In this document: positions 1 to 64,000 of the stretch, piece after piece
Numbering within the stretch: the first letter of the stretch is position 1
Layout: the number at the start of each line of letters is the position of its first letter
Virus record (IMG/VR): IMGVR_UViG_3300028603_000039
Span: 6,076-70,075 of that record
Source of the DNA: a virus
Taxonomy: Duplodnaviria; Caudoviricetes
Strand: one strand, 5' to 3'
DNA length: 64,000 bases
Notes under the pieces: model-generated
What the model was told of the DNA's origin: nothing
The model's input: the letters and a program-made list of their open reading frames with translations, nothing else
Databases searched by the model: none
Made by a program: the position numbers and the translations under genes

Positions 1-2
1 AC

Positions 3-3000
3 AGGCAACCGTCTACCATAGAGGTAAAGTGTTGTAGACCTAGGCTAGATGCTGATATCAATTACATAATATCTCATTTGCCCCCAAAAACCATTCTTGT
101 ATTTGGTGCAATTGCTAAAAAGGAAATGCAACGCATCTTAAAGTCTAACCCCTCCTACGAGAAAATCCCCATTGCTACATTCGACCATCCTGCATACATA
201 CTTCGCAATAGGCACTTGGAACCTCGGTATGTAGCACAGTTGCATAACCACATGAAGTCCATATTTGGTAATAGCAGTACGGTAAGTGTAGAAGAGAAAT
301 TTGTTACCTATACTGACAACCTTAAACATCAGTTTGTAGAGGATGCTTATAGTTCTAAAAACGTTGGTGTAGATATTGAAACTAATAGTTTAAATGTGTT
401 TAGTTTGTCTTTTATTATAGGAACTATAGCAGTTAGTTGTGATAAGTTTACATATTTCTTTGATTGCAGGGAAAAAGATATTAAGGAGTACGATGTATTG
501 GTTGACTTCCTGCAATCAGATAAGGTTCAGAAAGTTTTTGCGGATATACTATTTGATGTTGTTGCTTTGGCACAATATAATATAAAAGTAAGAAATTATT
601 CAGATTTGTTTCCGTTGGCCTTTATATACGATAATACATACAACGAGTATGGATTAGAGGCAATTAGTATGAGGTACATGCCAGACTTGGCTGGGTACAA
701 GTCTAAATTCAAGTCTTCTTTGGTAGAGCATGATTATTTAGGGGCTCCAACCGAAGAACTAAAGCGCTATAATGCCTACGACTCTTACATGACGCGTATG
801 TTGTACAACTACATCTACGACCGTCTGGATGTTAAAGCAAAGACTATATTTGAGAAAATTACTGTAAAGTTGTTGCCGGTACTTGTAGTGTTGAAATGTT
901 CTGGCATGAAAATAGACGCTGACTTGTTGGATCAATATACGGGTATATTCAAAGGCAGGATAGACGAACTTTCTAAATATTTTAATGATAAATATGGGGT
1001 AACCAACATAAATTCTACGCCCCAAATAAGTAAGTGGTTGTTTGAGACGCTGAAGCTTAAACCTATAAAATATAATGATCTAACTGCTACACAAAAAGCA
1101 AAGGGACAGAAGAAGGGATCTCCGTCTACGGATAAGGAGGTACTTGAGGCATACGCTAACGAGGTGCCAGATGTCAATCCGCTTTATGAGGCACGTAGGG
1201 TGACCAATGTGCTTACTTACTTTTTGCCGTCCATTAAAGAAAGTTTGGATGATAGAGACATAGTGCATCCAAACTTTAAACATTATGGTATACAAAGCTT
1301 CCGTTTAGCCTGTAAAGCACCGCCGCTTCAGGGAATTCCGCGTGATGAAACTAAGAGCGAATTTTTAAATCAGTATCCGTTACGCAGGTTGTTTGTAGCT
1401 AGGTTTAGTGACTCGTATATATTGGAGTGTGACTTCTCGCAACAGGAAGTCAGGATTGTTGCTGAATTGGCTCGTGATAAAGGCATGATGGATACATTTG
1501 CCAAGAACGAAGACATTCACAAGTTTGTTGGATCTCTGGTTTTTGAGAAGCCAATAGATCAGATAACTAAGTTTGAGCGTCAGATTGCAAAAGGTTGCGT
1601 GTTTGGTGCAATTTTTGGGGCATCGGCAAAAGAAATGAGTGTTAGGTTGCATATGCCAGAGAAGCAGGCACAGACGTATTTAAATAAATTTGTAGATGCG
1701 TTTCCGAGTGTTAGTGACTACCTCGCCCTACAACACAGGGCAGTTAAGAAGAACGGTGTAATTCATACGGTACTTGGCAGACCGCGAAAGTTTTTGATAG
1801 ATTCTAATAGCAGATCTGCTATTGCTGATGCGGAACGCGAAGCTGCGAATCACTGTTTTCATTGGGATACTCGTGTGCTTTTAGAGGGCGGTGCTTCAAA
1901 GACAATCAAGGAAATTGTAGATAAAAAGCTTTCTGTTAAAGTTGCTTCGGTGAACAGTGCTACAAATAAAATTGAATTTAAACGAGTAGTGAATTGGTTT
2001 AAGAATGAATACAAGGATCCTCGGTGGTTGCGTGTAAATGTACAAGGTAGCAATGGTAAACATGGAGCGGTGTGTACACCAGATCATAGATATTACACTT
2101 CACGTGGTGTGGTGGAGGCTAAGAATTTGAGAGTTGGTGATATGTTATATACGAATTACTTACATATTCCGTCTACCACATGTGAACAAATAATTCTTGG
2201 CAGTTTGCTTGGTGATGGTGGTATAAGCATGAGTAATGGTGTACGATTGTATATGACGCATTGTAATAAACAACGATCTTATTTAGAGTACAAGTGCAGT
2301 ATATTACAACCTTATATTGGTGGTAAAGTATCAAAAGGTGTTGCTGGTCTTAAAAGTTTTAAGCCTGGCAATATAATGTGGAATTATCGTTCGAATGTGC
2401 ATTGGAACCTTGCCGAGTATTATAATTTAAAATACCCTAATCTTGGTGTAAAGGATATAGTTAATAAAATAAGTTGGCTTGGGTTGGCTATATGGTATCA
2501 GGATGATGGGGGTTTGTGTCGTAGTAGGCACAATGTGGGGCGTAGATCTCATCACAGAGAAGGTTGGAGGCAGTTTATAAGGATTCATACAGAAAGTTTT
2601 AGTTTTGACGAGTCGATCCTGCTTGCAGAACTGCTAAATAAAAAATTTGGGTTGAAGTTGTATGTACGCAAGAGAAAATGTCACGGGGTGGTTGTTCCTG
2701 TGGTTGAAATGTATAGTAAACAACATTTAAAGGTGTTCTTTGATAATATTAAAATGCATATTCACCCTGGTTTGAAGTATAAACTGCCAACTACCTATTG
2801 TAATTCTAAATTTGATGGTGGCAGTGGTGGCAATGTTGCTAGAGTTCCGGCGTTGGTTAAGTGTGTTGGTATAACTGAGGTTTGTTATTCAAATGACAAA
2901 CGTAGGGGTTATTTAGATGCTTGTAAACACAAAACTAAATACAATATTGAGGTTGAAGATAACCACAATTATTTTGTAGGAGGAGGTGCTAAATACTTTT

Positions 3001-3320
3001 GTTTAGTTAAAAATTGCATTCAATCACTAGGTGCTGACATTTCCTTCCTATCCCTTATAAAAATACATGATAAATTGGTTGCAGATGGGGTGTTATACAA
3101 TGGTGTTTTTATTATAAATACTATACACGATTCTATACTGTTTGATGTGAGACGCCAATACTTAAAGTATGTGTGCGATGAAATAGCGCCGATTATGACA
3201 GATGTGCCAAAGATGCTAGGGTTTAAGGTTAAGTTTCCTGTGGATATAAAGGTAGGCAAGCGCTGGGGTGAGTCACTGAAATTGGAGGATATACTAAAAC
3301 AAGAGGTTGAAAGTGCCTAA
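3..3320 (+). CDS. polA: Family A DNA polymerase with N-terminal UDG-like domain, 3'-5' exonuclease and an intein; 5' end lies outside the window
   Basis: Frame is open from base 3 (RQPSTIEVKCCRPRLDADINYIISHLPPKTILVFGAIA...FDHPAYILRN, family-4 UDG-like). Exo motifs VDIET, FD, YNAYD. Pol motifs DFSQQEVR (A), RQIAKGCVFGAIFG (B), IHDS (C). Confidence 0.93.
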   Translation, partial: RQPSTIEVKCCRPRLDADINYIISHLPPKTILVFGAIAKKEMQRILKSNPSYEKIPIATFDHPAYILRNRHLEPRYVAQLHNHMKSIFGNSSTVSVEEKFVTYTDNLKHQFVEDAYSSKNVGVDIETNSLNVFSLSFIIGTIAVSCDKFTYFFDCREKDIKEYDVLVDFLQSDKVQKVFADILFDVVALAQYNIKVRNYSDLFPLAFIYDNTYNEYGLEAISMRYMPDLAGYKSKFKSSLVEHDYLGAPTEELKRYNAYDSYMTRMLYNYIYDRLDVKAKTIFEKITVKLLPVLVVLKCSGMKIDADLLDQYTGIFKGRIDELSKYFNDKYGVTNINSTPQISKWLFETLKLKPIKYNDLTATQKAKGQKKGSPSTDKEVLEAYANEVPDVNPLYEARRVTNVLTYFLPSIKESLDDRDIVHPNFKHYGIQSFRLACKAPPLQGIPRDETKSEFLNQYPLRRLFVARFSDSYILECDFSQQEVRIVAELARDKGMMDTFAKNEDIHKFVGSLVFEKPIDQITKFERQIAKGCVFGAIFGASAKEMSVRLHMPEKQAQTYLNKFVDAFPSVSDYLALQHRAVKKNGVIHTVLGRPRKFLIDSNSRSAIADAEREAANHCFHWDTRVLLEGGASKTIKEIVDKKLSVKVASVNSATNKIEFKRVVNWFKNEYKDPRWLRVNVQGSNGKHGAVCTPDHRYYTSRGVVEAKNLRVGDMLYTNYLHIPSTTCEQIILGSLLGDGGISMSNGVRLYMTHCNKQRSYLEYKCSILQPYIGGKVSKGVAGLKSFKPGNIMWNYRSNVHWNLAEYYNLKYPNLGVKDIVNKISWLGLAIWYQDDGGLCRSRHNVGRRSHHREGWRQFIRIHTESFSFDESILLAELLNKKFGLKLYVRKRKCHGVVVPVVEMYSKQHLKVFFDNIKMHIHPGLKYKLPTTYCNSKFDGGSGGNVARVPALVKCVGITEVCYSNDKRRGYLDACKHKTKYNIEVEDNHNYFVGGGAKYFCLVKNCIQSLGADISFLSLIKIHDKLVADGVLYNGVFIINTIHDSILFDVRRQYLKYVCDEIAPIMTDVPKMLGFKVKFPVDIKVGKRWGESLKLEDILKQEVESA
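1854..3014 (+). mobile_element. Intein (387 aa) with LAGLIDADG homing endonuclease inside PolA
   Basis: Interrupts AEREAANH|CIQSLGAD. Begins CFHWDTRV and ends YNIEVEDNHNYFV...LVKN before a +1 Cys. Internal GSLLGDGG and AIWYQDDG blocks. Confidence 0.92.
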
Positions 3321-3543
3321 AGCAAAGGTTCCGAGGAAGCTTAGTATTGTTAAGTTTGTTACCAAAGGGTTTGATACAGACTACATTAGGAGTCTTCCTT
3401 TTAAAGAGTCCTATGTTTATGTTTTCTTAGGAGAAATACCGAATATGCGTGGTCGTTGTATAGTTATGAACTATAAAAGTGGTTGTATATTTAGCGGGTA
3501 TCATACGAATAGTTTTGTTGAACTAACCAGGGATGAAGTTTAA
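3307..3543 (+). CDS. Small hypothetical phage protein
   Basis: Overlap-coupled ORF between polA and the purZ-like gene. Confidence 0.7.
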   Translation: MKVPKAKVPRKLSIVKFVTKGFDTDYIRSLPFKESYVYVFLGEIPNMRGRCIVMNYKSGCIFSGYHTNSFVELTRDEV

Positions 3544-3559
3544 AACAAGGAGGTGTGTT

Positions 3560-4588
3560 GTGCAGGAAGGAAAGCTTAACGTTTTAATTGGAATTTCATT
3601 TGGGTCAGAAGGTAAAGGCAATGTTGCCAATTATTTGGCTGTCAAGCATCCGGATTTGGATTTGTGTATTGCTAACAATTCTCCGAATGCTGGTCATCAA
3701 ATAAAGCGTGAAGATGGTACGGTAGAGACTATAAAGATGTTGCCTACTGCTGGTGTTATTTGTAAAGGTGCCAACATCTTGCTTGGATCTGGTTCTGTTA
3801 TAGATAAGGATAAGTTGATCGAGGAAATAAACAAATACGACGTTGCTGGCAGGCTTACTGTGTCGGCTTTTGCTCCTGTAGTAAGCGAGGAGTGTAAAGA
3901 ATATGAAAGGGAGAACTTAAAGTATATAGCATCTACGTTTCAGGGTACTGGTGCGGCTATCGGATTGAAGGCCATGCGATCGCCGTCTATTAAGTTAGTT
4001 AAGGATTACCCTGAATTGGAAAAGTGGTGTCACTATCATACACCCGATATTATACTTAATCGGGTAGGCAAAGCTGGTCATACTGCACTAGCGGAGGTTT
4101 GCCAAGGATATGGGCTGTCCGTAGATTCAGAGCACTATCCTCACGTTACGTCGCGCCCAGTTAATGTTGGTCAGGCTTTTGGGTATTTAGATGTACCCCC
4201 GTCGTTGTGTGGTGATGTAATCGGAGTGGCGCGTACCTACATAATAAGAGTAGGTAACGTGGAAGGAGGTTCATCTGGTGATACCTTCTACGATTCTAAG
4301 GAGGTATCTTGGGAAGAAGTATCTGCTAAGTTGAACAGACCGACTATTGAGTTTACGTCTGTAACTAAGCGCAAGAGAAGGGTGTTTACTTTTTCCAAGT
4401 ACTTGTTTAACCAAGCTGTTAAGCGCAACGGTGTAAATGTACTTTTCCTAACTTTTGTCGATTATTTGTTGCCCGATGAGTTGAAGGAGATGACTGATTA
4501 TGTAACGTCTGATGAGTTCAACTTTAAGGAAATTTACTTTGTACGTGGGTTCGGAGAATTTGACAAATTCGTGGAAAAGATTAGGTAA
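3560..4588 (+). CDS. purZ: Adenylosuccinate-synthetase superfamily, PurZ/PurZ0-like (candidate diaminopurine pathway enzyme)
   Basis: P-loop GSEGKG (Ser where PurA has the catalytic Asp of GDEGKG), NAGH, STFQGTGAA, QGYGLS..YPHVTSR, IRVG..SSG, TSVTKRKRRVFTFS, TFVDY. GTG start follows the AGGAGG RBS. Confidence 0.72.
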   Translation: MQEGKLNVLIGISFGSEGKGNVANYLAVKHPDLDLCIANNSPNAGHQIKREDGTVETIKMLPTAGVICKGANILLGSGSVIDKDKLIEEINKYDVAGRLTVSAFAPVVSEECKEYERENLKYIASTFQGTGAAIGLKAMRSPSIKLVKDYPELEKWCHYHTPDIILNRVGKAGHTALAEVCQGYGLSVDSEHYPHVTSRPVNVGQAFGYLDVPPSLCGDVIGVARTYIIRVGNVEGGSSGDTFYDSKEVSWEEVSAKLNRPTIEFTSVTKRKRRVFTFSKYLFNQAVKRNGVNVLFLTFVDYLLPDELKEMTDYVTSDEFNFKEIYFVRGFGEFDKFVEKIR

Positions 4589-5277
4589 TGAATCCGTGCT
4601 TTGAGACAGAGCTGGGCAAGTTGTATAATGCAGACTGTATGTCAGTATTGCCTAGTATTGATGATTCAAGTGTGGATTTGGTAGTTACTGATCCGCCGTA
4701 TAACTTCGATTGTCGTGGCAGAGGTACTGTACATACGGCTAAAGACGATTTTGCTAATAATGCAATGTCGCCAGAAGAATATGTTGCTTGGTTTAAGCAA
4801 GTAGTTGATCAGTTATATAGGGTTGTAAAAGACGGCGGTGCTGTCTACGTTTATTGCGGATGGAAATTGTACCCGCATGTATACCCGATAATTGGTAAGT
4901 TGTTTGATATAAAGAACTGTATTGTTTGGCGGAAGCAACATTTTGGGGTCGGTTATCACTTTAGGTTTCAGCATGAGTTTGTAGTATTTGCTACTAAGGG
5001 TAAACACCAACTGCGCCTACAGAAGCGGAATATATCAGATGTATGGGACATTGACAAGGAGAACAACAATCGTGTGCATCCAGCTCAAAAGCCTGTTGAG
5101 GCTATGTCACGTCCGATATTGTACTCTACTGATGTGGGCGGGTTGGTGTTAGACCCTTTTAATGGATCTGGTACAACGTCACTTGCAGCCGAACGATCTG
5201 GTCGCAAATGGATAGGCATTGAGATGGACACAGAATACTGTGATAAAACCATAGAGAGAATAATTAAGAATGTATAA
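4588..5277 (+). CDS. DNA amino-methyltransferase (N6-A/N4-C, beta class)
   Basis: DPPY motif IV, HPAQKP, DPFNGSGTT motif I. Confidence 0.9.
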   Translation: MNPCFETELGKLYNADCMSVLPSIDDSSVDLVVTDPPYNFDCRGRGTVHTAKDDFANNAMSPEEYVAWFKQVVDQLYRVVKDGGAVYVYCGWKLYPHVYPIIGKLFDIKNCIVWRKQHFGVGYHFRFQHEFVVFATKGKHQLRLQKRNISDVWDIDKENNNRVHPAQKPVEAMSRPILYSTDVGGLVLDPFNGSGTTSLAAERSGRKWIGIEMDTEYCDKTIERIIKNV

Positions 5278-5354
5278 GTTTATTGCGTGGATTATAAGGC
5301 TGAATTTGAAGCCACTAGAGTGGAAGATTAATAGTATGTTGAGGAGGATTAAAG

Positions 5355-7076
5355 ATGCAACTTAGCCAGAACGCTATACAGGTGCTTGAGAAGAGGTATT
5401 TAGCAAAAGATAGGACTGGAAAGGTAATTGAAACCCCAGAACAACTTTTTGAGAGGGTAGCACGCACTATATCGGGTGCGGAGCGCGATGAGTCTATGAG
5501 TGAGTATGAGGAGAAATTTTATAAGATTATGACTAATTTGGAGTTTTTGCCAAATACTCCTACCCTTATAAACGCTGGGCGTGCAATAGGGCAATTATCC
5601 GCATGTTTTGTACTCAACATTGATGATAGCATGGAGTCTATATTTACCACGCTTAGAGATGCTGCATTGGTTCAAAAAAGCGGCGGAGGTTGTGGGTACA
5701 GTTTTTCCAATGTTCGTCCGTCTGGCGATTTAGTTAAGAGTACTAATAAGTGTGCGGGTGGTCCAATAGCGTTTATTCGTATATTTGATAAGGCCATGGA
5801 AGCAATAGAGCAAGGCGGAGTGCGCCACGGTGCAAATCTTGGAACGTTAAGGATAGATCATCCGGATATAGTGAGTTTTATAGAGTGTAAACAAAAAGAA
5901 GGGGATATACCTAACTTTAACTTGTCTGTAGGTATTACTGATGAGTTTATGTCTGCAGTTAAGAGTGATAGGATGCACCAATTGATTAATCCTCATACTG
6001 GTGCTGTTGTTAAAGAAATTAAGGCTAAAAAGTTGTTTGATCTAATAGTTCACCATGCTTGGGCAAACGGGGAACCGGGCATTTTGTTCCTTGATGAGAT
6101 GAACCGTCACAATATGATACCAAATGTTGGTGCCATAGAGTCGACGAATCCGTGCGGAGAGTTGCCACTTTTGGCGTATGAGTCGTGCAATTTAGGATCT
6201 GTAAACCTTGGAAGATTTGTCAAAGCTGAGAAGGTGGACTACGATCGCCTTGAGTATGTAGTTAGGCTTGCAACAAGGTTTCTTGATGATGTGATAGACA
6301 TGAACAAATACCCTATATCTCAAATAGAAACAAAGACTAAAATGACTAGGAAAATTGGGTTAGGAATTATGGGATTTGCGGACATGCTTATTAAACTAAA
6401 TATACAGTATGATACTGAAGAGGCAGTACGTTATGCGTCTGATGTTATGAGAAAGATTCGGCAATGGTCTATTGATGAGTCTTCTAAGCTTGCTGAAGTG
6501 CGCGGTGTTTTCCCGGCTTGGCGCGGGAGCCGTTGGCAAACTGACGAGGGAGTTAGGTTAAGGAATGCAGGACTGACTGCTATAGCTCCTACAGGCACAT
6601 TGTCCATTATTGCTAATGCATCTAGTGGGTGTGAGCCATATTATTCGAAGACTGTAAAGAAGCATGTAATTAATACTATACTCGAAGAGGAGGTTGAGTA
6701 TGCTAAATCAGACTGCTTCATTACAGCTAAGGAAATATCGCCAGAATGGCATGTTAAGATCCAGGCGGCTCTTCAGGCGCAAACGTGTTCGGCAGTTAGT
6801 AAGACTATTAATTTTCCGAATGATGCTACTGAGGATGATATTAAGAGATCTATACTGTTAGCTTATAAATTAAAATGTAAGGGTATTGCTTTGTACCGCG
6901 ATGGATCAAGGGAAAAGCAAGTTTTGTATAGTGGAGATGCAAAGAAGGATGTTGTACCTACTAAGGAAAAGGCGATAGAAAAGTGTCCAGAGTGTGGGGC
7001 TGATGTTGTAAATGAGTCTGGGTGCGTCAAATGTTCAAATGCGGGTTGTGGCTGGTCAGCTTGCAAAATTTCGTAA
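5355..7076 (+). CDS. nrdJ: Class II (B12-dependent) ribonucleotide reductase
   Basis: LEKRYL N-terminus, PNTPTLINAG, SACFV, TNPCGE, IAPTGT, C-terminal CPECG..GC..C..CGWSAC. No NrdB partner seen. Confidence 0.88.
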   Translation: MQLSQNAIQVLEKRYLAKDRTGKVIETPEQLFERVARTISGAERDESMSEYEEKFYKIMTNLEFLPNTPTLINAGRAIGQLSACFVLNIDDSMESIFTTLRDAALVQKSGGGCGYSFSNVRPSGDLVKSTNKCAGGPIAFIRIFDKAMEAIEQGGVRHGANLGTLRIDHPDIVSFIECKQKEGDIPNFNLSVGITDEFMSAVKSDRMHQLINPHTGAVVKEIKAKKLFDLIVHHAWANGEPGILFLDEMNRHNMIPNVGAIESTNPCGELPLLAYESCNLGSVNLGRFVKAEKVDYDRLEYVVRLATRFLDDVIDMNKYPISQIETKTKMTRKIGLGIMGFADMLIKLNIQYDTEEAVRYASDVMRKIRQWSIDESSKLAEVRGVFPAWRGSRWQTDEGVRLRNAGLTAIAPTGTLSIIANASSGCEPYYSKTVKKHVINTILEEEVEYAKSDCFITAKEISPEWHVKIQAALQAQTCSAVSKTINFPNDATEDDIKRSILLAYKLKCKGIALYRDGSREKQVLYSGDAKKDVVPTKEKAIEKCPECGADVVNESGCVKCSNAGCGWSACKIS

Positions 7077-7089
7077 AGGAGATGTATCG

Positions 7090-7578
7090 ATGAGCGAACA
7101 ATTGGATGAAATATTAAACAACATCAGTTTGGCCTTTGGTATAGATAACCTAGAGGTAGTGTTTCCAGAAGATACCTTAGTTGAATTGTCTTTGTTTAGG
7201 ATATCCAAAATAGATGCTACTAGGTTAGATGAGGAGTTGGTATTTGAACCAAAGGTTTACATGTTGTTCTGTGCAATACTGGCGCACGTTTCAAATAAAT
7301 ATGAGCGCATGGAAGCTCATGTGGAGCAGTTGGATGCTAAATTATCGCTGAAGTACGAGAAGCATTTAATAAGTTCTGATGAGCGTGTTTCTGACAAGAA
7401 GATTGATAAACTGGTCAAAGCTGATGATGATTATGTAGAGGCTGTTAACAAATGCCTTGAGTATAAAAACATGGTTATTACGTTTAGGAATATACTTAAT
7501 GGCTTGGATAAGAAGCATGATGGTTTGATGCAATTATCATCAAAACGTAACAAAGAAATTTCACAGAGGATGATATGA
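7090..7578 (+). CDS. UvsY-like recombination mediator (helical)
   Basis: Helical pattern (KIDKLVKADDDY...LDKKHDGLMQLS) next to the RecA/UvsX homolog. ATG 7090 follows AAGGAG. Confidence 0.5.
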   Translation: MSEQLDEILNNISLAFGIDNLEVVFPEDTLVELSLFRISKIDATRLDEELVFEPKVYMLFCAILAHVSNKYERMEAHVEQLDAKLSLKYEKHLISSDERVSDKKIDKLVKADDDYVEAVNKCLEYKNMVITFRNILNGLDKKHDGLMQLSSKRNKEISQRMI

Positions 7579-7916
7579 ATTTATTGATGGCAGTAGTGTT
7601 TGCGCACTACATTGCTGATTGGGCTCTCCAAACGGAGTTTGTAGCTAGGAACAAGGGCAAATATGGGTATATTATGTTTAGCCACAGCATGGTGTGGACT
7701 GGAGTTATTTGCTTTGTTTTAAACTACTACAATGCTTATTCTTTATGGAAACTTGTATTTTTGTTGGTTGGTCATATGTGGATGGATCAATATAAAATGG
7801 ATAGGGTAAAAGAAGACTGTTCTGCTAGCAGGGAAACAGAAAAACACAATTTAAGACTGCTTTATATAGATCAGGCGTGGCATTTTGTGCAGTGTGTTGT
7901 TGTTAGTATATTTTAA
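7575..7916 (+). CDS. DUF3307-like membrane protein
   Basis: HYIADWALQ...K, HS, HMWMD, DQAWH His/Asp pattern in hydrophobic helices. Confidence 0.7.
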   Translation: MNLLMAVVFAHYIADWALQTEFVARNKGKYGYIMFSHSMVWTGVICFVLNYYNAYSLWKLVFLLVGHMWMDQYKMDRVKEDCSASRETEKHNLRLLYIDQAWHFVQCVVVSIF

Positions 7917-7928
7917 AGGAGATGTACA

Positions 7929-9110
7929 ATGGCTAAAAAAGAAGAGAAGGGTGTTGTAAGCAAGTTGGAATCAGTTGACATATCAAAGCTTGTTAGTGGG
8001 TTGGTTGATGAGTATAGGAAGAAGAATATGCTTATCGAAACTGGGCACATTAACTGTGAGTTTTTTGATTCTGGAAACTTGGCGCTTAATTATATTTTGT
8101 CTGGCAAGTTTGATGAGGGATTCCCTACTGGTCAAGTTATTAACGTCCATGGTGATCCTCAGACTGGGAAAAGCTTGTTAGTATGCAATGCCATAGCTAA
8201 CTTCCTAAAGAAATACCCAGATGGTGTTGCCATATTGGATGATACAGAGTTTGCCTATGTTGAATATTTAGGCAGTAATTTAGGTATTGATGAGTCAAGG
8301 TTTATAAGGTTAAATACCTCTACTGTTGAGGAGCATTCTAAGGCAGTGTTCTTTGGCGGTAAGATTAAGACAATGGACGTTGATACTGGAAAGGATGTGG
8401 AGGTAGAGGTAGAGCCTATTGTACCTAAGCTTTGGAATAAAGGATGTAAACACATCCTTATAGCAGTTGATTCTATAGCTATGTGGTCAACTGAGCATGA
8501 GCTTGCTATAGTTGGTTTAGATAAGCCTGATATGGGCAAGGCAAAAGTGTTGAGGGCTCTGCTCCGTACTATCATGCCAGAGGTAAAGAAATACGGTTTA
8601 ACATATATAATTACTAATCATTTGATATTCAACATAGGCGATATGTTTGGACCGCGCAAAATTGAAGGTGGTGGTCAGGCGCCAGCGTATCAGTCTTCTA
8701 TAAGGCTTTGTATGCAAATTGCTGGGAAAATAAAGGTTGACAGTAAGGGTAAGAGTGGGGAACTAGGGGGAGACAAGGATGATAAGAATGCCAAGATAGT
8801 TGGCGTAGTTGCTAGGGCTACCACGGTTAAAAACAGGTTTGCACCTCCATTTAGAAATTGCCTTATAGACATTAAGTTTGATGCGGGTATGTCTAGGTTT
8901 TCTGGGTTGTTGAAGCTCCTACAAGATTTGAGCATTGTATTGCTTGCGCCCGGTGGATGGTACGAAACTTGCGATAAGAAAATAAAGTTTCAATCTAAAG
9001 ACTTTGAAGCTAAGTGGCCTGAAATAAAGGCATTGATAACTCCAGATAGGGTAAAGATGCGCGAGTCGGAGTCTCCTATAATAGTTGAGGATATAAAAGA
9101 CGAGGAATAA
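7929..9110 (+). CDS. recA: RecA/UvsX-like recombinase
   Basis: DSGNLALNYILSG, Walker A GDPQTGKS, VDSIA, SSIRL, KNRFAPPF. Confidence 0.9.
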   Translation: MAKKEEKGVVSKLESVDISKLVSGLVDEYRKKNMLIETGHINCEFFDSGNLALNYILSGKFDEGFPTGQVINVHGDPQTGKSLLVCNAIANFLKKYPDGVAILDDTEFAYVEYLGSNLGIDESRFIRLNTSTVEEHSKAVFFGGKIKTMDVDTGKDVEVEVEPIVPKLWNKGCKHILIAVDSIAMWSTEHELAIVGLDKPDMGKAKVLRALLRTIMPEVKKYGLTYIITNHLIFNIGDMFGPRKIEGGGQAPAYQSSIRLCMQIAGKIKVDSKGKSGELGGDKDDKNAKIVGVVARATTVKNRFAPPFRNCLIDIKFDAGMSRFSGLLKLLQDLSIVLLAPGGWYETCDKKIKFQSKDFEAKWPEIKALITPDRVKMRESESPIIVEDIKDEE

Positions 9111-9124
9111 GAAAGGAAAACGCT

Positions 9125-10255
9125 ATGTTTAAATACTCACATCAGTCTATAAGCTTAGATGAGGTATCTGTAATACCAGAGTCGGTAACTACTATAAGTG
9201 ACGACGATGTTGATTTAACTATGTGGATAGGGGACTTAAAGCTCAAGTTGCCTATTGTAGGCGCCGCTATGGATAGCGTTATGTCGGTCAAGTCGTTATT
9301 AGAACTAGGAAGGCTTGGTGGCATCGGCATTGTTAACCTATGCGGTTTGATCTCAAGGTATCCGTTAGATAAATATAATGATATATATGCAGAACTTGCA
9401 AGTTCCCCGTCTGTGTCTACCTTACAGAAGATTTATAACTCAGAGCCGGTTAATATGGTAGTATTGCAGAGCAACTTGGCAAAATTGCAGGAGATAGTTG
9501 GGGATGTAGAATTTGCTGTATCTGCTACTCCACAACAGGCTGAAAGGTTGTTTGGCGTTGCAATGCAACAAGGCATAAGAGCTTTAGTTATCCAGTCGTC
9601 GTTTATATCACCGTACTGGTCGTCGAGTAAGGCTACTGGTCTCAATGTTGGAAAATTTATCCAATATGCGCGCCAAAACGGGTGCACGGTAATGGTTGGT
9701 AATGTGGCCAGTTTGAATGCAGCTGTACCCTTTATAGAGGCTGGTGTAGATGCTATTATTGAAGGTGTTGGACCTGGAGTCCAGTGTACCACTCGCTTTG
9801 TTTTAGGCATAGGAGCTGGACATGTTACTACGATAGACGACTTACGTGGATATATTGAAAAGCAGAAATCTAGGACAATTATTATAGCAGATGGTGGCAT
9901 ACACAATAGTGGCGACATTGTTAAATTGATGTGTTGTGGTGCTCATGCTGTTATTTTGGGCGGTATGATATCCAAAACAGTAGAGTCGCCGTTTAATGGA
10001 TATCATTGGGGCATGTCGGCCTATCACCATACTCTGCCCAGAGGCACGCTTTTGCATTATGAGGTTGAAGATGGGGCTACAATAGAAAGGTTGTTAATGG
10101 GGCCGTCCACAAGAGCCGATGGTACATTGGCGCTCATTCCAGCCATAAAGAATGCTTTATCTAATTTGGGTTGTAATAGTATAAATAATGCCTACAGAGA
10201 TACATTGGTAACGCGGTTTGCTGGCATACTAACAGAGGGTAAAGATAAAAAATGA
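9125..10255 (+). CDS. guaB: IMP dehydrogenase/GMP reductase family (GuaB3-like, no CBS domain)
   Basis: SLDEVSVIP, AAMDSV, catalytic loop GVGPGVQCTTR, IADGGI, GMSA. Confidence 0.8.
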   Translation: MFKYSHQSISLDEVSVIPESVTTISDDDVDLTMWIGDLKLKLPIVGAAMDSVMSVKSLLELGRLGGIGIVNLCGLISRYPLDKYNDIYAELASSPSVSTLQKIYNSEPVNMVVLQSNLAKLQEIVGDVEFAVSATPQQAERLFGVAMQQGIRALVIQSSFISPYWSSSKATGLNVGKFIQYARQNGCTVMVGNVASLNAAVPFIEAGVDAIIEGVGPGVQCTTRFVLGIGAGHVTTIDDLRGYIEKQKSRTIIIADGGIHNSGDIVKLMCCGAHAVILGGMISKTVESPFNGYHWGMSAYHHTLPRGTLLHYEVEDGATIERLLMGPSTRADGTLALIPAIKNALSNLGCNSINNAYRDTLVTRFAGILTEGKDKK

Positions 10256-10278
10256 TGACGAATAAGGAAGCGAAGTAG

Positions 10279-11049
10279 ATGTATGGATATATTTACAAGA
10301 CGACAAACTCGATAACTGGCAAGATTTATATAGGGCAACATAAAGGCGATTTTGATATTGACTATTTGGGTAGCGGGTTGTACTTAGAGAATGCTGTAAA
10401 GAAATATGGTAAAAATAACTTTGTCGTTATTTTGTTGGCGCAGGCTATTGATAAGAGGCTTATAAATACCTTGGAAAAATACTATATAGAAGTTTATCGT
10501 AGAGAGTTAGGTAAAAACGGGTTATATAATATAGCAGACGGTGGTGATGGCGGTTTTGTAATGTGTGGTGATATCAATCCGACTAAGAGGTTTGAAGTTA
10601 GGGAAAAATTACGAATAGCCAGTTTAGGTAAGCATCCTTCAGAAGAAACTAAAGAGAAAATACGATTGGCCGGTTTAGGTAATTGTCGTTTTAAGGGCAA
10701 ACATCATTCAGACAAAACCAAAGAGAAGGATAGGTTATCTAGTTTGGGTAAGCATCATACTAAGGAATCTAAAGAAAAACTAAGGCTGTATCGTTTGGGT
10801 AAGCATCATACTGAGGAGTCCAAAGAAAAATTGAGAGGTAACAAGAACCCATCCAAAAGACCTGAAGTTAGGGAGAAGCTTAGGTTGGTTGGTATGGGCG
10901 ATAAGAATTCAGCTAGAAGACCAGAAGTTAGAGAGAAAATGAGATTGGCTCGTTTAGGTAAACACCATTCAGAAGAAACCAAGGAAAAGATTCGATTAGC
11001 TCGTGCTAAACAAGAGGTTAGAAAGAAGGTAGTAAGTATAATCTACTGA
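10279..11049 (+). CDS. Free-standing GIY-YIG homing endonuclease with NUMOD3-type repeats
   Basis: GYIY..N....IYIGQ and repeated GKHH(S/T)EE(T/S)KEK(I/L)R. Confidence 0.88.
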   Translation: MYGYIYKTTNSITGKIYIGQHKGDFDIDYLGSGLYLENAVKKYGKNNFVVILLAQAIDKRLINTLEKYYIEVYRRELGKNGLYNIADGGDGGFVMCGDINPTKRFEVREKLRIASLGKHPSEETKEKIRLAGLGNCRFKGKHHSDKTKEKDRLSSLGKHHTKESKEKLRLYRLGKHHTEESKEKLRGNKNPSKRPEVREKLRLVGMGDKNSARRPEVREKMRLARLGKHHSEETKEKIRLARAKQEVRKKVVSIIY

Positions 11050-11054
11050 TAATC

Positions 11055-11084
11055 TTGTTGGAATATACATCGTTGTGGTATAAT
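11055..11084 (+). promoter_or_regulatory. sigma70-type promoter, extended -10
   Basis: TTGTTG-N18-TATAAT with TGTGG before the -10. Confidence 0.65.
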
Positions 11085-11109
11085 GGTTGTATAACAAGGA
11101 GATGGTGAG

Positions 11110-11406
11110 ATGGTAATGTACACATTGAAACAGTTATCCAAAGAAATCGGTGTATCAAAGGCGTGGTTTTATAAAGTTGAGCAGTGCTTTGGGTTAAGAT
11201 CGTGGGCAAGTAGGTTGTCTGGTAAGAAAAGTCAATATAATGATGAACAATTAAGGTTGTTTAGACAGGTTTATTTTTTGAGACTGTCTGGAATTGGTTA
11301 TGCCAGAATAAAGCGCATATTGGATAACGAGTTATTGCCATCAGAACGCGAAAGAGTAGAGAGGTTTTATAACTGCATGACAAGAGCGTACAACGAGGTA
11401 ATGTAG
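11110..11406 (+). CDS. MerR-like HTH protein
   Basis: YTLKQLSKEIGVS...Y...GL...R..Y.DEQLR. Confidence 0.6.
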   Translation: MVMYTLKQLSKEIGVSKAWFYKVEQCFGLRSWASRLSGKKSQYNDEQLRLFRQVYFLRLSGIGYARIKRILDNELLPSERERVERFYNCMTRAYNEVM

Positions 11407-11408
11407 AG

Positions 11409-11993
11409 ATGTCGACTAAGATACTATATGTAGATACCGAGACTACGGGTATGTCTCCTATTTACCATGGTATAGTCGAGTTGGCAATAATTGTTGAGAT
11501 TGATGGGCTTATTGCTGAGAAACACCACTTTAAGGCGCGCCCATTCGAAACAGACCGCATTAATGCTGATTCGTTGAAACTCCTCAACCTGACTATCGAT
11601 GAGATAAAATCCTATCCAGATCCTAATCAAATGTATTGGGACTTAGTAAAGGTACTTAACAAGTATGTAGATAGGTATGATAAAGATAAAACCCTTAAGT
11701 TTTTCCCGGTTGGTTACAATGTTCAGTTTGACCTTGATTTTTTGCAGGAGTTTTTTAGGAAGAATGGCGATCAGTTTATCGGATCTTATTTTAACTGGCG
11801 GAAGATGGATGTTTTACAACTTCTTTACTTGGCTCACTATAAGGGTCAGATAAACCTTGAAAGTTATAAGCTTGCAAATGTGTGTGAGTATTTTGGTATT
11901 GACCTTGAAGCGCACGATGCGATGAGCGATTTAGTTGCTACCCGCGAGTTGTTTAACAAGTTAGAACCTAAAATATTGGTTGCTGCATTATAG
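11409..11993 (+). CDS. DEDDh 3'-5' exonuclease (DnaQ-like)
   Basis: DTETTG, GYNVQFD, HDAMSD. Confidence 0.88.
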   Translation: MSTKILYVDTETTGMSPIYHGIVELAIIVEIDGLIAEKHHFKARPFETDRINADSLKLLNLTIDEIKSYPDPNQMYWDLVKVLNKYVDRYDKDKTLKFFPVGYNVQFDLDFLQEFFRKNGDQFIGSYFNWRKMDVLQLLYLAHYKGQINLESYKLANVCEYFGIDLEAHDAMSDLVATRELFNKLEPKILVAAL

Positions 11994-12002
11994 GGGGATG
12001 TT

Positions 12003-12212
12003 ATGTTAACTGTTGGAGTTTCTGGGAGGAGATCAAAGTGTTCAAATAAAAAATGTACTAGGGGCATTAGTGCTGGGGAACGTATTGTTATAAACCAAGT
12101 AGGTCGTTATAAAAAGAAATACTGTAGAACTTGTGGGTACATTGAATTAAAGAAAGAACGTAACAGGTTGTTCGCATTAGAAACGTCCATATATGGACAT
12201 GGAGGAGCGTAA
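12003..12212 (+). CDS. Small zinc-finger protein (PARP-type-finger-like)
   Basis: SGRRSKCSNKKCTRGISAGERI...YCRTC. Confidence 0.4.
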   Translation: MLTVGVSGRRSKCSNKKCTRGISAGERIVINQVGRYKKKYCRTCGYIELKKERNRLFALETSIYGHGGA

Positions 12213-12526
12213 TGGAGAGGCAAAAAGTGGTGTCTTCTAACATTGGTGCAGTCGGGTATGACGGAACAAACCAGATATTAGAGGTGCAGTTTACATCTGG
12301 TAAAGTTTATCAGTATTCTGGTGTCCCTAAAGAAATTTACGAGAATATGTTGCAGGCAGAATCTAAGGGCAGGTATTTTGCATCTAATATAAGGAATACT
12401 GGTGGTAAGTACCCAGCCAAATTGGTAGTAGAAGAAGTGAAGCCAACCGAGGAGAAAAAAGAGGAGATTGTGCCAGATGTTAAGAAAGAGGAAGACAAAC
12501 CAGAAGGCGGGTGCTCCTGCTCTTAA
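12212..12526 (+). CDS. KTSC domain protein
   Basis: SSNIGAVGYD...LEVQF.SG.VYQY.GVP...Y..ML.AESKGRYF. Confidence 0.88.
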   Translation: MERQKVVSSNIGAVGYDGTNQILEVQFTSGKVYQYSGVPKEIYENMLQAESKGRYFASNIRNTGGKYPAKLVVEEVKPTEEKKEEIVPDVKKEEDKPEGGCSCS

Positions 12527-12902
12527 AGGTTTTACGGGTCTTGAAAAGGATGCTCCGATTGTAACGAATGAAAGGGGCGGGGTGTCATCTGGTACTGCGT
12601 TTGCGTACCACCTAATAGATCCAGTTGCTTTGCAGGAGTTAGCAAAGGTGATGCGATATGGGGAGCAGAAGGGGTATTTAAGGGATAATTGGCGTCTTTT
12701 GTCTATAGAGGACCACTTGAATCATACCATAATGCACATTATGGCACATCAAGCTGGTGATAAACAAGATGATCATTTGGAGCATGCTTTTACTAGGATG
12801 ATGATGGCTGTAGCCATAAAGCATCGCCCAGATTATTTGGGGTGTTTGGGTAAACAAAAAAGGCTGGTTGTATGTAAAACACATACTAACAGGAGAAAAT
12901 AA
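12468..12902 (+). CDS. dATP/dGTP diphosphohydrolase N-terminal-like domain (DUF5664-like)
   Basis: YHLIDP.AL.ELAKV.RYG..K....NW....EDHLNH...H......DDHLEHA pattern. The start may be ATG 12477. Confidence 0.65.
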   Translation: MCQMLRKRKTNQKAGAPALKGFTGLEKDAPIVTNERGGVSSGTAFAYHLIDPVALQELAKVMRYGEQKGYLRDNWRLLSIEDHLNHTIMHIMAHQAGDKQDDHLEHAFTRMMMAVAIKHRPDYLGCLGKQKRLVVCKTHTNRRK

Positions 12903-13123
12903 TGGCTAAGCCAGTAAAGGGCAATAGAGCAATTGATTTGGAAGTTCAGAAAGCAACTAGGGTATTAAAGAACCTTGTAGAGTATAACCCGCGCCAGCTT
13001 GATCGTGATACGTGGATGCTGGTATACATGACATGTAGAGGTTTGGAAACAGATGCTGTTAGGTTTCTATTGGCGCGTGATCAACAGAGTTTAGGGGGCA
13101 AAGTGGGGCGTATTAGGAGGTAA
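12902..13123 (+). CDS. Hypothetical protein
   Basis: Coupled ORF with RBS. Confidence 0.6.
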   Translation: MAKPVKGNRAIDLEVQKATRVLKNLVEYNPRQLDRDTWMLVYMTCRGLETDAVRFLLARDQQSLGGKVGRIRR

Positions 13124-13127
13124 CAAC

Positions 13128-13316
13128 GTGGCAAGGAATACGAACAAGGGAACCAAACCTGTTGTAAGTGTTTGGTTGTCGGATTCAGAAAGGTTGGGGG
13201 TGGCTAGTGCTCTTTTGGATCCTGGCAAAGTTCATTTAGTTGTAAAGAAAAGTGCAAACAAAGCTGTGTCTTTTTATTTTAATGATAAATTGGTGTTAAA
13301 GTTGGTTGATAAATAA
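13128..13316 (+). CDS. Hypothetical protein
   Basis: GTG start after AGGAGG. Confidence 0.55.
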   Translation: MARNTNKGTKPVVSVWLSDSERLGVASALLDPGKVHLVVKKSANKAVSFYFNDKLVLKLVDK

Positions 13317-13341
13317 ACATACTTGTAATTTATTAACTATA

Positions 13342-13370
13342 TTGACTTTACAACTGCGATGTGGTATAAT
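13342..13370 (+). promoter_or_regulatory. sigma70-type promoter
   Basis: TTGACT-N17-TATAAT with TGTGG. Confidence 0.8.
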
Positions 13371-13392
13371 GTCAGTATGATAAGGAGTACTA

Positions 13393-13890
13393 ATGCGTAC
13401 GTACAATGATAAGTTAATGATAGAGTTAGTTATCCGCAAGGAAGGTAATGAGGATAAGCTGGCTCAATTTACGGATGTTATAGTTGAATATATGACTACA
13501 GAGCTGGACGATAAATGGGTTTTAGACGTTCCTATTGATTGGTCTGGGTTTGGTGATAGTGGGATGATGCGAGATATGCTTAATGTCTTTGGGGAGACTA
13601 TTTACGTAGCTTTAGCTTATTTTGCTTCGGAGGGCGAGACGGTTACAGATATCTACGGAGACTATGTAGATAGGTATGTTGCTTCAGTTGATGGGAAAAG
13701 AGCGGATAAGTATGTCAAGAAGAACTTAAAGATAACAAGGGTTATGAATAAGGAAGAGAATATTTTTGAGGTAAAGTCGTACGTCCTCGATTTGCGCGTT
13801 GTCCCTCCGTTTATTAAAATATTAGACGTTTATTCTGGATCCAAGGAGTCTGGTATACAGGTAGTTGACTTTTTGAGCGGGAATAGGTAA
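13393..13890 (+). CDS. Hypothetical protein
   Basis: First gene after the promoter; AAGGAG RBS. Confidence 0.7.
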   Translation: MRTYNDKLMIELVIRKEGNEDKLAQFTDVIVEYMTTELDDKWVLDVPIDWSGFGDSGMMRDMLNVFGETIYVALAYFASEGETVTDIYGDYVDRYVASVDGKRADKYVKKNLKITRVMNKEENIFEVKSYVLDLRVVPPFIKILDVYSGSKESGIQVVDFLSGNR

Positions 13891-13916
13891 CAGGTAACCA
13901 ACAAAAGAGGAGGTGT

Positions 13917-14870
13917 GTGATGGTGTTTTGGCAAAGGTTGAACTCGCGTATAGATGAGATGCAGACGTTCAAGCTTGGGTTAAAGGATATACTTGATGCT
14001 GACTGGGATACCACATCACACGATGTAGTGATGCAAGCTGAAGGCATTGCATTTAACTATAACCTGAGTACTTTCCTGTCCCCCATATTTGGAAACTTTT
14101 GGCGCGTTTTGTATGCTGAGGGCGACTTTGAGGGGATTAAGTCTGCCCTGCACAACTATTACAAATATATAAGCAAGCCTAACATTATAGCTGATGTTAT
14201 AATTGCCAAGAATGAAGAAGATAACTTTCTTATTCGTACCAAATCTTTGGGCGGCGGAGATGGTGGCAAGGAGAAGGCAGTTGTAGATATTAACGTTCTG
14301 TTGAAGGATATAAACAAATGGTTTCCGTACAACAGCACTGTGGTTGGATCTAATGGAAGTCACGTAGAATTTCAGTTTTTGGATACTACAAACAGGATAG
14401 ATGCTAGCAAAAACGACTTCATCGATCCGGGCTTGTTTGTTTCAGTAAATGGGAAGGTACAAGTATCGCCCGGATTAAACAGGTTGATATGTACAAACGG
14501 GTTAGTTGAGCGGTATCACGACTTTGGTGGAAAGGAGTACAAGTTTGGGGACGAGTTCCTCAAGCGCGGCGTAGAATTAATGAAGTGGTTGGTTGAACAG
14601 CAACGTGAGTTGGTACCTAGTGTTAAAGAATTGTCTGTTGTTACCCACTGCCTGCCGTCGCCTATGACAACTAAATACTGGAAGGAATGGTCGCAGGGTA
14701 TAGAGGAAAGGAAGTTGACATATTATGATGTAATTGATAATATTACATCATATGCCAACAAACATGTTGATTCTACTAGGAATCGCATACTTTCGTTTCC
14801 AGCTGCGTATGCCGAATATAAGAAGAATGGCGCGTGTCCTGTTTGTCACAGCGATGTAAGTCAGGAGTAA
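13917..14870 (+). CDS. Hypothetical protein, possibly DUF932-like
   Basis: PGLNRLICTNGL resembles the DUF932 signature; C-terminal CPVC. Confidence 0.4.
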   Translation: MMVFWQRLNSRIDEMQTFKLGLKDILDADWDTTSHDVVMQAEGIAFNYNLSTFLSPIFGNFWRVLYAEGDFEGIKSALHNYYKYISKPNIIADVIIAKNEEDNFLIRTKSLGGGDGGKEKAVVDINVLLKDINKWFPYNSTVVGSNGSHVEFQFLDTTNRIDASKNDFIDPGLFVSVNGKVQVSPGLNRLICTNGLVERYHDFGGKEYKFGDEFLKRGVELMKWLVEQQRELVPSVKELSVVTHCLPSPMTTKYWKEWSQGIEERKLTYYDVIDNITSYANKHVDSTRNRILSFPAAYAEYKKNGACPVCHSDVSQE

Positions 14871-14871
14871 T

Positions 14872-15096
14872 ATGAAGGTATGCACTAAGTGTAGACACAA
14901 AGGTTGGTCTACTGATAAGTTTTGTACAAAATGCGGCAATACATCTTTTGTAGACATTACTAAGTATTGCCCTGAATGCGGGTCTGTAATAATTTCTGGT
15001 GATTGGTTTTGTGGTCAATGTGGCAGGGTACTTGTTAAACCTATGCCGCACGTAGCTTGGGCGTTTGCACAACTTTTTGGGAGAAAGAAGGTATGA
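14872..15096 (+). CDS. Double zinc-ribbon protein
   Basis: Four CxxC pairs. Confidence 0.7.
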   Translation: MKVCTKCRHKGWSTDKFCTKCGNTSFVDITKYCPECGSVIISGDWFCGQCGRVLVKPMPHVAWAFAQLFGRKKV

Positions 15097-18056
15097 AGAT
15101 AGGAATATTTTCTGATCTGCAATTGCATTCTTGGCGTTCGTTTGGTATGTCTGATGATGATGTAATATCAAAGCGATTGCAAGATCAGATAAGCATCTTA
15201 AACCAAATACATACAATTGTTAAAGACAACCAGATTGACGTGCTTATATTTGGTGGGGATGGTTGGCATAAGCGCGGCGATATTCCTGTTGAATGTTTAA
15301 ATGTTTTAATTGATTGGTATGAGAAAATATCTAAAATATGTACAGTATTGCTCTGTCGTGGTAATCATGATTTATTTAATGATCGTAAGTACCATAAACT
15401 ATACGATGCTTTAAATATATTAGATCACGGAGCTTCTCAAACTGTAGGTCTTAACGGTACAAGCATCCGACTTGTTAACTACTATGATAACCCAGATTAT
15501 GATAAGATAAACCGAACTGATATAGTAGTATTACATAAGCAACCAGAAATGGTCAATGAATACGGTCACCATTTTGTTGGGGTGGATTGGAGTAAGCTGT
15601 CTGAGAATAATAGGTTAGTATTTTTCGGGCATTACCATAAGAGGATGCGCCTTGCTAATAACTGCTTTATAATTGGATCCCCCCTGCCATTAACTTTTGA
15701 TGATAAAGACGATAGGGGTATGTATATAGTAGACACAAATGGCCCCGGATCGAGCTTGTTATATGACCATGAGATTGTAAACGACTACGCTGTAGCATTT
15801 GTTAAGCTTGAATACCCCAAATTCCTTACTGTAGATGATTCAGCTAGCGTTGTACACGGAGACGGTAATTATTATAGAGTACTAAGTGCCACATCGAAAT
15901 CTGATGATGCAAATGTTATAAACGTGGTTAAACCAGAGTACTTCGATGAGCGTATTAAGTCTAACAACTTCAATGACGTAATACATGAGTGGTTGGCTAT
16001 TAATAAGTTGGATGATGCCTATTTGACTCCTTTGGATGGTATAATATCCGATAAGATACAATCTGTTAAAAAGTTGTTTGGTGGGCGTGCGTTTTCTGTA
16101 AAAGCCAAAAACTTCCTTTCCCTTGGCGATGTAAACTTAAAAATTGAAAATGGGTTTACCCTTATATCTGGTCTTAACCTAGATACTAACGATTCAAACG
16201 GATCAGGGAAGACTTCTTTGTTTGAGGCCATATACTGGTGTTTATTTGGGGAGACTACTAGGGGGTTGACTGGGGATGATGTTATACGTAGAGGTTGTAA
16301 GGATTGTTATGTAGAGCTTATATTAGATTGGCCTGAATATAATACATGCTATACTGTAAGCCGATCTAGGAAAGACGGGTTGTCTGTAACCCAACAAGAC
16401 GAAGTGGAGGCATGCGATTGTACTACTGGTTTGAAGCAAATAGATAGGCAACTTTTCCTTGAAGAGCAGGTACTTGGATTTGATAAGAATGTGTTTAAAT
16501 CCTCGTGTTATTTCTCTCAAGAGAATATACTCATGTTTACTAGTCTTTCTGATGTTGAAAAGACTAATATGCTTACTAAGTTGCTTGGGTTTGAGACATA
16601 TGTGGATTTGTATGAAGCTGTTTTTGATAAGATTAAAAAGTCCAACTTGGAAATTGAAAGGATTGAAAGAGATAAACAAGAAGCTGGCAATCAAATAAAA
16701 AATAACCAATCTAAAATAGAAATATTGGATAGGAACATAGCCAATTGTCAGTCTAATATAGCGCGCATTACATCTAGTATATCCGATTGTAAACAGTTGA
16801 TATTGGATATGGAGTCGTATGCAGATCTTCCCGTTGATGAAGTGGATTTTAGGTTGCTTATTGACCAGAAGAGTGTAGAAATAGAAGAGATTGAAAAGTT
16901 GGTAGAGGAATACGATCGTCAAATAGATGATCAGAAGACAAAGTATAATGAACTAAATAATAAGTTGATTCTGACCCGAGCAGAACGCAATGCAGCCATG
17001 TCTGAAATAGAAGTTAAGCGAAGCGAAATAAACAACCTGACTAGTAGTGAATCCAGTTTAGGAGAGAAGTGTGACAAGTGCGGTGCTGTAATAAGTAAGG
17101 ATAACATCGATGTGTTTGTCCAAGAAAAAGAAGAAGTGATTACCTTCTTTAACAAAGGTATAAAAGATATAGATGGTCGCATAGGCGCAATAACGAATGA
17201 GTTGCAGGATGTATCAAACAAAATTGCTGAACTTCAAAATACTCGATTGGGTATCGGTAATCGTTTAAGGGTTGCTCGTGCTGAGCTTAAGGATTTAAAT
17301 GATAAGCAAGTTCAACACCAAGCCAAAGTTGCACAGTTTAATAAGGACAAGGAATTGAGGGAATCAAAGATTTCTGGACAACGCGATTTGATTAATACTT
17401 ATCAAGCTCAAATCGGTATGTATACCACAGATATAGATAAGAGTCAAGGGGACAAAAATAAGTATACAGAGTTGATAGTTGAATGGGATAATAAGGCTTC
17501 CCAGTTGTCTCTTAACATTGAAGATATAAATAAAACTATTAATATTCTGGAGTTTTGGAAGAAATCTTTCTCGCCGTCTGGTATAAGAACGTTGCTTTTG
17601 GATAGGTTCTGCAATGAGTTTAACTCGGTTGTCAACGAGTACTTGTCTACAGTAAGTGCTGGTACCATGTCGATAACGGTCAGCCCAACCAAGACCTTAA
17701 AGTCAGGCGAAGAGCGTAACAAAATTGGATTAGATATTTACATGAATGGGGTACTAGTAAAGTATGAGTCGTTGTCTGGCGGTGAGAAGAGGCGGGTTGA
17801 CATATCAATATGTTTAACGATGAATAGGTGGGTACGTATGAAGTACCAGCTCAATCGTGGATTGTTAGGCATACTTATATTGGATGAGTTATTTGCATAT
17901 GTGGACGGATTGGGTGAGGAGACAATTGCTACTGTTCTTACAAACGAGGGGCTTGATAAGGCTGTATATGTTGTATCACATACGGCAGACTTAAATAGCT
18001 ACGGGGATAGGATGTTAACTGTGGTTAAGCGCAACGGGGTTTCGGAGTTATTATAG
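15093..18056 (+). CDS. SbcD/Mre11 nuclease fused to SbcC/Rad50 ATPase
   Basis: DLQLH, GD, GNHD, GHYH metallophosphoesterase motifs. Then KNFLS, Walker A NGSGKT, a coiled coil with CDKC hook, LSGGEKRR and ILDE. One uninterrupted frame. Confidence 0.9.
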   Translation: MKIGIFSDLQLHSWRSFGMSDDDVISKRLQDQISILNQIHTIVKDNQIDVLIFGGDGWHKRGDIPVECLNVLIDWYEKISKICTVLLCRGNHDLFNDRKYHKLYDALNILDHGASQTVGLNGTSIRLVNYYDNPDYDKINRTDIVVLHKQPEMVNEYGHHFVGVDWSKLSENNRLVFFGHYHKRMRLANNCFIIGSPLPLTFDDKDDRGMYIVDTNGPGSSLLYDHEIVNDYAVAFVKLEYPKFLTVDDSASVVHGDGNYYRVLSATSKSDDANVINVVKPEYFDERIKSNNFNDVIHEWLAINKLDDAYLTPLDGIISDKIQSVKKLFGGRAFSVKAKNFLSLGDVNLKIENGFTLISGLNLDTNDSNGSGKTSLFEAIYWCLFGETTRGLTGDDVIRRGCKDCYVELILDWPEYNTCYTVSRSRKDGLSVTQQDEVEACDCTTGLKQIDRQLFLEEQVLGFDKNVFKSSCYFSQENILMFTSLSDVEKTNMLTKLLGFETYVDLYEAVFDKIKKSNLEIERIERDKQEAGNQIKNNQSKIEILDRNIANCQSNIARITSSISDCKQLILDMESYADLPVDEVDFRLLIDQKSVEIEEIEKLVEEYDRQIDDQKTKYNELNNKLILTRAERNAAMSEIEVKRSEINNLTSSESSLGEKCDKCGAVISKDNIDVFVQEKEEVITFFNKGIKDIDGRIGAITNELQDVSNKIAELQNTRLGIGNRLRVARAELKDLNDKQVQHQAKVAQFNKDKELRESKISGQRDLINTYQAQIGMYTTDIDKSQGDKNKYTELIVEWDNKASQLSLNIEDINKTINILEFWKKSFSPSGIRTLLLDRFCNEFNSVVNEYLSTVSAGTMSITVSPTKTLKSGEERNKIGLDIYMNGVLVKYESLSGGEKRRVDISICLTMNRWVRMKYQLNRGLLGILILDELFAYVDGLGEETIATVLTNEGLDKAVYVVSHTADLNSYGDRMLTVVKRNGVSELL

Positions 18057-18067
18057 GAGGTAGCCAA

Positions 18068-18310
18068 ATGCGGTGTGTAGACTGTTTAAACCTTAAGACG
18101 AAGACCTTTACAAGGGATACTATACGCGAGGCTCCAGAATTTCGTGTACCCGCTGTTATGCGTATGTTGTCAATAAAAGAGTCTGCTCAGGTTTGTTGGT
18201 GTGCTTTGGGTAAACTACCGCGTAAGATTTACATATACCCGTCTGTGCTAATTGAAAACAAGGAAAGTCCTCAGTGTGATATATTGTTAAAGGAGACAAT
18301 CAAGCTGTGA
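18068..18310 (+). CDS. Hypothetical protein
   Basis: AGGAGG RBS, coupled ORF. Confidence 0.6.
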   Translation: MRCVDCLNLKTKTFTRDTIREAPEFRVPAVMRMLSIKESAQVCWCALGKLPRKIYIYPSVLIENKESPQCDILLKETIKL

Positions 18311-18843
18311 AACCCGGGTACGGAAGTCGCAAGGGGTCCTCTTTTGAGCGCAAAATTTCTAAAGAGCTTTCGCTTTGGTGGACAGATGGTAAAAGTGATG
18401 GATGTTTTTGGAGAACGCACTCATCTGGGGCTTTGGGTACTAGGAGCAAGAAACCAACCGAGTATGGGGACTTGATGTCCATTAGTGATGTTGGTCAGCC
18501 GTTTACTAAAAGGTTTCATTTAGAGCTTCGGCATGGTAAGTGCATCCGTATACAGGATTTAGTATATTCTCCAAAGGCATCATCATCTAACATGACTGGG
18601 TTTATAGAGGAGGGTATAAGAGGAGCAAAGGCATCTGGCAGGGTTCCGTTGTGGATTTTCAGGGAGCAGGGCAAACCAGTTATGATTATGCTTTTATCCG
18701 CTGAGACTATATTTTATATGAATACAGATCAAAATATTTCAGTAAACCATGCAATAGAAATGTACCTTCCTAAAATTGGCATAATGGTGATGACGTTTGA
18801 CAACTTCAAGAAGTACTTCAACAAAAGGAAACTAAATGGCTGA
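18307..18843 (+). CDS. PD-(D/E)xK Holliday-junction-resolvase-like nuclease
   Basis: KGSSFERKI...FWRT..SGA...GDL...LELR; adjacent to the SbcCD fusion. Confidence 0.65.
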   Translation: MKPGYGSRKGSSFERKISKELSLWWTDGKSDGCFWRTHSSGALGTRSKKPTEYGDLMSISDVGQPFTKRFHLELRHGKCIRIQDLVYSPKASSSNMTGFIEEGIRGAKASGRVPLWIFREQGKPVMIMLLSAETIFYMNTDQNISVNHAIEMYLPKIGIMVMTFDNFKKYFNKRKLNG

Positions 18844-19063
18844 CAAGCACAACAAGGTAATTGGAGACGAGGCAAAAATTATTTTTGCTGATAGGATGGC
18901 TAAGGGTCAGTGTTCAATTTGTGGACAAGAGTTGGGTAAAGACAGAGAGCTTGTAACTGATGTTAATTATGGTGAAATATTTGTATGCGCTCACCATATA
19001 CGTAATAAACCTAAGTTAGGGGTGGATATCAAGAAGGAGGACGTTGCAGTTAATGAAACTTAA
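18836..19063 (+). CDS. Small hypothetical protein (CxxC...CxxH)
   Basis: Coupled ORF. Confidence 0.55.
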   Translation: MADKHNKVIGDEAKIIFADRMAKGQCSICGQELGKDRELVTDVNYGEIFVCAHHIRNKPKLGVDIKKEDVAVNET

Positions 19064-19472
19064 AAACCTTTGTAAGGTATCTTACAACCAAGCTTTGTCA
19101 AAGGGGTTCCACGATGATTCGCTGAAAATCCCAAAAAAGATGCGCAGATTGGGGTTTTCTGCAAGCGAAGTTAGGGCAGTAGAAGTGGCCTTTACAAACC
19201 AAGCCGTGCTGTTAAGCATTACTGAGTTGGCAGAATCTTGTGAAGCTTTAAGGCACAATCGCGTTCAATCTAACGCCGTTTATGGGTACAAGCATGGGCG
19301 CAAGAAGCCCCGTGTAGGTTGGTGCAAGGATACATTTGAGGATGAAATAGCTGATACCTTTATCCGTTTGGCTGATATGTGCGATGGTATGGGCATTGAT
19401 ATAGAATGGCAACTTAAGAAGAAACTGGCATATAATAAGTTAAGACCGCGTTTACATGGTAAGAAATTTTAG
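19053..19472 (+). CDS. MazG-like NTP pyrophosphohydrolase
   Basis: LSITELAESCEALR...EDEIAD..IRLAD...KLAYN..RP.LHGK. Confidence 0.85.
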   Translation: MKLKNLCKVSYNQALSKGFHDDSLKIPKKMRRLGFSASEVRAVEVAFTNQAVLLSITELAESCEALRHNRVQSNAVYGYKHGRKKPRVGWCKDTFEDEIADTFIRLADMCDGMGIDIEWQLKKKLAYNKLRPRLHGKKF

Positions 19473-19483
19473 AGGAGGATGGT

Positions 19484-21856
<2,373 letters not shown>

Positions 21857-21882
21857 TGTATTAGGAGGAAAGGAGGTGGCAG

Positions 21883-22365
21883 ATGGTTATAACAATACTG
21901 GTTACGATAGCAGTTGTAGTAGCGCTCGGAGTAGTTGGCATTTGGCTTGGCGCTAGAAACAAGGCTGTGTTTTACACCGGCGGATGGGACGTGTTCGTTT
22001 CCCTTGTCAGTCTGTACTCCGTATTTGTTGCTTTAGCACTCCTGAACCAAGAAAGTTTGGGCGATCAAGATGTACGTGTAATGGCAACGTATGCGGTGGT
22101 AGGCTTGGCGGTTATTTATAACTATGCCAAATCGTTTCAATATAACGGTTGGTTGCGCGGAATGTGCGTGTTTTGCGGGCGCATCGTAATGCCATTGTTA
22201 GTACTATTTGCCATCCCTAACCTTTCTGATAGAGGTAAAGGCGGGTATGGTATTGTGTCTGCTGTGGTTTCATTAGGGATAGCCGCCGGAGTAGCACTGC
22301 TTGTACACCGCTTGATTAATGGGGATACAATACTAAGTGAAAAGAGAAATTGTTACAAATATTAA
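21883..22365 (+). CDS. Multi-pass membrane protein
   Basis: About five hydrophobic segments. Confidence 0.65.
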   Translation: MVITILVTIAVVVALGVVGIWLGARNKAVFYTGGWDVFVSLVSLYSVFVALALLNQESLGDQDVRVMATYAVVGLAVIYNYAKSFQYNGWLRGMCVFCGRIVMPLLVLFAIPNLSDRGKGGYGIVSAVVSLGIAAGVALLVHRLINGDTILSEKRNCYKY

Positions 22366-22777
22366 AGACTTAAAACGGGTAGCTGACTTTGTTAATGAGT
22401 CAGATGACGTAGACTCTATAATAAAGGATTTAGAGGATACGCTTATTGGTAGGAAGGGTTACGGGTTAGCTGCGCCGCAAATTGGCATAAGTAAACAGGT
22501 TGCTATAATCAGGATGCAGGGTTGTGAGGCTAACATTATTAACCCAATAATTTTAGAAAAGGAGGATAAAATTGTTTTCCGAGGAGAACAGTGTTTTAGT
22601 TTTCCTGGGTTAAGCATAGACACAGACAGGTATGCTAATATTGTTGTGGAGTTTGGGCTTCCAAACAACAGAACACGTGCTTCCTTGCAGGGCATGGAGG
22701 CAATTGTATTTCAGCACGAACTTGATCATTTAACGGGAATTACTATTTTAGACATGAAACACAGGAAACGTAGGTAA
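22337..22777 (+). CDS. def: Peptide deformylase
   Basis: GYGLAAPQIG, EQCFS (EGCLS variant), QHELDHL.G. Confidence 0.92.
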   Translation: MKREIVTNIKDLKRVADFVNESDDVDSIIKDLEDTLIGRKGYGLAAPQIGISKQVAIIRMQGCEANIINPIILEKEDKIVFRGEQCFSFPGLSIDTDRYANIVVEFGLPNNRTRASLQGMEAIVFQHELDHLTGITILDMKHRKRR

Positions 22778-22801
22778 CCGATAACAACAGGAGGAAGTAG
22801 A

Positions 22802-23278
22802 ATGGCAGATGTAAAAGTTACACTTGGCGATGTATTAGTAGTTAGCAACATCCTTGGCAGGATAATAACTACGCCGATGGACTTTAAGTTATCGTATCGC
22901 TTAAACAGGATTGCAAAGAAGATCAATTCTGAAGCTCAGTCGGTGGATGAGTATAGGAAGAAGCTCTTCCAGAAATATGGTTATGAGGAAGAGGTAGAGA
23001 AGGATGGTGTTAAGGTTAAGACAGGTAAAATGTTAATCCCTGCCGATAAAAATGATGAATATATAAAGGAAATAACAGATTTCCTGCAGACAGAGGTAGA
23101 AATCGAAATGCAGTTAATACCATACGCTGACCTTGAAAAGTCTAGCGTACGCGTGTCGCCGGGAGAAATGCCGAGCTTTGAAAAGTTTATAACCGTACCT
23201 CCGGGGGAGACATTAAAGGCTATTGTGGAAGAGGTAAAGCCAGTAGATGCAGCCCCTGCAGAGACAGAAACAAAATAA
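22802..23278 (+). CDS. Hypothetical helical protein
   Basis: AGGAGG RBS, acidic/helical. Confidence 0.7.
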   Translation: MADVKVTLGDVLVVSNILGRIITTPMDFKLSYRLNRIAKKINSEAQSVDEYRKKLFQKYGYEEEVEKDGVKVKTGKMLIPADKNDEYIKEITDFLQTEVEIEMQLIPYADLEKSSVRVSPGEMPSFEKFITVPPGETLKAIVEEVKPVDAAPAETETK

Positions 23279-23289
23279 AGGGAGCGCTA

Positions 23290-23568
23290 TTGAAGGGTAG
23301 AGCGATACGAATACACCACAACGAAAGGGTGATGAAGAACCGTTTAAAGTTGCTTAAAAACAGTTCTGTAAGCAACAGACATCCAGATGTAAACGGTAAA
23401 ACCTACTATGATATAGTGGCAGAGAAGCCTCATGCTTTAGTTAAGAAGCACCCTTTCGATTGTGGCAATCCAAAGTGTATGATATGTCACAGCGAGAAGG
23501 TATTAGGCAAGCGCAAAGCCTCAGAGCGCAAGAGGATGTTAAAACTGAAGGAGGATAGTAACTGCTAA
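23290..23568 (+). CDS. Hypothetical basic protein (C..PKCMICH)
   Basis: ORF with RBS. Confidence 0.6.
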   Translation: MKGRAIRIHHNERVMKNRLKLLKNSSVSNRHPDVNGKTYYDIVAEKPHALVKKHPFDCGNPKCMICHSEKVLGKRKASERKRMLKLKEDSNC

Positions 23569-23608
23569 CATAATCCCAACAAAACCGTATAAATACGATT
23601 AAATTAGC

Positions 23609-23637
23609 TTGACTTTTTAGACTAAAAATGGTAAATT
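23609..23637 (+). promoter_or_regulatory. Promoter with a palindromic spacer
   Basis: TTGACT-N17-TAAATT. TTTTTAG-A-CTAAAAA inverted repeat at 23614-23628. Confidence 0.55.
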
Positions 23638-23649
23638 GGAGGCATGGAA

Positions 23650-23820
23650 ATGAAGATAACGAAAGTAACAAAAACATACTTTGAAACCGAAGGTGAGCGA
23701 GTTTACTTCTTTGAACCACTTGATGAGGAGATGACTGTTTCTGAGCTACAAGAGCTCATGAATGAGAATGAGAAGTTTTTGCTCAATGAAATTCAGAAGA
23801 TGAAGAAGGAGAAGATATGA
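23650..23820 (+). CDS. Small protein missed by the ORF track (MKITKVTKTYFETEGERVYFFEPLDEEM...)
   Basis: 56-codon ORF after GGAGG; its TGA overlaps the next ATG. Confidence 0.65.
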   Translation: MKITKVTKTYFETEGERVYFFEPLDEEMTVSELQELMNENEKFLLNEIQKMKKEKI

Positions 23821-24074
23821 TATTAACAGTTCGTAAGAAACCAGTAGTCGTTGAAGCAGTGTTGTGGACAGGCAGTAATTGGGACGAATTAGTTGAATGG
23901 TGTCCTTACGGATTATCTTGCGTTAGGAAAGGCATTATAAATGTGGACACTCTCGAAGGGAGTATGTTCTGTAATGTGGGTGACTACATAATTAAGGGTG
24001 TGGACGGCGAATATTACCCAATCAAGAAAGACATTTTCGCTAAAACTTATGAGATAGTTACGGAGGGGAGATAG
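23817..24074 (+). CDS. Conserved small phage protein (PGDYG-like)
   Basis: RKKPVVVEA...TLEG...GDYIIKGVDGEYYP.K.DIF.KTYE. Confidence 0.7.
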   Translation: MILTVRKKPVVVEAVLWTGSNWDELVEWCPYGLSCVRKGIINVDTLEGSMFCNVGDYIIKGVDGEYYPIKKDIFAKTYEIVTEGR

Positions 24075-24076
24075 TT

Positions 24077-24963
24077 ATGAAAAAACTTAAAAGAGAAGTA
24101 ATGAATGCAATAAGCAACTTTGAAATCGAAGTATGTCTTTGCAATGAGAAAGCCATGAGCAAGAAAGATTTTGGTAAGTATAAAAAGAAATACAATGAGG
24201 CTCTGGAGAAATCGACAAGAAAAGTGTTGGTATTATTCTGGAATGCAGTCGGGGGGTTAATATGAAATACAGCAAGTGGCAACAAAAATATATAGACTTA
24301 ACCGCCCCATACGACCCTCACCATTGCGGAATAGAAATCATAGGTGAACTTGAAAGGGCAGTGCAAGCGAAAGATGAGTTGATTGTTGCGTATAGGCTTG
24401 GTTGTAGACCTAAAGAAAAAACATTTGACGCATTAAAAAGATGGGAGGACTTTAACAAATGAAAGAAGAACACTGGAGAATAATAATAGCCGATACAGAG
24501 TGTCCTTTTAGAGAAAAGGGAGATAATCCGAACTGTGATTTTTGCGGTAAAAAGAAAGACCCAGAAGATAATCCGTATTGTTCGTTTACTAACTGTTTAA
24601 TAAGAGAGGTTTAAGATGATTTGCCCAATAATGAGCAGGAATGTAGCCGAGAGTTTTGATAACGAAAATCCTACAATAATGAGAATAGACTTTCAGAAAA
24701 CAATGTGCGTTGGCAAAGACTGTGCTTTATGGGTAGTTGAAATACCTAATGGAGTGTTATCAGAAGGACAGAAGCCAATAGAACATTGTGGGTTGATAAA
24801 ATGAAAAAGCAACCAACAGTGATAAATTTTAAATGGCAAATGTGCTGGATTGAAAACGGAGAAATAGCACATAGACCTATGAAATGGTTTGAATATGTAA
24901 GATATTTTCCAAGAATAATGATTCAAGAATTGGTAACGGGATATAAATTCCCGAAGATATAAG
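24077..24963 (+). other. Run of about five tiny coupled hypothetical ORFs (24077, 24262, ~24459, 24616, ~24801)
   Basis: Short + strand ORFs with overlapping stop and start codons. Confidence 0.5.
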
Positions 24964-25575
24964 ATGATACTAAAAACAACAGAAGCAAGTAAGTATATCG
25001 GCGTATCAATCAACACGCTAAAAACTCTTGCCAATAATGAGCGAATAAAATCGTTCAAGACCACTGGCGGTCACAGGCGTTTTATGCAAGAGGACTTAGA
25101 CCACTTCACTGGAAAAGTAACAGAGAAGCAAGATAAAGTCACCGTTGTTTATGCCAGATGTTCTACCGCAAAACAGAAAGAAAATCTTGAACGCCAAAAA
25201 GATAGACTAATGAAACACGCTGAATCCCAAAGCTATAAATATATGGTCATTGATGAAATAGCCAGCGGGATAAATGAGAAAAGAAAAGGTTTGCACAAGC
25301 TACTCAATCTTGCGTTTCAAGGAAAAGTTGAAAGAGTTTTGATTGAATACAAAGACCGCATAGCCAGATTTGGCTATGAATATCTTGATTCTATCTTTAG
25401 AAACTTGGGCGTTAAGGTTGAGATTATGGACACCAAAGAACGTAAATATGAAGAAGAATTAGCTGAAGATATTATGAAGATTTTGACCTGTTATTCTGCC
25501 AGATATTATGGTGCGAGAGGCGGTCGAAAAAAGAAAAAATTGCCCGAAATTGCGGGCAGTGAGTCAGTGCAATAA
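24964..25575 (+). mobile_element. tnpA: IS607-family serine recombinase (TnpA), no TnpB seen
   Basis: N-terminal MerR-type HTH (GVSINTLKT...GGHRRF), YARCST, L.RQ, DEIASG, YKDRIARFG, ELAEDIM.IL. Confidence 0.85.
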
Positions 25576-25637
25576 TTCCATAATTAAGGCAATATTGCAT
25601 GGTAGCGATTTTAACCGAATAACAAAAGGAGGTTTAA

Positions 25638-26336
25638 ATGTTTGGGTGGTTGAAAAGGTTAAGGCAAAAGTGTCGTCCTGCATGGGTAAGTGGGGTGGCA
25701 TCGACGGCGATGCAACTTGGCGTAGCGCAACAGGCTGTTTATTGGGATGGGGCAAATGAGCCTGATATGGCAGAGGGCAATGTTAAGTGTTCTCCATCAG
25801 AGGATACTAGAATAGTTGTAAAGCCCAAAGATGTTGTTGATGAGTTGGTGGATAAGGAAACACCAAACCTTGACTTTAATAATGCTGGTGCTAAGATTAA
25901 GGCAATTGAAAAGCGCGCCAAGTTTATGAAAGATGACTTGCAAATTACTCCGCATGATGAGTACATTGCAATTGGGTTTCTTAAAGCGAGGAAGAAATAT
26001 GCTAGGATAAAGCATAAATTTCCGTGGGCTATAACAACCGAAGCAAAGATGGGGGCTCTTTTAAGCAAGTACAAACTACAAATTGGGTCAATGAGCGGGT
26101 ATCACAAGTGTGTACCTAACGAGGCTGTAGATGAAATGGAGAAGTTTATCAAGGCGTTTGCAAAGGTGTCGAGCGCTAAGCCTGAATTTGTCCTGATCCT
26201 TGACAAAGGTGGTAAAGAAGAGAAATTAGATCCCATCCTGCTTGCCAAGTCGCCGTTTGGGTTTTATTACTATATACTCGGTGCTTGGGACAAAGAACGT
26301 GAGTTTATCGATGAGTTGTTTATAAATAGGAAGTAA
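25638..26336 (+). CDS. Hypothetical phage protein
   Basis: 232-aa ORF with RBS; ends DPILLAKSPFGFYYYILGAWD. Confidence 0.75.
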   Translation: MFGWLKRLRQKCRPAWVSGVASTAMQLGVAQQAVYWDGANEPDMAEGNVKCSPSEDTRIVVKPKDVVDELVDKETPNLDFNNAGAKIKAIEKRAKFMKDDLQITPHDEYIAIGFLKARKKYARIKHKFPWAITTEAKMGALLSKYKLQIGSMSGYHKCVPNEAVDEMEKFIKAFAKVSSAKPEFVLILDKGGKEEKLDPILLAKSPFGFYYYILGAWDKEREFIDELFINRK

Positions 26337-26337
26337 A

Positions 26338-26760
26338 ATGGAAAGTACACCAATACGGATTAACAATAAGATGAAGAAAAAGGCGGGTGGCAATTGTGGC
26401 CACCCGTCCAATTTCGAAAAGGGCAGGACGGCGTTGCCTGCCCTTGATGAGGTTCCGCGTACTAAAGCCATAAAGCGCAAGAAGAAAATTAAAACTCCAT
26501 ACGTGTCGCCTTGGGAGCATTGCCCATTTTGCAATGGCAAGTTGCCCCTAGATGATAAGGTAATAGCTGAGGCAAAGTTGCGTGGAGAAACAGTCTATAC
26601 GTGGGATCCCGGTTGGCGAGTAAAGACATGTCCGTCTTGCGGTGCTTATGAGATAAGTCAATGCCCAGCGTGTAAGGGTAAGACGTGGTACGATCCAAAA
26701 ACAAAGATGTATAAACACCAATGGAAACATTGTGGATTTGTCGGTACTAAGAAGTTGTAA
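26338..26760 (+). CDS. Zinc-ribbon protein
   Basis: CPFC, CPSC, CPAC, HC. Confidence 0.65.
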   Translation: MESTPIRINNKMKKKAGGNCGHPSNFEKGRTALPALDEVPRTKAIKRKKKIKTPYVSPWEHCPFCNGKLPLDDKVIAEAKLRGETVYTWDPGWRVKTCPSCGAYEISQCPACKGKTWYDPKTKMYKHQWKHCGFVGTKKL

Positions 26761-26771
26761 TGTAGAAATAC

Positions 26772-26801
26772 TTGACAAACCTGTAGTGGATGTGGTATAA
26801 T
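26772..26801 (+). promoter_or_regulatory. sigma70-type promoter
   Basis: TTGACA-N18-TATAAT with TGTGG. Confidence 0.85.
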
Positions 26802-26826
26802 GGTTTTATACAAAGGAGATGACGAG

Positions 26827-27213
26827 ATGGCGGAGCATCGTGGGTGGGATGGCGAGATGGAAGGTAGACACGTAGTTAGCCTAGAATTATCCAAGCAGTT
26901 ATATAACTTAGGATGGAAACAAGGTATTGCCCACAACACCTTTTATTGGATAGTCAGGAGACACGATCAGAAGTCTTGGTTAGCTTACCACATGGAAGCT
27001 CAGCATGTATTATCCAACCGTTGTGTAGATGTATATGGTGCACCTACTGTTACTGCACTGTTAGCTGAACTGTCCAATACCAAGGTTATGACGTATCTAC
27101 ACCTGCATTATGGCGTTGTAAGGGATGAAGGATGGGCAAATTTGACAATAGAGACATTCAGGAATGCTGATAGCGTTGCCGAAATGTGGATTGAGCTAAA
27201 TACAAAGGTTTAG
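26827..27213 (+). CDS. Hypothetical protein
   Basis: ATG after the GGAGATGACGAG leader. Confidence 0.65.
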   Translation: MAEHRGWDGEMEGRHVVSLELSKQLYNLGWKQGIAHNTFYWIVRRHDQKSWLAYHMEAQHVLSNRCVDVYGAPTVTALLAELSNTKVMTYLHLHYGVVRDEGWANLTIETFRNADSVAEMWIELNTKV

Positions 27214-27221
27214 TTAATAAT

Positions 27222-27884
27222 ATGGATATTCATATAGAACCGTTAACTCAATATAACGCTTTCCTATCAGAGCCCAATGGAAGATATCACGTTAATACTT
27301 GTGTAGATCATAATTCGTATCATCCTGTTGGCAACTTTGAGGAGAAGAATATATCTGTTATAATAGAACAAATGCAGCAGTTGTTGCAGTATTTTAAGGG
27401 TGAGCACACTATTTCTGTTAGCAATCTTATTTGGTGCAAGCCATATGAAGTTAAGACTTACTCGCCCAGGGCATCTAAGGTTAGAAACTGGAAAATAATT
27501 TCAGGGGAAATGGTTAAGGTGTTGGTTGATAATCCTAAACCAGCCAAGGTAACCGCCTCTTCTGGGTCTAGTTTTGGCAGTAAAGGATGGTTCTTAAAGG
27601 TTGAGTTTGGTATTGAAGGCGTACGAGCTTATAGTTTTGGAATTATTTTCCAGTCATATAAGAGTGCTAAAGAGGGGTGGGAACGCCAAAAAGGAAAAAA
27701 CCTAGAGATATCGCATTGGGTTTTTGAGGAAATAAGGAAGAAGAGAAGAGTGAAGTGTAACAGTTGCGGTAAAAGCATTGAAAATTTGACAGCTCAACAG
27801 TGTTCTGAATGCGGCAGATACTTCTGTGATGAATGTATGACAGCCGATACTTGCCAAGACTGTCAAATGAAGGGAGAAGAATGA
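27222..27884 (+). CDS. Hypothetical protein with C-terminal Cys-rich zinc finger
   Basis: CNSC, CSEC, CDEC, CQDC. Confidence 0.65.
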   Translation: MDIHIEPLTQYNAFLSEPNGRYHVNTCVDHNSYHPVGNFEEKNISVIIEQMQQLLQYFKGEHTISVSNLIWCKPYEVKTYSPRASKVRNWKIISGEMVKVLVDNPKPAKVTASSGSSFGSKGWFLKVEFGIEGVRAYSFGIIFQSYKSAKEGWERQKGKNLEISHWVFEEIRKKRRVKCNSCGKSIENLTAQQCSECGRYFCDECMTADTCQDCQMKGEE

Positions 27885-28195
27885 AACACACGCATTGCCA
27901 AACATTTGTAATAGATGGCGAGGACATTACCAAGTTTGCAAGGAAACATTGTAAAAAGGGCTGGGCGTATGCTTTTGTAAAGTACCCGGACGGCAAGATA
28001 ATCCTAAGCGAAGTTTTTCTTGTAGATGGTGTAGGTGGGTATTGCCCTGCCAGCAGTGATGTTGTAGATAAAAAAGAGTTTGAAAGAAACAAACGCAGGG
28101 ACCCAGACTTTTACGAGTCTGATACTTGGGAGATGTATAGGAGTAGGATATTTAGGGATCTATTGTTTCCAATAAAAATGGACTGCGATAAATGA
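27881..28195 (+). CDS. Hypothetical protein
   Basis: ATGA overlap, GGGAG RBS. Confidence 0.6.
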   Translation: MKHTHCQTFVIDGEDITKFARKHCKKGWAYAFVKYPDGKIILSEVFLVDGVGGYCPASSDVVDKKEFERNKRRDPDFYESDTWEMYRSRIFRDLLFPIKMDCDK

Positions 28196-28830
28196 AGATA
28201 ATATTAGAGGGCGTAGTTGGGTCACAGGCGTACGGTTTGGCAACTGAGCACAGCGATGTTGACAGATTGGGTGTGTTTGTGTCTCCAACCAAAGATATAC
28301 TAAGTCTAACTAAGCCTAAGGATAGCATAGTTACAACCAAACCAGATGTTTCCCGTCACGAGGTTGAGAAGTTTTTGAAATTGGCTATGCAGGGCAACCC
28401 ATCTGTGTTGGAGTTGTTGTTTCTTGATAACTATACTACTATCTTGTATGAGGGTTTAATTTTGGTTACCAATAAGCAAGCCTTTTTAAGTAATATGGTA
28501 TTTAAATCCTATGGAGAGTATGCCCGTAACCAAGCTCAACCGATGTTTTATGGGGCATTACGTAATATAAAATGGGCATCAGATAAACAAGTAAGGCATT
28601 GTTTCCGATTACTTCGCCAAGGCAAACAATTGTTGGAAACTGGTGCCTTGTCTGTTAAAGTTGATAATAGAGAGGAACTGTTAGGTTTGAGCAAGATGAC
28701 GTCCAAAGCATTGGCTAAAAAGTTTACTAAGGAATATGCAGAATTTTATAAGACAAAGAGTGTATTGCCTGATAAGCCAAATGTTAAGCTTATAAATAAT
28801 ATCCTGTTGAGTATAAGGGGAGTAAATTGA
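28192..28830 (+). CDS. Pol-beta superfamily nucleotidyltransferase (RlaP/YcgL-like)
   Basis: GSQAYGLAT..SDVD..GVF, EVEKFL.LA..GNP.VLE.L. Confidence 0.8.
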   Translation: MKIILEGVVGSQAYGLATEHSDVDRLGVFVSPTKDILSLTKPKDSIVTTKPDVSRHEVEKFLKLAMQGNPSVLELLFLDNYTTILYEGLILVTNKQAFLSNMVFKSYGEYARNQAQPMFYGALRNIKWASDKQVRHCFRLLRQGKQLLETGALSVKVDNREELLGLSKMTSKALAKKFTKEYAEFYKTKSVLPDKPNVKLINNILLSIRGVN

Positions 28831-28945
28831 TGGGTGAAATTAAGTACATAATTGATCCATTTTGGGTAATGTTTGGCGTTCCAGCCCTTATCTTCTTATG
28901 GATAGTACATAGAATTTCTATTAGACCTGATAGAAGGGCGGACAA

Positions 28946-29482
28946 ATGAGTACGTTCTTTACTGCAGATACACACTTTAACCATGCTAATATTATTAAGT
29001 ATTGTAACCGCCCGTTTAAAGATGTAACGGAGATGAATGAGGTTATGATTAAAAATTGGAACGCTGTAGTTAAGTCAAATGATTCAGTTTATCATATAGG
29101 TGACTTTGCTTTTGGTGATTGTAAGTCTATTTTGGATAGGTTAAACGGGAAAATAACAATGATAGTGGGCAGCCACGATCGAGATGTATGGGCGTGTAAG
29201 TGGCGCTTTCAAGATATTGGGAAGTTAATTGAGATTAGGATTGATAGCCAACTAATAGTGTTGTGTCATTATGCCATGCGTGTGTGGTCTGCGTCACATT
29301 ATAATACATGGCATTTATTTGGACATTCTCACGGTCAGTTGGAACCGTTTGGCAAATCCTTTGATGTTGGTGTAGATACTAATGACTTTAAGCCGTACTC
29401 GTTTGAGGAAGTATGTAAAAAGATGGCAACGTTGTCAGATAACTTTAACTTGGTAAAGGGGGCGCGGTGTATAACAAAGTAA
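28946..29482 (+). CDS. Calcineurin-like metallophosphoesterase
   Basis: ADTHFNH, HIGDF, GSHD, GHSH. Confidence 0.88.
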   Translation: MSTFFTADTHFNHANIIKYCNRPFKDVTEMNEVMIKNWNAVVKSNDSVYHIGDFAFGDCKSILDRLNGKITMIVGSHDRDVWACKWRFQDIGKLIEIRIDSQLIVLCHYAMRVWSASHYNTWHLFGHSHGQLEPFGKSFDVGVDTNDFKPYSFEEVCKKMATLSDNFNLVKGARCITK

Positions 29483-30471
29483 GGGCTATAGTTGATCCAG
29501 TTTATCTTGTTGGTGGGTGTGTTCGGGATAAGTTGCTCGGGCTCACACCCAAGGACTACGACTTTGCCACGCCCCTCACCCCGGACGAAATAGAGGCAGC
29601 CATAAGGAAGGCTGGTAGGCGCCCTTATTTGGTTGGTAAAAGGTTTGGTACTATAGGGGTCAAGATAGACGGTGTAATGGTTGAGATAACTACCTTTAGG
29701 TCTGAACAATATGACCCAGATAACCGCAAGCCAAGGGTAGCGTTTGTTAAGGATATAACTGCCGACTTGAGCCGGCGCGATTTTACCATAAATGCTATAG
29801 CCAAGCGCGGGAGTAGAATAATAGATCCATTTGAGGGACACCTTGATTTGGAGGATAAAATAATAAGGTGCGTTGGCGAGCCCAAACACAGGTTTGACGA
29901 GGACCCGTTGCGTATGCTCAGAGCTGGACGGTTTGCCTCTCAGTTAGGGTTCGTTGTAGATGAACCTACAAAGAGAGCAACGCTTAATATGTCTTATAAA
30001 ATACTACACGTGAGCAAGGAACGTTGGATGATGGAATTAGATAAGCTTCTGGTGTGTGCAAACCCATCAGTTGGCTTAAACTTCTTGATGCATACTAGGT
30101 TGATGAATTATATGATACCAGAGTTGGCGTTGCAATTTCATTTTGACCAAGACAGCCCGTACCACGATTTGACTCTTTGGGATCATACTTTGCTAGTTGT
30201 CGATGCTTGCCCTGCAGATGTAAACTTAAGGTGGGCTGCATTAGTACACGATATAGCTAAGCCTTTTGTTAAGGCAAGGAATGACAAAGGGTACAGCAAC
30301 TACATACGCCATGACTATTTAGGGTATGACATGGTTAAGCGACTTGGTACGCATCTTAAGTGGTCAAAAGATAGGTTAAAGGTTGTAAGCGAATTGGTGC
30401 GCGATCACCTATTAGAGAGTAACCCTTTAAAGCCGTACGACGATGCGGCTAAAAGGCACATTGCAATATAA
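29467..30471 (+). CDS. cca: CCA-adding/poly(A) polymerase-family tRNA nucleotidyltransferase with HD domain
   Basis: LVGGCVRD, DYDFAT, RRDFTINAIA, EDPLRMLRA.RF, HDIAKP. Confidence 0.88.
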   Translation: MYNKVRAIVDPVYLVGGCVRDKLLGLTPKDYDFATPLTPDEIEAAIRKAGRRPYLVGKRFGTIGVKIDGVMVEITTFRSEQYDPDNRKPRVAFVKDITADLSRRDFTINAIAKRGSRIIDPFEGHLDLEDKIIRCVGEPKHRFDEDPLRMLRAGRFASQLGFVVDEPTKRATLNMSYKILHVSKERWMMELDKLLVCANPSVGLNFLMHTRLMNYMIPELALQFHFDQDSPYHDLTLWDHTLLVVDACPADVNLRWAALVHDIAKPFVKARNDKGYSNYIRHDYLGYDMVKRLGTHLKWSKDRLKVVSELVRDHLLESNPLKPYDDAAKRHIAI

Positions 30472-30484
30472 CCTATTAGAAGTA

Positions 30485-30513
30485 TTGACGTACTAGGCTG
30501 TGTGTGGTATAAT
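30485..30513 (+). promoter_or_regulatory. sigma70-type promoter
   Basis: TTGACG-N17-TATAAT with TGTGG. Confidence 0.8.
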
Positions 30514-30540
30514 GAACGTTAACATTACAAAGAGGAGAAA

Positions 30541-31626
30541 ATGACAACATTTAACTTGCCTAATGATCACCGACCGTATGCAGATAAGTACTTCCTGCGA
30601 TCGAAGGAAATACTTGAAAAGGAAGAGCTTAACCCTGTAGTTAAGTTGCAAGTCTTTGTTCGTAAGGGTATTTGCCAAATCTTTGGTATTGAAGAGGCGA
30701 TTGCTATACTTACGAAGTATTCAGATATAGAGAAGACTGGGCATGTTTATGCTCTCCCAGAGGGTGCGCCTATAGGCAATTGTGAAACTGTAATGCTAAT
30801 AGAGGCACCAATTCAAAGTATTATTGATCTTGAAACTATGTACTTGGGCGTTATCAGTGCTGAAACAACACTAAGGAACGGGGGTAAAGACGTAAACCTT
30901 GCTTCTATAGAAGCAACTATGCAATCTATTGTTGATAAGGTACCAGGTCGTCCAGTAATGTACTTTGGTGCTAGACACTGGCGGTATGATAGGGATATGG
31001 AAATAGCAGAGGCTTGCTTTAAAGGTGGAGCAAGCGATTGTTCTACTGATGCTGGTGCGGCTAATGTGTCCAAGCTCGGCGTTGGTACGATACCGCATGC
31101 ATTGGAGGCTGTTTATCATTGGAAATGCGGTATTGATCATGCAGTTATGGGATCGGTTTTGGCATTTAATAAATACATAGATAAGGACGTACCGCGCATT
31201 GCTTTGGTGGATTATGCTAATAAAGAGGTTTTAGATTCATTGGCTGTTGCTATTGAACTTGATGGAGAGTGCGGTATTAGGATAGATACATGCGGTGAAA
31301 ATTGGATGGAGGGTGTATTGCCTGCCTCTGATGCTGACAGAGGTGTATCCGAACGCGGTGTTTGGTTGGTACGCAAAATATTAAACGATGCTGGGTTTAA
31401 CGGCGTTAAAATAGTTCTATCTAGCGGATTTGCTAACCCCGATAAGGTAGAGAGGTTTGTTAAATTCGAACAAGAAACTGGAATGAAAATGTTTGATAGT
31501 TTAGGTGTAGGTCAGGTATTTGAGGCACGGTGTGCTACCGGGGATATTGTAGAGGTAGAAGGCATGGAAGTTCACAAAATTGGCAGACCTTATAAATCGA
31601 ATCACAGAATGGTACAGGTGTTTTGA
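30541..31626 (+). CDS. pncB: Nicotinate phosphoribosyltransferase-like (type II PRTase)
   Basis: DKYF, FGARH, GTIPHAL, LVDY, GIRIDT, IVLSSGF. Confidence 0.72.
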   Translation: MTTFNLPNDHRPYADKYFLRSKEILEKEELNPVVKLQVFVRKGICQIFGIEEAIAILTKYSDIEKTGHVYALPEGAPIGNCETVMLIEAPIQSIIDLETMYLGVISAETTLRNGGKDVNLASIEATMQSIVDKVPGRPVMYFGARHWRYDRDMEIAEACFKGGASDCSTDAGAANVSKLGVGTIPHALEAVYHWKCGIDHAVMGSVLAFNKYIDKDVPRIALVDYANKEVLDSLAVAIELDGECGIRIDTCGENWMEGVLPASDADRGVSERGVWLVRKILNDAGFNGVKIVLSSGFANPDKVERFVKFEQETGMKMFDSLGVGQVFEARCATGDIVEVEGMEVHKIGRPYKSNHRMVQVF

Positions 31627-31997
31627 TGGAAATTGTATGTATGCTAGAATGGTTCTTTGTTTTCGTATTTGGTCATTGTTTGGCCGATACAGCATTGCAA
31701 CCTGTTGCCATGGCAAAAGGTAAGAACAGACACACCCCTATTGACTTAAGTGTAGTCCCTAAAGGTCAAAAACCGTTGAAGCTTTGGGGTATGTGGATGA
31801 CTCACCACTCTATGATTCACGGTGGCGTAGTTTATTTGCTTACTGGAAGCTTTTTGTTTGGTGTAATGGAGGCAACAAGCCACTGGGCAATTGACTTCTT
31901 TAAGAGTGAGAGCAAGTACGACCCCTATGTAGATCAGGCCTTGCATTTAGGGATGAAGATAGTGTATATATCTATGATAGCTTGTGGTATAAAGTAA
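31623..31997 (+). CDS. DUF3307-like membrane protein (second copy)
   Basis: HCLADTALQ, HSMIH, HWAIDF.K, DQALH. Confidence 0.7.
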   Translation: MMEIVCMLEWFFVFVFGHCLADTALQPVAMAKGKNRHTPIDLSVVPKGQKPLKLWGMWMTHHSMIHGGVVYLLTGSFLFGVMEATSHWAIDFFKSESKYDPYVDQALHLGMKIVYISMIACGIK

Positions 31998-32007
31998 GGA
32001 GGGTACT

Positions 32008-32284
32008 GATGGTTAAAAAGTTGGTGTTGTTTTTGTTACTTAAAATCGCGGAAATTTTTGTTTTTGTTACGATGCCTTATTATATTGGAGAGCTATCGGG
32101 CATAGGTGGGGATCTAAACAATGTTTTTGTTTGTTGGTTGGCAGGGGCGTTTGTGTTAGTTGTATTGATGGTTGCATTAGTATGTATGTTAGGTGTTATT
32201 TACTTTATTTTGCGGTGGATAAACTTTAACTGGAAAATAGTTAATGGTGGTAAGGGCATTACTTGGATAGATAACATTATTTAA
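32008..32284 (+). CDS. Small membrane protein
   Basis: Hydrophobic helices; ATG after GGAGG. Confidence 0.55.
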
Positions 32285-32291
32285 TAAATAC

Positions 32292-32321
32292 TTGACAAAC
32301 CTAGGTTTTATGTGGTATAAT
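32292..32321 (+). promoter_or_regulatory. sigma70-type promoter heading the radical SAM operon
   Basis: TTGACA-N18-TATAAT with TGTGG. Confidence 0.85.
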
Positions 32322-32346
32322 GGTAGTACAATAGGGAGGTGACGAG

Positions 32347-33423
32347 ATGGCAAAAGGTACAACAGCTTTTATAATAGATTCAGAGAACCATAAGGTGCTG
32401 AGATCTGCAAATTACAATTATATGTTTGATCGTAAAACTGGAAACTTTGCAAGGTGGGGCAAGACAAGAGAGGACGATCCGCAGTTTGGTCCCTTTGGTC
32501 CAGAACTTATGGATATCGAAATAAGTACTATATGTAAAAAGGCTTGTAAGTGGTGTTATAAGTCCAATACATCGAAAGGTACTTATATGAGCTTTGATAC
32601 GTTTAAGAAGCTCTTTGCTAAATTTCCTAAGACGCTTACTCAAATAGCCTTTGGTATAGGTGACATCCGCGGCAACCCAGATATATGGAAGATTATGCAA
32701 TACTGCAGGGATAATAAGATTGTGCCTAATGTTACTATAAATGGTGATGGTATAACTAAGTCTATTGCCAAGAAGTTAGTTAGCGTTTGTGGAGCCATTG
32801 CAGTTTCCGATTATGGTGAAGTTTGCTATAAGACAGTAAAGCAGTTAACTGACCTTGGGCATACCCAAATAAATATTCACGCCTTGCTCTGCAATGAAAC
32901 ATATGACAATTGCTTTAAGCTTATCGATGACAGCATTTCTGATAAAAGGTTGGAAAAGTTGAATGCGATGGTTTTCTTGTGGCTTAAGCCCAAAGGCAAA
33001 CGCAATGTGTTTACTCCTATTAAGTCATTAGCAAAGTACAAGGCTTTAGTTGACTACGCCTTTTTAAATAAAGCACGTATTGGGTTTGATTCGTGTTCGG
33101 CGTCGTCCTTCCTAAAGACAATTGAAGATAGAGTAGACTATAAGCAAATAGCACAGATGGTTGAGCCGTGTGAAAGTACATTGTTTAGCTATTATATCAA
33201 TGTAGACGGGGTTGGTTATCCTTGTAGCTTTACTGAGGGCGAAGATGGGTTTAAAGGTATAAACGTCCTCAGATGTAAAGATTTTGTAAAGGGCGTATGG
33301 TATAACAAGGAAACTGTAAAGTTCAGGGCGCGGAATTGCAAGAATTGTAGGCAGTGCCAGGCATTTGACTTATCAGTAGAGGAGGATATTAAAGGTGAAG
33401 ACAAGGTCAGGGTTTGTAAGTAA
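32347..33423 (+). CDS. Radical SAM protein with C-terminal SPASM/twitch-like Cys domain
   Basis: CKKACKWC (CxxxCxxC); C-terminal CES...YINVDG..YPCSF...CKNCRQC. Confidence 0.88.
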   Translation: MAKGTTAFIIDSENHKVLRSANYNYMFDRKTGNFARWGKTREDDPQFGPFGPELMDIEISTICKKACKWCYKSNTSKGTYMSFDTFKKLFAKFPKTLTQIAFGIGDIRGNPDIWKIMQYCRDNKIVPNVTINGDGITKSIAKKLVSVCGAIAVSDYGEVCYKTVKQLTDLGHTQINIHALLCNETYDNCFKLIDDSISDKRLEKLNAMVFLWLKPKGKRNVFTPIKSLAKYKALVDYAFLNKARIGFDSCSASSFLKTIEDRVDYKQIAQMVEPCESTLFSYYINVDGVGYPCSFTEGEDGFKGINVLRCKDFVKGVWYNKETVKFRARNCKNCRQCQAFDLSVEEDIKGEDKVRVCK

Positions 33424-33718
33424 TTCATCTAGCGCCTCCTTTGTACTAGAGATACGTAAGCCGAGGGCAGAGGTGGAAGAACTTTTAAAAAGAGAGTTGC
33501 CAGATATCTTTGATTGCAGCAATTCAGTACAACAGGTTTTAGAATACTACGGTTATCGTGTTGGCACAAATGAATTTAGTGATTATACGATAAGCGGTTG
33601 GACTGTGATGTGGAATGACGATAGTGATATGGGTAGCGTTCTACAATCTATTGTAGGGCTTTTGAATACAAAATACAGGACTACTGTACCGCACAGATTG
33701 TTAATATACAACGATTAA
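33395..33718 (+). CDS. MKxRxGFVSNSS-family protein 1
   Basis: GTG start, MKTRSGFVSNSSSASF; overlaps the radical SAM 3' end. Confidence 0.8.
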   Translation: MKTRSGFVSNSSSASFVLEIRKPRAEVEELLKRELPDIFDCSNSVQQVLEYYGYRVGTNEFSDYTISGWTVMWNDDSDMGSVLQSIVGLLNTKYRTTVPHRLLIYND

Positions 33719-33730
33719 TTGAGGAGGATC

Positions 33731-34090
33731 ATGAAAACTAGGCAGGGTTTTGTATCAAATAGTTCAAGCAGTAGTTTCGTGTGCAATGTATACTCGGATC
33801 ACTTTAAGGTTACAGAGATGGGCGAGGTAAAGAAATGCCTTGTTAAGATGTTAAAATGCATGAAGATACTTGGGTTGATACGTCCTCGTACTAGGTTCTC
33901 AAGCGTGTTTCAAGAACCGAGGAGGGCAACCAAGGCGGATATAGCAGAACTGAATGACGGATGGGGTGCTGGGTTGGAGTATCACGAAGGCATGTTTCTT
34001 ATAAATAGTACTAGGGACAATTCCATACCTTATGCGTTCTTTGGTGTAATAGAAGACGCATTTGGTGCTCGTAGAGTACACCTAGGATAA
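33731..34090 (+). CDS. MKxRxGFVSNSS-family protein 2
   Basis: MKTRQGFVSNSSSSSF after GAGGAGG. Confidence 0.8.
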   Translation: MKTRQGFVSNSSSSSFVCNVYSDHFKVTEMGEVKKCLVKMLKCMKILGLIRPRTRFSSVFQEPRRATKADIAELNDGWGAGLEYHEGMFLINSTRDNSIPYAFFGVIEDAFGARRVHLG

Positions 34091-34105
34091 CGATCAGGAG
34101 GGACA

Positions 34106-34381
34106 ATGAAAATACGTATAGGGTTTGTATCGAATAGCAGTTCTAGTAGTTTTGTTATTCATAAATCTTATTTGAGCAAGAAACAACTTGATGAGCTAGA
34201 GGCTTTGTATACAAGGCTTGCTGATAACAAAGAATTGTATGATGATAGTGGAACGTACTTTACAAATGAAGAGAACTACGTAAGCTTTAATGCCTACGGA
34301 GGAAGCGGATACAAGGAACTTATAAGTTTTCTTGATAAAATAGGGATAACAGGTAACAAAATATACAGGGAGGGTCACTAA
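34106..34381 (+). CDS. MKxRxGFVSNSS-family protein 3
   Basis: MKIRIGFVSNSSSSSF. Confidence 0.8.
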   Translation: MKIRIGFVSNSSSSSFVIHKSYLSKKQLDELEALYTRLADNKELYDDSGTYFTNEENYVSFNAYGGSGYKELISFLDKIGITGNKIYREGH

Positions 34382-34749
34382 TGAAGATTAGACAAGGCTT
34401 TGTATCAAACAGTTCGTCAAGTAGTTATATCATTGTAGGTAGTAAGGTACCATTTAGCAGTGTAAACCCCAATAACTTTAAGTCTATTAAAATGATTCCC
34501 GAGCAAACAAGTGACGATGGGTATTATTTTGTGGATATGACCAAAGAGATCTACGATTACATCAAAGCCAACCCCGGTGTGGTGCGGTCTATCGACTTTT
34601 ACGACGTTGTAGCAGTTGGTGAGGAGGAACTGTCTATTGATAGGAGTAAACTTCCTAGCAAGGTACACATATTTGCTGCGGACGTTACCTATCATAATCC
34701 AGAAACGCTTGAGGATTTTAAGGAGATTGTAGAGGGAGGTATAGAGTAA
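34381..34749 (+). CDS. MKxRxGFVSNSS-family protein 4
   Basis: MKIRQGFVSNSSSSSY; TAATG overlap. Confidence 0.8.
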   Translation: MKIRQGFVSNSSSSSYIIVGSKVPFSSVNPNNFKSIKMIPEQTSDDGYYFVDMTKEIYDYIKANPGVVRSIDFYDVVAVGEEELSIDRSKLPSKVHIFAADVTYHNPETLEDFKEIVEGGIE

Positions 34750-35102
34750 TGAAAACGCGTATAGGGTTTGTTAGCAATTCAAGCACTACTAGTTTTTGCA
34801 TTTACGGAGCTTTTATTGACGGAGAGGATCAATATAAGGCGATGTGTAAGAGCTGTGGTATGGAGTACGATGCGGATACCTTTGAACTTTATGATATAAT
34901 AGATGATATATGTGAAAAAGTTGGGTTAACCTACCATATGGGGTATGATAGTGATGGAGTTTATATAGGAAAAGGCATGGAGCAGATGAAGGATAACGAA
35001 ACGTACGGTGCCTTTAAGAAGAACGTGCAAGATGCCTTAGAGAAGCTCCTTGGTGGCAAAGTTGAATGTAGTGTTATGCAGGAATCTTGGCAGGATGGTT
35101 AA
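34749..35102 (+). CDS. MKxRxGFVSNSS-family protein 5
   Basis: MKTRIGFVSNSSTTSF; TAATG overlap. Confidence 0.8.
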   Translation: MKTRIGFVSNSSTTSFCIYGAFIDGEDQYKAMCKSCGMEYDADTFELYDIIDDICEKVGLTYHMGYDSDGVYIGKGMEQMKDNETYGAFKKNVQDALEKLLGGKVECSVMQESWQDG

Positions 35103-35164
35103 TGGTTTAGCATAGGTTGCAATTAACGCGTGTTACGACAACTGTACAATGAGAGGAATTACAG

Positions 35165-35572
35165 ATGAACGCCAGAGTAGCGATGGCTCTTGACTTAGCA
35201 AGGTTTTGGCATCATGGTCAGAAGAGGGATGACGGTAGGGATTATATTGTTCATCTAGAAAACGTGCAACACTTGCTTGAATTGGTTGATGCTCCTTTGT
35301 ATGTGCAAATTGCTGGATGCTTGCACGACGTGCTTGAGGATACAGAATTTCCCAAACGCTCTGTAGCTAGGCAGTTTGGTAGTAGGGTGTTGGACTTAGT
35401 AATGCAGGTGACAAAGGAGCCAGTTACTGGCAAGTGTCCGGTGCGCGATTCAGAGGCTTGGCTAATAAAGTTGTGTGATGTAGCAGATAACTGTACTGAT
35501 ATGGGCGGTTGGTCTGAGCCGAGGTTGCGTAAGTATATAAAGAAAAAGAGGGACTTTTTAGGGTTGAAATGA
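35165..35572 (+). CDS. SpoT/Mesh1-like HD hydrolase (stand-alone)
   Basis: H.GQKR.DG..YI.H, LHDVLEDT, IKL.D..DN. Confidence 0.8.
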   Translation: MNARVAMALDLARFWHHGQKRDDGRDYIVHLENVQHLLELVDAPLYVQIAGCLHDVLEDTEFPKRSVARQFGSRVLDLVMQVTKEPVTGKCPVRDSEAWLIKLCDVADNCTDMGGWSEPRLRKYIKKKRDFLGLK

Positions 35573-36240
35573 CAAACAGGGACTATATTTTAAAAATAAG
35601 TGCTTTAAGTAAGCAGAGGCGGATTAAGAAAATTCTGTCCTGCATTACTAGAGACTACAAAATACAAACCGTCAGTCCATCGAGTCGGTCATTTCATACA
35701 TCGACTAAGCTTACAAACATTATAATCCCTGCTAAAGACCAGAAGAACAAGTTAACGCTTATGGCTCATCATGATGTTTATCCAAACTCGTATGGTTTTA
35801 ATGATAATAGTACTGGTGTTGTTACCTTACTAAGGTTGCAACGCGCTGTGCACGATAACGTAGAATTAGTATTTACAGATGGTGAGGAGTGTGGAGGTCA
35901 GGGTTGCCGGTACTACTTAGAAAACTATCCAAAACCAAAGGAGGCTATCAATGTAGATGTAGTTGGTTTAGGCAATAAGATCTTTTATGAGATGTACGGC
36001 GATTGCAGTTTTGTTATGCCACCGCATACGACAATGTATCAAGGAGTGCCGTTTAGTGATAGTTATGTCTTGGCTGATTATGGAGTACCGAACATACTGT
36101 TGCTTACTGGAAAGCACAGGAGTACTTTGATTGAAGATATTTTCCATGCAGAGCACTGCGGCAAGGATGACGGTAAGTTAGATTTGATCTCTGAGAATAT
36201 AATGAATGCAGTATCTGATGTGTTACTTGGGATGGTTTAA
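35569..36240 (+). CDS. M28-like zinc peptidase
   Basis: AHHD, NDNSTG, DGEE, VD, SD. Confidence 0.7.
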   Translation: MTNRDYILKISALSKQRRIKKILSCITRDYKIQTVSPSSRSFHTSTKLTNIIIPAKDQKNKLTLMAHHDVYPNSYGFNDNSTGVVTLLRLQRAVHDNVELVFTDGEECGGQGCRYYLENYPKPKEAINVDVVGLGNKIFYEMYGDCSFVMPPHTTMYQGVPFSDSYVLADYGVPNILLLTGKHRSTLIEDIFHAEHCGKDDGKLDLISENIMNAVSDVLLGMV

Positions 36241-36260
36241 CAAATAAAGGAGATGGCGAG

Positions 36261-36899
36261 ATGCGTACTATTTTTTGGAATGTAGATACCCAGATAGACT
36301 TTATGTTGCCGTATGGTGCCTTGTATATAAAAGGTGCAGAGTTGTTGATACCGAACTTGAAGAAGCTTACGGATTTTGCCAAAAAGCACAATATAGATGT
36401 TGTTAATACTGCAGATTACCACATGTCGAACTCATCTGAGATATCGTCTAGTCCAGATTGGAAAACTACCTTCCCAGCTCACTGCTTAGCTGGGTCAGAG
36501 AACAGCGAGTTTGTTGATGCAACTGCCCCTCAGAAACAAAAAAGGGAGAGTTATTATATAGTTAACTGGTCGGATAAGGATATCAACAAACCAAACTTGC
36601 TTAAGGCAAGGAATATAATTATATACAAAGACAAGTTCAATGTCTTTGACGGCAATCCGCATACGTGGGATGTAGTAAACTTGCTCAAGCCCAACACTAT
36701 AGTTGTATATGGTGTAGCTGGCGATGTTTGCGTTGACTTTGCTGTTATGGAACTAGCAAGGAAGAACTACACTGTCTTTGTAATAAAAGATGCTATCCAA
36801 CTGTTAAACAATGCTGGATGGAACGCCCTTAAAGATAAATGGGAGACTAAGGGGGTACGGTTGGTAGACACTGATGAGCTCCCTTTAGTAATTAAGTAA
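36261..36899 (+). CDS. pncA: Nicotinamidase/isochorismatase family
   Basis: VDTQIDFM, D.H, FPAHC, K..F, GVAGDVCV. Confidence 0.85.
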   Translation: MRTIFWNVDTQIDFMLPYGALYIKGAELLIPNLKKLTDFAKKHNIDVVNTADYHMSNSSEISSSPDWKTTFPAHCLAGSENSEFVDATAPQKQKRESYYIVNWSDKDINKPNLLKARNIIIYKDKFNVFDGNPHTWDVVNLLKPNTIVVYGVAGDVCVDFAVMELARKNYTVFVIKDAIQLLNNAGWNALKDKWETKGVRLVDTDELPLVIK

Positions 36900-36904
36900 T
36901 ATAC

Positions 36905-36934
36905 TTGACAAACTTATATTCTGTGTGGTATAAT
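36905..36934 (+). promoter_or_regulatory. sigma70-type promoter
   Basis: TTGACA-N18-TATAAT with TGTGG. Confidence 0.85.
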
Positions 36935-36959
36935 GGTTGTATAACAAGGAGATGACGAG

Positions 36960-38231
36960 ATGAAAGGTGTTTTTAATGTAAGCACACTTAAAGTTCCAGT
37001 TAAACTGTGGATAGAGTGGGAAGATCATTTTGAATATCCAAATGGAGATTTGGAATTCGTTTATGGTATAGAGGAATCGGCAAGGAGCCAAATAGTACGC
37101 CTTGCGTGCCTGCCTTTTGCCTTTCATCACGTAGCTATTATGCCTGATTGTCATACAGGGTATGGAATGCCTATTGGCGGAGTTTTGGCAACCGAAGGAG
37201 TTGTTATACCTAACGCCGTCGGAGTTGATATAGGTTGTGGTATGTGTGCTGTAAAGACCTCATTAAAAGTCGATCAACTCGATAAGGGTACCTTGGAAAG
37301 GATAGTGGGCAAAATACGAGAGGTTATTCCTGTCGGGTTTGAACATCACAAGGAAGACCAACCTGAATCATTTATGCCAGAATATGGCGGTTTGACTGGC
37401 ATAAAGGACGGAGTAGTTATTAAAGAATACAAGTCAGCGTTGCGCCAACTCGGCACTCTTGGTGGAGGCAACCACTTTATCGAGATACAGAAAGATACCA
37501 ATAACAACATATGGATAATGATTCATTCAGGTTCACGTAATCTCGGCTTTAAGGTTGCTGAACACTATAACTTGCTGGCTTATAATCTTAACAAGAGGTG
37601 GCATTCAAACACTTATTTGCCAACAAATCCAAAAGATTCATTGGCGTTCCTGCCTATTGAGAGCCAAGAAGCGAAGGACTATATGACAGAGATGAGGTAT
37701 TGCGTGGACTTTGCTTTGGCAAATAGGAAGCTGATGATGGATAGAATTATACAAATTCTTGTGCACGAAAATTTGTTTTACCAAAATTTCAATGGGTTAC
37801 AAGATACAAGGAATTCGTTCATTAACATAGCCCACAACTACGCCCAATGGGAGAATCACTTCGGTAAGAACGTTATTGTCCATCGCAAAGGTGCCACGTT
37901 GGCAAGGGAAGGTACGATGGGAATAATCCCTGGCTCACAAGGAAGTAGGTCCTATATAGTCAAGGGTAGAGGAAACAAAGACAGTTTCGAGTCTTGTTCA
38001 CACGGAGCAGGTAGAAAGATGGGAAGGAACGAGGCATGTAAGAAACTTGACTTGGCTACCGAGCAGAAGATACTTGACGATCAAGGCATAATACACGGAC
38101 TTTGCGATGTTGATAATCTTGATGAAGCAACGGGTGCGTATAAAGACATTGATGAAGTAATGAAGAACCAAGAAGATTTGGTTGAGATTGTAGAAACCTT
38201 GCATCCGCTAGCCGTAATCAAAGGGGGTTGA
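36960..38231 (+). CDS. rtcB: RtcB RNA ligase
   Basis: MPDCH.GYG.PIG, VGVDIGCG, GGGNHFIE, HSGSR, HN, HRKGA, SHGAGR, EA..AYKDI. Confidence 0.95.
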   Translation: MKGVFNVSTLKVPVKLWIEWEDHFEYPNGDLEFVYGIEESARSQIVRLACLPFAFHHVAIMPDCHTGYGMPIGGVLATEGVVIPNAVGVDIGCGMCAVKTSLKVDQLDKGTLERIVGKIREVIPVGFEHHKEDQPESFMPEYGGLTGIKDGVVIKEYKSALRQLGTLGGGNHFIEIQKDTNNNIWIMIHSGSRNLGFKVAEHYNLLAYNLNKRWHSNTYLPTNPKDSLAFLPIESQEAKDYMTEMRYCVDFALANRKLMMDRIIQILVHENLFYQNFNGLQDTRNSFINIAHNYAQWENHFGKNVIVHRKGATLAREGTMGIIPGSQGSRSYIVKGRGNKDSFESCSHGAGRKMGRNEACKKLDLATEQKILDDQGIIHGLCDVDNLDEATGAYKDIDEVMKNQEDLVEIVETLHPLAVIKGG

Positions 38232-38232
38232 A

Positions 38233-39142
38233 ATGCTTGAGTTGATTGAAGTTGGTCAACGCAAAAGTAAGGTTAGGCACTATGTTGATGCTAGTAGATA
38301 CACCTTTCTTTCAAGAGCAAAGTCTCTTTGCGGTATGTCGGGAGTAAAGTTGATTCAGTACAATGCTGCATATTTTAACTACAAACTAGTACACCCTAAA
38401 TTGTGCAAGAAGTGTCAGGGTGTTCTATTAAAACAAAAAGGGTGGGCGGGTGGAAAGGATTAACTACGGTAAAATAGTTGTTTTGGATAGAACTGAGAAG
38501 ATAAATGTCTTTGACTTAATGAAAGAGGATGCTGTAATTAGGAGGATCGGTAAAAGGGGATATAAGGTCATAAAAGATAGATATGGATATTTGCGGTTGA
38601 TAATGGATAGGAAAGACGACTGATGGCTAAGCTTATTTGGGTTTGTGATTTATCCGACTTTGCAAAGTCGGAAGGTGTACAACTCAATGAGTTAATGCTT
38701 TGTTGTATTGCTCAAGGGGTTACACGTTGGCTTGTGGTTGATAATTTAGTACTCTACGGAGAGTTATAACAACAAGGTCGAGGAATTAATGTCTAATTAT
38801 CTATGTTTTGATTTATCTAAGCAATTGCATCAATTAGGGTGGCGATTCCTTAACGCTGGGTGTTGGTGGGTGGCGTATGGTAATGACGGACCCTTTTTAA
38901 CATACCCGCCGTTGATAGGAGATGCTATTAAGGTTTGTGATGCGCCGTCTACTGATGATCTGTTGGAGTTTGTACCGCCTGTGTATGCTCAAATACGAAA
39001 GTACGATGGATATTATGTTATTAAGGGAACTAAAACATCAGATTCATTTAAATCCCCAAAACTGATAGAGGCAATTGCCAAGATGCTTGTATACCTTACC
39101 AACAAAGGCATTGTTAAACCAAGTGTCCAACCAAAAATATAA
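38233..39142 (+). other. Small hypothetical ORFs (38233-38463, 38789-39142 and shorter ones between)
   Basis: + strand ORFs with RBS. Confidence 0.5.
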
Positions 39143-39674
39143 AACCATTTTGGTCGATCCGCCTTGGCATACAAAGATGACTGGTTTGTATAAGACAAGG
39201 AACTTTAAGCCAGCTCAAGTGTGTTACTCGTTAATGACTAACGAGGAAATTAAGAAGTTGCCAGTGGGTGATTTAGCAAGTGTTGGTTGCCATTTGTGGC
39301 TTTGGACTACCAATTCCCACTTGCGCGTAGCTTTTGATGTTATGGAGGCTTGGGGATTTAAATACTTGGCTCCTATAACTTGGGTTAAACCATCTGGATG
39401 TGGTAACTATTTTATTCATAGAACGCAACATTTGCTATTTGGGTATAAGGATAAATGTCAGTTTAACCTGTCTAGATACAAGCCAAATGTTATATTTGCG
39501 CCTGTACCTAAAGTACATTCACGTAAACCAGAGGAGAGCTATCAGTTGATTGAAAGTATTTCAGAGAACCCACGCTTGGAGATGTTTGCTAGGCAAAAAC
39601 GCGAGGGTTGGGATGTTTGGGGTAATGAAGTAGATGGTGGTATAACTTTGTTTACGGAGGGTGCAAATGCCTGA
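39075..39674 (+). CDS. MT-A70-family adenine methyltransferase (start uncertain)
   Basis: DPPW, LWLWTTN, AWGF.Y...TWVK, HSRKP, LEMFAR..R.GWD.WGNE. Confidence 0.88.
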   Translation: MPRCLYTLPTKALLNQVSNQKYKTILVDPPWHTKMTGLYKTRNFKPAQVCYSLMTNEEIKKLPVGDLASVGCHLWLWTTNSHLRVAFDVMEAWGFKYLAPITWVKPSGCGNYFIHRTQHLLFGYKDKCQFNLSRYKPNVIFAPVPKVHSRKPEESYQLIESISENPRLEMFARQKREGWDVWGNEVDGGITLFTEGANA

Positions 39675-40137
39675 AGTTGTAATTTTAATTGGTAACATTG
39701 GATGCGGTAAGTCGACTTTAACCAAAGTTTTGTCTGGGCGATACGTAATCCTCTCTCGCGATTCATTTCGGTACGGTATAGGCGCTGGGCGGTACATCTT
39801 TAATCCAGTCTACGAGCCTGCTATTGTCAAAACGGCGGTTTTTATGTTTAAGGAGTTTTTGGAGTTAGGTTGTGATATAGTAGTAGATGAAGTTAATGTA
39901 TCTAAACAGTACAGACAGAAGTACATTTCCGAAGCTAAGGCAAAGGGTTATACTGTTACGGCTATTGTACTACCGCGCCTACCTAAGGAAGAGGCTGTAA
40001 ACAGGCGTATGTCCAACCCACATGATAGTAATACTAGGGAGCATTGGGAAGATGTTTGGGACAAGTTTGAAGCAAAGTACGAAATGCCTACGGAAGAAGA
40101 GGGGTTTGACAAAGTTATTGACTTTAGTGTTAAGTAA
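39661..40137 (+). CDS. P-loop kinase (polynucleotide-kinase/AAA_33-like)
   Basis: GNIGCGKST, S.D..R, VVDE.N....R. Confidence 0.75.
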   Translation: MQMPEVVILIGNIGCGKSTLTKVLSGRYVILSRDSFRYGIGAGRYIFNPVYEPAIVKTAVFMFKEFLELGCDIVVDEVNVSKQYRQKYISEAKAKGYTVTAIVLPRLPKEEAVNRRMSNPHDSNTREHWEDVWDKFEAKYEMPTEEEGFDKVIDFSVK

Positions 40138-40227
40138 TGTGGCTACCGAATTATTTGGGGCGGTATTAGAGCCCAAGGAAAATACTAGAAAAACCAAAGA
40201 AAATATGTTGAAAGGTATATACGCCAA

Positions 40228-40725
40228 GTGAAACATAAAGATCTTGTAAACTTTATAATAAATTCCAACCTAATAGAGGGTATATCTAGTTCTAATCAGA
40301 TTAAATACTCTGTAGATGCTTGGAACTACCTTAGGCGCAAGGAAGCTCTTACAAATGGTGTACTTTTGGAGGTACATCGGCGCCTTATGCAGGACTTACG
40401 TCCAGATATTGCTGGGCGCTTTAGGGATGTAAATGTTAGGGTTGGTAATAGAGTTTGTCCAGAATTTTGGTTGGTTGAAGCTCTTGTTGAGGACTGGCTT
40501 GTTTGGTGCGGTACGTGTGAACGAATTAAGATGAACTACGGTAGTTTGTGTGGTGACTATGAGATACAACGTGCTCATGTTGAGTTTGAGAAAATACACC
40601 CGTTTGAGGATGGCAATGGCAGAGTTGGTAGGTTGCTTTGGCTTTGGCACAGGGAAAAGGCAAAGTTGCCTTTTAAATTGATAGAGTTTGGTGATCGACA
40701 TGAATATTACAAATGGTTTGTATAG
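40228..40725 (+). CDS. Fic-domain protein
   Basis: Canonical HPFEDGNGRVGR. Confidence 0.9.
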   Translation: MKHKDLVNFIINSNLIEGISSSNQIKYSVDAWNYLRRKEALTNGVLLEVHRRLMQDLRPDIAGRFRDVNVRVGNRVCPEFWLVEALVEDWLVWCGTCERIKMNYGSLCGDYEIQRAHVEFEKIHPFEDGNGRVGRLLWLWHREKAKLPFKLIEFGDRHEYYKWFV

Positions 40726-41163
40726 GAGGAATTGTGGTTACATTTCTTGTGTTTTTAGGTTTGTTTGTTGTAATAGTGTTGTTTATGTTGTTAGGGGCGT
40801 GGCTGTCGTATAAGATGTGTAATTGTACGGACTCGCGGGAATATATTAGCCACTTTGTTGCTGGATGGGTGGTTGGGTTGTTATTGATAGGGGTAGCGTC
40901 GTTTTTTAACAACCTATACCGTGTAGCACATCAATTAACTCACTGAGGATACAGCGGAGAAAGTAATGGAATGTGAGGATTGTCTTATTCAAGCGAAGAG
41001 GAACTTTGTTGCTTTGGCATGTAAAAGGCTAAGGAAAGAGATGGGCAAAAAGAAGTTTATGAGTGATTCAAAGACACAAGAAGAAAGCGACTTTGCTGTA
41101 AAGGTCTATCAAATAGCTAAACGCAGGGCAATTTTGATTGTAAGAGGGTGTTTGGACAAGTGA
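40713..41163 (+). other. Two small hypothetical ORFs (40713-40946 membrane; 40966-41163)
   Basis: Coupled + strand ORFs. Confidence 0.5.
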
Positions 41164-41630
41164 GACACGTCGACTTGTTTAGCGGAATCGGCGGCTTCGC
41201 GTTGGCTGCTAAATGGGTCTGGGGCGATGATTACAGGAATGTCCTTTTTTGCGATAACAACAGGTTTTGCCAAACTAGGCATGGTAGTGGGTTCATGAGT
41301 AATGAGCACATACCCCATAACATTACTCAAAACCTATTTGAGGCGAATGTTGAGAATACGTACCAAGGTAAATTCAGGCGTGCACTGCTTGATGTATCAT
41401 TGCTTGAGTATACCATGTGCAGGGATGATTACATAAACAAGGCACGGAAGAACTTAGTAATTACCTGCTTAGATCATGTTGTAAATGAGTACAGGTTTAC
41501 GTATAAGGACGAAATAATTTATTGTTCTAATGAGCAGGAATTTGTAAGTAAAATAGCTAAAATATTAAACATTGATTTTGTATATACAAGCAACAGTGAA
41601 GATTCAACCTGTGTTAAACTTAGTAAATAG
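41160..41630 (+). pseudogene. Chimeric ORF: C5-cytosine MTase N-terminus fused to a PurA-like C-terminus
   Basis: RHVDLFSGIGGFALA...CD (Dcm motif I), then from about 41274 TRHGSG..S.E...QG.FR...LD..LL.Y...LVITCLDH. Confidence 0.55.
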
Positions 41631-41824
41631 AATGGGGATGTTTGCTGGTGTGTCTGTTGTACCAGAAAAGACCATACTTAATATAGGCAACGGAGTCGGT
41701 CTTACAATAAGCGGTATGTCAGATACAAGGCAATTGTTGTTCTTTGGCGACTGTAGCGAGAGCTAGGTTGTTAATTTTTGCAGATAAAAAGTAAGCCGTT
41801 CTGCCAGTCGCCTTATCGATTTCT

Positions 41825-42051
41825 TGGAGTATGGCGGAAGAGAGACGCAAAGTAGGGACTTGGTTGATACCACTGGACAGATGCTGGGGAACTTGACGCC
41901 CTAATGATCAGTAAGTATCGGTTATCCGCCGAGGCGTACTAATACCAGATAATCAAGGAGCCAAGTGGTAATAAGTTAGCGCTTAAATCCACCCAAACTC
42001 TGGTTCTGGTTACAATGCAACCGTGCAAGTGTGAAAGGCTTTGCTACTCCA
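41825..42051 (+). ncRNA. tRNA-like ends enclosing a ~150-nt structured insertion
   Basis: TGGAGTA pairs with TACTCCA. Leu/Ser-type D arm TGGCGGAA..AGACGC. Degenerate T-arm GCAAG..CTTTGC. Internal complementary pairs TACCACT/AGTGGTA and ACTTGGTT/AGCCAAGT. Confidence 0.4.
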
Positions 42052-42107
42052 ATTTACATAGAAAGGTGCAATGACTTACAAAGATTTAACAAAGAATTGA
42101 GGATATA

Positions 42108-42350
42108 ATGAGTACGAAGACGCTTTGTGATTTTTGTGGCAAGGAATTGGATTGGATCGAAACGGCGAAACTTGGTAAAAAAGGTCTTTATATTAAAGTA
42201 GAAGAAAAGAGAAGAATTGGACTCTTTGCTACGGATTGGCAAACTGTTGATTACTTTGATATATGCGGCGAATGTGTAGGTAAGATAGTTGGCAGTATAA
42301 GGGAGAAATTATCAACGTCGGAGCCTGGTACGTCTGAGGATCAAAAATGA
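42108..42350 (+). CDS. Small Cys-containing hypothetical protein
   Basis: CDFC...C.EC. Confidence 0.6.
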   Translation: MSTKTLCDFCGKELDWIETAKLGKKGLYIKVEEKRRIGLFATDWQTVDYFDICGECVGKIVGSIREKLSTSEPGTSEDQK

Positions 42351-42649
42351 AGTGTCCAGATTGTAAAGGCAAGAAGGTAATATTTGGGTTTGGTTGCGGC
42401 AGAGGCGTTTGTCTTGTTCCGATGACTTTGCCGTGTCCTCGTTGTAATGGAATTGGCAAGGTTCCCGGCATTATGAAAGAATGGATTAAAACTGGAGGCA
42501 AGTACCGCAAGAGAAGAATTTTACGTAGTATATCTATAAGGGAACGAGCAGACCAGTTAGGTATAGATCCGTCTACTTTGATTAGGATGGAGTTGGGATA
42601 TATAAAACCAGATGTACGTCTTCTTAAACGTGTAGGAGGTTGTAAATGA
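42347..42649 (+). CDS. DnaJ-type zinc finger plus XRE-like HTH
   Basis: CPDCKGKK..CPRCNGIG and SIRERADQLGIDPSTLIRMELG. Confidence 0.6.
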   Translation: MKCPDCKGKKVIFGFGCGRGVCLVPMTLPCPRCNGIGKVPGIMKEWIKTGGKYRKRRILRSISIRERADQLGIDPSTLIRMELGYIKPDVRLLKRVGGCK

Positions 42650-43035
42650 AGTGGTGGGGATGGATAGGAATATGGTTGGCTTGGTGGATACTGCAAGCGT
42701 TCTTGGTGTATGCGTGGGCTATAAAGGCAAAGGTGGCAGAAGATACGATGGCTGATAAGTACACTGCTTTGTTTATATCCCTTGTATTGACTTTAATAGA
42801 GAGTTCCTTTGTTATGTCTTGGGTGAAATGATGGCTAACAAGAGCAAATTTTTTGATAATATAGTAGACAATGAGGTTAAGAGTAATTTGAGCAATGTAA
42901 CTAAGGATTCTGATAAGATGCATAGGTACTGTTGTATTTTGAGTATGGTACTTGATATAAGTAGTACTAAGAAGTACTTTCTCAAACTTGCTGGTAGGAT
43001 ATGGGACAAAGAACACAAAAAGTCAAAGGTTAAAA

Positions 43036-43395
43036 ATGAAAATAATAGGCGTTGTAGGAAGCAGAAGGCGTGATAGGGAATCAGACTTTCAGTTGGTGCG
43101 CCAAGAAATAGAGAAGCAATATGAAAAGGGCGACAAACTTTGCTCTGGCGGTTGCCCTAAAGGAGCAGACAAGTTTGCAGAGGATTGCGCCACTTGCCTT
43201 GACATTCCTATTATAATACATCGAGCAGACTGGGACAAACACGGTAAGGCGGCTGGGTTTATACGCAACACGGATATAGCCAAAGATTCAAATATGTTAA
43301 TTGCAGTAGTAGCGCCGGATAGAACAGGTGGTACAGAGGATACGATAAAGAAATTCAAGAAGTTCCATCCAGACGGCGAGTTAATACTTTTATAG
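43036..43395 (+). CDS. SLOG-superfamily (YspA/DUF2493-like) protein
   Basis: VVGSR, SGGCPKGAD..AE, ADWDKHGKAAGFIRN, GGT.DTI. Confidence 0.75.
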   Translation: MKIIGVVGSRRRDRESDFQLVRQEIEKQYEKGDKLCSGGCPKGADKFAEDCATCLDIPIIIHRADWDKHGKAAGFIRNTDIAKDSNMLIAVVAPDRTGGTEDTIKKFKKFHPDGELILL

Positions 43396-43403
43396 GAGAA
43401 CAC

Positions 43404-43628
43404 ATGGATAAGAAAGAATATGAGGCAGATTTGCATCGTAGGCAGGAACAGCACTTAAGGGACGTTTACCGTAATATGGGTGTAGGCGATGAGGGTTGGA
43501 TTCCTTGCATGCACGATCAGTGTCCAGAATGCCTCGGTACTGGAGTCAAGCACGACGGCACTCCGTGTGTTCACAGCATCAGTTGTCCTTGTCCTAGGTG
43601 TTCGCCGAGGTGCGATGCTAGGTCTTAA
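43404..43628 (+). CDS. Cys-rich small protein
   Basis: C.HDQCPEC.GTG...C.H..SCPCPRC. Confidence 0.6.
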   Translation: MDKKEYEADLHRRQEQHLRDVYRNMGVGDEGWIPCMHDQCPECLGTGVKHDGTPCVHSISCPCPRCSPRCDARS

Positions 43629-43634
43629 ATACAC

Positions 43635-43664
43635 TTGACAGATTTGTAGTTAATGTGGTATAAT
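43635..43664 (+). promoter_or_regulatory. sigma70-type promoter
   Basis: TTGACA-N18-TATAAT with TGTGG. Confidence 0.85.
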
Positions 43665-43669
43665 GTATA

Positions 43670-46200
43670 ATGGAGGTTGAGGTGTCAAAAATACCAGTTT
43701 ATAAAGCTAAGTTGCGTGGGAAGCTAGAGATTGACGGGGAGCTTGCGTTTATTGGTAGTACGGAAATTAAGACCATTCTGCCAGATCATTTTGATAATTG
43801 CATTTTTGAGGTTGAAGTTAAGGTCTTTGAGGAAAAAGACGACAAATCATCATAGTAAGAACGATGAGAGGACAATACATGGCAAAACCAATTTGGCACT
43901 ATGCGATAGTACAAAGCACATTCGGAGATTATTGGATAGGAAAGACGAAGTTGCCTCTAGTAGAGGACGTTGTATTTGATAACATCCAAGATGCTATTGA
44001 CGTAGCAAAGGAACTGTTTGAGTCAGATCACCCTGAATTTGATCCTAGCTTGTTTGAAGACGGAGAAGAGGGCAACGACGGAGAGCTTGAAATGAACTAC
44101 AGGGATATCATAGAGACGTCAGAAGGTTCTGTTGAAACGATTAGCAAGAAACTAGAAAAGCGCATTGTTAAGTCTTACTAATTGATAAGAGAGGGTAACA
44201 CGAATGTGTCAAAAATGCCTTAGGCGGTTTAAAAGACAGGGCTTAGGTAGGCTAACTTATGGGCAAGTTAAGTTTTATGCCCATCTAATGGTGAAGGGGT
44301 TTTCCATTCCGCTTTTTGCAGATAGAAGGGATAATTTTGCAATAGAAGCCCACATTTATAAAATGGAGTTAGCAAAGAGTAATAAGCGGAGAACATAAAT
44401 ATATGAAAATAACTGATAAGCAATGGAGAGCTGCATTAGAGCGTGGAAGAAAGAAAAGATGTATTCACGAACTTGATGTGTTAGGCAAAGTATGCGGAAG
44501 GATAAGTGCTGGACAAGGGGAATTGAGGTGTGATTATTATGATAGCGACCGAAGGAAGTGTCCTGATTTTAAGTTAGATACCAGATAACAACCAAGAGGA
44601 AGGTGGAGGTAGAATGGCAGATAAAGTTAATGCGTTACCGCCCAAAGAAATTTACGATGTCTTGCACGAGTTTGAAGAAAGAGGAGGCACGTTGCCAGAA
44701 TCTGTTGATAAGTGGTGGTTTGAGGAAACTAACACAAACGAGATTAAAAGGCAGAAACTTAACATAAGGAGGTAGGTGATACATGCGTATAAAGCAAAAA
44801 GGTTTAGTTTCCAAACCAGATGCAATAAGGCGAAAGGTGGAACGCATAATAGATTTGTATTACAAGTTTAGCTATACCCCGGTTGATCGTTGTGTTTATA
44901 AAAAGATGAGGGAGTACCTAGTATCTGACTTGATGGAAAAAGTAATTGAACCTATATTGTTTTACAATAGAGTTATAGATGATGCCGACCAAGTTAAGAC
45001 GTGGCCTAAGTGGAAGCAGGACACAATAATTAGCGCAGACGCGGCTCTGACTGGGCGGTTTGTTAAGCGCGGTAGCAACAAAAGACGAGGAGGACAACGC
45101 GATGATTAACACAGGCGATTGGATATTTATTTCTGCGGTACTTGTGTGTTGTGCCTGGAGGAAGATTCATTGGGCATGGTTTTGGATGTTGTTTGTCCTT
45201 TATGCCTTTGTCGGGTGTTGATAAACAACAGTAGAGTAGCACCGCTACCCACAGAGAGGAGAAGTGAGATGAAGTTAAGTCCGATAGGAGATGAACCCAA
45301 TTTAAGTATTTGTTTATCTATCGGACACGATTGGCAACAATTATTTGTAAGTGATAGGGAGTTTAGATTTTGTAATCGCTGTAATCGAGGAGAAAGAAAA
45401 GAATACTTTGGAGAAGACACTATATGGGTGGTAAATGAAATTAGGCCCTCAGTTGTTTAAGCCCCCCTCCCCCAAAAAAAAGGAGAGTGAGATGACACCC
45501 ACCAAGTTCGACAGGAAAGAGATTGAGGAAGCGGTGAGGGTATTAAGCAATGATAAAGTAGCGTATGCGAATTTAGATAGAGCGTTGGCACACAAAACCC
45601 TTTTGGAGTTTGCTTCTGCCTACCTCGACAACTCCCTCTCAGAGCGACCGATGATGACGGAGGAAACGCTTGAAGGTGCAATAAAACTTATAGTGTCAAT
45701 ATATTCCAAAGATAAGAATATGAATAAAGCACTTGTTTCTCATTTGAGCATTGCTTTATTGGGTCATATTCCCGCCCCTGAAAAGGTATATTGCCCTGAA
45801 CCTGAAAAAATATGCCTTCAATGTAATGGTAAAAGGGTTGTGAGTTTTTTAACGGGAATATATGGGTTGATGGTAAGTGTCCTAAATGCGACGGCACAGG
45901 TCAAGCCCCACCCCAGAGCGATGCGGGGGCGGAGGTAACGGGCAATAAAGAATTATGGGATTTAATTGTAAATTATTTTCCTGCGTTTGAGGGCGAAATA
46001 GGGGGACAAAATAAGCGAGCATTATTTGAACAGGTAGCGAAACTTATGTCAGAGAAAGAAGCCGAGATAGGACGATTGAGGCAGGCGTTGGAGAAGATAG
46101 AATATGCTTTGGCACAACCATTAGGCCGCATAAGCCATATTACCCTTGAAGATTATGGAGTAAAAAGACAAGAGATATTGGATATCGCAACCGTCGCTTT
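43670..46200 (+). other. Cluster of about nine small hypothetical ORFs
   Basis: Consecutive + strand ORFs (43670, 43864, 44204, 44403, 44783, 45119, 45435 and others); no recognisable motifs. Confidence 0.5.
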
Positions 46201-46217
46201 GAAAAAGGGGGAGTGAG

Positions 46218-46910
46218 ATGAGCGATATTAAACTGATACTTGGTGACTGCCTTGTTGAGATGAAGAAGATACCAGACAAGTCAATAGACCTTGTGCTGAC
46301 AAGTCCACCATATAATCTTGGCAGTAATCACCACACAGGGGCGTATAGGCATCAGCCCTATCACGATGATATGCCTGAGCCTATGTATAAGCAACAGCAA
46401 ATTAGAGTTTTGTCAGAGATATATCGAGTAGTTAAAGATGCGGGCAGTTTACTTTATAACCATAAAAATAGGATAAAAGACGGAAGGCAATTATCTCCGT
46501 ATGAGTGGTTATTAGAAACTGAATGGGTTATTAAACAAGAGTTGGTGTGGTTCAATGGGTCGCAAAATTTTGACAAGATAAGATTTTATCCGATGACCGA
46601 AAGAGTTTATTGGCTTGCGAAGTCGCCTGATACTAAACTATTCAACGCTATAAACGCCCACGATTTATTTAAGTGGACAGCTGAAGGGACAGGTAAAGAA
46701 CACAAAAGGAGTTTTCCGAAGGTAATGGCTACTGATTTAATACAATGCTTTCCTTCTGCGAAAAACATATTAGACCCCTATTGCGGTAGCGGAACAGTGG
46801 GTGTCGCCTGTAAAGAACTCGGCAGAAACTTTATCGGCATAGAAATAGATAAAAACTACTTTGAAATCGCCCAAAGAAGAATAAATAATACAACAGAACC
46901 GATGTTATAA
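46218..46910 (+). CDS. DNA amino-methyltransferase (N4-C/N6-A, beta class)
   Basis: TSPPY motif IV, FP, DPYCGSGT motif I. Confidence 0.88.
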   Translation: MSDIKLILGDCLVEMKKIPDKSIDLVLTSPPYNLGSNHHTGAYRHQPYHDDMPEPMYKQQQIRVLSEIYRVVKDAGSLLYNHKNRIKDGRQLSPYEWLLETEWVIKQELVWFNGSQNFDKIRFYPMTERVYWLAKSPDTKLFNAINAHDLFKWTAEGTGKEHKRSFPKVMATDLIQCFPSAKNILDPYCGSGTVGVACKELGRNFIGIEIDKNYFEIAQRRINNTTEPML

Positions 46911-47121
46911 CCCCAAAGGAGAAATAATGGCAGGGAAGAAGAAGGTAATAATAATGGATAAGCACCTCAAGGAACTATACGATGAATTATGCCAAGCAAG
47001 AAAGCCGAGGATTGAGTTTTCGGATGACGAGTTAGGTATGGCAAGACAGGCGATATTTGTTAAGGACAAAGCAATCAATTCTATCTGTAATTTTTTGTAT
47101 AATTTAGGAATACAAGACACC

Positions 47122-47153
47122 AAATAATATGAACCTGACAGAGGAGGGAAGAT
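47122..47153 (+). repeat. 32-bp exact direct repeat, copy 1 (stop codon plus RBS)
   Basis: AAATAATATGAACCTGACAGAGGAGGGAAGAT, identical at 48032-48063. Confidence 0.95.
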
Positions 47154-48031
47154 GAGAACAAGTTTATTTTTGATAGGATTTGGATTTTTAGAACTATTAG
47201 CCAAGCATTGGAATATTGATTTTAAGATAGGAGCCTTTGGGATGATGGGTATAACTGTATTCTTCATTTATTTATGTATTCTTGACTGGATAGCGGTTTA
47301 CTGGAATTCAAGATTACATAACTGGAAAGAGGATTAAAAAATAACCCCTGCAAAAAGGAGAGTGAAATATGGATACAGGTTCAGGACATATTTGGAATAA
47401 AGAAGAAATTGACATGAGAAATGTTAAGGGTGAATTAGTCGAATGGAAAGTTGGTGAAGAAGTAGAAGTAAAAGGGTGCTTATTTTATGTCCAAGAAATA
47501 AAAGTTTTTCCTGAAGATTTAATAGTATTAAAGGGTAAGGCAAAAATAGAAGATAATTCGCCCATTAAAAAACTTTATGAGGAAATTCACGAGAAAGAAG
47601 AAAGTCATCATAAAATTCTTGATTTTGCTCGGAACATAAAAAGAAAGTAAATCAATGCCCACCCATAAGAGTGCCAGGGAGATAACTGTTGATAAATTAA
47701 ACAAGGTTTTATGGTGTGCAAATAATAACTGGTGGAACACTCACGGAGATATGGAAGAAGGTTATATGAGATTTCTCGCACAATCAATTCATAACTATTT
47801 AATACGTATTGAGCATATCGCACAGAAATTGGAGGGGAAGGGATGAATAAGGTAGACATTCATCAGGAAATTGAAATAGAAGTCATCAGCGGTGTTGAAG
47901 GCCCGTGTATCTCTATTGATTGTTTTAGGGTTGCAGGCCCGAAGCCGTGGGGTGGAGGGAAAGTTATTCACAAGTGGACAGCAACGATAGAAGATATTTT
48001 GGACGCTATACCAAATTTGAAGGAGGCTCTT

Positions 48032-48063
48032 AAATAATATGAACCTGACAGAGGAGGGAAGAT
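48032..48063 (+). repeat. 32-bp exact direct repeat, copy 2
   Basis: Identical to 47122-47153. Confidence 0.95.
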
Positions 48064-48818
48064 AGATGGAAACAAAAGTTTTAAAGAGGTTTGAAGTTAG
48101 AGTTGAAGAAATTAGCGGTTGTAGCGATAAGCCCACAATAATGGTTTCTTTTTATGCTTCTGACGGAGGATACATTGGTTCAATAGATGATTTTAAGAGA
48201 TTAGTTTGCGACAGGGAAATAATGCCTGAAAAAGCACAAGATAACCACAATACCTGCTCTATCGGTAAAAGTCTTAAAGACGGGAAATGGTATGGCTGGT
48301 CGCACAGGGCGATATTTGGTTTTCAAATCGGTGATGTTGTTAAAGAGGGGGATTGTTGTGCGACTTCGGGCTGGACAGACGAATACCTTAAAGAACATCC
48401 CGAGGAAAATAGGGTGTTGCCCGTAGGATTTACTGCCAAAACAGAGGAAGATTGTAAGCGAATGGCAATAGCATTTGCGGAAAGTGTATCATAATATGCC
48501 CACCCATAAGAGTGTAAGGGAGATTTTGAATCCCTTAATCAATTTGCCTACTGAATTTGCCCCTGAAAAATACATAGGTAGAACTTGTATGATATGCGGG
48601 TTCCCTTTTGATAAAGAAGTAAGAGAAAAAGCAGTAAGTGAAGCCCTCGTCCAGCTCGCTGAATTGGTGCGGGAAGATAAAGGAAACATATCGGCAGTTA
48701 TAAATGTTCATTTGAGTTTACATAGGTCAGGATACGACCATAATCCAGTTTCAGATGAAATAGCCAAAGCTATAGTTGAGCATATCACACAGAAATTGGA
48801 ACAGAAATAGACCGATGA

Positions 48819-48899
48819 GCAGGTGTGGTGTAACGGGAACATACGCACGCGTTAAACAAGACAGCGAGTCGCGAGGTTCGAGCCCTCGCCCCTGCTCCA
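48819..48899 (+). tRNA. Atypical tRNA (undetermined identity, enlarged anticodon arm)
   Basis: Acceptor GCAGGTG/CCCCTGC (one mismatch), D stem GTGT/ACAT, T arm CGAGG-TTCGAGC-CCTCG, encoded CCA. Confidence 0.6.
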
Positions 48900-48911
48900 A
48901 AAAGGAGATGA

Positions 48912-49487
48912 ATGAAGAAATACCAGATTATATATGCCGACCCGCCGTGGGACTTCGGGGGAGGTGGAGTTTATCAGGATGGTGGAAGGGACATCCGCAA
49001 GACTTCCGATGAATACACTTTAACAAAGACAGATAAACTAATTGATTTGCCTATAAATAAGATAGCCGACGACAATGCTTTGCTTTTTATGTGGACGACT
49101 GACCAGCATATCCCAGACGCATTAAAGTTAATGGAAGCATGGGGTTTTAGATATTGCACCGTTGCATTTTATTGGGTTAAGAAATATCACACAGGTTCGA
49201 CTTGTTTTAATGTTGGCTGTTGGACAATGAAAAGCGTTGAGCAAGTTCTTCTTGGCTTGCGTGGGAAGCCTATGCACCTAAAGAAAACACGAAATATCAA
49301 GCAACTCGTTGAGGCTGAAAGAACTGTTCACAGCAGAAAGCCAGAAGAAGTAAGAAGAAGGATTGTTGAATTGGTTGGTGACATCCCAAGAATAGAACTA
49401 TTCGCCCGCAAAAAGACCGAAGGTTGGGATGTTTGGGGCAACGAGGTTGAGAGTGATATTACATTAGAAAGGTCGGACACCAAATGA
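48912..49487 (+). CDS. MT-A70-family adenine methyltransferase (second copy)
   Basis: ADPPW, LFMWTT, AWGFRY, HSRKP, IELFAR...GWDVWGNE. Confidence 0.9.
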   Translation: MKKYQIIYADPPWDFGGGGVYQDGGRDIRKTSDEYTLTKTDKLIDLPINKIADDNALLFMWTTDQHIPDALKLMEAWGFRYCTVAFYWVKKYHTGSTCFNVGCWTMKSVEQVLLGLRGKPMHLKKTRNIKQLVEAERTVHSRKPEEVRRRIVELVGDIPRIELFARKKTEGWDVWGNEVESDITLERSDTK

Positions 49488-49509
49488 GCCAGTCGAGGAA
49501 GGAAATAAA

Positions 49510-50554
49510 ATGACACAGGCAAGGAAGATACGTAGGCATCTCGTTAATACAGACTCCCCATTAGAAATAATGTTTAATTTAGGTGGCTGGAAGATAATTC
49601 GCACCCAATTAAAGAAAAAGATATACGATAAAATAGTTATTGAAATAGAACTTCCACATACCGACCGCAAGGTCAGAAAGGACAAGGATAATGCGTAACA
49701 AATTGCGGGCAATACTTGAGATGGAATTTTGCCCCGAAGGTCGCCCGTGTGATAAAAAGGAATCTTGTACAGATTGTCGCATAACTCAAATAATTGAATA
49801 TTTAAAGGCAAAGATGCCTGCAAGGGAGAAGGAGTTAGAATTAAACGAGGGTAACGGTTGGGAGATTGGCAACCGTGTAGGCTTCAACCGAGCTATAGAT
49901 GCTATGGTTGCCCTATTAGAAGCTGAGCGTGTTTCTCTTTTATATTTAGACGTTAATGATGTGTGTCCTAAATGTGGAGGCAATAAGTGGGCAGGAACGC
50001 CGGGAACTACCTCTTGGAACCCCTGCTCCGTTTGTCACGGTACTGGCGTTATTCCTTCTCCAATAGTAGCTGGCGACGAACCTAAAGCGGGCGCGGATGA
50101 TGTTTATTGCGACGTTTGTGGAAAGAACATGACGTACCGCCATCTTGGTACAACGACGGGCGAATTAGCATATAAAGATACAACCCACACAGCAACTGGG
50201 ATGCAGGTTATTATGAGATGCAACGACAACAGCCTTAAGGAATTTTACCAGAAGCAACTTGGTCCTTACAAGTTAGATAAACAATACAATATATGTTATG
50301 AATGTCTGTTAAGGCGTTTAGGCGTTGTGGTAAAAGATCAAATATAGGAGGATAGTATGTATGAAATATTGATGAATGTAATATTATTTGTAATAACAGT
50401 GTTGTTTGTTGCAACTACAGCTTTGTGTTTGTTTACAGTAATTACTCTAATAAAGGTGGGAGTTCAGTGGTTCTGGTCGAATCGATCGCCTAACCAACGT
50501 GCGTCTATTGTTGCAAATAACATATATTTGGCACCAGGTAGTAGGCTAGATTGA
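49510..50554 (+). other. Three hypothetical ORFs (49510, 49691 with CxxC motifs, 50357)
   Basis: Coupled + strand ORFs. Confidence 0.55.
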
Positions 50555-50769
50555 GCATGGCAGATATCTTTAAACCGGTAACCAATAAAGATGTAGAGGA
50601 AAGGCGATCTAAAATGCGGTGGTCTATGGACATACGAGTTATAGGGCTTTCTGAAGAAAACGCGAGGAAACTTCAATATGATCAAGGTATTAAAGATTTA
50701 ATAATGAATAAGTATGGCGGTTTCGTTGATGTAACTGTAATTTTTAACAACGGTCGATATGGAGATTAA
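50551..50769 (+). CDS. Small DIFKP-motif protein
   Basis: MADIFKPVTNKDVEERR. Confidence 0.7.
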   Translation: MSMADIFKPVTNKDVEERRSKMRWSMDIRVIGLSEENARKLQYDQGIKDLIMNKYGGFVDVTVIFNNGRYGD

Positions 50770-51049
50770 TATGGAAGTATTGGATATATGTTTGCTTATA
50801 GGTTTGATGGTTGTATTTGAACTAGTTGTCCTCTTTGCTAGGGGTAAGTGGTTTTGCAAACATTTAGGTTGGCACGTAGCTGGAGAACCTCCTCATACCA
50901 AAGCAACAGATCCGTTGCACTTTCAGACTTATGCCAAGTGCAAATATTGTGGGAAAGAGTGTATGATAGATAGTCAAGGCAATTTGTTTTAAAGGCATGT
51001 TCCACGTGGAACATCGTAGTATACATATGTTATATGTATATAGGAGAAT

Positions 51050-51553
51050 GTGATGAAGAAATATTGTCCTAAATGTAATGCAATGGTTAAATCCAGCATC
51101 AAACCCGTTAAGGAAACTTACAATGTTTGGGGTAAGGTAAAAGTTACAGTTGCGGCTCGCGTACTTGTTTGTAATGTTTGCAAGTCCCAAATATTTGATG
51201 AAAAATTGGATAGCGTTACCCTTAAGAAGGTATACCGAATAGCTAGGGTTAAAGGAAAGTCTTTGATCCCTAAGAATGATTACTATTGCTATAAACGTTT
51301 ACAACGTACAAAGGACGGAAAATTTAAAGTTATAGGACAGTGTCCCTTCTGGTCTATTAATAAGGATCTTCCAAAGCAAGCCAACGGGTATTGCTCCTAT
51401 TTAGGTAAGTTAGATGTAGACATACATATGGATAATGTAATTGCAAACCCTAATAACAGATGGCGCGATCAAAAAGGCAAATTTGCCAAAGATCCAGGCA
51501 CTTGCAGTAGTTTGCTTTGGGATAGATGCAAAGAGTGTGGTATAAACAGATGA
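51050..51553 (+). CDS. YgiT/MqsA-type zinc ribbon fused to a Cys-rich domain
   Basis: YCPKC...VCNVC..IFDEKLD, then CPFW...C.Y...W..CKEC. Confidence 0.5.
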   Translation: MMKKYCPKCNAMVKSSIKPVKETYNVWGKVKVTVAARVLVCNVCKSQIFDEKLDSVTLKKVYRIARVKGKSLIPKNDYYCYKRLQRTKDGKFKVIGQCPFWSINKDLPKQANGYCSYLGKLDVDIHMDNVIANPNNRWRDQKGKFAKDPGTCSSLLWDRCKECGINR

Positions 51554-51737
51554 AAATAAGCAACGTAGACGTACGTATACCTTGTGCACCGTTTGCTGAT
51601 AACCCCTTCGGCATGGAAAGCGTTGCGTTGCCCTCCCATGTTGGGGAAGGTAATGTTATTACATTTACGGTATCCTCTGATGTATCGTGGATGGCTGAGC
51701 TTATGGGTATTAAGATTACATATACGCAGGAGGGATA

Positions 51738-52070
51738 ATGGTGGATAGTATTTTCAAGCCAGCATCTGATAAAGATATAGTAGAGAGGCGGATTATTTGG
51801 GCATCAAAGTTTACGCCAAGGGAGTTGCGTTGCCTCCAAGAAACTACAACAACGTTGTTGTGGATGGGTAAACCGCGTCCTAGAGGATGGCGGTTTGACA
51901 GGAGCACGGAGTCTTATTATAGGCACAATTTAGATGCTATAGTGGAGGAAGCGAACTTTTATGGATACGAATACATGCCTATTACTTGGCGTCAGATACG
52001 TAAAGTAAGCCATGATATACATATAATCAGGAAATTGGGTAAAAGGGAGTTAGCAAATGAAGCCGGCTAA
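51738..52070 (+). CDS. DIFKP-motif protein
   Basis: MVDSIFKPASDKDIVERR. Confidence 0.7.
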   Translation: MVDSIFKPASDKDIVERRIIWASKFTPRELRCLQETTTTLLWMGKPRPRGWRFDRSTESYYRHNLDAIVEEANFYGYEYMPITWRQIRKVSHDIHIIRKLGKRELANEAG

Positions 52071-52338
52071 AGATCATCCGTGGCGCAGGGAATTTAAGTT
52101 TTGTCCTCTGTCTAAGGATGAACGGGACTATATCAATGTACGTAGGGATACGGTAGCGGATATTAGAAAAAAGAAACATTATAAATATTTGGGGCATATA
52201 AAATTTGGTCGTTAAGAGGTTATATTGGCGATCCTTAATATTTATGATATGTATTGGGTAGTTGCTACCAAACTATTTATCAATATTTAGTCGTTTAAAG
52301 AAGATACCAAGAAGGCTAAAGGAAGCCTATTCCAACAA

Positions 52339-52917
52339 ATGTATACCGACAACGGGGACTGTTTTAAAAATGTACCTGACATAGACTTAGTAAAAGCTTA
52401 CCGCTTTACCCAAGATCCTACCTGTATTTCTGAATTAATTGATCGGTACAAGTACTTTATTTATAAGACGATAGCTAGGTGGAACGATTCCAACCACTAC
52501 TGCGTAAAGATAACTGAGTCTGACTTAGATGATGCTAACCAGTGTGCCTATTTGGGCGTTATGATGTTTATGACTAGGACAAAGGATCTTGACCGGGTAA
52601 AGAACGTATCCATATCTATGCGATCATACATATACACAGCGCTTAATAAGTATTATAGACACAGAAGTTATGAAAGATATGGCGAGGGTAACGATACATC
52701 TGCATATGTACCCACACATATGACGGAGCAAAAGGTTAAGGATATAAACGCTGATAGAGATGTGTTATTATATTTTAAATACTTTTATGGATATAACTAT
52801 TACAAATTGGCTTTAATGTTAACTAAATCCAAAAACAACAATTTTATGCGAGTAAGTGTAAGTAGGTTAATTAGGAAAAAATTAAATAAGTTTAGGAAGC
52901 AAAAAGGTTTATTGTAA
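52339..52917 (+). CDS. Phage sigma-factor-like protein
   Basis: Region-2-like DLVKAY....CISELIDRY..FIY....DLDDA.Q.AYLG; basic HTH-like C-terminus. Confidence 0.55.
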   Translation: MYTDNGDCFKNVPDIDLVKAYRFTQDPTCISELIDRYKYFIYKTIARWNDSNHYCVKITESDLDDANQCAYLGVMMFMTRTKDLDRVKNVSISMRSYIYTALNKYYRHRSYERYGEGNDTSAYVPTHMTEQKVKDINADRDVLLYFKYFYGYNYYKLALMLTKSKNNNFMRVSVSRLIRKKLNKFRKQKGLL

Positions 52918-53033
52918 CAATTCTTTCCCAACGTCCCCACCCGCCGCCCTCACCTTCCCTTTTCACGGGAAGAATAAATTGAGAAACGTCTTTTATATGA
53001 CAGTATCTAGTAGGTTACATATTTTAATAAAAT

Positions 53034-53495
53034 ATGATAACTCAAACAGGCAACTCAATTTACTTTTCTTTGAAAAGTAATCCTGACATTCTATATGGAG
53101 AGTATATGTTATCTACGCAACAAGAAGCTAGGCGCATTGCAAATAAGAAATTTAGGAGGAAACTTAAATATAATTATATTAGGAATAAACGCCTAGAACT
53201 CAAGAATACCTCAGAAGGCAGACAATTAATACAACAAGTTTATGAAGAAAATATTAAGAAGTATGGCACGTTGACTTGTGAGTTATGCTTTAAGCCAATA
53301 GCTTTTGGCGATGATACAGTAGATCATAAGAAATCATTGTACGGTCGTGGTGATAATGTTAGAAGCAACTTACACGTGGCTTGTTCTAATTGTAATAGTA
53401 AAAAATTAACTAAATCAGTAAAAACATTCTACCATAGATACAGACTGTTATACAAGAAGAAGTTAGCAGTAGATAATTGCCCTGCATGTATATAG
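53034..53495 (+). CDS. HNH endonuclease
   Basis: CELC, TVDHKK, NL..AC..CN..K. Confidence 0.88.
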   Translation: MITQTGNSIYFSLKSNPDILYGEYMLSTQQEARRIANKKFRRKLKYNYIRNKRLELKNTSEGRQLIQQVYEENIKKYGTLTCELCFKPIAFGDDTVDHKKSLYGRGDNVRSNLHVACSNCNSKKLTKSVKTFYHRYRLLYKKKLAVDNCPACI

Positions 53496-53510
53496 GAAAT
53501 AATACTTATT

Positions 53511-54158
53511 ATGAATAATTTATTAGTAGACGCTTTAAAAGAGGCTGAATTTCCGGACATGTTGGATGTTGTGTACCTTATCCACGTTTCTAGTGAGCCA
53601 TTACCAAGCGTCTTACTTTCGTTATCTAAGCAAATACAAGACCTTTCCTATGATGAGTTTGTGCAGAGGTATACTTCAGTTGAGGGCTTGGAGCAATGGC
53701 GCCAAGACGTCGGTGAGATAGAGGAGATGGAATTTAACGAGGTTAAGCGCAAGCTAGCGGTCGGAGATAGGCTCTGGGATGAGCGCGATAAATACATCTT
53801 GGCTACCATCGCTATTAAGGTTTTGGATAGTTTTACTACAGTTGAGGAAATTATTGGAAACCCAGCGTTGACGCATGCGGTGTTCTTTTACCTGTCTAAT
53901 ACGCCAGATCCAGTTGGAGCGGAGTTTGACGGATTTTATAAAATAGTGGTTCCATTTAAGTTTACCAATATAGAAGCGTTTAAGCAAGCATATACATATG
54001 ACGTTTGGACAATAGACCATATGGATCCAAACGCGCTTAATATAGATTTAGACGCAATTTTTTATAACGAGTTGTACGCCCAGGCGCGCCCGCCGGAGAT
54101 GGCAATATATATGGATGTATTGTCAATACCGGTGCTCAAAGAGGTGGTCAATGCTTAG
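53511..54158 (+). CDS. Hypothetical acidic protein
   Basis: 215-aa ORF. Confidence 0.7.
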   Translation: MNNLLVDALKEAEFPDMLDVVYLIHVSSEPLPSVLLSLSKQIQDLSYDEFVQRYTSVEGLEQWRQDVGEIEEMEFNEVKRKLAVGDRLWDERDKYILATIAIKVLDSFTTVEEIIGNPALTHAVFFYLSNTPDPVGAEFDGFYKIVVPFKFTNIEAFKQAYTYDVWTIDHMDPNALNIDLDAIFYNELYAQARPPEMAIYMDVLSIPVLKEVVNA

Positions 54159-54864
54159 CTTTAACACCTTGATACAGGAAACTATTAAAGTAGATGAAGC
54201 ATTGTTGGTAGAGAAGGATATCTTCAAACCTGCCTCCAAGAAGGATATACAAGATAGAATGGCTGTAGTGCAAGCTAAAAATCGTCAAGAGTTTATCAAT
54301 TTGCTTACAAAGCTTGGTGTAGCAAAAGAAGATTTTCCAATGTTTTTGGAGGTTATAGACCTCAATTCTAATGATTATATGGTTGATGATCTTCGATCCA
54401 TTATAAATCGATTAAACCGTGCAGGGAAGGTTGGTCGCGGTGTTTATACATCAAAACGAGGTCTACCACTATTATCAGAATTACGGACAGAGTTTAATGC
54501 TGGCAATGCAATTTATATGCGAGATAACCCAGGTTATGGGGATAGGAAAATATTTATTGTTAGTAAAGAGATTCCTAATTTATACCTTGAAAAGTTAGGA
54601 TTTACTCTATTAGGAAGATCAATGAATGATGTAAAACCGTTTCTTGCAGAGTTTGATTTAGGTAGGGAGGTTGATCCTAAAATTTTAATAAGTACCTTGT
54701 ATAGGAAAACTTATTGCGGAACATGTGAAAGGGCAGTTTTAAAAGGTGAGAAGGTATTTTATATACCAAGTAGTCGTGGTTCTTATGGTTCGTCTGTTCT
54801 GTGCCTCCAGTGTGCAGAGAAGATTGGTAAGGTGGCTCAAGACATGCTTAAGGCTAAGGTATAA
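54151..54864 (+). CDS. DIFKP-motif modular protein (1 copy; C-terminal zinc finger)
   Basis: MLSFNTLIQETIKVDE..LVEKDIFKPASKKDIQDR; C..C...C..C. Confidence 0.75.
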   Translation: MLSFNTLIQETIKVDEALLVEKDIFKPASKKDIQDRMAVVQAKNRQEFINLLTKLGVAKEDFPMFLEVIDLNSNDYMVDDLRSIINRLNRAGKVGRGVYTSKRGLPLLSELRTEFNAGNAIYMRDNPGYGDRKIFIVSKEIPNLYLEKLGFTLLGRSMNDVKPFLAEFDLGREVDPKILISTLYRKTYCGTCERAVLKGEKVFYIPSSRGSYGSSVLCLQCAEKIGKVAQDMLKAKV

Positions 54865-56078
54865 TGAATATACATACGGCTATAGGTGCAACTTTACAAG
54901 TAAATGAAGACGACATCTTCAAGCCGGCGTCTGACAAAGAAATTAAGCAACGCGACGAAGTATCCGTTGGCAATAGTGAAGATTTAGGATTGGTAAAGGT
55001 TGACGACTTATTAGAAATAGTTGAAATAGGTCAGATTGACCCGGCGTATAATAACATAAACGACTGGCTTTGCGACTTTTGGTCCGATTTGTCTTGGACC
55101 AAAGCACGGCGTAATAGGGATATTAGGTCTATACTTAACCATCCAAAGTTTGGTGTTATACAGGATTTCTTCTTAGAAAAATATGACTTTGATATGGCAA
55201 GAACATTAATCCAAGTATTAGGGCAACCAGTAAACGAGGCTGAGGATATTTTTAAACCAGCATCTGATTCGGATATATCAAAACGTTCGTCTGAGGCATT
55301 AGATTTAAAAATTGCGGACGAATTGAAACAAATAAGTTCCTACGATCGTGCTACGTATAACTTAAGAATGTTAGATAACGATGAAGAAAGTTTTATAGCA
55401 AACCGTGTACCGAGATCGGCGGGGTATATAGATTTATCATTTGATGAATTTAATAAATTTAATCGCTCTAAACTGATAAAACAATTCAATGCTTTTGATA
55501 ATCACCGTATAGCTTATATTTATTCTGGACGATATAAAAATATAGATGCATTATTATATGTTGTAGATTATCGTAATATAGGCAATGCTGTAAGAAATAT
55601 ATATTATCATGCCTACATTTGGCCTAAGAAAGCTAACGAATCAGAGGATATTTTTAAGTCCGCATCTAAGTCAGATATTGATGACCGCACTTTAATAGCA
55701 TTGTCTGCAAGGATGCAACAGGCGCAAACTTTGAGCAAAAAAGGTGCTGTACTGCAATGGGCAGGTGCGGATATTAAAAATTTCCTGCAGAATGCGTTCC
55801 CTGATTTCGTAGACGACGTTATATTATCTAATGATCAATTTGATGTTATTCCTAATAAAAAGTTGGTAAAGACTTTTAGGACAAGATGTTCATCGAATCC
55901 CTATAAGGCACTATCATCAGTGTCGATGTTTTACTCGGCTCGTATTATGGGTAAAACTGCATTAATTTACAGTGTAAATGTTACAGGTAGACCTAAAAGT
56001 GTGATAGGGGCGTATGTTTGGCCGTCTAGGTGGGATAGAACAACGACTACCGTCCAAGGAGCAGACGACAGTGCCTAA
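54864..56078 (+). CDS. DIFKP-motif modular protein (3 copies)
   Basis: VNEDDIFKPAS, VNEAEDIFKPAS, ANESEDIFKSAS. Confidence 0.8.
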   Translation: MNIHTAIGATLQVNEDDIFKPASDKEIKQRDEVSVGNSEDLGLVKVDDLLEIVEIGQIDPAYNNINDWLCDFWSDLSWTKARRNRDIRSILNHPKFGVIQDFFLEKYDFDMARTLIQVLGQPVNEAEDIFKPASDSDISKRSSEALDLKIADELKQISSYDRATYNLRMLDNDEESFIANRVPRSAGYIDLSFDEFNKFNRSKLIKQFNAFDNHRIAYIYSGRYKNIDALLYVVDYRNIGNAVRNIYYHAYIWPKKANESEDIFKSASKSDIDDRTLIALSARMQQAQTLSKKGAVLQWAGADIKNFLQNAFPDFVDDVILSNDQFDVIPNKKLVKTFRTRCSSNPYKALSSVSMFYSARIMGKTALIYSVNVTGRPKSVIGAYVWPSRWDRTTTTVQGADDSA

Positions 56079-56230
56079 AACATTTGAGATATACATTGAA
56101 GTAGTCGTAGATATTGATGATGTAGACGAGGTAACTATGGAGGAGTTGGTGCAGGATCAAATAGAGTCTATTGCACCCATCCGTTCCTACCATGTAGTGG
56201 ATATCAACGCCAAAGAGCACGCTTTTTAAA

Positions 56231-56929
56231 ATGGATATACATACGCTAATAAATGAGACGTTGTTGGTTGAGAAGGGTATATTTCAGCCCATTACGCCTG
56301 AGGATCTTAAACAACGGCAGGCAGTTGTGTTGTATAACCAACTTAAAAGCAACTATAAAGATTACAAGAGACCTACTGTTGAATGGGTAAGTGCGCCCGA
56401 TACTGATGATGACGGAGCTTCCCCTGCTGAGGCAATTCAGCAGTTTCAAATTGCCAATATGCCATCGAAAGTTGCACATATGATGGACTGGGAGTATAAC
56501 GGCGACTTACTAGAAGACTTAGAAAATGTAAAGTTTCTGAAAAGTATGATTGGTTCTGGGTATACTTATAACTTTTATACTGCTACACTTAAAACTTTTA
56601 AGTTGTTAGTATTTACCATTAAGATTAGGGAAATTTGCATTAGAACCTGTGCTTATTTTTGGAAGGCAGCGGATGAATCCGTAAGTGAAGCTGATGTTTT
56701 TAAGCCCGCGTCTGCTGATGATGTGGAAAAACGTAAAGTTAAAGCACTTGAACTAATTGGTAAAACAATAACAGTTACTGTATCAATTGAAGACACTGAA
56801 GATATTATGAATATAGATGTTGAAACCAAACCAGGTAAAACAAAAGACGTTTACCTTGGTATTGCTGATGCCATACGTGATTATGCACGTGCGTCTGGTG
56901 ACGTTCAAGACGTAACTACATTTAGATAA
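56231..56929 (+). CDS. DIFKP-motif modular protein (2 copies)
   Basis: LVEKGIFQPIT, VSEADVFKPAS. Confidence 0.8.
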   Translation: MDIHTLINETLLVEKGIFQPITPEDLKQRQAVVLYNQLKSNYKDYKRPTVEWVSAPDTDDDGASPAEAIQQFQIANMPSKVAHMMDWEYNGDLLEDLENVKFLKSMIGSGYTYNFYTATLKTFKLLVFTIKIREICIRTCAYFWKAADESVSEADVFKPASADDVEKRKVKALELIGKTITVTVSIEDTEDIMNIDVETKPGKTKDVYLGIADAIRDYARASGDVQDVTTFR

Positions 56930-56948
56930 AGGTTTTTAAGTATATAAA

Positions 56949-57353
56949 ATGACTGATAAACAAGCAGGTAATGAACACCAAATAGATCTTTCTAAGGTGC
57001 GTTGGTTTGAGAACGCAATGGTGTTGGCTCATTCTGATAAATATAGAGTAGGAATTTTTAATTACTTACTTGGTGATAAGGATGTTGATTATTCCGCTTC
57101 GGCCTCTGATGAGTTTGATAAGGATAAGCTTCCAAAGACTTTTTTGTATAACAATGATGGTATGATAAGGGGTAGGATATTTAAGTGGGGTAAGTTTAAA
57201 TACTGTTTGGTTATATACTGTGATGACATTCCGAAGCACTTAGACAGAGATGATACGATCAAAGAGATAGTGGACAAAGTTTTGGAAGTTTCTGGGATTT
57301 GTAGGTTTGATTTTATAGTAGATACATCTGGGTATGAAATATGGAAGAACTAA
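56949..57353 (+). CDS. RGR-motif family protein 1
   Basis: MIRGRIFKW...LVIY; paralog of 57341, 62106 and 63670. Confidence 0.65.
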   Translation: MTDKQAGNEHQIDLSKVRWFENAMVLAHSDKYRVGIFNYLLGDKDVDYSASASDEFDKDKLPKTFLYNNDGMIRGRIFKWGKFKYCLVIYCDDIPKHLDRDDTIKEIVDKVLEVSGICRFDFIVDTSGYEIWKN

Positions 57354-57748
57354 TTAAACATATACAAGGTGCGGTAAACGAACAGGAAATAATCCTGCCA
57401 AATGCTTGGGAGGTGGCTCACTTTTCTGAGTTAACTTTAGGTGTTTGGTTTTATTCTACTGACAGTAGGCTTTTAGATTACTCTGAGACGGCAACAGGTC
57501 ATGCGGATGTTGGCTCCTTTAAGACGTACCAAGAACACAAAGACGAAAATTGGATAAGGGGTAGGCTTATTAGGAAGGACAACCTAAACTTCTTGATAGT
57601 TTATAAAAAGTTACCTATTGATCAATTGCATGATTTGAAGAGCAAGGTAGAGACGGCTTCCCAAAAAGGTATTGATTATGTAGTCGGGTTTGAAGGTTAC
57701 GACTTGTTAAGGGAACAGAAACAGAGAGAAAACAATGTCCAAATTTGA
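57341..57748 (+). CDS. RGR-motif family protein 2
   Basis: WIRGRLIRK...FLIVY. Confidence 0.65.
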   Translation: MEELIKHIQGAVNEQEIILPNAWEVAHFSELTLGVWFYSTDSRLLDYSETATGHADVGSFKTYQEHKDENWIRGRLIRKDNLNFLIVYKKLPIDQLHDLKSKVETASQKGIDYVVGFEGYDLLREQKQRENNVQI

Positions 57749-57992
57749 CGATTTGTTTGATAACATATGCGAAGGTATTCAAAAGTGTACTTTTGTATCT
57801 GTAGTTGGTGACGTAAACATTAGAACGGTTGCCAACTTACTCAAAGCATGCGACGTTGACGTTATTGAAATAATCGCCAATACCGTTGTTGTTAAATATG
57901 GGCATGGTGAGAAGGCGGAGGATTTAATCTTAAGGTATATACCTAACGCTTCCGTTCGCTTGCAGACTCTAGTACTTAGGACTAAAGATTGA
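57735..57992 (+). CDS. Hypothetical protein
   Basis: Coupled ORF. Confidence 0.6.
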   Translation: MSKFDDLFDNICEGIQKCTFVSVVGDVNIRTVANLLKACDVDVIEIIANTVVVKYGHGEKAEDLILRYIPNASVRLQTLVLRTKD

Positions 57993-59014
57993 TGGATATA
58001 CATACGGCAATAGCGGAAACTATTACAGTCAACTTAGATGAAGCTGACATCTTTAAGGCAGCATCTTCAGATGAGATTAACACCCGCGCCTACGAGTTTG
58101 CTAAGGTTAATAATGTTAAGTACCCCGCAGTTATTACTAAAAAGTTTACAAAGGATAAAGCTTACACAGATGCATTAAGGGGCGCTTTTCCGTCTCATAG
58201 TTCTATTGTTAAGCTTATTAATATAATATCAGAACATGGCATTGCGATTTCGTCTGTAAAAATAAGACCAACCTACTTTGGCATTTACTTCTACCATAGC
58301 GAGACAACAACCAAAACGCAGGGGTTAATTGCTAAAATTGTGCAGGAGTTTTCTGGTATAAAAGTTACTCCTCAAACAGGGTGGCACGACACCAATACAA
58401 ATGTTGGAATAATAATTTCACCCGAAATGAGTCGCATGCGCTATAACTTTGATGAGTCAGTAAGGTTAGATGAAGAGGACATCTTTAAGCCCGCTTCCAG
58501 AGAGGACGTAAAGCAAAGGCGTAAAATTAGCAACAACCCAGATAAATACGCTTGGAATGTAGCGCTTAGAGATATTATACAAAAATTTAAGGGTGGATCT
58601 AGTGAACCTTTGGATGGCGATGAAGTAGATGTTTTGGTGGAACTGTTGCGCAGGAAAATAAACTACATGGAAGGCAATATTACTGCTGATGAATATTTAG
58701 GCGAGTCTGCGATTATTGAGGATGACGTCTTTAAGCCTGCTACGCCTGAGGATGTTGCAAACAGGGATGCAACAAACCCTGACCCTAAATGGGATTATGG
58801 CAGGTTGTTTAGTACCTTTCCACACCAAGTAGATCTTTTAGAGGCGCGCGGGCTTATGCCGGATGTAGATCCTACTGGTCGCATTTTGGGGTTTATTGAT
58901 AGGGGTACTGACGATATTCTTTCTTATGGGGATTTGCCAAGAGCTATTGAGGATATAACGGCAGAGATATTAGAAGCTGCTACCACGTTAGAGAATGCAG
59001 TAAGGAAACATTAG
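57989..59014 (+). CDS. DIFKP-motif modular protein (3 copies)
   Basis: LDEADIFKAAS, LDEEDIFKPAS, IIEDDVFKPAT. Confidence 0.8.
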   Translation: MMDIHTAIAETITVNLDEADIFKAASSDEINTRAYEFAKVNNVKYPAVITKKFTKDKAYTDALRGAFPSHSSIVKLINIISEHGIAISSVKIRPTYFGIYFYHSETTTKTQGLIAKIVQEFSGIKVTPQTGWHDTNTNVGIIISPEMSRMRYNFDESVRLDEEDIFKPASREDVKQRRKISNNPDKYAWNVALRDIIQKFKGGSSEPLDGDEVDVLVELLRRKINYMEGNITADEYLGESAIIEDDVFKPATPEDVANRDATNPDPKWDYGRLFSTFPHQVDLLEARGLMPDVDPTGRILGFIDRGTDDILSYGDLPRAIEDITAEILEAATTLENAVRKH

Positions 59015-59018
59015 ATAT

Positions 59019-60998
59019 ATGCATACGCTTATAGCTGAAACATTAAAAATAAACGAAGAAGACATTTTTAAACCTGCAACTACAGAAGATATTAAGCAAC
59101 GTGCAGGTATTAAGTTGTATGCAGATATGAAGGATGTGTATGCGGATTGGTCTAAGAAGCGGTTAAAGCCCAAAATTCTTTCGTTTGCAGACTGTCCGCT
59201 GAAAACATTTATAGTGCAACATACGCCAAAGCAGGTTGGACATATTGTTATAGGAAGCGAACAGAATTTTAAGAGGTTGGAAAACGTTAAGGAATTAGGC
59301 GATTTTAAATGGGGCAACAATGTGAATACCTTTTACTCTGCTAGTTATAAAGATTATAATTTACTAGTATGGCATCCACAAACTGATTATAAATCTGACT
59401 ACTATGCGTATGTATGGCCCAAGCAATTGTCTGAAGCGGAAATCTTTAAGCCAGTTACAAAAGAAGAAGTGTATGCGAGGCAGGTTTCTAGGTTTAAGAA
59501 ATTGGATATAAGTAAGTTTGAAACAAGAGATGATTATGTAAAAGCAATGCAACCCCCATACATACGCCTATGGGACGGTATTTACCCAGAAGACGAACGG
59601 TTGCGCTTTGATACTGTGTTTGCCTATGGTGCAGTGCCAGGCATCCAGCCTTCTCCTCATCTAGAATATATATGGCATGCTATTGAGGTAGTGTCTAATA
59701 AGGAAACAGGTAAGCTTTTGGCGGTTTGGGATTTGGGTGAATATAATGATGCTGGAGATGCTGAGAGCGCCTTACACGGTTTTAGTCCTAAATTTATTAT
59801 TGATGACTTAAAGTTGCAGGGTCTTATAGAAGCTAGAGATATTTTTAAGCCTATTTCTGATGAGGAAGTTGCACAACGCTATGCGTTAAACCCACACAAG
59901 CTAATTAAAATAACGTCCTTAGATCAGTTGAAGCAATTGGCTAGTGGTGAGACAGCTATAGATGTTAGGATCCTTATTGGTGGCGGAATGATAAGGTCTA
60001 GCAAGCGTGTTAGTTATGATCCAGTTGCTGATGAGTGGTGGATATTTAGCTATATGGATGATAGTGAAACTAGCGCAATTGAGGATACTAACATCCTGCA
60101 AGCCATTGAAAAAGGTACGTTGATATACGATCCTGCGTCTAATGAGTCTATTGTGTCTGAAAGAGATATCTTCCAACCTGCTTCCGATGAGGATATAAAG
60201 CAACGCGAGGAAACTAAAAAGATGCAGTGGGTTGATAGGTTTATGGGCGATAGGTTTATGAGCGACCTGGAAGAGCATCCTGGGTACGTTTTCTATAGAG
60301 CTGTGTCGAATGCGGAAGAGCTACACAATTACTATATTGAGAATGGTGATTTGCCGGATTCGGAATCGTTTCAAAAGATGGAAGCGGGCGATGAGGCTTT
60401 AGCAAAAGCGCACGGCGGATTTATTGCCACAGAAATTTTTGCCTTTTCCGAAGAAGAGTGGAACCAAGTACCTAAGACGTTAAAGCAAGCTTTGGGTATA
60501 AATGAAGCTAACATCTTCAAACCGGCTAGTGATGCAGATTGTTTGGATAGGAGCAGGCAACAGGCGGCGGTTTATGCCGCAGAGAGGGCAGCAGAGAAAG
60601 CTAAGAAGGTAGCGTATTACGCTTCTATACCCTACACGTATGAACAAATAACTGCGTTACCACAGTATAAGAAGATAATGGCGCTTGATAACGGCTTGAG
60701 TACATCAACTGCTGATAGGGAAACTGTTAAAGATCTAACTAGTGATATAATGAAGAAACATAAGTCTACCAAGTTTAGGTTGATTTATGGATGGAAAGAT
60801 TGGAACTTTAAAGATTACTTTGTGAGGGCTAACGGTTATATAAGTACGCATCCAATTCCGCCTACTGGGTACAATTCCGTGTTGAGAAGTAAAGACAAAG
60901 GTGCGGCGACAACCTTGGCTGAGTATGGTGGTCTTTTAGATGACTTGTACAAAATAATGGTTAGGAAGTTGCAGAAGCACGGTGTAAAGGTTAGCTAA
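59019..60998 (+). CDS. DIFKP-motif modular protein (5 copies)
   Basis: INEEDIFKPAT, LSEAEIFKPVT, LIEARDIFKPIS, VSERDIFQPAS, INEANIFKPAS. Confidence 0.8.
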   Translation: MHTLIAETLKINEEDIFKPATTEDIKQRAGIKLYADMKDVYADWSKKRLKPKILSFADCPLKTFIVQHTPKQVGHIVIGSEQNFKRLENVKELGDFKWGNNVNTFYSASYKDYNLLVWHPQTDYKSDYYAYVWPKQLSEAEIFKPVTKEEVYARQVSRFKKLDISKFETRDDYVKAMQPPYIRLWDGIYPEDERLRFDTVFAYGAVPGIQPSPHLEYIWHAIEVVSNKETGKLLAVWDLGEYNDAGDAESALHGFSPKFIIDDLKLQGLIEARDIFKPISDEEVAQRYALNPHKLIKITSLDQLKQLASGETAIDVRILIGGGMIRSSKRVSYDPVADEWWIFSYMDDSETSAIEDTNILQAIEKGTLIYDPASNESIVSERDIFQPASDEDIKQREETKKMQWVDRFMGDRFMSDLEEHPGYVFYRAVSNAEELHNYYIENGDLPDSESFQKMEAGDEALAKAHGGFIATEIFAFSEEEWNQVPKTLKQALGINEANIFKPASDADCLDRSRQQAAVYAAERAAEKAKKVAYYASIPYTYEQITALPQYKKIMALDNGLSTSTADRETVKDLTSDIMKKHKSTKFRLIYGWKDWNFKDYFVRANGYISTHPIPPTGYNSVLRSKDKGAATTLAEYGGLLDDLYKIMVRKLQKHGVKVS

Positions 60999-61000
60999 AG

Positions 61001-61705
61001 ATGAATATGACCAAACTTTTAGGTGATATACTAGTAGAAGGCGTGCAACCGGCTCAGAAGCACGTCCTGCGTAGGACTACAGAGGCAATGGAGTCTGGAG
61101 TAACCTTTGAAACTGGCGGCGATGCTTTGGGCAAGGAATACCACGGATATATCGTTGCTTATGATAAATCAGGTAAAAAGATAGGGTATGTGGATTATTC
61201 AGTGTATCAAGGGGAAACTTCAGTAAAGATGGTGCAGGTTAATCCAGAATATCGGCGTCAAGGTTATGGGTTGCTTTTACTTAATAAGTTACAAGATCAG
61301 TCGGATACTCCTATTACTATACAAGGTAACTTTGCTACAACTGAAGGTGAGGGGTTATGGAACAAATTTAAAAATCAGGTTGCCCCTATAACTGAGGCAA
61401 GGGTTTTTAAGGCACCGAGTGAGAAAGAAATTAAAGCCAGACATAAAGAATTGATGGACAAATATAAGTTGACTCCAGACATGATGCAGAAGTTGAGACA
61501 GGCATTTGCTTGGCAAGAAGCTCAAAATATGCGCGAAGATCCAGATATAGATTTCTTTTACGATATGTTTTATGATAGTCAAGCAGGGTGGAAGGATCAA
61601 CCAGACTACCAAGTTTTGCTTGAGTTGATTTCACAGGCTGAAGATTCTGGTGAGACTCCAGAAGAATATGCTAAAGGTTTGTTTGTAGAGTTTGATATTA
61701 AGTAA
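61001..61705 (+). CDS. GNAT acetyltransferase-like domain plus DIFKP-like motif
   Basis: IGYVDY...VKMVQVNPEYRRQGYG.LLL (acetyl-CoA motif A); ITEARVFKAPSEKEIKAR. Confidence 0.7.
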   Translation: MNMTKLLGDILVEGVQPAQKHVLRRTTEAMESGVTFETGGDALGKEYHGYIVAYDKSGKKIGYVDYSVYQGETSVKMVQVNPEYRRQGYGLLLLNKLQDQSDTPITIQGNFATTEGEGLWNKFKNQVAPITEARVFKAPSEKEIKARHKELMDKYKLTPDMMQKLRQAFAWQEAQNMREDPDIDFFYDMFYDSQAGWKDQPDYQVLLELISQAEDSGETPEEYAKGLFVEFDIK

Positions 61706-61713
61706 GGTGCATA

Positions 61714-62109
61714 ATGAGTAAAGCATTTGAGAATTTTGTAAATTCAGTGCAAAGCAGTCTAAACGAACGCATCATTTCTGTAACTGGGGAGTGGGCAGTT
61801 GCTGTTGATTATTTAATAACTACCTACTTGAAGAAGAAGTGGAATATTGTAGATGATGATGAGGTTTATGATTTAATAGATGATGTTGATTTAATTGCCA
61901 AGGATTTATCTGCTGAGATTAAAGCAGAAGGAGCTAAAGGCGTTAAGGTAACCAACGTAGAGTTTGTAGAGACTGATTCTAGTAATTGGTCCCACGCTGG
62001 TGTATATTATAATGTAACCCTTACTGGTCAACCTAGTGAGATAGGTAAAGTTTTTGGACCAAATAAGTTAATTTTAGACCTAGACACAGAAAATTTAGAG
62101 GATCAATGA
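61714..62109 (+). CDS. Hypothetical acidic protein
   Basis: Coupled ORF. Confidence 0.65.
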   Translation: MSKAFENFVNSVQSSLNERIISVTGEWAVAVDYLITTYLKKKWNIVDDDEVYDLIDDVDLIAKDLSAEIKAEGAKGVKVTNVEFVETDSSNWSHAGVYYNVTLTGQPSEIGKVFGPNKLILDLDTENLEDQ

Positions 62110-62573
62110 ACGAAGTAGAACAAATGTCTAAACATATAAGCGAGACGGTTGAAGCTTTGGATATAGATCCGAAGTTTTTGTTGGGGCTGTCTCACAAGGC
62201 GGATAATGTAAGGTGTATATGGTGGTATTCCTTAATTACAGGTGAGTTTAGGAGCTCTACTAACCCCAAAGACACCCACCATACAGAAACATTTAAAGAC
62301 ATATCCTATAAATCTAAATGGATTAGGGGTCGCGTTGCTGAATATAAAGGCAAACTTTTCTTGATGATTTATATAGGGTTTATGGATCGGTTTACTCCTA
62401 CTCAGCTTTTAGATTTGGTTGATAAGGCGTCCATGAAAGTTAAAACACCGATTGTATATATAATAAATCAAGATGGGGAAGATTTGTCTGACTTGTTAGA
62501 ATCTGTCGATCAGGGTATTAAAGATAGGTTTGGGATAAAAGAGTTAAAACTGTCGGATGGAGGATGCAAATGA
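62106..62573 (+). CDS. RGR-motif family protein 3
   Basis: MNEVE...EALDIDPKFL...WIRGRVAEY..LFLMIY. Confidence 0.7.
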   Translation: MNEVEQMSKHISETVEALDIDPKFLLGLSHKADNVRCIWWYSLITGEFRSSTNPKDTHHTETFKDISYKSKWIRGRVAEYKGKLFLMIYIGFMDRFTPTQLLDLVDKASMKVKTPIVYIINQDGEDLSDLLESVDQGIKDRFGIKELKLSDGGCK

Positions 62574-63670
62574 TAAATATACCAGAAATACCTTTAGAGA
62601 ACTTTCAGGTACCAGAGGACGAGGTGACGTCTGCTTTAGGTCTTATAAATACTTACGAAGGTTCGCTAGACTTTGGCGTTATAGGATCGGGGCAAGCGGG
62701 GTGTCGGATAGCTAAGTCGTTCTTTGATTTAGGTTATCAGAAGTCTATAGCAGTGAATACATCATTGTCTGATTTGAACCCGTTGGAGATGCCTGCAGAG
62801 CAAAAGCTTAGGATAGGGCATCTTGAGGGATCTGGCAAGTCGATGGAGAAAGGCGCTAGGGCTGCACAGGAATCTTCACAACAAGTGTTTGATAAGATGC
62901 GCCAAGTTTTTGGTAATGTTGATAAGATAATTATATGTGTTGGGTTTGGTGGTGGTACAGGTGCAGGATCGTGTCCCGTGCTTATATCGATTGCTACAAA
63001 GTATTTGGATTATTTGAAGCATGTAAATCCTGCAAAAGACGTAATAGTTATTGCGGCGTTACCTACGGATGGGGAGCTTAAGTCGGCTACAATACAAGTG
63101 AACAACAAAAAAGTTCAAGAAGATATGTTTGACATAGCAGATCAAGGATTGATAGGGCCTGTTATTTTGATAGATAACGCTAAGATAGAGAAGCTTTATA
63201 GAGGCATTCCACCAACTAAGTTTTGGCCTTCTATAAATGATACTATAACAGGTTTGTTCCAGATGTTTAATTACTTATCTAAGCAGGAGTCTGGATATAC
63301 AACCTTTGATAGGGAAGACTATAAAACAGTTCTTACTACTCCGGGGCTAGCAGTTTTGGGCGTTACTAGGGTAGACTTAGGCAAGGATGAACAGTTGTCG
63401 CAGGCTTTACAAGATAACCTAAAGAAGACGTTGTTAGCTGATATGGTTGATTATACTACTGCTAGGGAATCGGCATGCGTTGTTGTTGCTGGTACTGAAG
63501 TTATGGATACGATTTCAATGGATGTTATAAACTACGGGTTTGATACCATTTCTAACCTAATAGGCAATGCCAATGTGCATAGAGGTCTTTATGATACGGA
63601 TGGCGACCTGATTAGGGCGTATACGATGATTACTGGGTGTAGCCCTGTAGTAAATAGAGGGAAGATATAA
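62564..63670 (+). CDS. Tubulin/FtsZ-superfamily GTPase (PhuZ/TubZ-like)
   Basis: GVIGSGQAGCRI, AVNTS..D, GSGK, signature GFGGGTGAG, IDN, FD..D. Confidence 0.85.
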   Translation: MQMINIPEIPLENFQVPEDEVTSALGLINTYEGSLDFGVIGSGQAGCRIAKSFFDLGYQKSIAVNTSLSDLNPLEMPAEQKLRIGHLEGSGKSMEKGARAAQESSQQVFDKMRQVFGNVDKIIICVGFGGGTGAGSCPVLISIATKYLDYLKHVNPAKDVIVIAALPTDGELKSATIQVNNKKVQEDMFDIADQGLIGPVILIDNAKIEKLYRGIPPTKFWPSINDTITGLFQMFNYLSKQESGYTTFDREDYKTVLTTPGLAVLGVTRVDLGKDEQLSQALQDNLKKTLLADMVDYTTARESACVVVAGTEVMDTISMDVINYGFDTISNLIGNANVHRGLYDTDGDLIRAYTMITGCSPVVNRGKI

Positions 63671-64000
63671 TGAACGAAGTCGAACGTTTGTCTGCATATA
63701 TAAAAGAGCACGTAAATCAACCGCCCTTAAAGAGGTTTGTTAAAGAGGCGATAGACATAGACCCGCGCTTGCTTATTATGGCTGGACATAACCCTAACAA
63801 CGTTAAATATGTTTGGTACTACGATAGTGCTTCAAATAAAATAATTGGGTCTTATAAGTCAAAGTCTCACGATGATCAAGAGTTTGCTGATATCTCTAGC
63901 AAAAGTGATGTAACTAGAGGCAGGGTGTTTGAATACAATGGTGAGACATACTTAATTATATATGGAGCAATAGCGGCCGCAAGGAATCCCACCCCCGAAG
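63670..64000 (+). CDS. RGR-motif family protein 4 (3'-truncated)
   Basis: Read by hand: MNEVERLSAYIKE...EAIDIDPRLL...VTRGRVFEYNGETYLIIY; runs off the window. Confidence 0.7.
   Translation, partial: MNEVERLSAYIKEHVNQPPLKRFVKEAIDIDPRLLIMAGHNPNNVKYVWYYDSASNKIIGSYKSKSHDDQEFADISSKSDVTRGRVFEYNGETYLIIYGAIAAARNPTPE

Follow-up and report, generated by a model that had tools for sequence, protein, structure and literature searches.

Does the purA-like gene that follows a family-A DNA polymerase gene in this phage encode a PurZ, and would the phage DNA then carry 2-aminoadenine (Z) in place of adenine? We addressed this question in a stretch of 64,000 nucleotides (the window; features in Table 1) of a metagenomic contig (G000), together with four relatives (G001-G004) that include a complete, terminally repeated genome of 102.8 kb (G003). 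Taken together our comparisons suggest that a PurZ acts with a dATP/dGTP-hydrolysing partner to place 2-aminoadenine for adenine in a large uncultured phage.

Table 1. Genes of the window discussed in the text (window positions)
Feature	Positions	Strand	Matches and remarks
UDG-exo-PolA DNA polymerase gene, 3' part	1..3320	+	Pfam UDG, DNA_pol_A_exo1, DNA_pol_A, Intein_splicing, LAGLIDADG_2
78-codon ORF between polA and purZ	3307..3543	+	no family match
purZ-type gene, N6-succino-2-amino-2'-deoxyadenylate synthase homologue	3560..4588	+	342 aa from GTG 3560
N6-adenine-type DNA methyltransferase (DPPY)	4588..5277	+	PF01555 5.9e-43; NCBIfam adenine-specific / CcrM-like matches
Class II (B12-dependent) ribonucleotide reductase	5355..7076	+	Pfam; TIGR02504 NrdJ_Z 642 bits, above cut-off
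GuaB3-like IMPDH/GMP-reductase family protein	9125..10255	+	PF00478 6.1e-35; TIGR01304 231 bits, below cut-off
DUF5664 (Pfam dGTP_diPhyd_N) dATP/dGTP diphosphohydrolase homologue	12477..12902	+	PF18909, phrog_801
MazG-like NTP pyrophosphatase	19044..19472	+	phrog_9236 4.7e-19, phrog_3301 1.7e-17
CCA/poly(A) polymerase with HD domain	29467..30471
RelA/SpoT-type HD_4 hydrolase	35165..35572		135 aa
Tubulin/FtsZ-like gene	62564..63670

The purZ-type gene and its substrate site

The open frame of purZ extends from ATG 3533 to 4588, and residue numbers used here (Ser25, Asp310 and so on) refer to the 351-aa product of that frame. GTG 3560 is the likely start, because AAGGAGGTG precedes it at 3547-3555, because the upstream ORF (stop 3541-3543) is then not overlapped, and because the N-terminus then fits the M-Q-x-G-K of homologues; this start gives exactly the gene limits of a preliminary description of the locus, whose motifs and neighbours we also find as it reported them. 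The product has the PurA fold and matches PF00709 (Pfam, 1.5e-33) and phrog_1211 (7.4e-49). Among solved proteins its best relatives in sequence searches are the PurZ enzymes of S-2L (7odx, E 2.7e-38) and phiVC8 (E 3.9e-34), followed by archaeal PurA (E 1e-21) and PurZ0 7vf6 (E 5.6e-16), and the fold ranking is the same, an AF2 model (pLDDT 87) giving TM 0.83 to S-2L PurZ (7ODX), 0.83 to phiVC8 PurZ (6FKO), 0.78 to archaeal PurA and 0.75 to PurZ0. The likeness to PurZ is far beyond chance. The best-scoring NCBIfam model is likewise that of PurZ (NF038379), at 182.1 bits and thus below its curated cut-off of 300. No cultured-phage protein exceeds 35% identity to the product, and a near-identity DNA search with window positions 1-12000 found no match among 50,697 phage records.

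The substrate site gives a similar picture. Where canonical PurA has its catalytic Asp13 (GDEGKG), the product has Ser25 in GSEGKG (codon TCA, 3605-3607), as already read in the preliminary description. Ser stands in the P-loop of 267/267 retrieved homologues whose P-loop is visible and is invariant among 26 members of the clade described below, and Asp stands there in 12 archaeal short PurA and 4 long PurA. Previous work noted 99% conservation of Asp13 among PurA, with Ser in its place in 147/147 phage PurZ (PMC12884076), and a loss of substrate selectivity when Asp is put back at Ser14 of phiVC8 PurZ (bioRxiv 10.1101/2025.10.22.683976). S23 and T273 of S-2L, both PurZ-specific substrate contacts (PMC8342488), are retained as Ser25 and Thr275, with Thr275, invariant in the same 26 members, found in 13/13 aligned clade rows and Gly at this position in 10/10 PurA rows. 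Moreover, the alignment places a loop insertion, NVEGGSSGDTFYDS, after the IRVG Val, as against the short AGPF-PTE of PurA, and in S-2L the loop A242-W250 following this conserved Val excludes the 2'-OH (PMC8342488). The IRVG..SSG and TFVDY blocks pointed out earlier are seen in the translation, and the TFS-type block reads TSVTKRKRRVFTFS, retaining the signature RRVFTFS of the crown PurZ group. With S-2L PurZ (PDB 7ODX) and phiVC8 PurZ (6FKO/6FM1) the product therefore has in common the fold, the Ser, the Thr, the loop insertion, RRVFTFS and a donor-site Phe and Tyr, at only 30-35% identity. Judged by the Ser for Asp13, the Thr for the PurA Gly and the PurZ-type loop, its assignment as a PurZ-family enzyme is supported.

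These same residues bear on a quite different explanation, namely that the product is an auxiliary enzyme of purine metabolism in a phage with no Z in its DNA. It would then be an adenylosuccinate synthetase using IMP and GTP despite its Ser, or a maker of 2-aminoadenine ribonucleotides, and would rebalance host purine pools with the GuaB3-like protein and the ribonucleotide reductase. A retained guanine-reading Asp (see below) is in its favour, and large phages such as mycobacteriophage Sebata and Rhizobium phage RHph_TM61 are known to have Asp-type PurA-like genes; against it stand the conservation pattern and mutant phenotype of the P-loop residue, the clade's loop insertion crowding the 2'-OH, and the nesting of the clade among enzymes from proven Z-phages, and we consider it improbable.

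Placement in the family and the phosphate donor

About 47 metagenomic proteins, at 51-81% identity, make up the clade of the product. This clade is distinct, is known only from metagenomes, and in two trees is nested (SH-aLRT 100) within a crown PurZ group that contains S-2L and phiVC8 PurZ and is itself recovered with SH-aLRT 100 in a 112-row tree and 99 in a 79-row tree. Both are quick PMSF trees, complemented by an AU test. The first, 112-row tree included the Asp-type Sebata and RHph_TM61 rows and placed them within the crown, which we took as a long-branch artefact, and the rows were taken out afterwards. Short archaeal PurA is the sister group to all Ser-type enzymes. With PurA, PurZ and PurZ0 all represented, the product falls inside the PurZ crown and not with canonical PurA, which bears out the PurZ membership first proposed for it.

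The preliminary description had also called the enzyme PurZ0-like, and as a statement of kinship this has to be given up. PurZ0 (Archimedes/Wayne-type) is a clade of its own (SH-aLRT 100) outside the crown, and holding it together with the present clade costs 51.8 lnL units, a union rejected by the AU test (p-AU 0.016). PurZ0 7vf6 is moreover the weakest of the PurZ-type matches, by sequence and by fold. At positions 285, 288, 308 and 311 the product shows PurZ states: Gly285 and Asp288 of PurZ0 are missing, with Phe and Ser there instead, as are Met308 and Gln311, which are Phe and Tyr. PurZ0 phages further have DutZ/DmtZ, neither of which was found in G000-G004 (PF00692, PF05014). What PurZ0 does have in common with the product is the P-loop Ser, the guanine-reading Asp with its preceding Thr/Ser (Thr307 and Asp310 here, as also in PurA), and a DUF5664 enzyme encoded in the same genome, as in the PurZ0 phage Wayne. 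That the enzyme belongs to, or is sister to, the GTP-using PurZ0 branch of actinobacteriophages is a disfavoured reading, which we regard as highly improbable.

Two further groups resemble the product in part. P. horikoshii PurA (PDB 5K7X; NCBIfam NF003295) has a similarly compact fold of ~340 aa (TM 0.78) and a GTP-type Asp in T-x-x-D, but differs in its catalytic Asp (GDEGKG), in Gly at 275, in RRxGxWD and in using IMP as substrate. Ser-type PurA-like genes of archaeal and bacterial MAGs (L024, L026, L031, L051 and others) have Ser in the P-loop and (T/M)FxDY as donor motif, but they lie outside the crown and have RRVFEQ(N/S) or RRVARFD instead of RRVFTFS.

The donor motif of the product, T-F-x-D-Y, is a mosaic in which Phe308 and Tyr311 are as in ATP-using PurZ, and Thr307 and Asp310 as in PurA and PurZ0. 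Asp310 (codon 4460-4462) is invariant in the clade and aligns with Asp333 of E. coli-type PurA (TKLD) and with the Asp of PurZ0 (S/T)MxDQ, so that the kept guanine-reading Asp of the preliminary description is confirmed by alignment. The equivalent coordinates are Asn297 in phiVC8 and Gln308 in S-2L, the latter touching the phosphate donor (PMC8342488), and relative to the ATP-type site NFx(N/Q)Y (S-2L Q308; phiVC8 F295, Y298) Thr307 and Asp310 replace the Asn and the Asn/Gln. Across the crown sample D and N are equally frequent at the position of Asp310, with 21 rows each, and Q is found in 6. PurZ0 is said, with reference to Tong et al. in 2023, to use GTP. One later text has wording that supports GTP as the PurZ0 donor (bioRxiv 10.1101/2025.10.22.683976), and another gives the ATP/GTP preferences in reverse order (PMC12884076). 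Because its base-reading motif keeps the PurA/PurZ0 Asp, we predict that the product uses GTP (or dGTP) rather than ATP/dATP. The adenine-stacking residues of phiVC8 PurZ, retained as Phe308 and Tyr311, count against this prediction, and the enzyme may use ATP instead.

Neighbouring genes and the helper set

The polymerase gene is, as had been described, two genes upstream of purZ with a single ORF between them. The whole UDG-exo-PolA gene occupies contig positions 5799-9395, beginning 276 bases ahead of the window, is interrupted by a LAGLIDADG intein (about window 1878-2978), and is syntenic with purZ in G001, G002, G004, L216, L218 and L219. Of the Z-type pairing of purZ with a family-A polymerase that had been claimed, the adjacent family-A gene stands, but a recognised Z-specific polymerase does not: the protein is 21% identical to phiVC8 DpoZ, its nearest phage PolAs are other UDG-PolAs (<=27%), and judged by these pairwise identities it belongs to neither the phiVC8-like nor the Wayne-like PolA cluster that would mark a DpoZ. 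S-2L and phiVC8 systems, by comparison, have DpoZ or PrimPol, where the present clade is paired with UDG-PolA; their genomes are about 40 kb, versus about 100-180 kb in this clade.

Downstream, the start codon of the methyltransferase gene overlaps the purZ stop, and its translation contains DPPY. No orthologue was found at the same place in G001 or G002, and it appears here as a neighbour of purZ, for which we claim no part in the pathway. The phage has three DNA methyltransferases, at least two of them adenine-type by motif (DPPY, DPPW), and adenine-type genes recur next to purZ in L214, L216 and L218. A class II ribonucleotide reductase follows purZ also in G001, G002, L216, L218 and L219 and would be the source of deoxynucleotides. 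The GuaB3-like protein, which may shift purine flux, retains the catalytic-loop Cys (GPGVQCTTR), and its gene is conserved in G001, L102, L104 and L219. For an auxiliary role of the purZ product in purine metabolism, the linkage to this gene and to the reductase in five contigs is a further argument, as is the absence of DatZ and DpoZ.

Additional support for Z synthesis comes from the DUF5664 gene. Its product matches PF18909 above the cut-off (window 12588-12821, 50.7 bits, E 9.1e-15) and phrog_801, 'dATP/dGTP pyrophosphohydrolase' (2.4e-12). PF18909 scores above the cut-off in 5/5 records with a purZ of this clade versus 0/14 control genomes, and the DUF5664 gene adjoins purZ, at <=1 kb, in three unrelated contexts (G003, L214, L221); in two contigs of the clade, L219 and L220, a search up to 10 kb from purZ found none. 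The Wayne DUF5664 enzyme cleaves dATP, dGTP and dUTP to dNMPs with a tenfold preference for dATP (PMC12884076), and PF18909 and UDG domains are associated with contigs found experimentally to be enriched in dZ (bioRxiv 10.1101/2025.10.22.683976). From these matches we propose that the protein could both provide dGMP and remove dATP. Cyanopodoviruses with no annotated PurA/PurZ have DUF5664 homologues too, and the family is therefore no Z-specific marker.

The usual helpers of Z-phages were not found. Profiles of DatZ (PF12917, PF13023), MazZ/DUF550 (PF04447), the dUTPase-type DutZ (PF00692) and the NDT-type DmtZ (PF05014) gave no hit in G000-G004, nor PF03819 in G000, the sole record searched with it, and all positive controls (S-2L, phiVC8 and BUCT555 proteins) were detected. 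Unlike in the S-2L/phiVC8 systems, then, neither DatZ nor MazZ/DUF550 adjoins purZ in this clade, and DUF5664 would be the only enzyme left to exclude dATP. In phmmer searches with S-2L, phiVC8, BUCT555, Bm1 and Archimedes helpers, six-frame ORFs returned only noise except for the MazG-like gene, the weak best match of three MazZ queries. This MazG-like product is a possible second source of dGMP, and we rejected it as a conserved MazZ, there being no homologue in G001 or G003. The contig has only two HD proteins (Table 1), both rejected as stand-ins for DatZ; for the RelA/SpoT-type one, too, G001 and G003 have no counterpart.

A candidate route to 2-aminoadenine in the phage DNA

The explanation that we favour as a whole, with moderate confidence, is a pathway built on a crown-group PurZ with a GTP-type donor and a DUF5664 enzyme, with Z standing for some or all A. 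Here the class II reductase and the host would provide dGTP, which the DUF5664 enzyme would convert to dGMP, also draining dATP to dAMP; PurZ would join dGMP with aspartate to give dSMP; host PurB and host kinases would take dSMP to dZTP; and the phage UDG-exo-PolA would place Z opposite T. The sequences themselves establish the family and clade of the enzyme, its motif states, the genes around it and its co-occurrence with DUF5664; from these we infer every one of the enzymatic steps, the identity of the donor, and whether and how far Z enters the DNA. If the five steps operate as proposed, the phage DNA would carry 2-aminoadenine for some or all of its adenine, which is probably the case. 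This proposal of a Z-genome is reasonable and is aided by the conserved DUF5664 dATP/dGTP diphosphohydrolase; the NF038379 score below its cut-off, a polymerase that is no DpoZ, the missing usual helpers, the three methyltransferases, and a DUF5664 family that is not Z-specific and was not found near purZ in L219 and L220 speak against it.

How much adenine would be replaced is a separate matter, and the earlier wording that the phage may 'partly replace A with Z' is fair. In one version of events the enzyme is a true PurZ and replacement is only partial, since, with no DatZ or DpoZ, host kinases would re-phosphorylate the dAMP made by DUF5664, and the phage's own N6-adenine methyltransferases would protect the remaining adenines. 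The missing DatZ, MazZ, DutZ and DmtZ, the UDG-PolA, and the adenine-type methyltransferases, which are more readily understood in a phage that retains adenine, all agree with this, as does the observation that purZ, mazZ and datZ alone yield only 9-28% dZ in E. coli (PMC12944874). However, every natural Z-phage examined so far is fully substituted (PMC13128860), and the methyltransferase targets could be Z, cytosine or host DNA. The contig is moreover ~39% complete, so that its unseen part could hold a dATPase, yet the complete relative G003 also is without one. We consider only partial replacement rather unlikely. The contig has fewer CATG, GATC and GGCC sites than expected, and the rarity of the first two would fit partial replacement; dZ-DNA is still cut by many enzymes with one or two Z per site (PMC12944874), and for this reason we rejected the avoidance of such sites as an indicator of Z, since it does not discriminate.

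So far only a handful of small phages (about 40-70 kb) are proven to have Z-genomes, and for more than 2000 viruses such a genome is predicted from PurZ homology alone (PMC13128860). Our comparisons suggest that the enzyme variant and helper set of this phage are new to description. Returning to the favoured crown-group PurZ with DUF5664, we can tentatively speculate that, in phages of 100-180 kb, it is a third way in which nature has arranged the Z-DNA pathway, one in which a GTP-using crown PurZ, intermediate between archaeal/PurZ0 enzymes and ATP-using PurZ, works with a single DUF5664 enzyme replacing DatZ and MazZ and with a UDG-PolA, and in which substitution is possibly incomplete or Z/A is N6-methylated by the methyltransferases recurring beside purZ. 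If so, the Z pathway would also operate in phages that are far larger and use another replication module, and its helper set could shrink to one enzyme. Because PurZ stacking residues coexist with the PurA Asp, the clade would be a natural test of the GTP-to-ATP donor switch, and the two-gene module would be a compact tool for producing dZ-DNA in cells. Substitution that proved only partial would make this the first hybrid A/Z genome known from nature.

The label 'jumbo-type' given to the phage in the preliminary description is unproven, with a contig of 70,075 bp at a CheckV completeness of 39% and relatives with a purZ of this clade at 98-103 kb. A literature search found no paper linking PurZ with jumbo phages or tubulin. 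The tubulin gene that had been noted corresponds to a tubulin/FtsZ-like gene near the far end of the window (Table 1).

PurZ kinship of the gene

The purZ-type gene lies on a linear IMG/VR viral contig of 70,075 bp (GC 39.9%, CheckV completeness estimate 39%), whose positions 6076-70075 make up the window; nearly every gene is on the plus strand. Its open frame runs from an ATG at 3533 to 4588, and the true start is most likely the GTG at 3560, because this codon is preceded by AAGGAGGTG at 3547-3555, leaves no overlap with an upstream 78-codon ORF (stop at 3541-3543), and is exactly where the M-Q-x-G-K N-termini of homologues start, so that the coordinates 3560-4588 first assigned to the gene are right. 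Residues are numbered here in the 351-aa frame from the ATG (minus 9 for the GTG start). The P-loop reads GSEGKG, its Ser encoded by TCA at 3605-3607, and further motifs are SPNAGH, IRVG followed by an insertion, TSVTKRKRRVFTFS and LTFVDYL.

We find that this gene is a real member of the PurZ family, from a new, uncultured clade; PurZ homologues were already known to be widely predicted in uncultured viruses (PMC13128860). Pfam assigns the protein to Adenylsucc_synt (1.5e-33) and PHROGs to phrog_1211 (7.4e-49), and its top NCBIfam model is PurZ NF038379 at 182 bits, short of the curated cut-off of 300, followed by short archaeal PurA (151 bits) and TIGR00184 (114 bits). Ranked by sequence, the closest solved structures are S-2L PurZ (2.7e-38) and phiVC8 PurZ (3.9e-34), then P. 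horikoshii PurA (1e-21) and PurZ0 7vf6 (5.6e-16), and an AlphaFold model built from 26 clade sequences (pLDDT 87, pTM 0.89) reproduces this order by fold, with TM scores of 0.83, 0.83, 0.78 and 0.75. Protein searches returned about 47 metagenomic relatives of about 340 aa at 51-81% identity, and below them an identity gap down to the next homologues at about 42%. Among cultured phage proteins none more than 35% identical to the query was found, and a search of 185,579 prokaryote genomes gave 305 matches, of which the best 80 all stayed at or below 37%.

Additional support comes from two concordant IQ-TREE PMSF trees (112 and 79 rows, quick search) comprising five PurZ from known Z-phages, four PurZ0, four long PurA, 12 short archaeal PurA above the NF003295 cut-off (all with GDEGKG), Ser-type genes of archaeal and bacterial MAGs, viral-contig homologues and the query clade. 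Short archaeal PurA are sister to all Ser-type enzymes (SH-aLRT 99), PurZ0 forms its own clade (100), and a crown group (100 and 99 in the two trees) unites S-2L and phiVC8 PurZ with the query clade, which is itself supported at 100 on a long stem (0.75-0.92). Holding the query clade and PurZ0 together was 51.8 log-likelihood units worse (AU test, p-AU 0.016). The preliminary description had called the enzyme PurZ0-like and suggested a tree with PurA, PurZ and PurZ0; in both trees the protein falls in the crown and not with PurZ0, and the separate PurZ0 clade and the AU test therefore show the label to be wrong as a statement of kinship.

Ser-type PurZ-like genes 34-39% identical to the query are also present on much larger IMG/VR contigs (197-436 kb; loci L113, L119, L124, L127, L129, L130, L133 and L177), so crown lineages other than that of the query include PurZ homologues from truly huge phages. 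Among PurZ-like proteins, many that are about 535 aa long (P0060-P0122) carry a fused nucleotide kinase domain of AAA type (PF13671, PF13238, PF13207). The cultured Flavobacterium phage MaF61 (167,814 bp) carries a Ser-type PurZ-like gene (locus L015, 3995-5338; GSSGKG, NFVNY) with a large insertion after IRI, flanked by scaffold and terminase genes and annotated only as 'putative adenosuccinate synthetase'. Proteins of Mycobacterium phage Sebata (L017, 907-2235) and similar Bixzunavirus records have GDAGKG, with Asp, and the donor motif T-H-L-D, and the RefSeq name they bear, '2-aminooxy adenylosuccinate synthetase', looks misapplied.

The nucleotide-donor site

Residue states at the active and donor sites
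Position	Query clade	PurZ	PurZ0	PurA
25	Ser	Ser	Ser	Asp
275	Thr	Thr	Thr	Gly
285	Phe	Phe	Gly	Gly
288	Ser	Ser	Asp	Asp
307	Thr/Ser	Asn	Thr/Ser	Thr
308	Phe	Phe	Met	Lys/Gly
310	Asp	Asn/Gln	Asp	Asp
311	Tyr	Tyr	Gln	varied

In S-2L PurZ the counterpart of position 310 is Gln308, which makes contact with the nucleotide donor (PMC8342488), and in phiVC8 PurZ Phe295 and Tyr298 stack on adenine (bioRxiv 10.1101/2025.10.22.683976); read against these roles, the tabulated states make T-F-x-D-Y a mosaic motif. The same motif is found outside the crown, in Ser-type groups of archaeal and bacterial MAGs, and in the crown sample position 310 is Asp in 21 rows, Asn in 21 and Gln in 6, and its state changes at least nine times across the tree. 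That the guanine-reading Asp is kept had been correctly described: Asp310 is invariant in 26 clade members, as are Ser25, Thr275, Phe308 and Tyr311. GTP is thus a fair prediction for the phosphate donor, and since the adenine-stacking residues are retained, ATP may also serve. Tong et al. (2023) reportedly found that PurZ0 prefers GTP and PurZ prefers ATP. The wording of PMC12884076 (section 24) is the reverse, PurZ0 and PurZ being said to prefer 'ATP and GTP, respectively', and bioRxiv 10.1101/2025.10.22.683976 implies preferences opposite to that wording.

Gene neighbourhood and helper genes

Features of the window
Feature	Position	Remarks
PolA intein	~1878-2978	LAGLIDADG; splits the polymerase domain of the UDG-PolA
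Beta-class DNA methyltransferase	4588-5277	DPPY
DUF5664 gene	12477-12902	PF18909 at 12588-12821; phrog_801 "dATP/dGTP pyrophosphohydrolase"
RNA-repair/NAD set	28192-38231
HD_4 hydrolase	35165-35572	stand-alone, RelA/SpoT-type, 135 aa
MT-A70 DNA methyltransferase	39075-39674	DPPW
DNA methyltransferase	46218-46910	phrog_67 type

The genes around purZ make up a replication/nucleotide module, in the order gp32-like SSB, Toprim primase, SNF2 helicase, DnaB helicase, UDG-exo-PolA with intein, the 78-codon ORF, purZ, DPPY adenine methyltransferase, class II RNR, UvsY-like protein, RecA/UvsX, GuaB3-like protein, homing endonuclease, exonuclease, DUF5664, fused SbcCD, MazG-like pyrophosphatase, GroES and GroEL. 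The related records G001, G002 and G004 and the homologue loci L216, L218 and L219 show the same arrangement; purZ has other contexts in a further record, G003, and in L214, L220 and L221, and therefore moves between phage lineages. The proposed pairing with a Z-phage polymerase held in part. The neighbouring polymerase is 21% identical to phiVC8 DpoZ, the Z-specific PolA, and belongs with the UDG-PolAs (PMC10201439), so that purZ does stand beside a PolA, and pairing with a Z-specific one is not confirmed. The PolA intein is absent from G001 and L219, and L216 carries inteins in PolA and RNR. The tubulin/FtsZ-like gene reported earlier is real, and no homologue of it was found in G001 or G003.

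In Pfam controls DatZ is detectable with PF12917, PF13023 and PF01966, and MazZ with PF04447, PF12643 and PF03819. PF12917, PF13023, PF04447, PF00692 (DutZ) and PF05014 (DmtZ) had no match in the contig or in G001-G004, among which G001 (97,890 bp) has a completeness rating of 100% and G003 (102,811 bp) is complete because it has a 115-bp terminal repeat; PF03819 had none in the contig, the sole record searched with that model. Judged from these searches, the Z helper set of the phage is reduced.

PF18909 (DUF5664, currently named dGTP_diPhyd_N) scored above cut-off in all five records, versus 0 of 14 control genomes. DUF5664 follows purZ immediately or lies within 1 kb of it in the differing phage backgrounds of G003, L214 and L221, and is a few kb downstream in the query contig, G001, G002, G004 and L216; none was found within 10 kb of purZ in L219 and L220. 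As a caveat, cyanopodoviruses with no annotated PurA/PurZ, A-4L among them, carry DUF5664 homologues too. The DUF5664 enzyme of Wayne acts on dATP, dGTP and dUTP, yielding monophosphates, with a tenfold preference for dATP (PMC12884076), so one such enzyme could both supply PurZ and reduce dATP. Moreover, in a metagenomic study in which dZ-DNA was physically enriched, DUF5664 showed a direct link to the PurZ domain, and dZ contigs were also associated with UDG domains (bioRxiv 10.1101/2025.10.22.683976).

Probable Z in the DNA and its extent

We predict, with moderate confidence, that Z is likely present in the phage DNA. That the genome is only partly substituted is a live alternative to its full replacement, and against full substitution stand the absence of both DatZ and DpoZ, the three DNA methyltransferases encoded in the window, and the adenine-type methyltransferases that again lie beside purZ in L214, L216 and L218. 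Across the whole 70,075-bp contig GGCC is strongly avoided (31 observed versus 142 expected, z -16.8), and CATG (142 versus 242) and GATC (183 versus 250) are also rarer than expected. Such avoidance does not discriminate for or against Z, since dZ-DNA can still be cut by many enzymes with one or two Z in their sites (PMC12944874).

Four-base palindromes are extremely purged from G001 (IMGVR_UViG_3300035208_003134, loci L184-L188), where over all 97,890 bp CATG (302 expected), GATC (210), CTAG (203) and TCGA (170) each occur 0 times and GGCC occurs 74 times versus 314 expected. ARAGORN found no tRNA genes in the window. The HD_4 hydrolase is possibly a small alarmone hydrolase, and the RNA-repair/NAD set comprises an RlaP-like nucleotidyltransferase, a CCA/poly(A) polymerase with HD, an RtcB ligase, a nicotinate phosphoribosyltransferase-like protein and an isochorismatase-family protein (a possible nicotinamidase).

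Follow-up and report, generated by a model that had tools for sequence, protein, structure and literature searches.

By profile comparison, the closest solved or curated relatives of the radical SAM enzyme described here are the SPASM maturases of the RiPP group, namely SuiB (streptide), SkfB, PqqE and MftC, as well as the triceptide and dynobactin cyclases. The known chemistries of this group include aromatic-to-C-beta crosslinks, which are formed on aromatic-x-Ser/Asn motifs. The present locus resembles these systems in that a conserved N-terminal recognition sequence precedes a variable remainder and several precursors are available to one enzyme. It differs from them in that an RRE is lacking, that the neighbourhood contains no gene for a protease, a transporter or immunity, and that the 'cores' are folded proteins, the conserved part itself being the likely target.

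A second point of comparison is provided by anSME/AtsB and the sulfatases, where a SPASM enzyme targets whole proteins, not exported peptides, at a Ser (or Cys) within a short conserved motif, with several substrates per enzyme and neither leader peptidase nor exporter. In contrast, the enzyme described here has no anSME match, its putative substrates are not sulfatases, and the motif stands at the extreme N-terminus and carries no Pro/Ala-x-Arg after Ser, hence lacking the anSME substrate motif C/S-x-P/A-x-R.

Modules of an FxSxx-COOH peptide and a radical SAM/SPASM enzyme have been described in STAND-linked conflict systems (Kaur et al., 2020, PMC7159879). There, too, a SPASM gene lies beside variable proteins with a short conserved Phe/Ser piece, in company with STAND NTPase effectors, but this piece is C-terminal and linked to a peptide-processing protease system (PMC7159879), whereas the piece described here is N-terminal, occurs in arrays and is found mainly in phages. 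The anti-phage KpAvs2 operon (Bechon et al., 2024, PMC11564622) furthermore encodes Avap1, a radical SAM accessory protein unlike viperin. In that study, no viperin-type nucleotides were found for the Avs2-associated radical SAM protein, Avap1 was dispensable against one phage, a small accessory protein bound the receptor stably, and Avap2 was assigned to DUF6375 (PMC11564622).

A radical SAM gene and five tagged genes in a landfill phage

The stretch of DNA analysed here (64,000 nucleotides, referred to as the window) belongs to a landfill phage and contains, at positions 32292-35102, a radical SAM gene followed by five coupled small-protein genes:

32292..32321, plus strand: sigma-70-type early promoter (TTGACA, 18-nt spacer with TG extension, TATAAT; 12 of 12 consensus positions)
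32347..33423, plus strand: radical SAM enzyme of the phrog_7293 family with a SPASM/twitch-like C-terminal cluster domain, from Pfam and PHROG matches (358 aa)
33395..33718, plus strand: motif protein 1 (107 aa; GTG start; 29-nt overlap with the enzyme gene)
33731..34090, plus strand: motif protein 2 (119 aa; sole basic body, pI 9.0)
34106..34381, plus strand: motif protein 3 (91 aa)
34381..34749, plus strand: motif protein 4 (122 aa; body without a relative among the fetched loci)
34749..35102, plus strand: motif protein 5 (117 aa; body family A2, 30 sequences; predicted alpha/beta fold behind a free N-terminal tail)

The preliminary description of one promoter, a radical SAM gene and five overlapping or adjacent ORFs matches the DNA, and the five translations begin exactly as quoted there. 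The promoter is the sole perfect site within 31500-36500, and each of the five motif genes is preceded by a GGAGG-type ribosome-binding site; for motif protein 2, it is the ATG that places the motif at residue 1, and not the upstream TTG. A megablast search of the region against cultured phages returned no match, and no RNA data sets containing the stretch are listed. In contigs of four landfill sequencing runs, matches were mainly short and covered only the motif-coding starts (~45-55 nt), with different flanks.

The five products have residues 1-20 alone in common, consisting of MKxRxGFVSNSSSxSF and two hydrophobic residues, and the shared motif of 16 residues noticed earlier is confirmed. 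This tag is composed of a basic start (M-K-x-R) and an aromatic-V-S-N-S-S segment, and leads into the first beta-strand of the body. Between pairs of genes, only 23-36 of the first 48 nt are identical, and 4-9 identical tag residues per pair are encoded by different codons, including TCN/AGY serine switches. This synonymous turnover indicates selection on the peptide and not on the DNA, and its extent rules out a DNA-level repeat. Sec, Tat and lipoprotein signals were rejected as well, as the tag contains no hydrophobic core, RR pair or Cys.

In the enzyme, C63/C67/C70 form the CxxxCxxC motif by which members of the radical SAM superfamily hold their SAM-cleaving [4Fe-4S] cluster, and this motif is invariant across 57 homologues. 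The Pfam model Radical_SAM (PF04055) matches with E 7e-6 and 26.7 bits, just below the cut-off of 29.5, which is exceeded by homologues (e.g., L126 with 57.3 bits). Towards the C-terminus lies a Cys-rich domain of the kind that holds an auxiliary Fe-S cluster in SPASM/twitch enzymes, with C250, C275, C293 and C337 invariant in the same 57 homologues; the SPASM model (PF13186) is sub-threshold on the window enzyme (E 0.045, 14.5 bits) and above its cut-off in homologues (34.1 and 41.2 bits). As to a full seven-Cys SPASM domain with two auxiliary clusters versus a twitch domain with one, only four C-terminal Cys are invariant family-wide, and additional Cys near C337 in the window protein are unconserved. 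The predicted cofactors are a single SAM cluster and one or more auxiliary Fe-S clusters.

The phrog_7293 profile matches the window enzyme at 2e-82, and the profile of the enzyme family, which comprises at least 2,854 sequence clusters, matches SuiB (1e-9, full length), SkfB, BtrN and PqqE, including the cluster domains of SuiB, SkfB and BtrN. Among curated models, those of the MftC type match, and no curated family cut-off is reached; the anSME model (TIGR03942) is absent among the matches of the window enzyme and gives a bacterial relative 23.3 bits at a cut-off of 349. Judged by these profiles, the enzyme is a member of the peptide- and protein-modifying SPASM/twitch branch. A locus search seeded with the single enzyme protein gave no match. 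Its N-terminal extension is conserved at F27, G32, W37 and G38, and an RRE was not found there: the ~55 residues ahead of the cluster motif give no PqqD-type Pfam match, the enzyme profile aligns to SuiB from SuiB residue 135 onward, and the combination of a PqqD-like element with a leader peptidase or exporter, typical of RiPP maturases with an RRE, is not present. Nor does the locus fit a PflA-type activase with a glycyl-radical protein, which would have an invariant Gly within R-V-x-G-aromatic, as relatives carry S, A, Y, F, K or C in place of Gly6, the Arg spacing differs, and the enzyme is of the SPASM type.

A predicted exposed tail on unrelated bodies

In AlphaFold2 models, the tag precedes confidently folded bodies as an unstructured segment. 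For window protein 5 (family A2), the pLDDT is 81.7, with residues 6-12 below 50 and the first strand at 16-23; for the bacterial and phage family A3, it is 86.7, with residues 1-10 below 50. The tag is predicted from these models to form an exposed tail, with its first 10-15 residues unstructured. A flavodoxin-like or phosphate-loop strand was discarded as a candidate, the tail being disordered in the models.

At the sequence level, the bodies are unrelated, as had been claimed: they fall into five different BLAST components, with mutual profile-profile probabilities of at most 2.9%. Most bodies are acidic. phrog_7397, which has no assigned function, matches all five tagged proteins (E 5e-6 to 6e-3), mostly in N-terminal alignments (residues 1 to 32-56), and in protein 5 over residues 1-97. 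NCBIfam and PADLOC returned nothing for the tagged proteins, and Pfam only two chance-level matches, both for protein 5 (E 0.016 and 0.076, far below the cut-offs). For protein 4, tblastn against cultured phages found no match and a word-indexed search only the protein itself. The model of protein 5 reached a best E of 0.16 with Foldseek against the PDB, the A3 model a best Z of 3.2 in an exhaustive VIA fold search, and an Atlas search returned unnamed viral clusters only.

The small proteins could alternatively be very diverged paralogues, the N-terminus serving as a structural or ligand-binding strand-loop (e.g., a phosphate-binding loop) while the enzyme acts on a small molecule in a viperin-like manner. 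In both models, the end of the motif (S-S-F and the hydrophobic residues) is predicted to start strand 1, a conserved aromatic-x-Gly strand follows further on in A2 and in A3, and pVip models match the radical SAM core weakly. However, only 3 of 300 pairs of body clusters reach 80% profile-profile probability, the alignment of A3 with A2, the two largest body families, is confined to residues 1-20, and the two models differ in topology, with the most conserved residues (1-12) being the least structured. Unlike viperin, homologues of the enzyme have SPASM matches above cut-off, and the missing viperin-type nucleotides of the Avs2-associated protein (Bechon et al., 2024, PMC11564622) point in the same direction. 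We give this explanation very little weight.

Linkage of enzyme and tag

The same N-terminus is found on at least 260 ORFs in at least 120 viral stretches and on at least 179 ORFs in at least 120 prokaryotic stretches, a recurrence far beyond chance. Within the tag, seven consecutive small polar residues are near-invariant, and N10, S11 and S12 never vary among the matches listed. Position 9 follows the enzyme clade: with enzymes at least 38% identical to that of the window, Ser9 is present in 140 of 140 motifs, and with more distant ones (<38%), Thr9 in 50 of 60. This tracking could reflect shared descent.

A link between the motif and radical SAM genes across genomes, on which the preliminary description had staked its reading, is strong in both directions and in phages as well as bacteria. 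Starting from the motif, an enzyme homologue is present, always on the same strand, in 50 of 120 viral stretches (median 7.8 kb) and in 75 of 120 prokaryotic stretches among the matches listed. Where the fetched piece held no enzyme, 17 of 37 viral records carry it elsewhere, including all six that are at least 90% complete. Starting from the enzyme, strict-motif ORFs lie within 10 kb at 71 of 80 viral loci, a number that rises to 75 with a relaxed profile, and the five loci without motif genes are all on fragments that are 2-31% complete. None of the 289 motif genes at these 80 loci is on the opposite strand, and 241 are downstream of the enzyme. A third conserved gene family was not found at the 80 loci, the most frequent other family occurring in 8. 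In cultured phages, the enzyme is present in 173 records and the motif protein in 175, in the same genera. Klebsiella/Enterobacter Slopekvirus phages encode one enzyme and two motif genes that are not adjacent; in Klebsiella phage KM3, the latter lie ~20 kb from the enzyme. Overall, the pair is found again in hundreds of phages as well as in bacterial immune operons, and no published description of it was found with motif strings or with combinations of phage, SPASM and STAND as search terms.

Tandem, fast-changing small early proteins that have only a short N-terminal peptide in common are known, too, from the internal proteins of phage T4, where the peptide, the capsid-targeting sequence, signals binding to the scaffold and is cleaved by the prohead protease. 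It is conceivable that the tag serves another machine of this kind (capsid packaging, proteolytic targeting or localization) and that the radical SAM gene is merely co-inherited; the similar layout and the separate position of the Slopekvirus motif genes speak for it. No enzyme gene is known to co-vary with the T4 peptide, however, whereas here the tag variant follows the enzyme clade, the linkage holds across phages on contigs of 30-550 kb, and the pair also occurs in bacterial operons without a virion context. Moreover, the tag lacks a Glu-type prohead-protease site as well as a hydrophobic signal core, and we regard such a function as highly unlikely. The export tag suggested earlier as an alternative is unlikely, too, since no transporter or protease is conserved nearby and the peptide does not resemble a signal peptide.

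Our preferred reading, to which we assign a probability of about 0.6, is a two-component module in which the radical SAM enzyme modifies the N-terminal tail of whole co-encoded proteins. The enzyme would recognize the first ~16 residues, which form a flexible tail, and its 5'-deoxyadenosyl radical would take a hydrogen atom from one of the invariant core residues, leaving a covalent change there. One enzyme would thereby serve a changeable panel of substrates, five in the window phage, and the modified tail would give unrelated bodies one common property. The bodies themselves would be early proteins, probably host-takeover or counter-defence effectors. Candidate chemistries are the Ser C-beta oxidation of anSME, the aromatic-to-C-beta crosslinking of triceptides and dynobactin, or epimerization; the tag lacks the Cys, Lys-Trp or Tyr pair of characterized SPASM enzymes, so that no known chemistry can be assigned. 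The earlier proposal of one maturase acting on a panel of small proteins is thus supported by the two-way linkage, the SPASM/twitch branch of the enzyme and the predicted exposed tail, while the modification itself, with the tail as its substrate, the chemistry and the role of the bodies, is what we infer. The absence of a RiPP recognition element from the enzyme and the non-adjacent genes of Slopekvirus phages count against modification, as would the dispensability of Avap1 against one phage if Avap1 belonged to this family.

The same linkage data would fit a tail that only docks the small proteins on the enzyme. They would then serve as alternative subunits for targeting or regulation, with a different target for each body, and stay unmodified themselves. 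A predicted disordered tail is expected of a linear binding motif, the conserved N-terminal extension of the enzyme could bind a strand, and the accessory protein of KpAvs2 offers a precedent for stable partner binding (PMC11564622). Nevertheless, the nearest characterized enzymes act on the peptide they bind, the near-invariance of the seven polar residues exceeds what docking usually needs, and a conserved gene for a third-party substrate is missing, which makes simple docking unlikely.

Should the enzyme indeed modify the tail, whole proteins would be subject to a new, very widespread kind of post-translational modification, carried out by viruses and bacterial immune operons, with hundreds of tagged genes among the matches listed. 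A large class of 'hypothetical' phage early proteins would then form one functional guild, and the tag would be a short, genetically encodable handle for enzymatic protein modification. Cultured Slopekvirus phages, with one enzyme and two tagged proteins, make the system directly testable.

Bacterial operons with Avs2-like receptors

In bacteria, the pair immediately follows genes for Avs2-like STAND NTPases, whose N-terminal effector domains vary, and the operons seen consist of four genes, encoding the STAND protein, a protein of ~120-140 aa, the tagged protein and the enzyme. By analogy, this arrangement recalls the unexplained radical SAM accessory gene Avap1 of KpAvs2; the likeness, drawn by description, lies in the combination of an Avs2-type receptor, a radical SAM protein and a small accessory protein. 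Unlike KpAvs2-Avap1-Avap2, the bacterial relatives form four-gene operons, and DUF6375 (Avap2) was not detected in the Avs2-like operons, among members of family A3 or across 400 genomes from one taxonomic class; the phage window contains no STAND gene.

The modified tail might be the mark of a small subunit with an accessory or regulatory role in Avs2-like receptors. In that case, phages would have copied both enzyme and tag, and the bodies would have diversified into whole arrays of modified decoys, which misdirect such receptors or bind and silence them. We consider this scenario rather improbable; if true, the immune conflict between phage and host would revolve around a new protein modification, and the radical SAM gene of KpAvs2 would be explained. 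Modification of the tail could also account for what the radical SAM accessory gene does in Avs2-type defence operons. Across the tagged proteins, the folded 'cores' span 80-270 aa, and up to 811 aa in bacteria.

The radical SAM gene and its tagged neighbours

The window is the section of a large, uncultivated phage genome that deals with replication and nucleotide metabolism; its IMG/VR source record (70 kb, estimated 39% complete) carries every gene on the + strand. The stretch is present almost whole in landfill and groundwater metagenomes. As the preliminary description had proposed, a promoter precedes a radical SAM gene, behind which come five closely coupled genes whose products all start with the same peptide, MKxRxGFVSNSSSxSF (the tag):

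32292-32321, +, extended sigma-70 promoter, perfect consensus match
32347-33423, +, radical SAM gene, 358 aa (the enzyme)
33395-33718, +, tagged gene 1
33731-34090, +, tagged gene 2
34106-34381, +, tagged gene 3
34381-34749, +, tagged gene 4
34749-35102, +, tagged gene 5

The first tagged gene starts 29 nt ahead of the enzyme stop codon, ATGA-type overlaps occur at two of the tagged-gene junctions, and every one of the five has a GGAGG site of its own. In the five-protein alignment, M1, K2, R4, G6, F7, V8, S9, N10, S11, S12 and S15 are invariant and hardly anything is conserved beyond. The remainders of the proteins (bodies), already described as unrelated, indeed fall into separate BLAST components, with profile comparisons of at most 2.9% probability. 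Profile comparison of 25 body clusters gave 80% or more for just 3 of the 300 pairs, and the two largest body families align only at residues 1-20.

Within the motif-coding stretch, any two of the five genes agree at only 23-36 of 48 nt, and per gene pair 4-9 identical residues are coded differently, including serine codon-family switches. Purifying selection therefore acts on the peptide; a repeat or gene conversion as its source is ruled out by these synonymous differences. The first 13 motif residues, written as a degenerate DNA pattern, matched at least 120 stretches from viruses and at least 120 from prokaryotes; among the matches listed, many carry 2-9 tandem copies. S14, S15, F16 and two hydrophobic residues are also conserved, though outside what the pattern forced; a relaxed profile gives aromatic-V-S-N-S-S as the true invariant core, with Gly6 replaceable in relatives.

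Related landfill metagenomes (runs X7, X9 and X10) contain many short contigs whose match is confined to the motif-coding starts of ~45-55 nt (at 33731, 34105, 34380 and 34749) and whose sequence differs beyond them; the habitat therefore appears to harbour many further tagged genes.

Linkage of tag and enzyme across genomes

The linkage to radical SAM genes, which the preliminary description had named as a check, recurs across genomes. Starting from the motif, an enzyme homologue is found in 50 of the 120 viral stretches listed, whose median length is only 7.8 kb, and in 75 of the 120 prokaryotic ones, with tag and enzyme always sharing a strand. When 37 viral records without a nearby enzyme were searched in full, it turned up elsewhere in 17, including all six that are at least 90% complete. 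Starting from 80 viral loci retrieved by enzyme alignment alone, strict-motif genes lie within 10 kb of the enzyme in 71, and in 75 with the relaxed profile; the five loci without motif genes are fragments 2-31% complete. All 289 motif genes share the enzyme's strand, 241 lie downstream of it, and no other conserved gene was found around the enzyme in these loci.

Among cultured phages, 173 records have the enzyme and 175 have one tagged protein, from the same genera (Klebsiella, Enterobacter, Cronobacter, Citrobacter and Escherichia phages of the Slopekvirus/Pseudotevenvirus kind), with two tagged genes ~20 kb from the enzyme; these records represent one lineage and count as a single observation.

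The enzyme, the tagged bodies and their putative relation

The enzyme family comprises at least 2,854 clusters, all with generic names. Seven cysteines, C63/C67/C70 plus four C-terminal ones, never vary in the homologue alignment, and SPASM matches exceed the Pfam cut-off in homologues. Curated models give distant, sub-threshold matches only (tungsten-cofactor oxidoreductase, mycofactocin, NirJ, GeoRSP and WgkB types). The family profile matches the catalytic and SPASM parts of SuiB, not its recognition domain, followed by SkfB, BtrN and PqqE. These matches and the SPASM region place the enzyme in the protein/peptide-modifying branch, where, judged by sequence, it fits no characterised subfamily. 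The enzyme lacks an RRE but carries a conserved N-terminal extension of ~55 residues (F27, G32, W37, G38). In several phages (L065 8591-10325, L118 1427-3836, L008 1599-4461) the gene is split, its two tblastn segments lying 0.7-1.9 kb from each other; for Slopekvirus phages, a homing endonuclease inside or beside this gene is reported (PMC9960720).

Phage bodies span 80-270 aa among the matches listed and are strongly acidic (median pI 4.45; under pI 5 fall 86% of them and 15% of the remaining ORFs in the window). AlphaFold2 with family alignments gave confident body models for window protein 5 (pLDDT 81.7, pTM 0.72) and for the family accompanying the enzyme in bacteria (pLDDT 86.7, pTM 0.82), with differing topologies; fold searches with the two found no convincing solved structural relative. 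In both, the most strongly conserved residues, the first 10-15, lack structure, and strand 1 begins at the motif's S-S-F-hydrophobic end. Such a conserved tail before a folded body is, in these models, characteristic of a linear motif that a second protein reads.

The simplest account is an enzyme-substrate relation (probability about 0.6), in which the enzyme would bind the free basic/aromatic tail of the tagged proteins and perform radical chemistry on its invariant core. The tag variant follows the enzyme clade (Ser9 in 140 of 140 cases in one group, Thr9 in 50 of 60 in the other). The main rival takes the tag as a docking or adaptor element. The maturase with a panel of tagged proteins suggested earlier gains support as far as comparative genomics reaches; no published description of the system was found in the literature.

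Bacterial operons and other window genes

At least 27 prokaryotic loci share the order Avs2-like STAND NTPase (N-terminus trypsin-like, SMEK or membrane), ~140-aa protein, tagged protein and enzyme, some ending with a fifth gene for an M1E1E6-like protein. Four- to five-gene examples, in which the NTPase has a variable N-terminal domain and the second gene codes for ~120-140 aa, are:

L126, 1061-7997
L196, 627-6375
L170
L135
L321, 2583-7035

Plasmid pAt of Agrobacterium tumefaciens Ach5 bears the same STAND/tagged protein/enzyme operon, and in Acetatifactor muris it adjoins an Avs1a-like MBL gene. KpAvs2 works with the radical SAM protein Avap1, required against T2 and not viperin-like, and with Avap2, a small receptor-binding protein (Bechon et al., PMC11564622). 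In gene content this recalls the bacterial operons, which likewise join a radical SAM gene and small-protein genes to an Avs2-like NTPase. Since the bacterial body family has phage members, the phage arrays may represent mimicry or decoys.

Certain bacterial bodies reach 811 aa among the matches listed. In Bacillota (L162 4199-6634; L186, L231, L232, L185, L141, L233), a Thr9-form tag heads proteins of 700-811 aa, directly followed by a hydrophobic Gly/Ala-rich stretch, and the enzyme gene adjoins; in L162 the tagged gene also adjoins a sensor kinase/AraC-type response regulator pair.

Other window features are:

78-3320, +, DNA polymerase ORF, internal LAGLIDADG homing-endonuclease match (residues 703-834)
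3533-4588, +, ORF matching phrog_1211 (adenylosuccinate-synthetase-like, PurZ kind; E 7e-49)
15057-18056, +, 999-aa single ORF joining SbcD-like and SbcC-like parts
20205-21830, +, phage GroEL-type chaperonin (phrog_5725, E 7e-178)
28946-31626 and 35165-38231, +, module flanks (family scans and naming by eye)

The LAGLIDADG piece is probably an intein or inserted endonuclease. Given the PurZ-kind ORF, 2-aminoadenine may take the place of adenine in the phage's DNA. The flanks together look like a tRNA-repair and NAD-salvage neighbourhood: family scans identified DUF3307 membrane protein, HD_4 (RelA/SpoT-type) hydrolase and M28-like peptidase ORFs, and metallophosphoesterase-like, CCA-adding-enzyme-like, nicotinate/nicotinamide phosphoribosyltransferase-like, isochorismatase/nicotinamidase-like and RtcB ORFs were named by eye from sequence.
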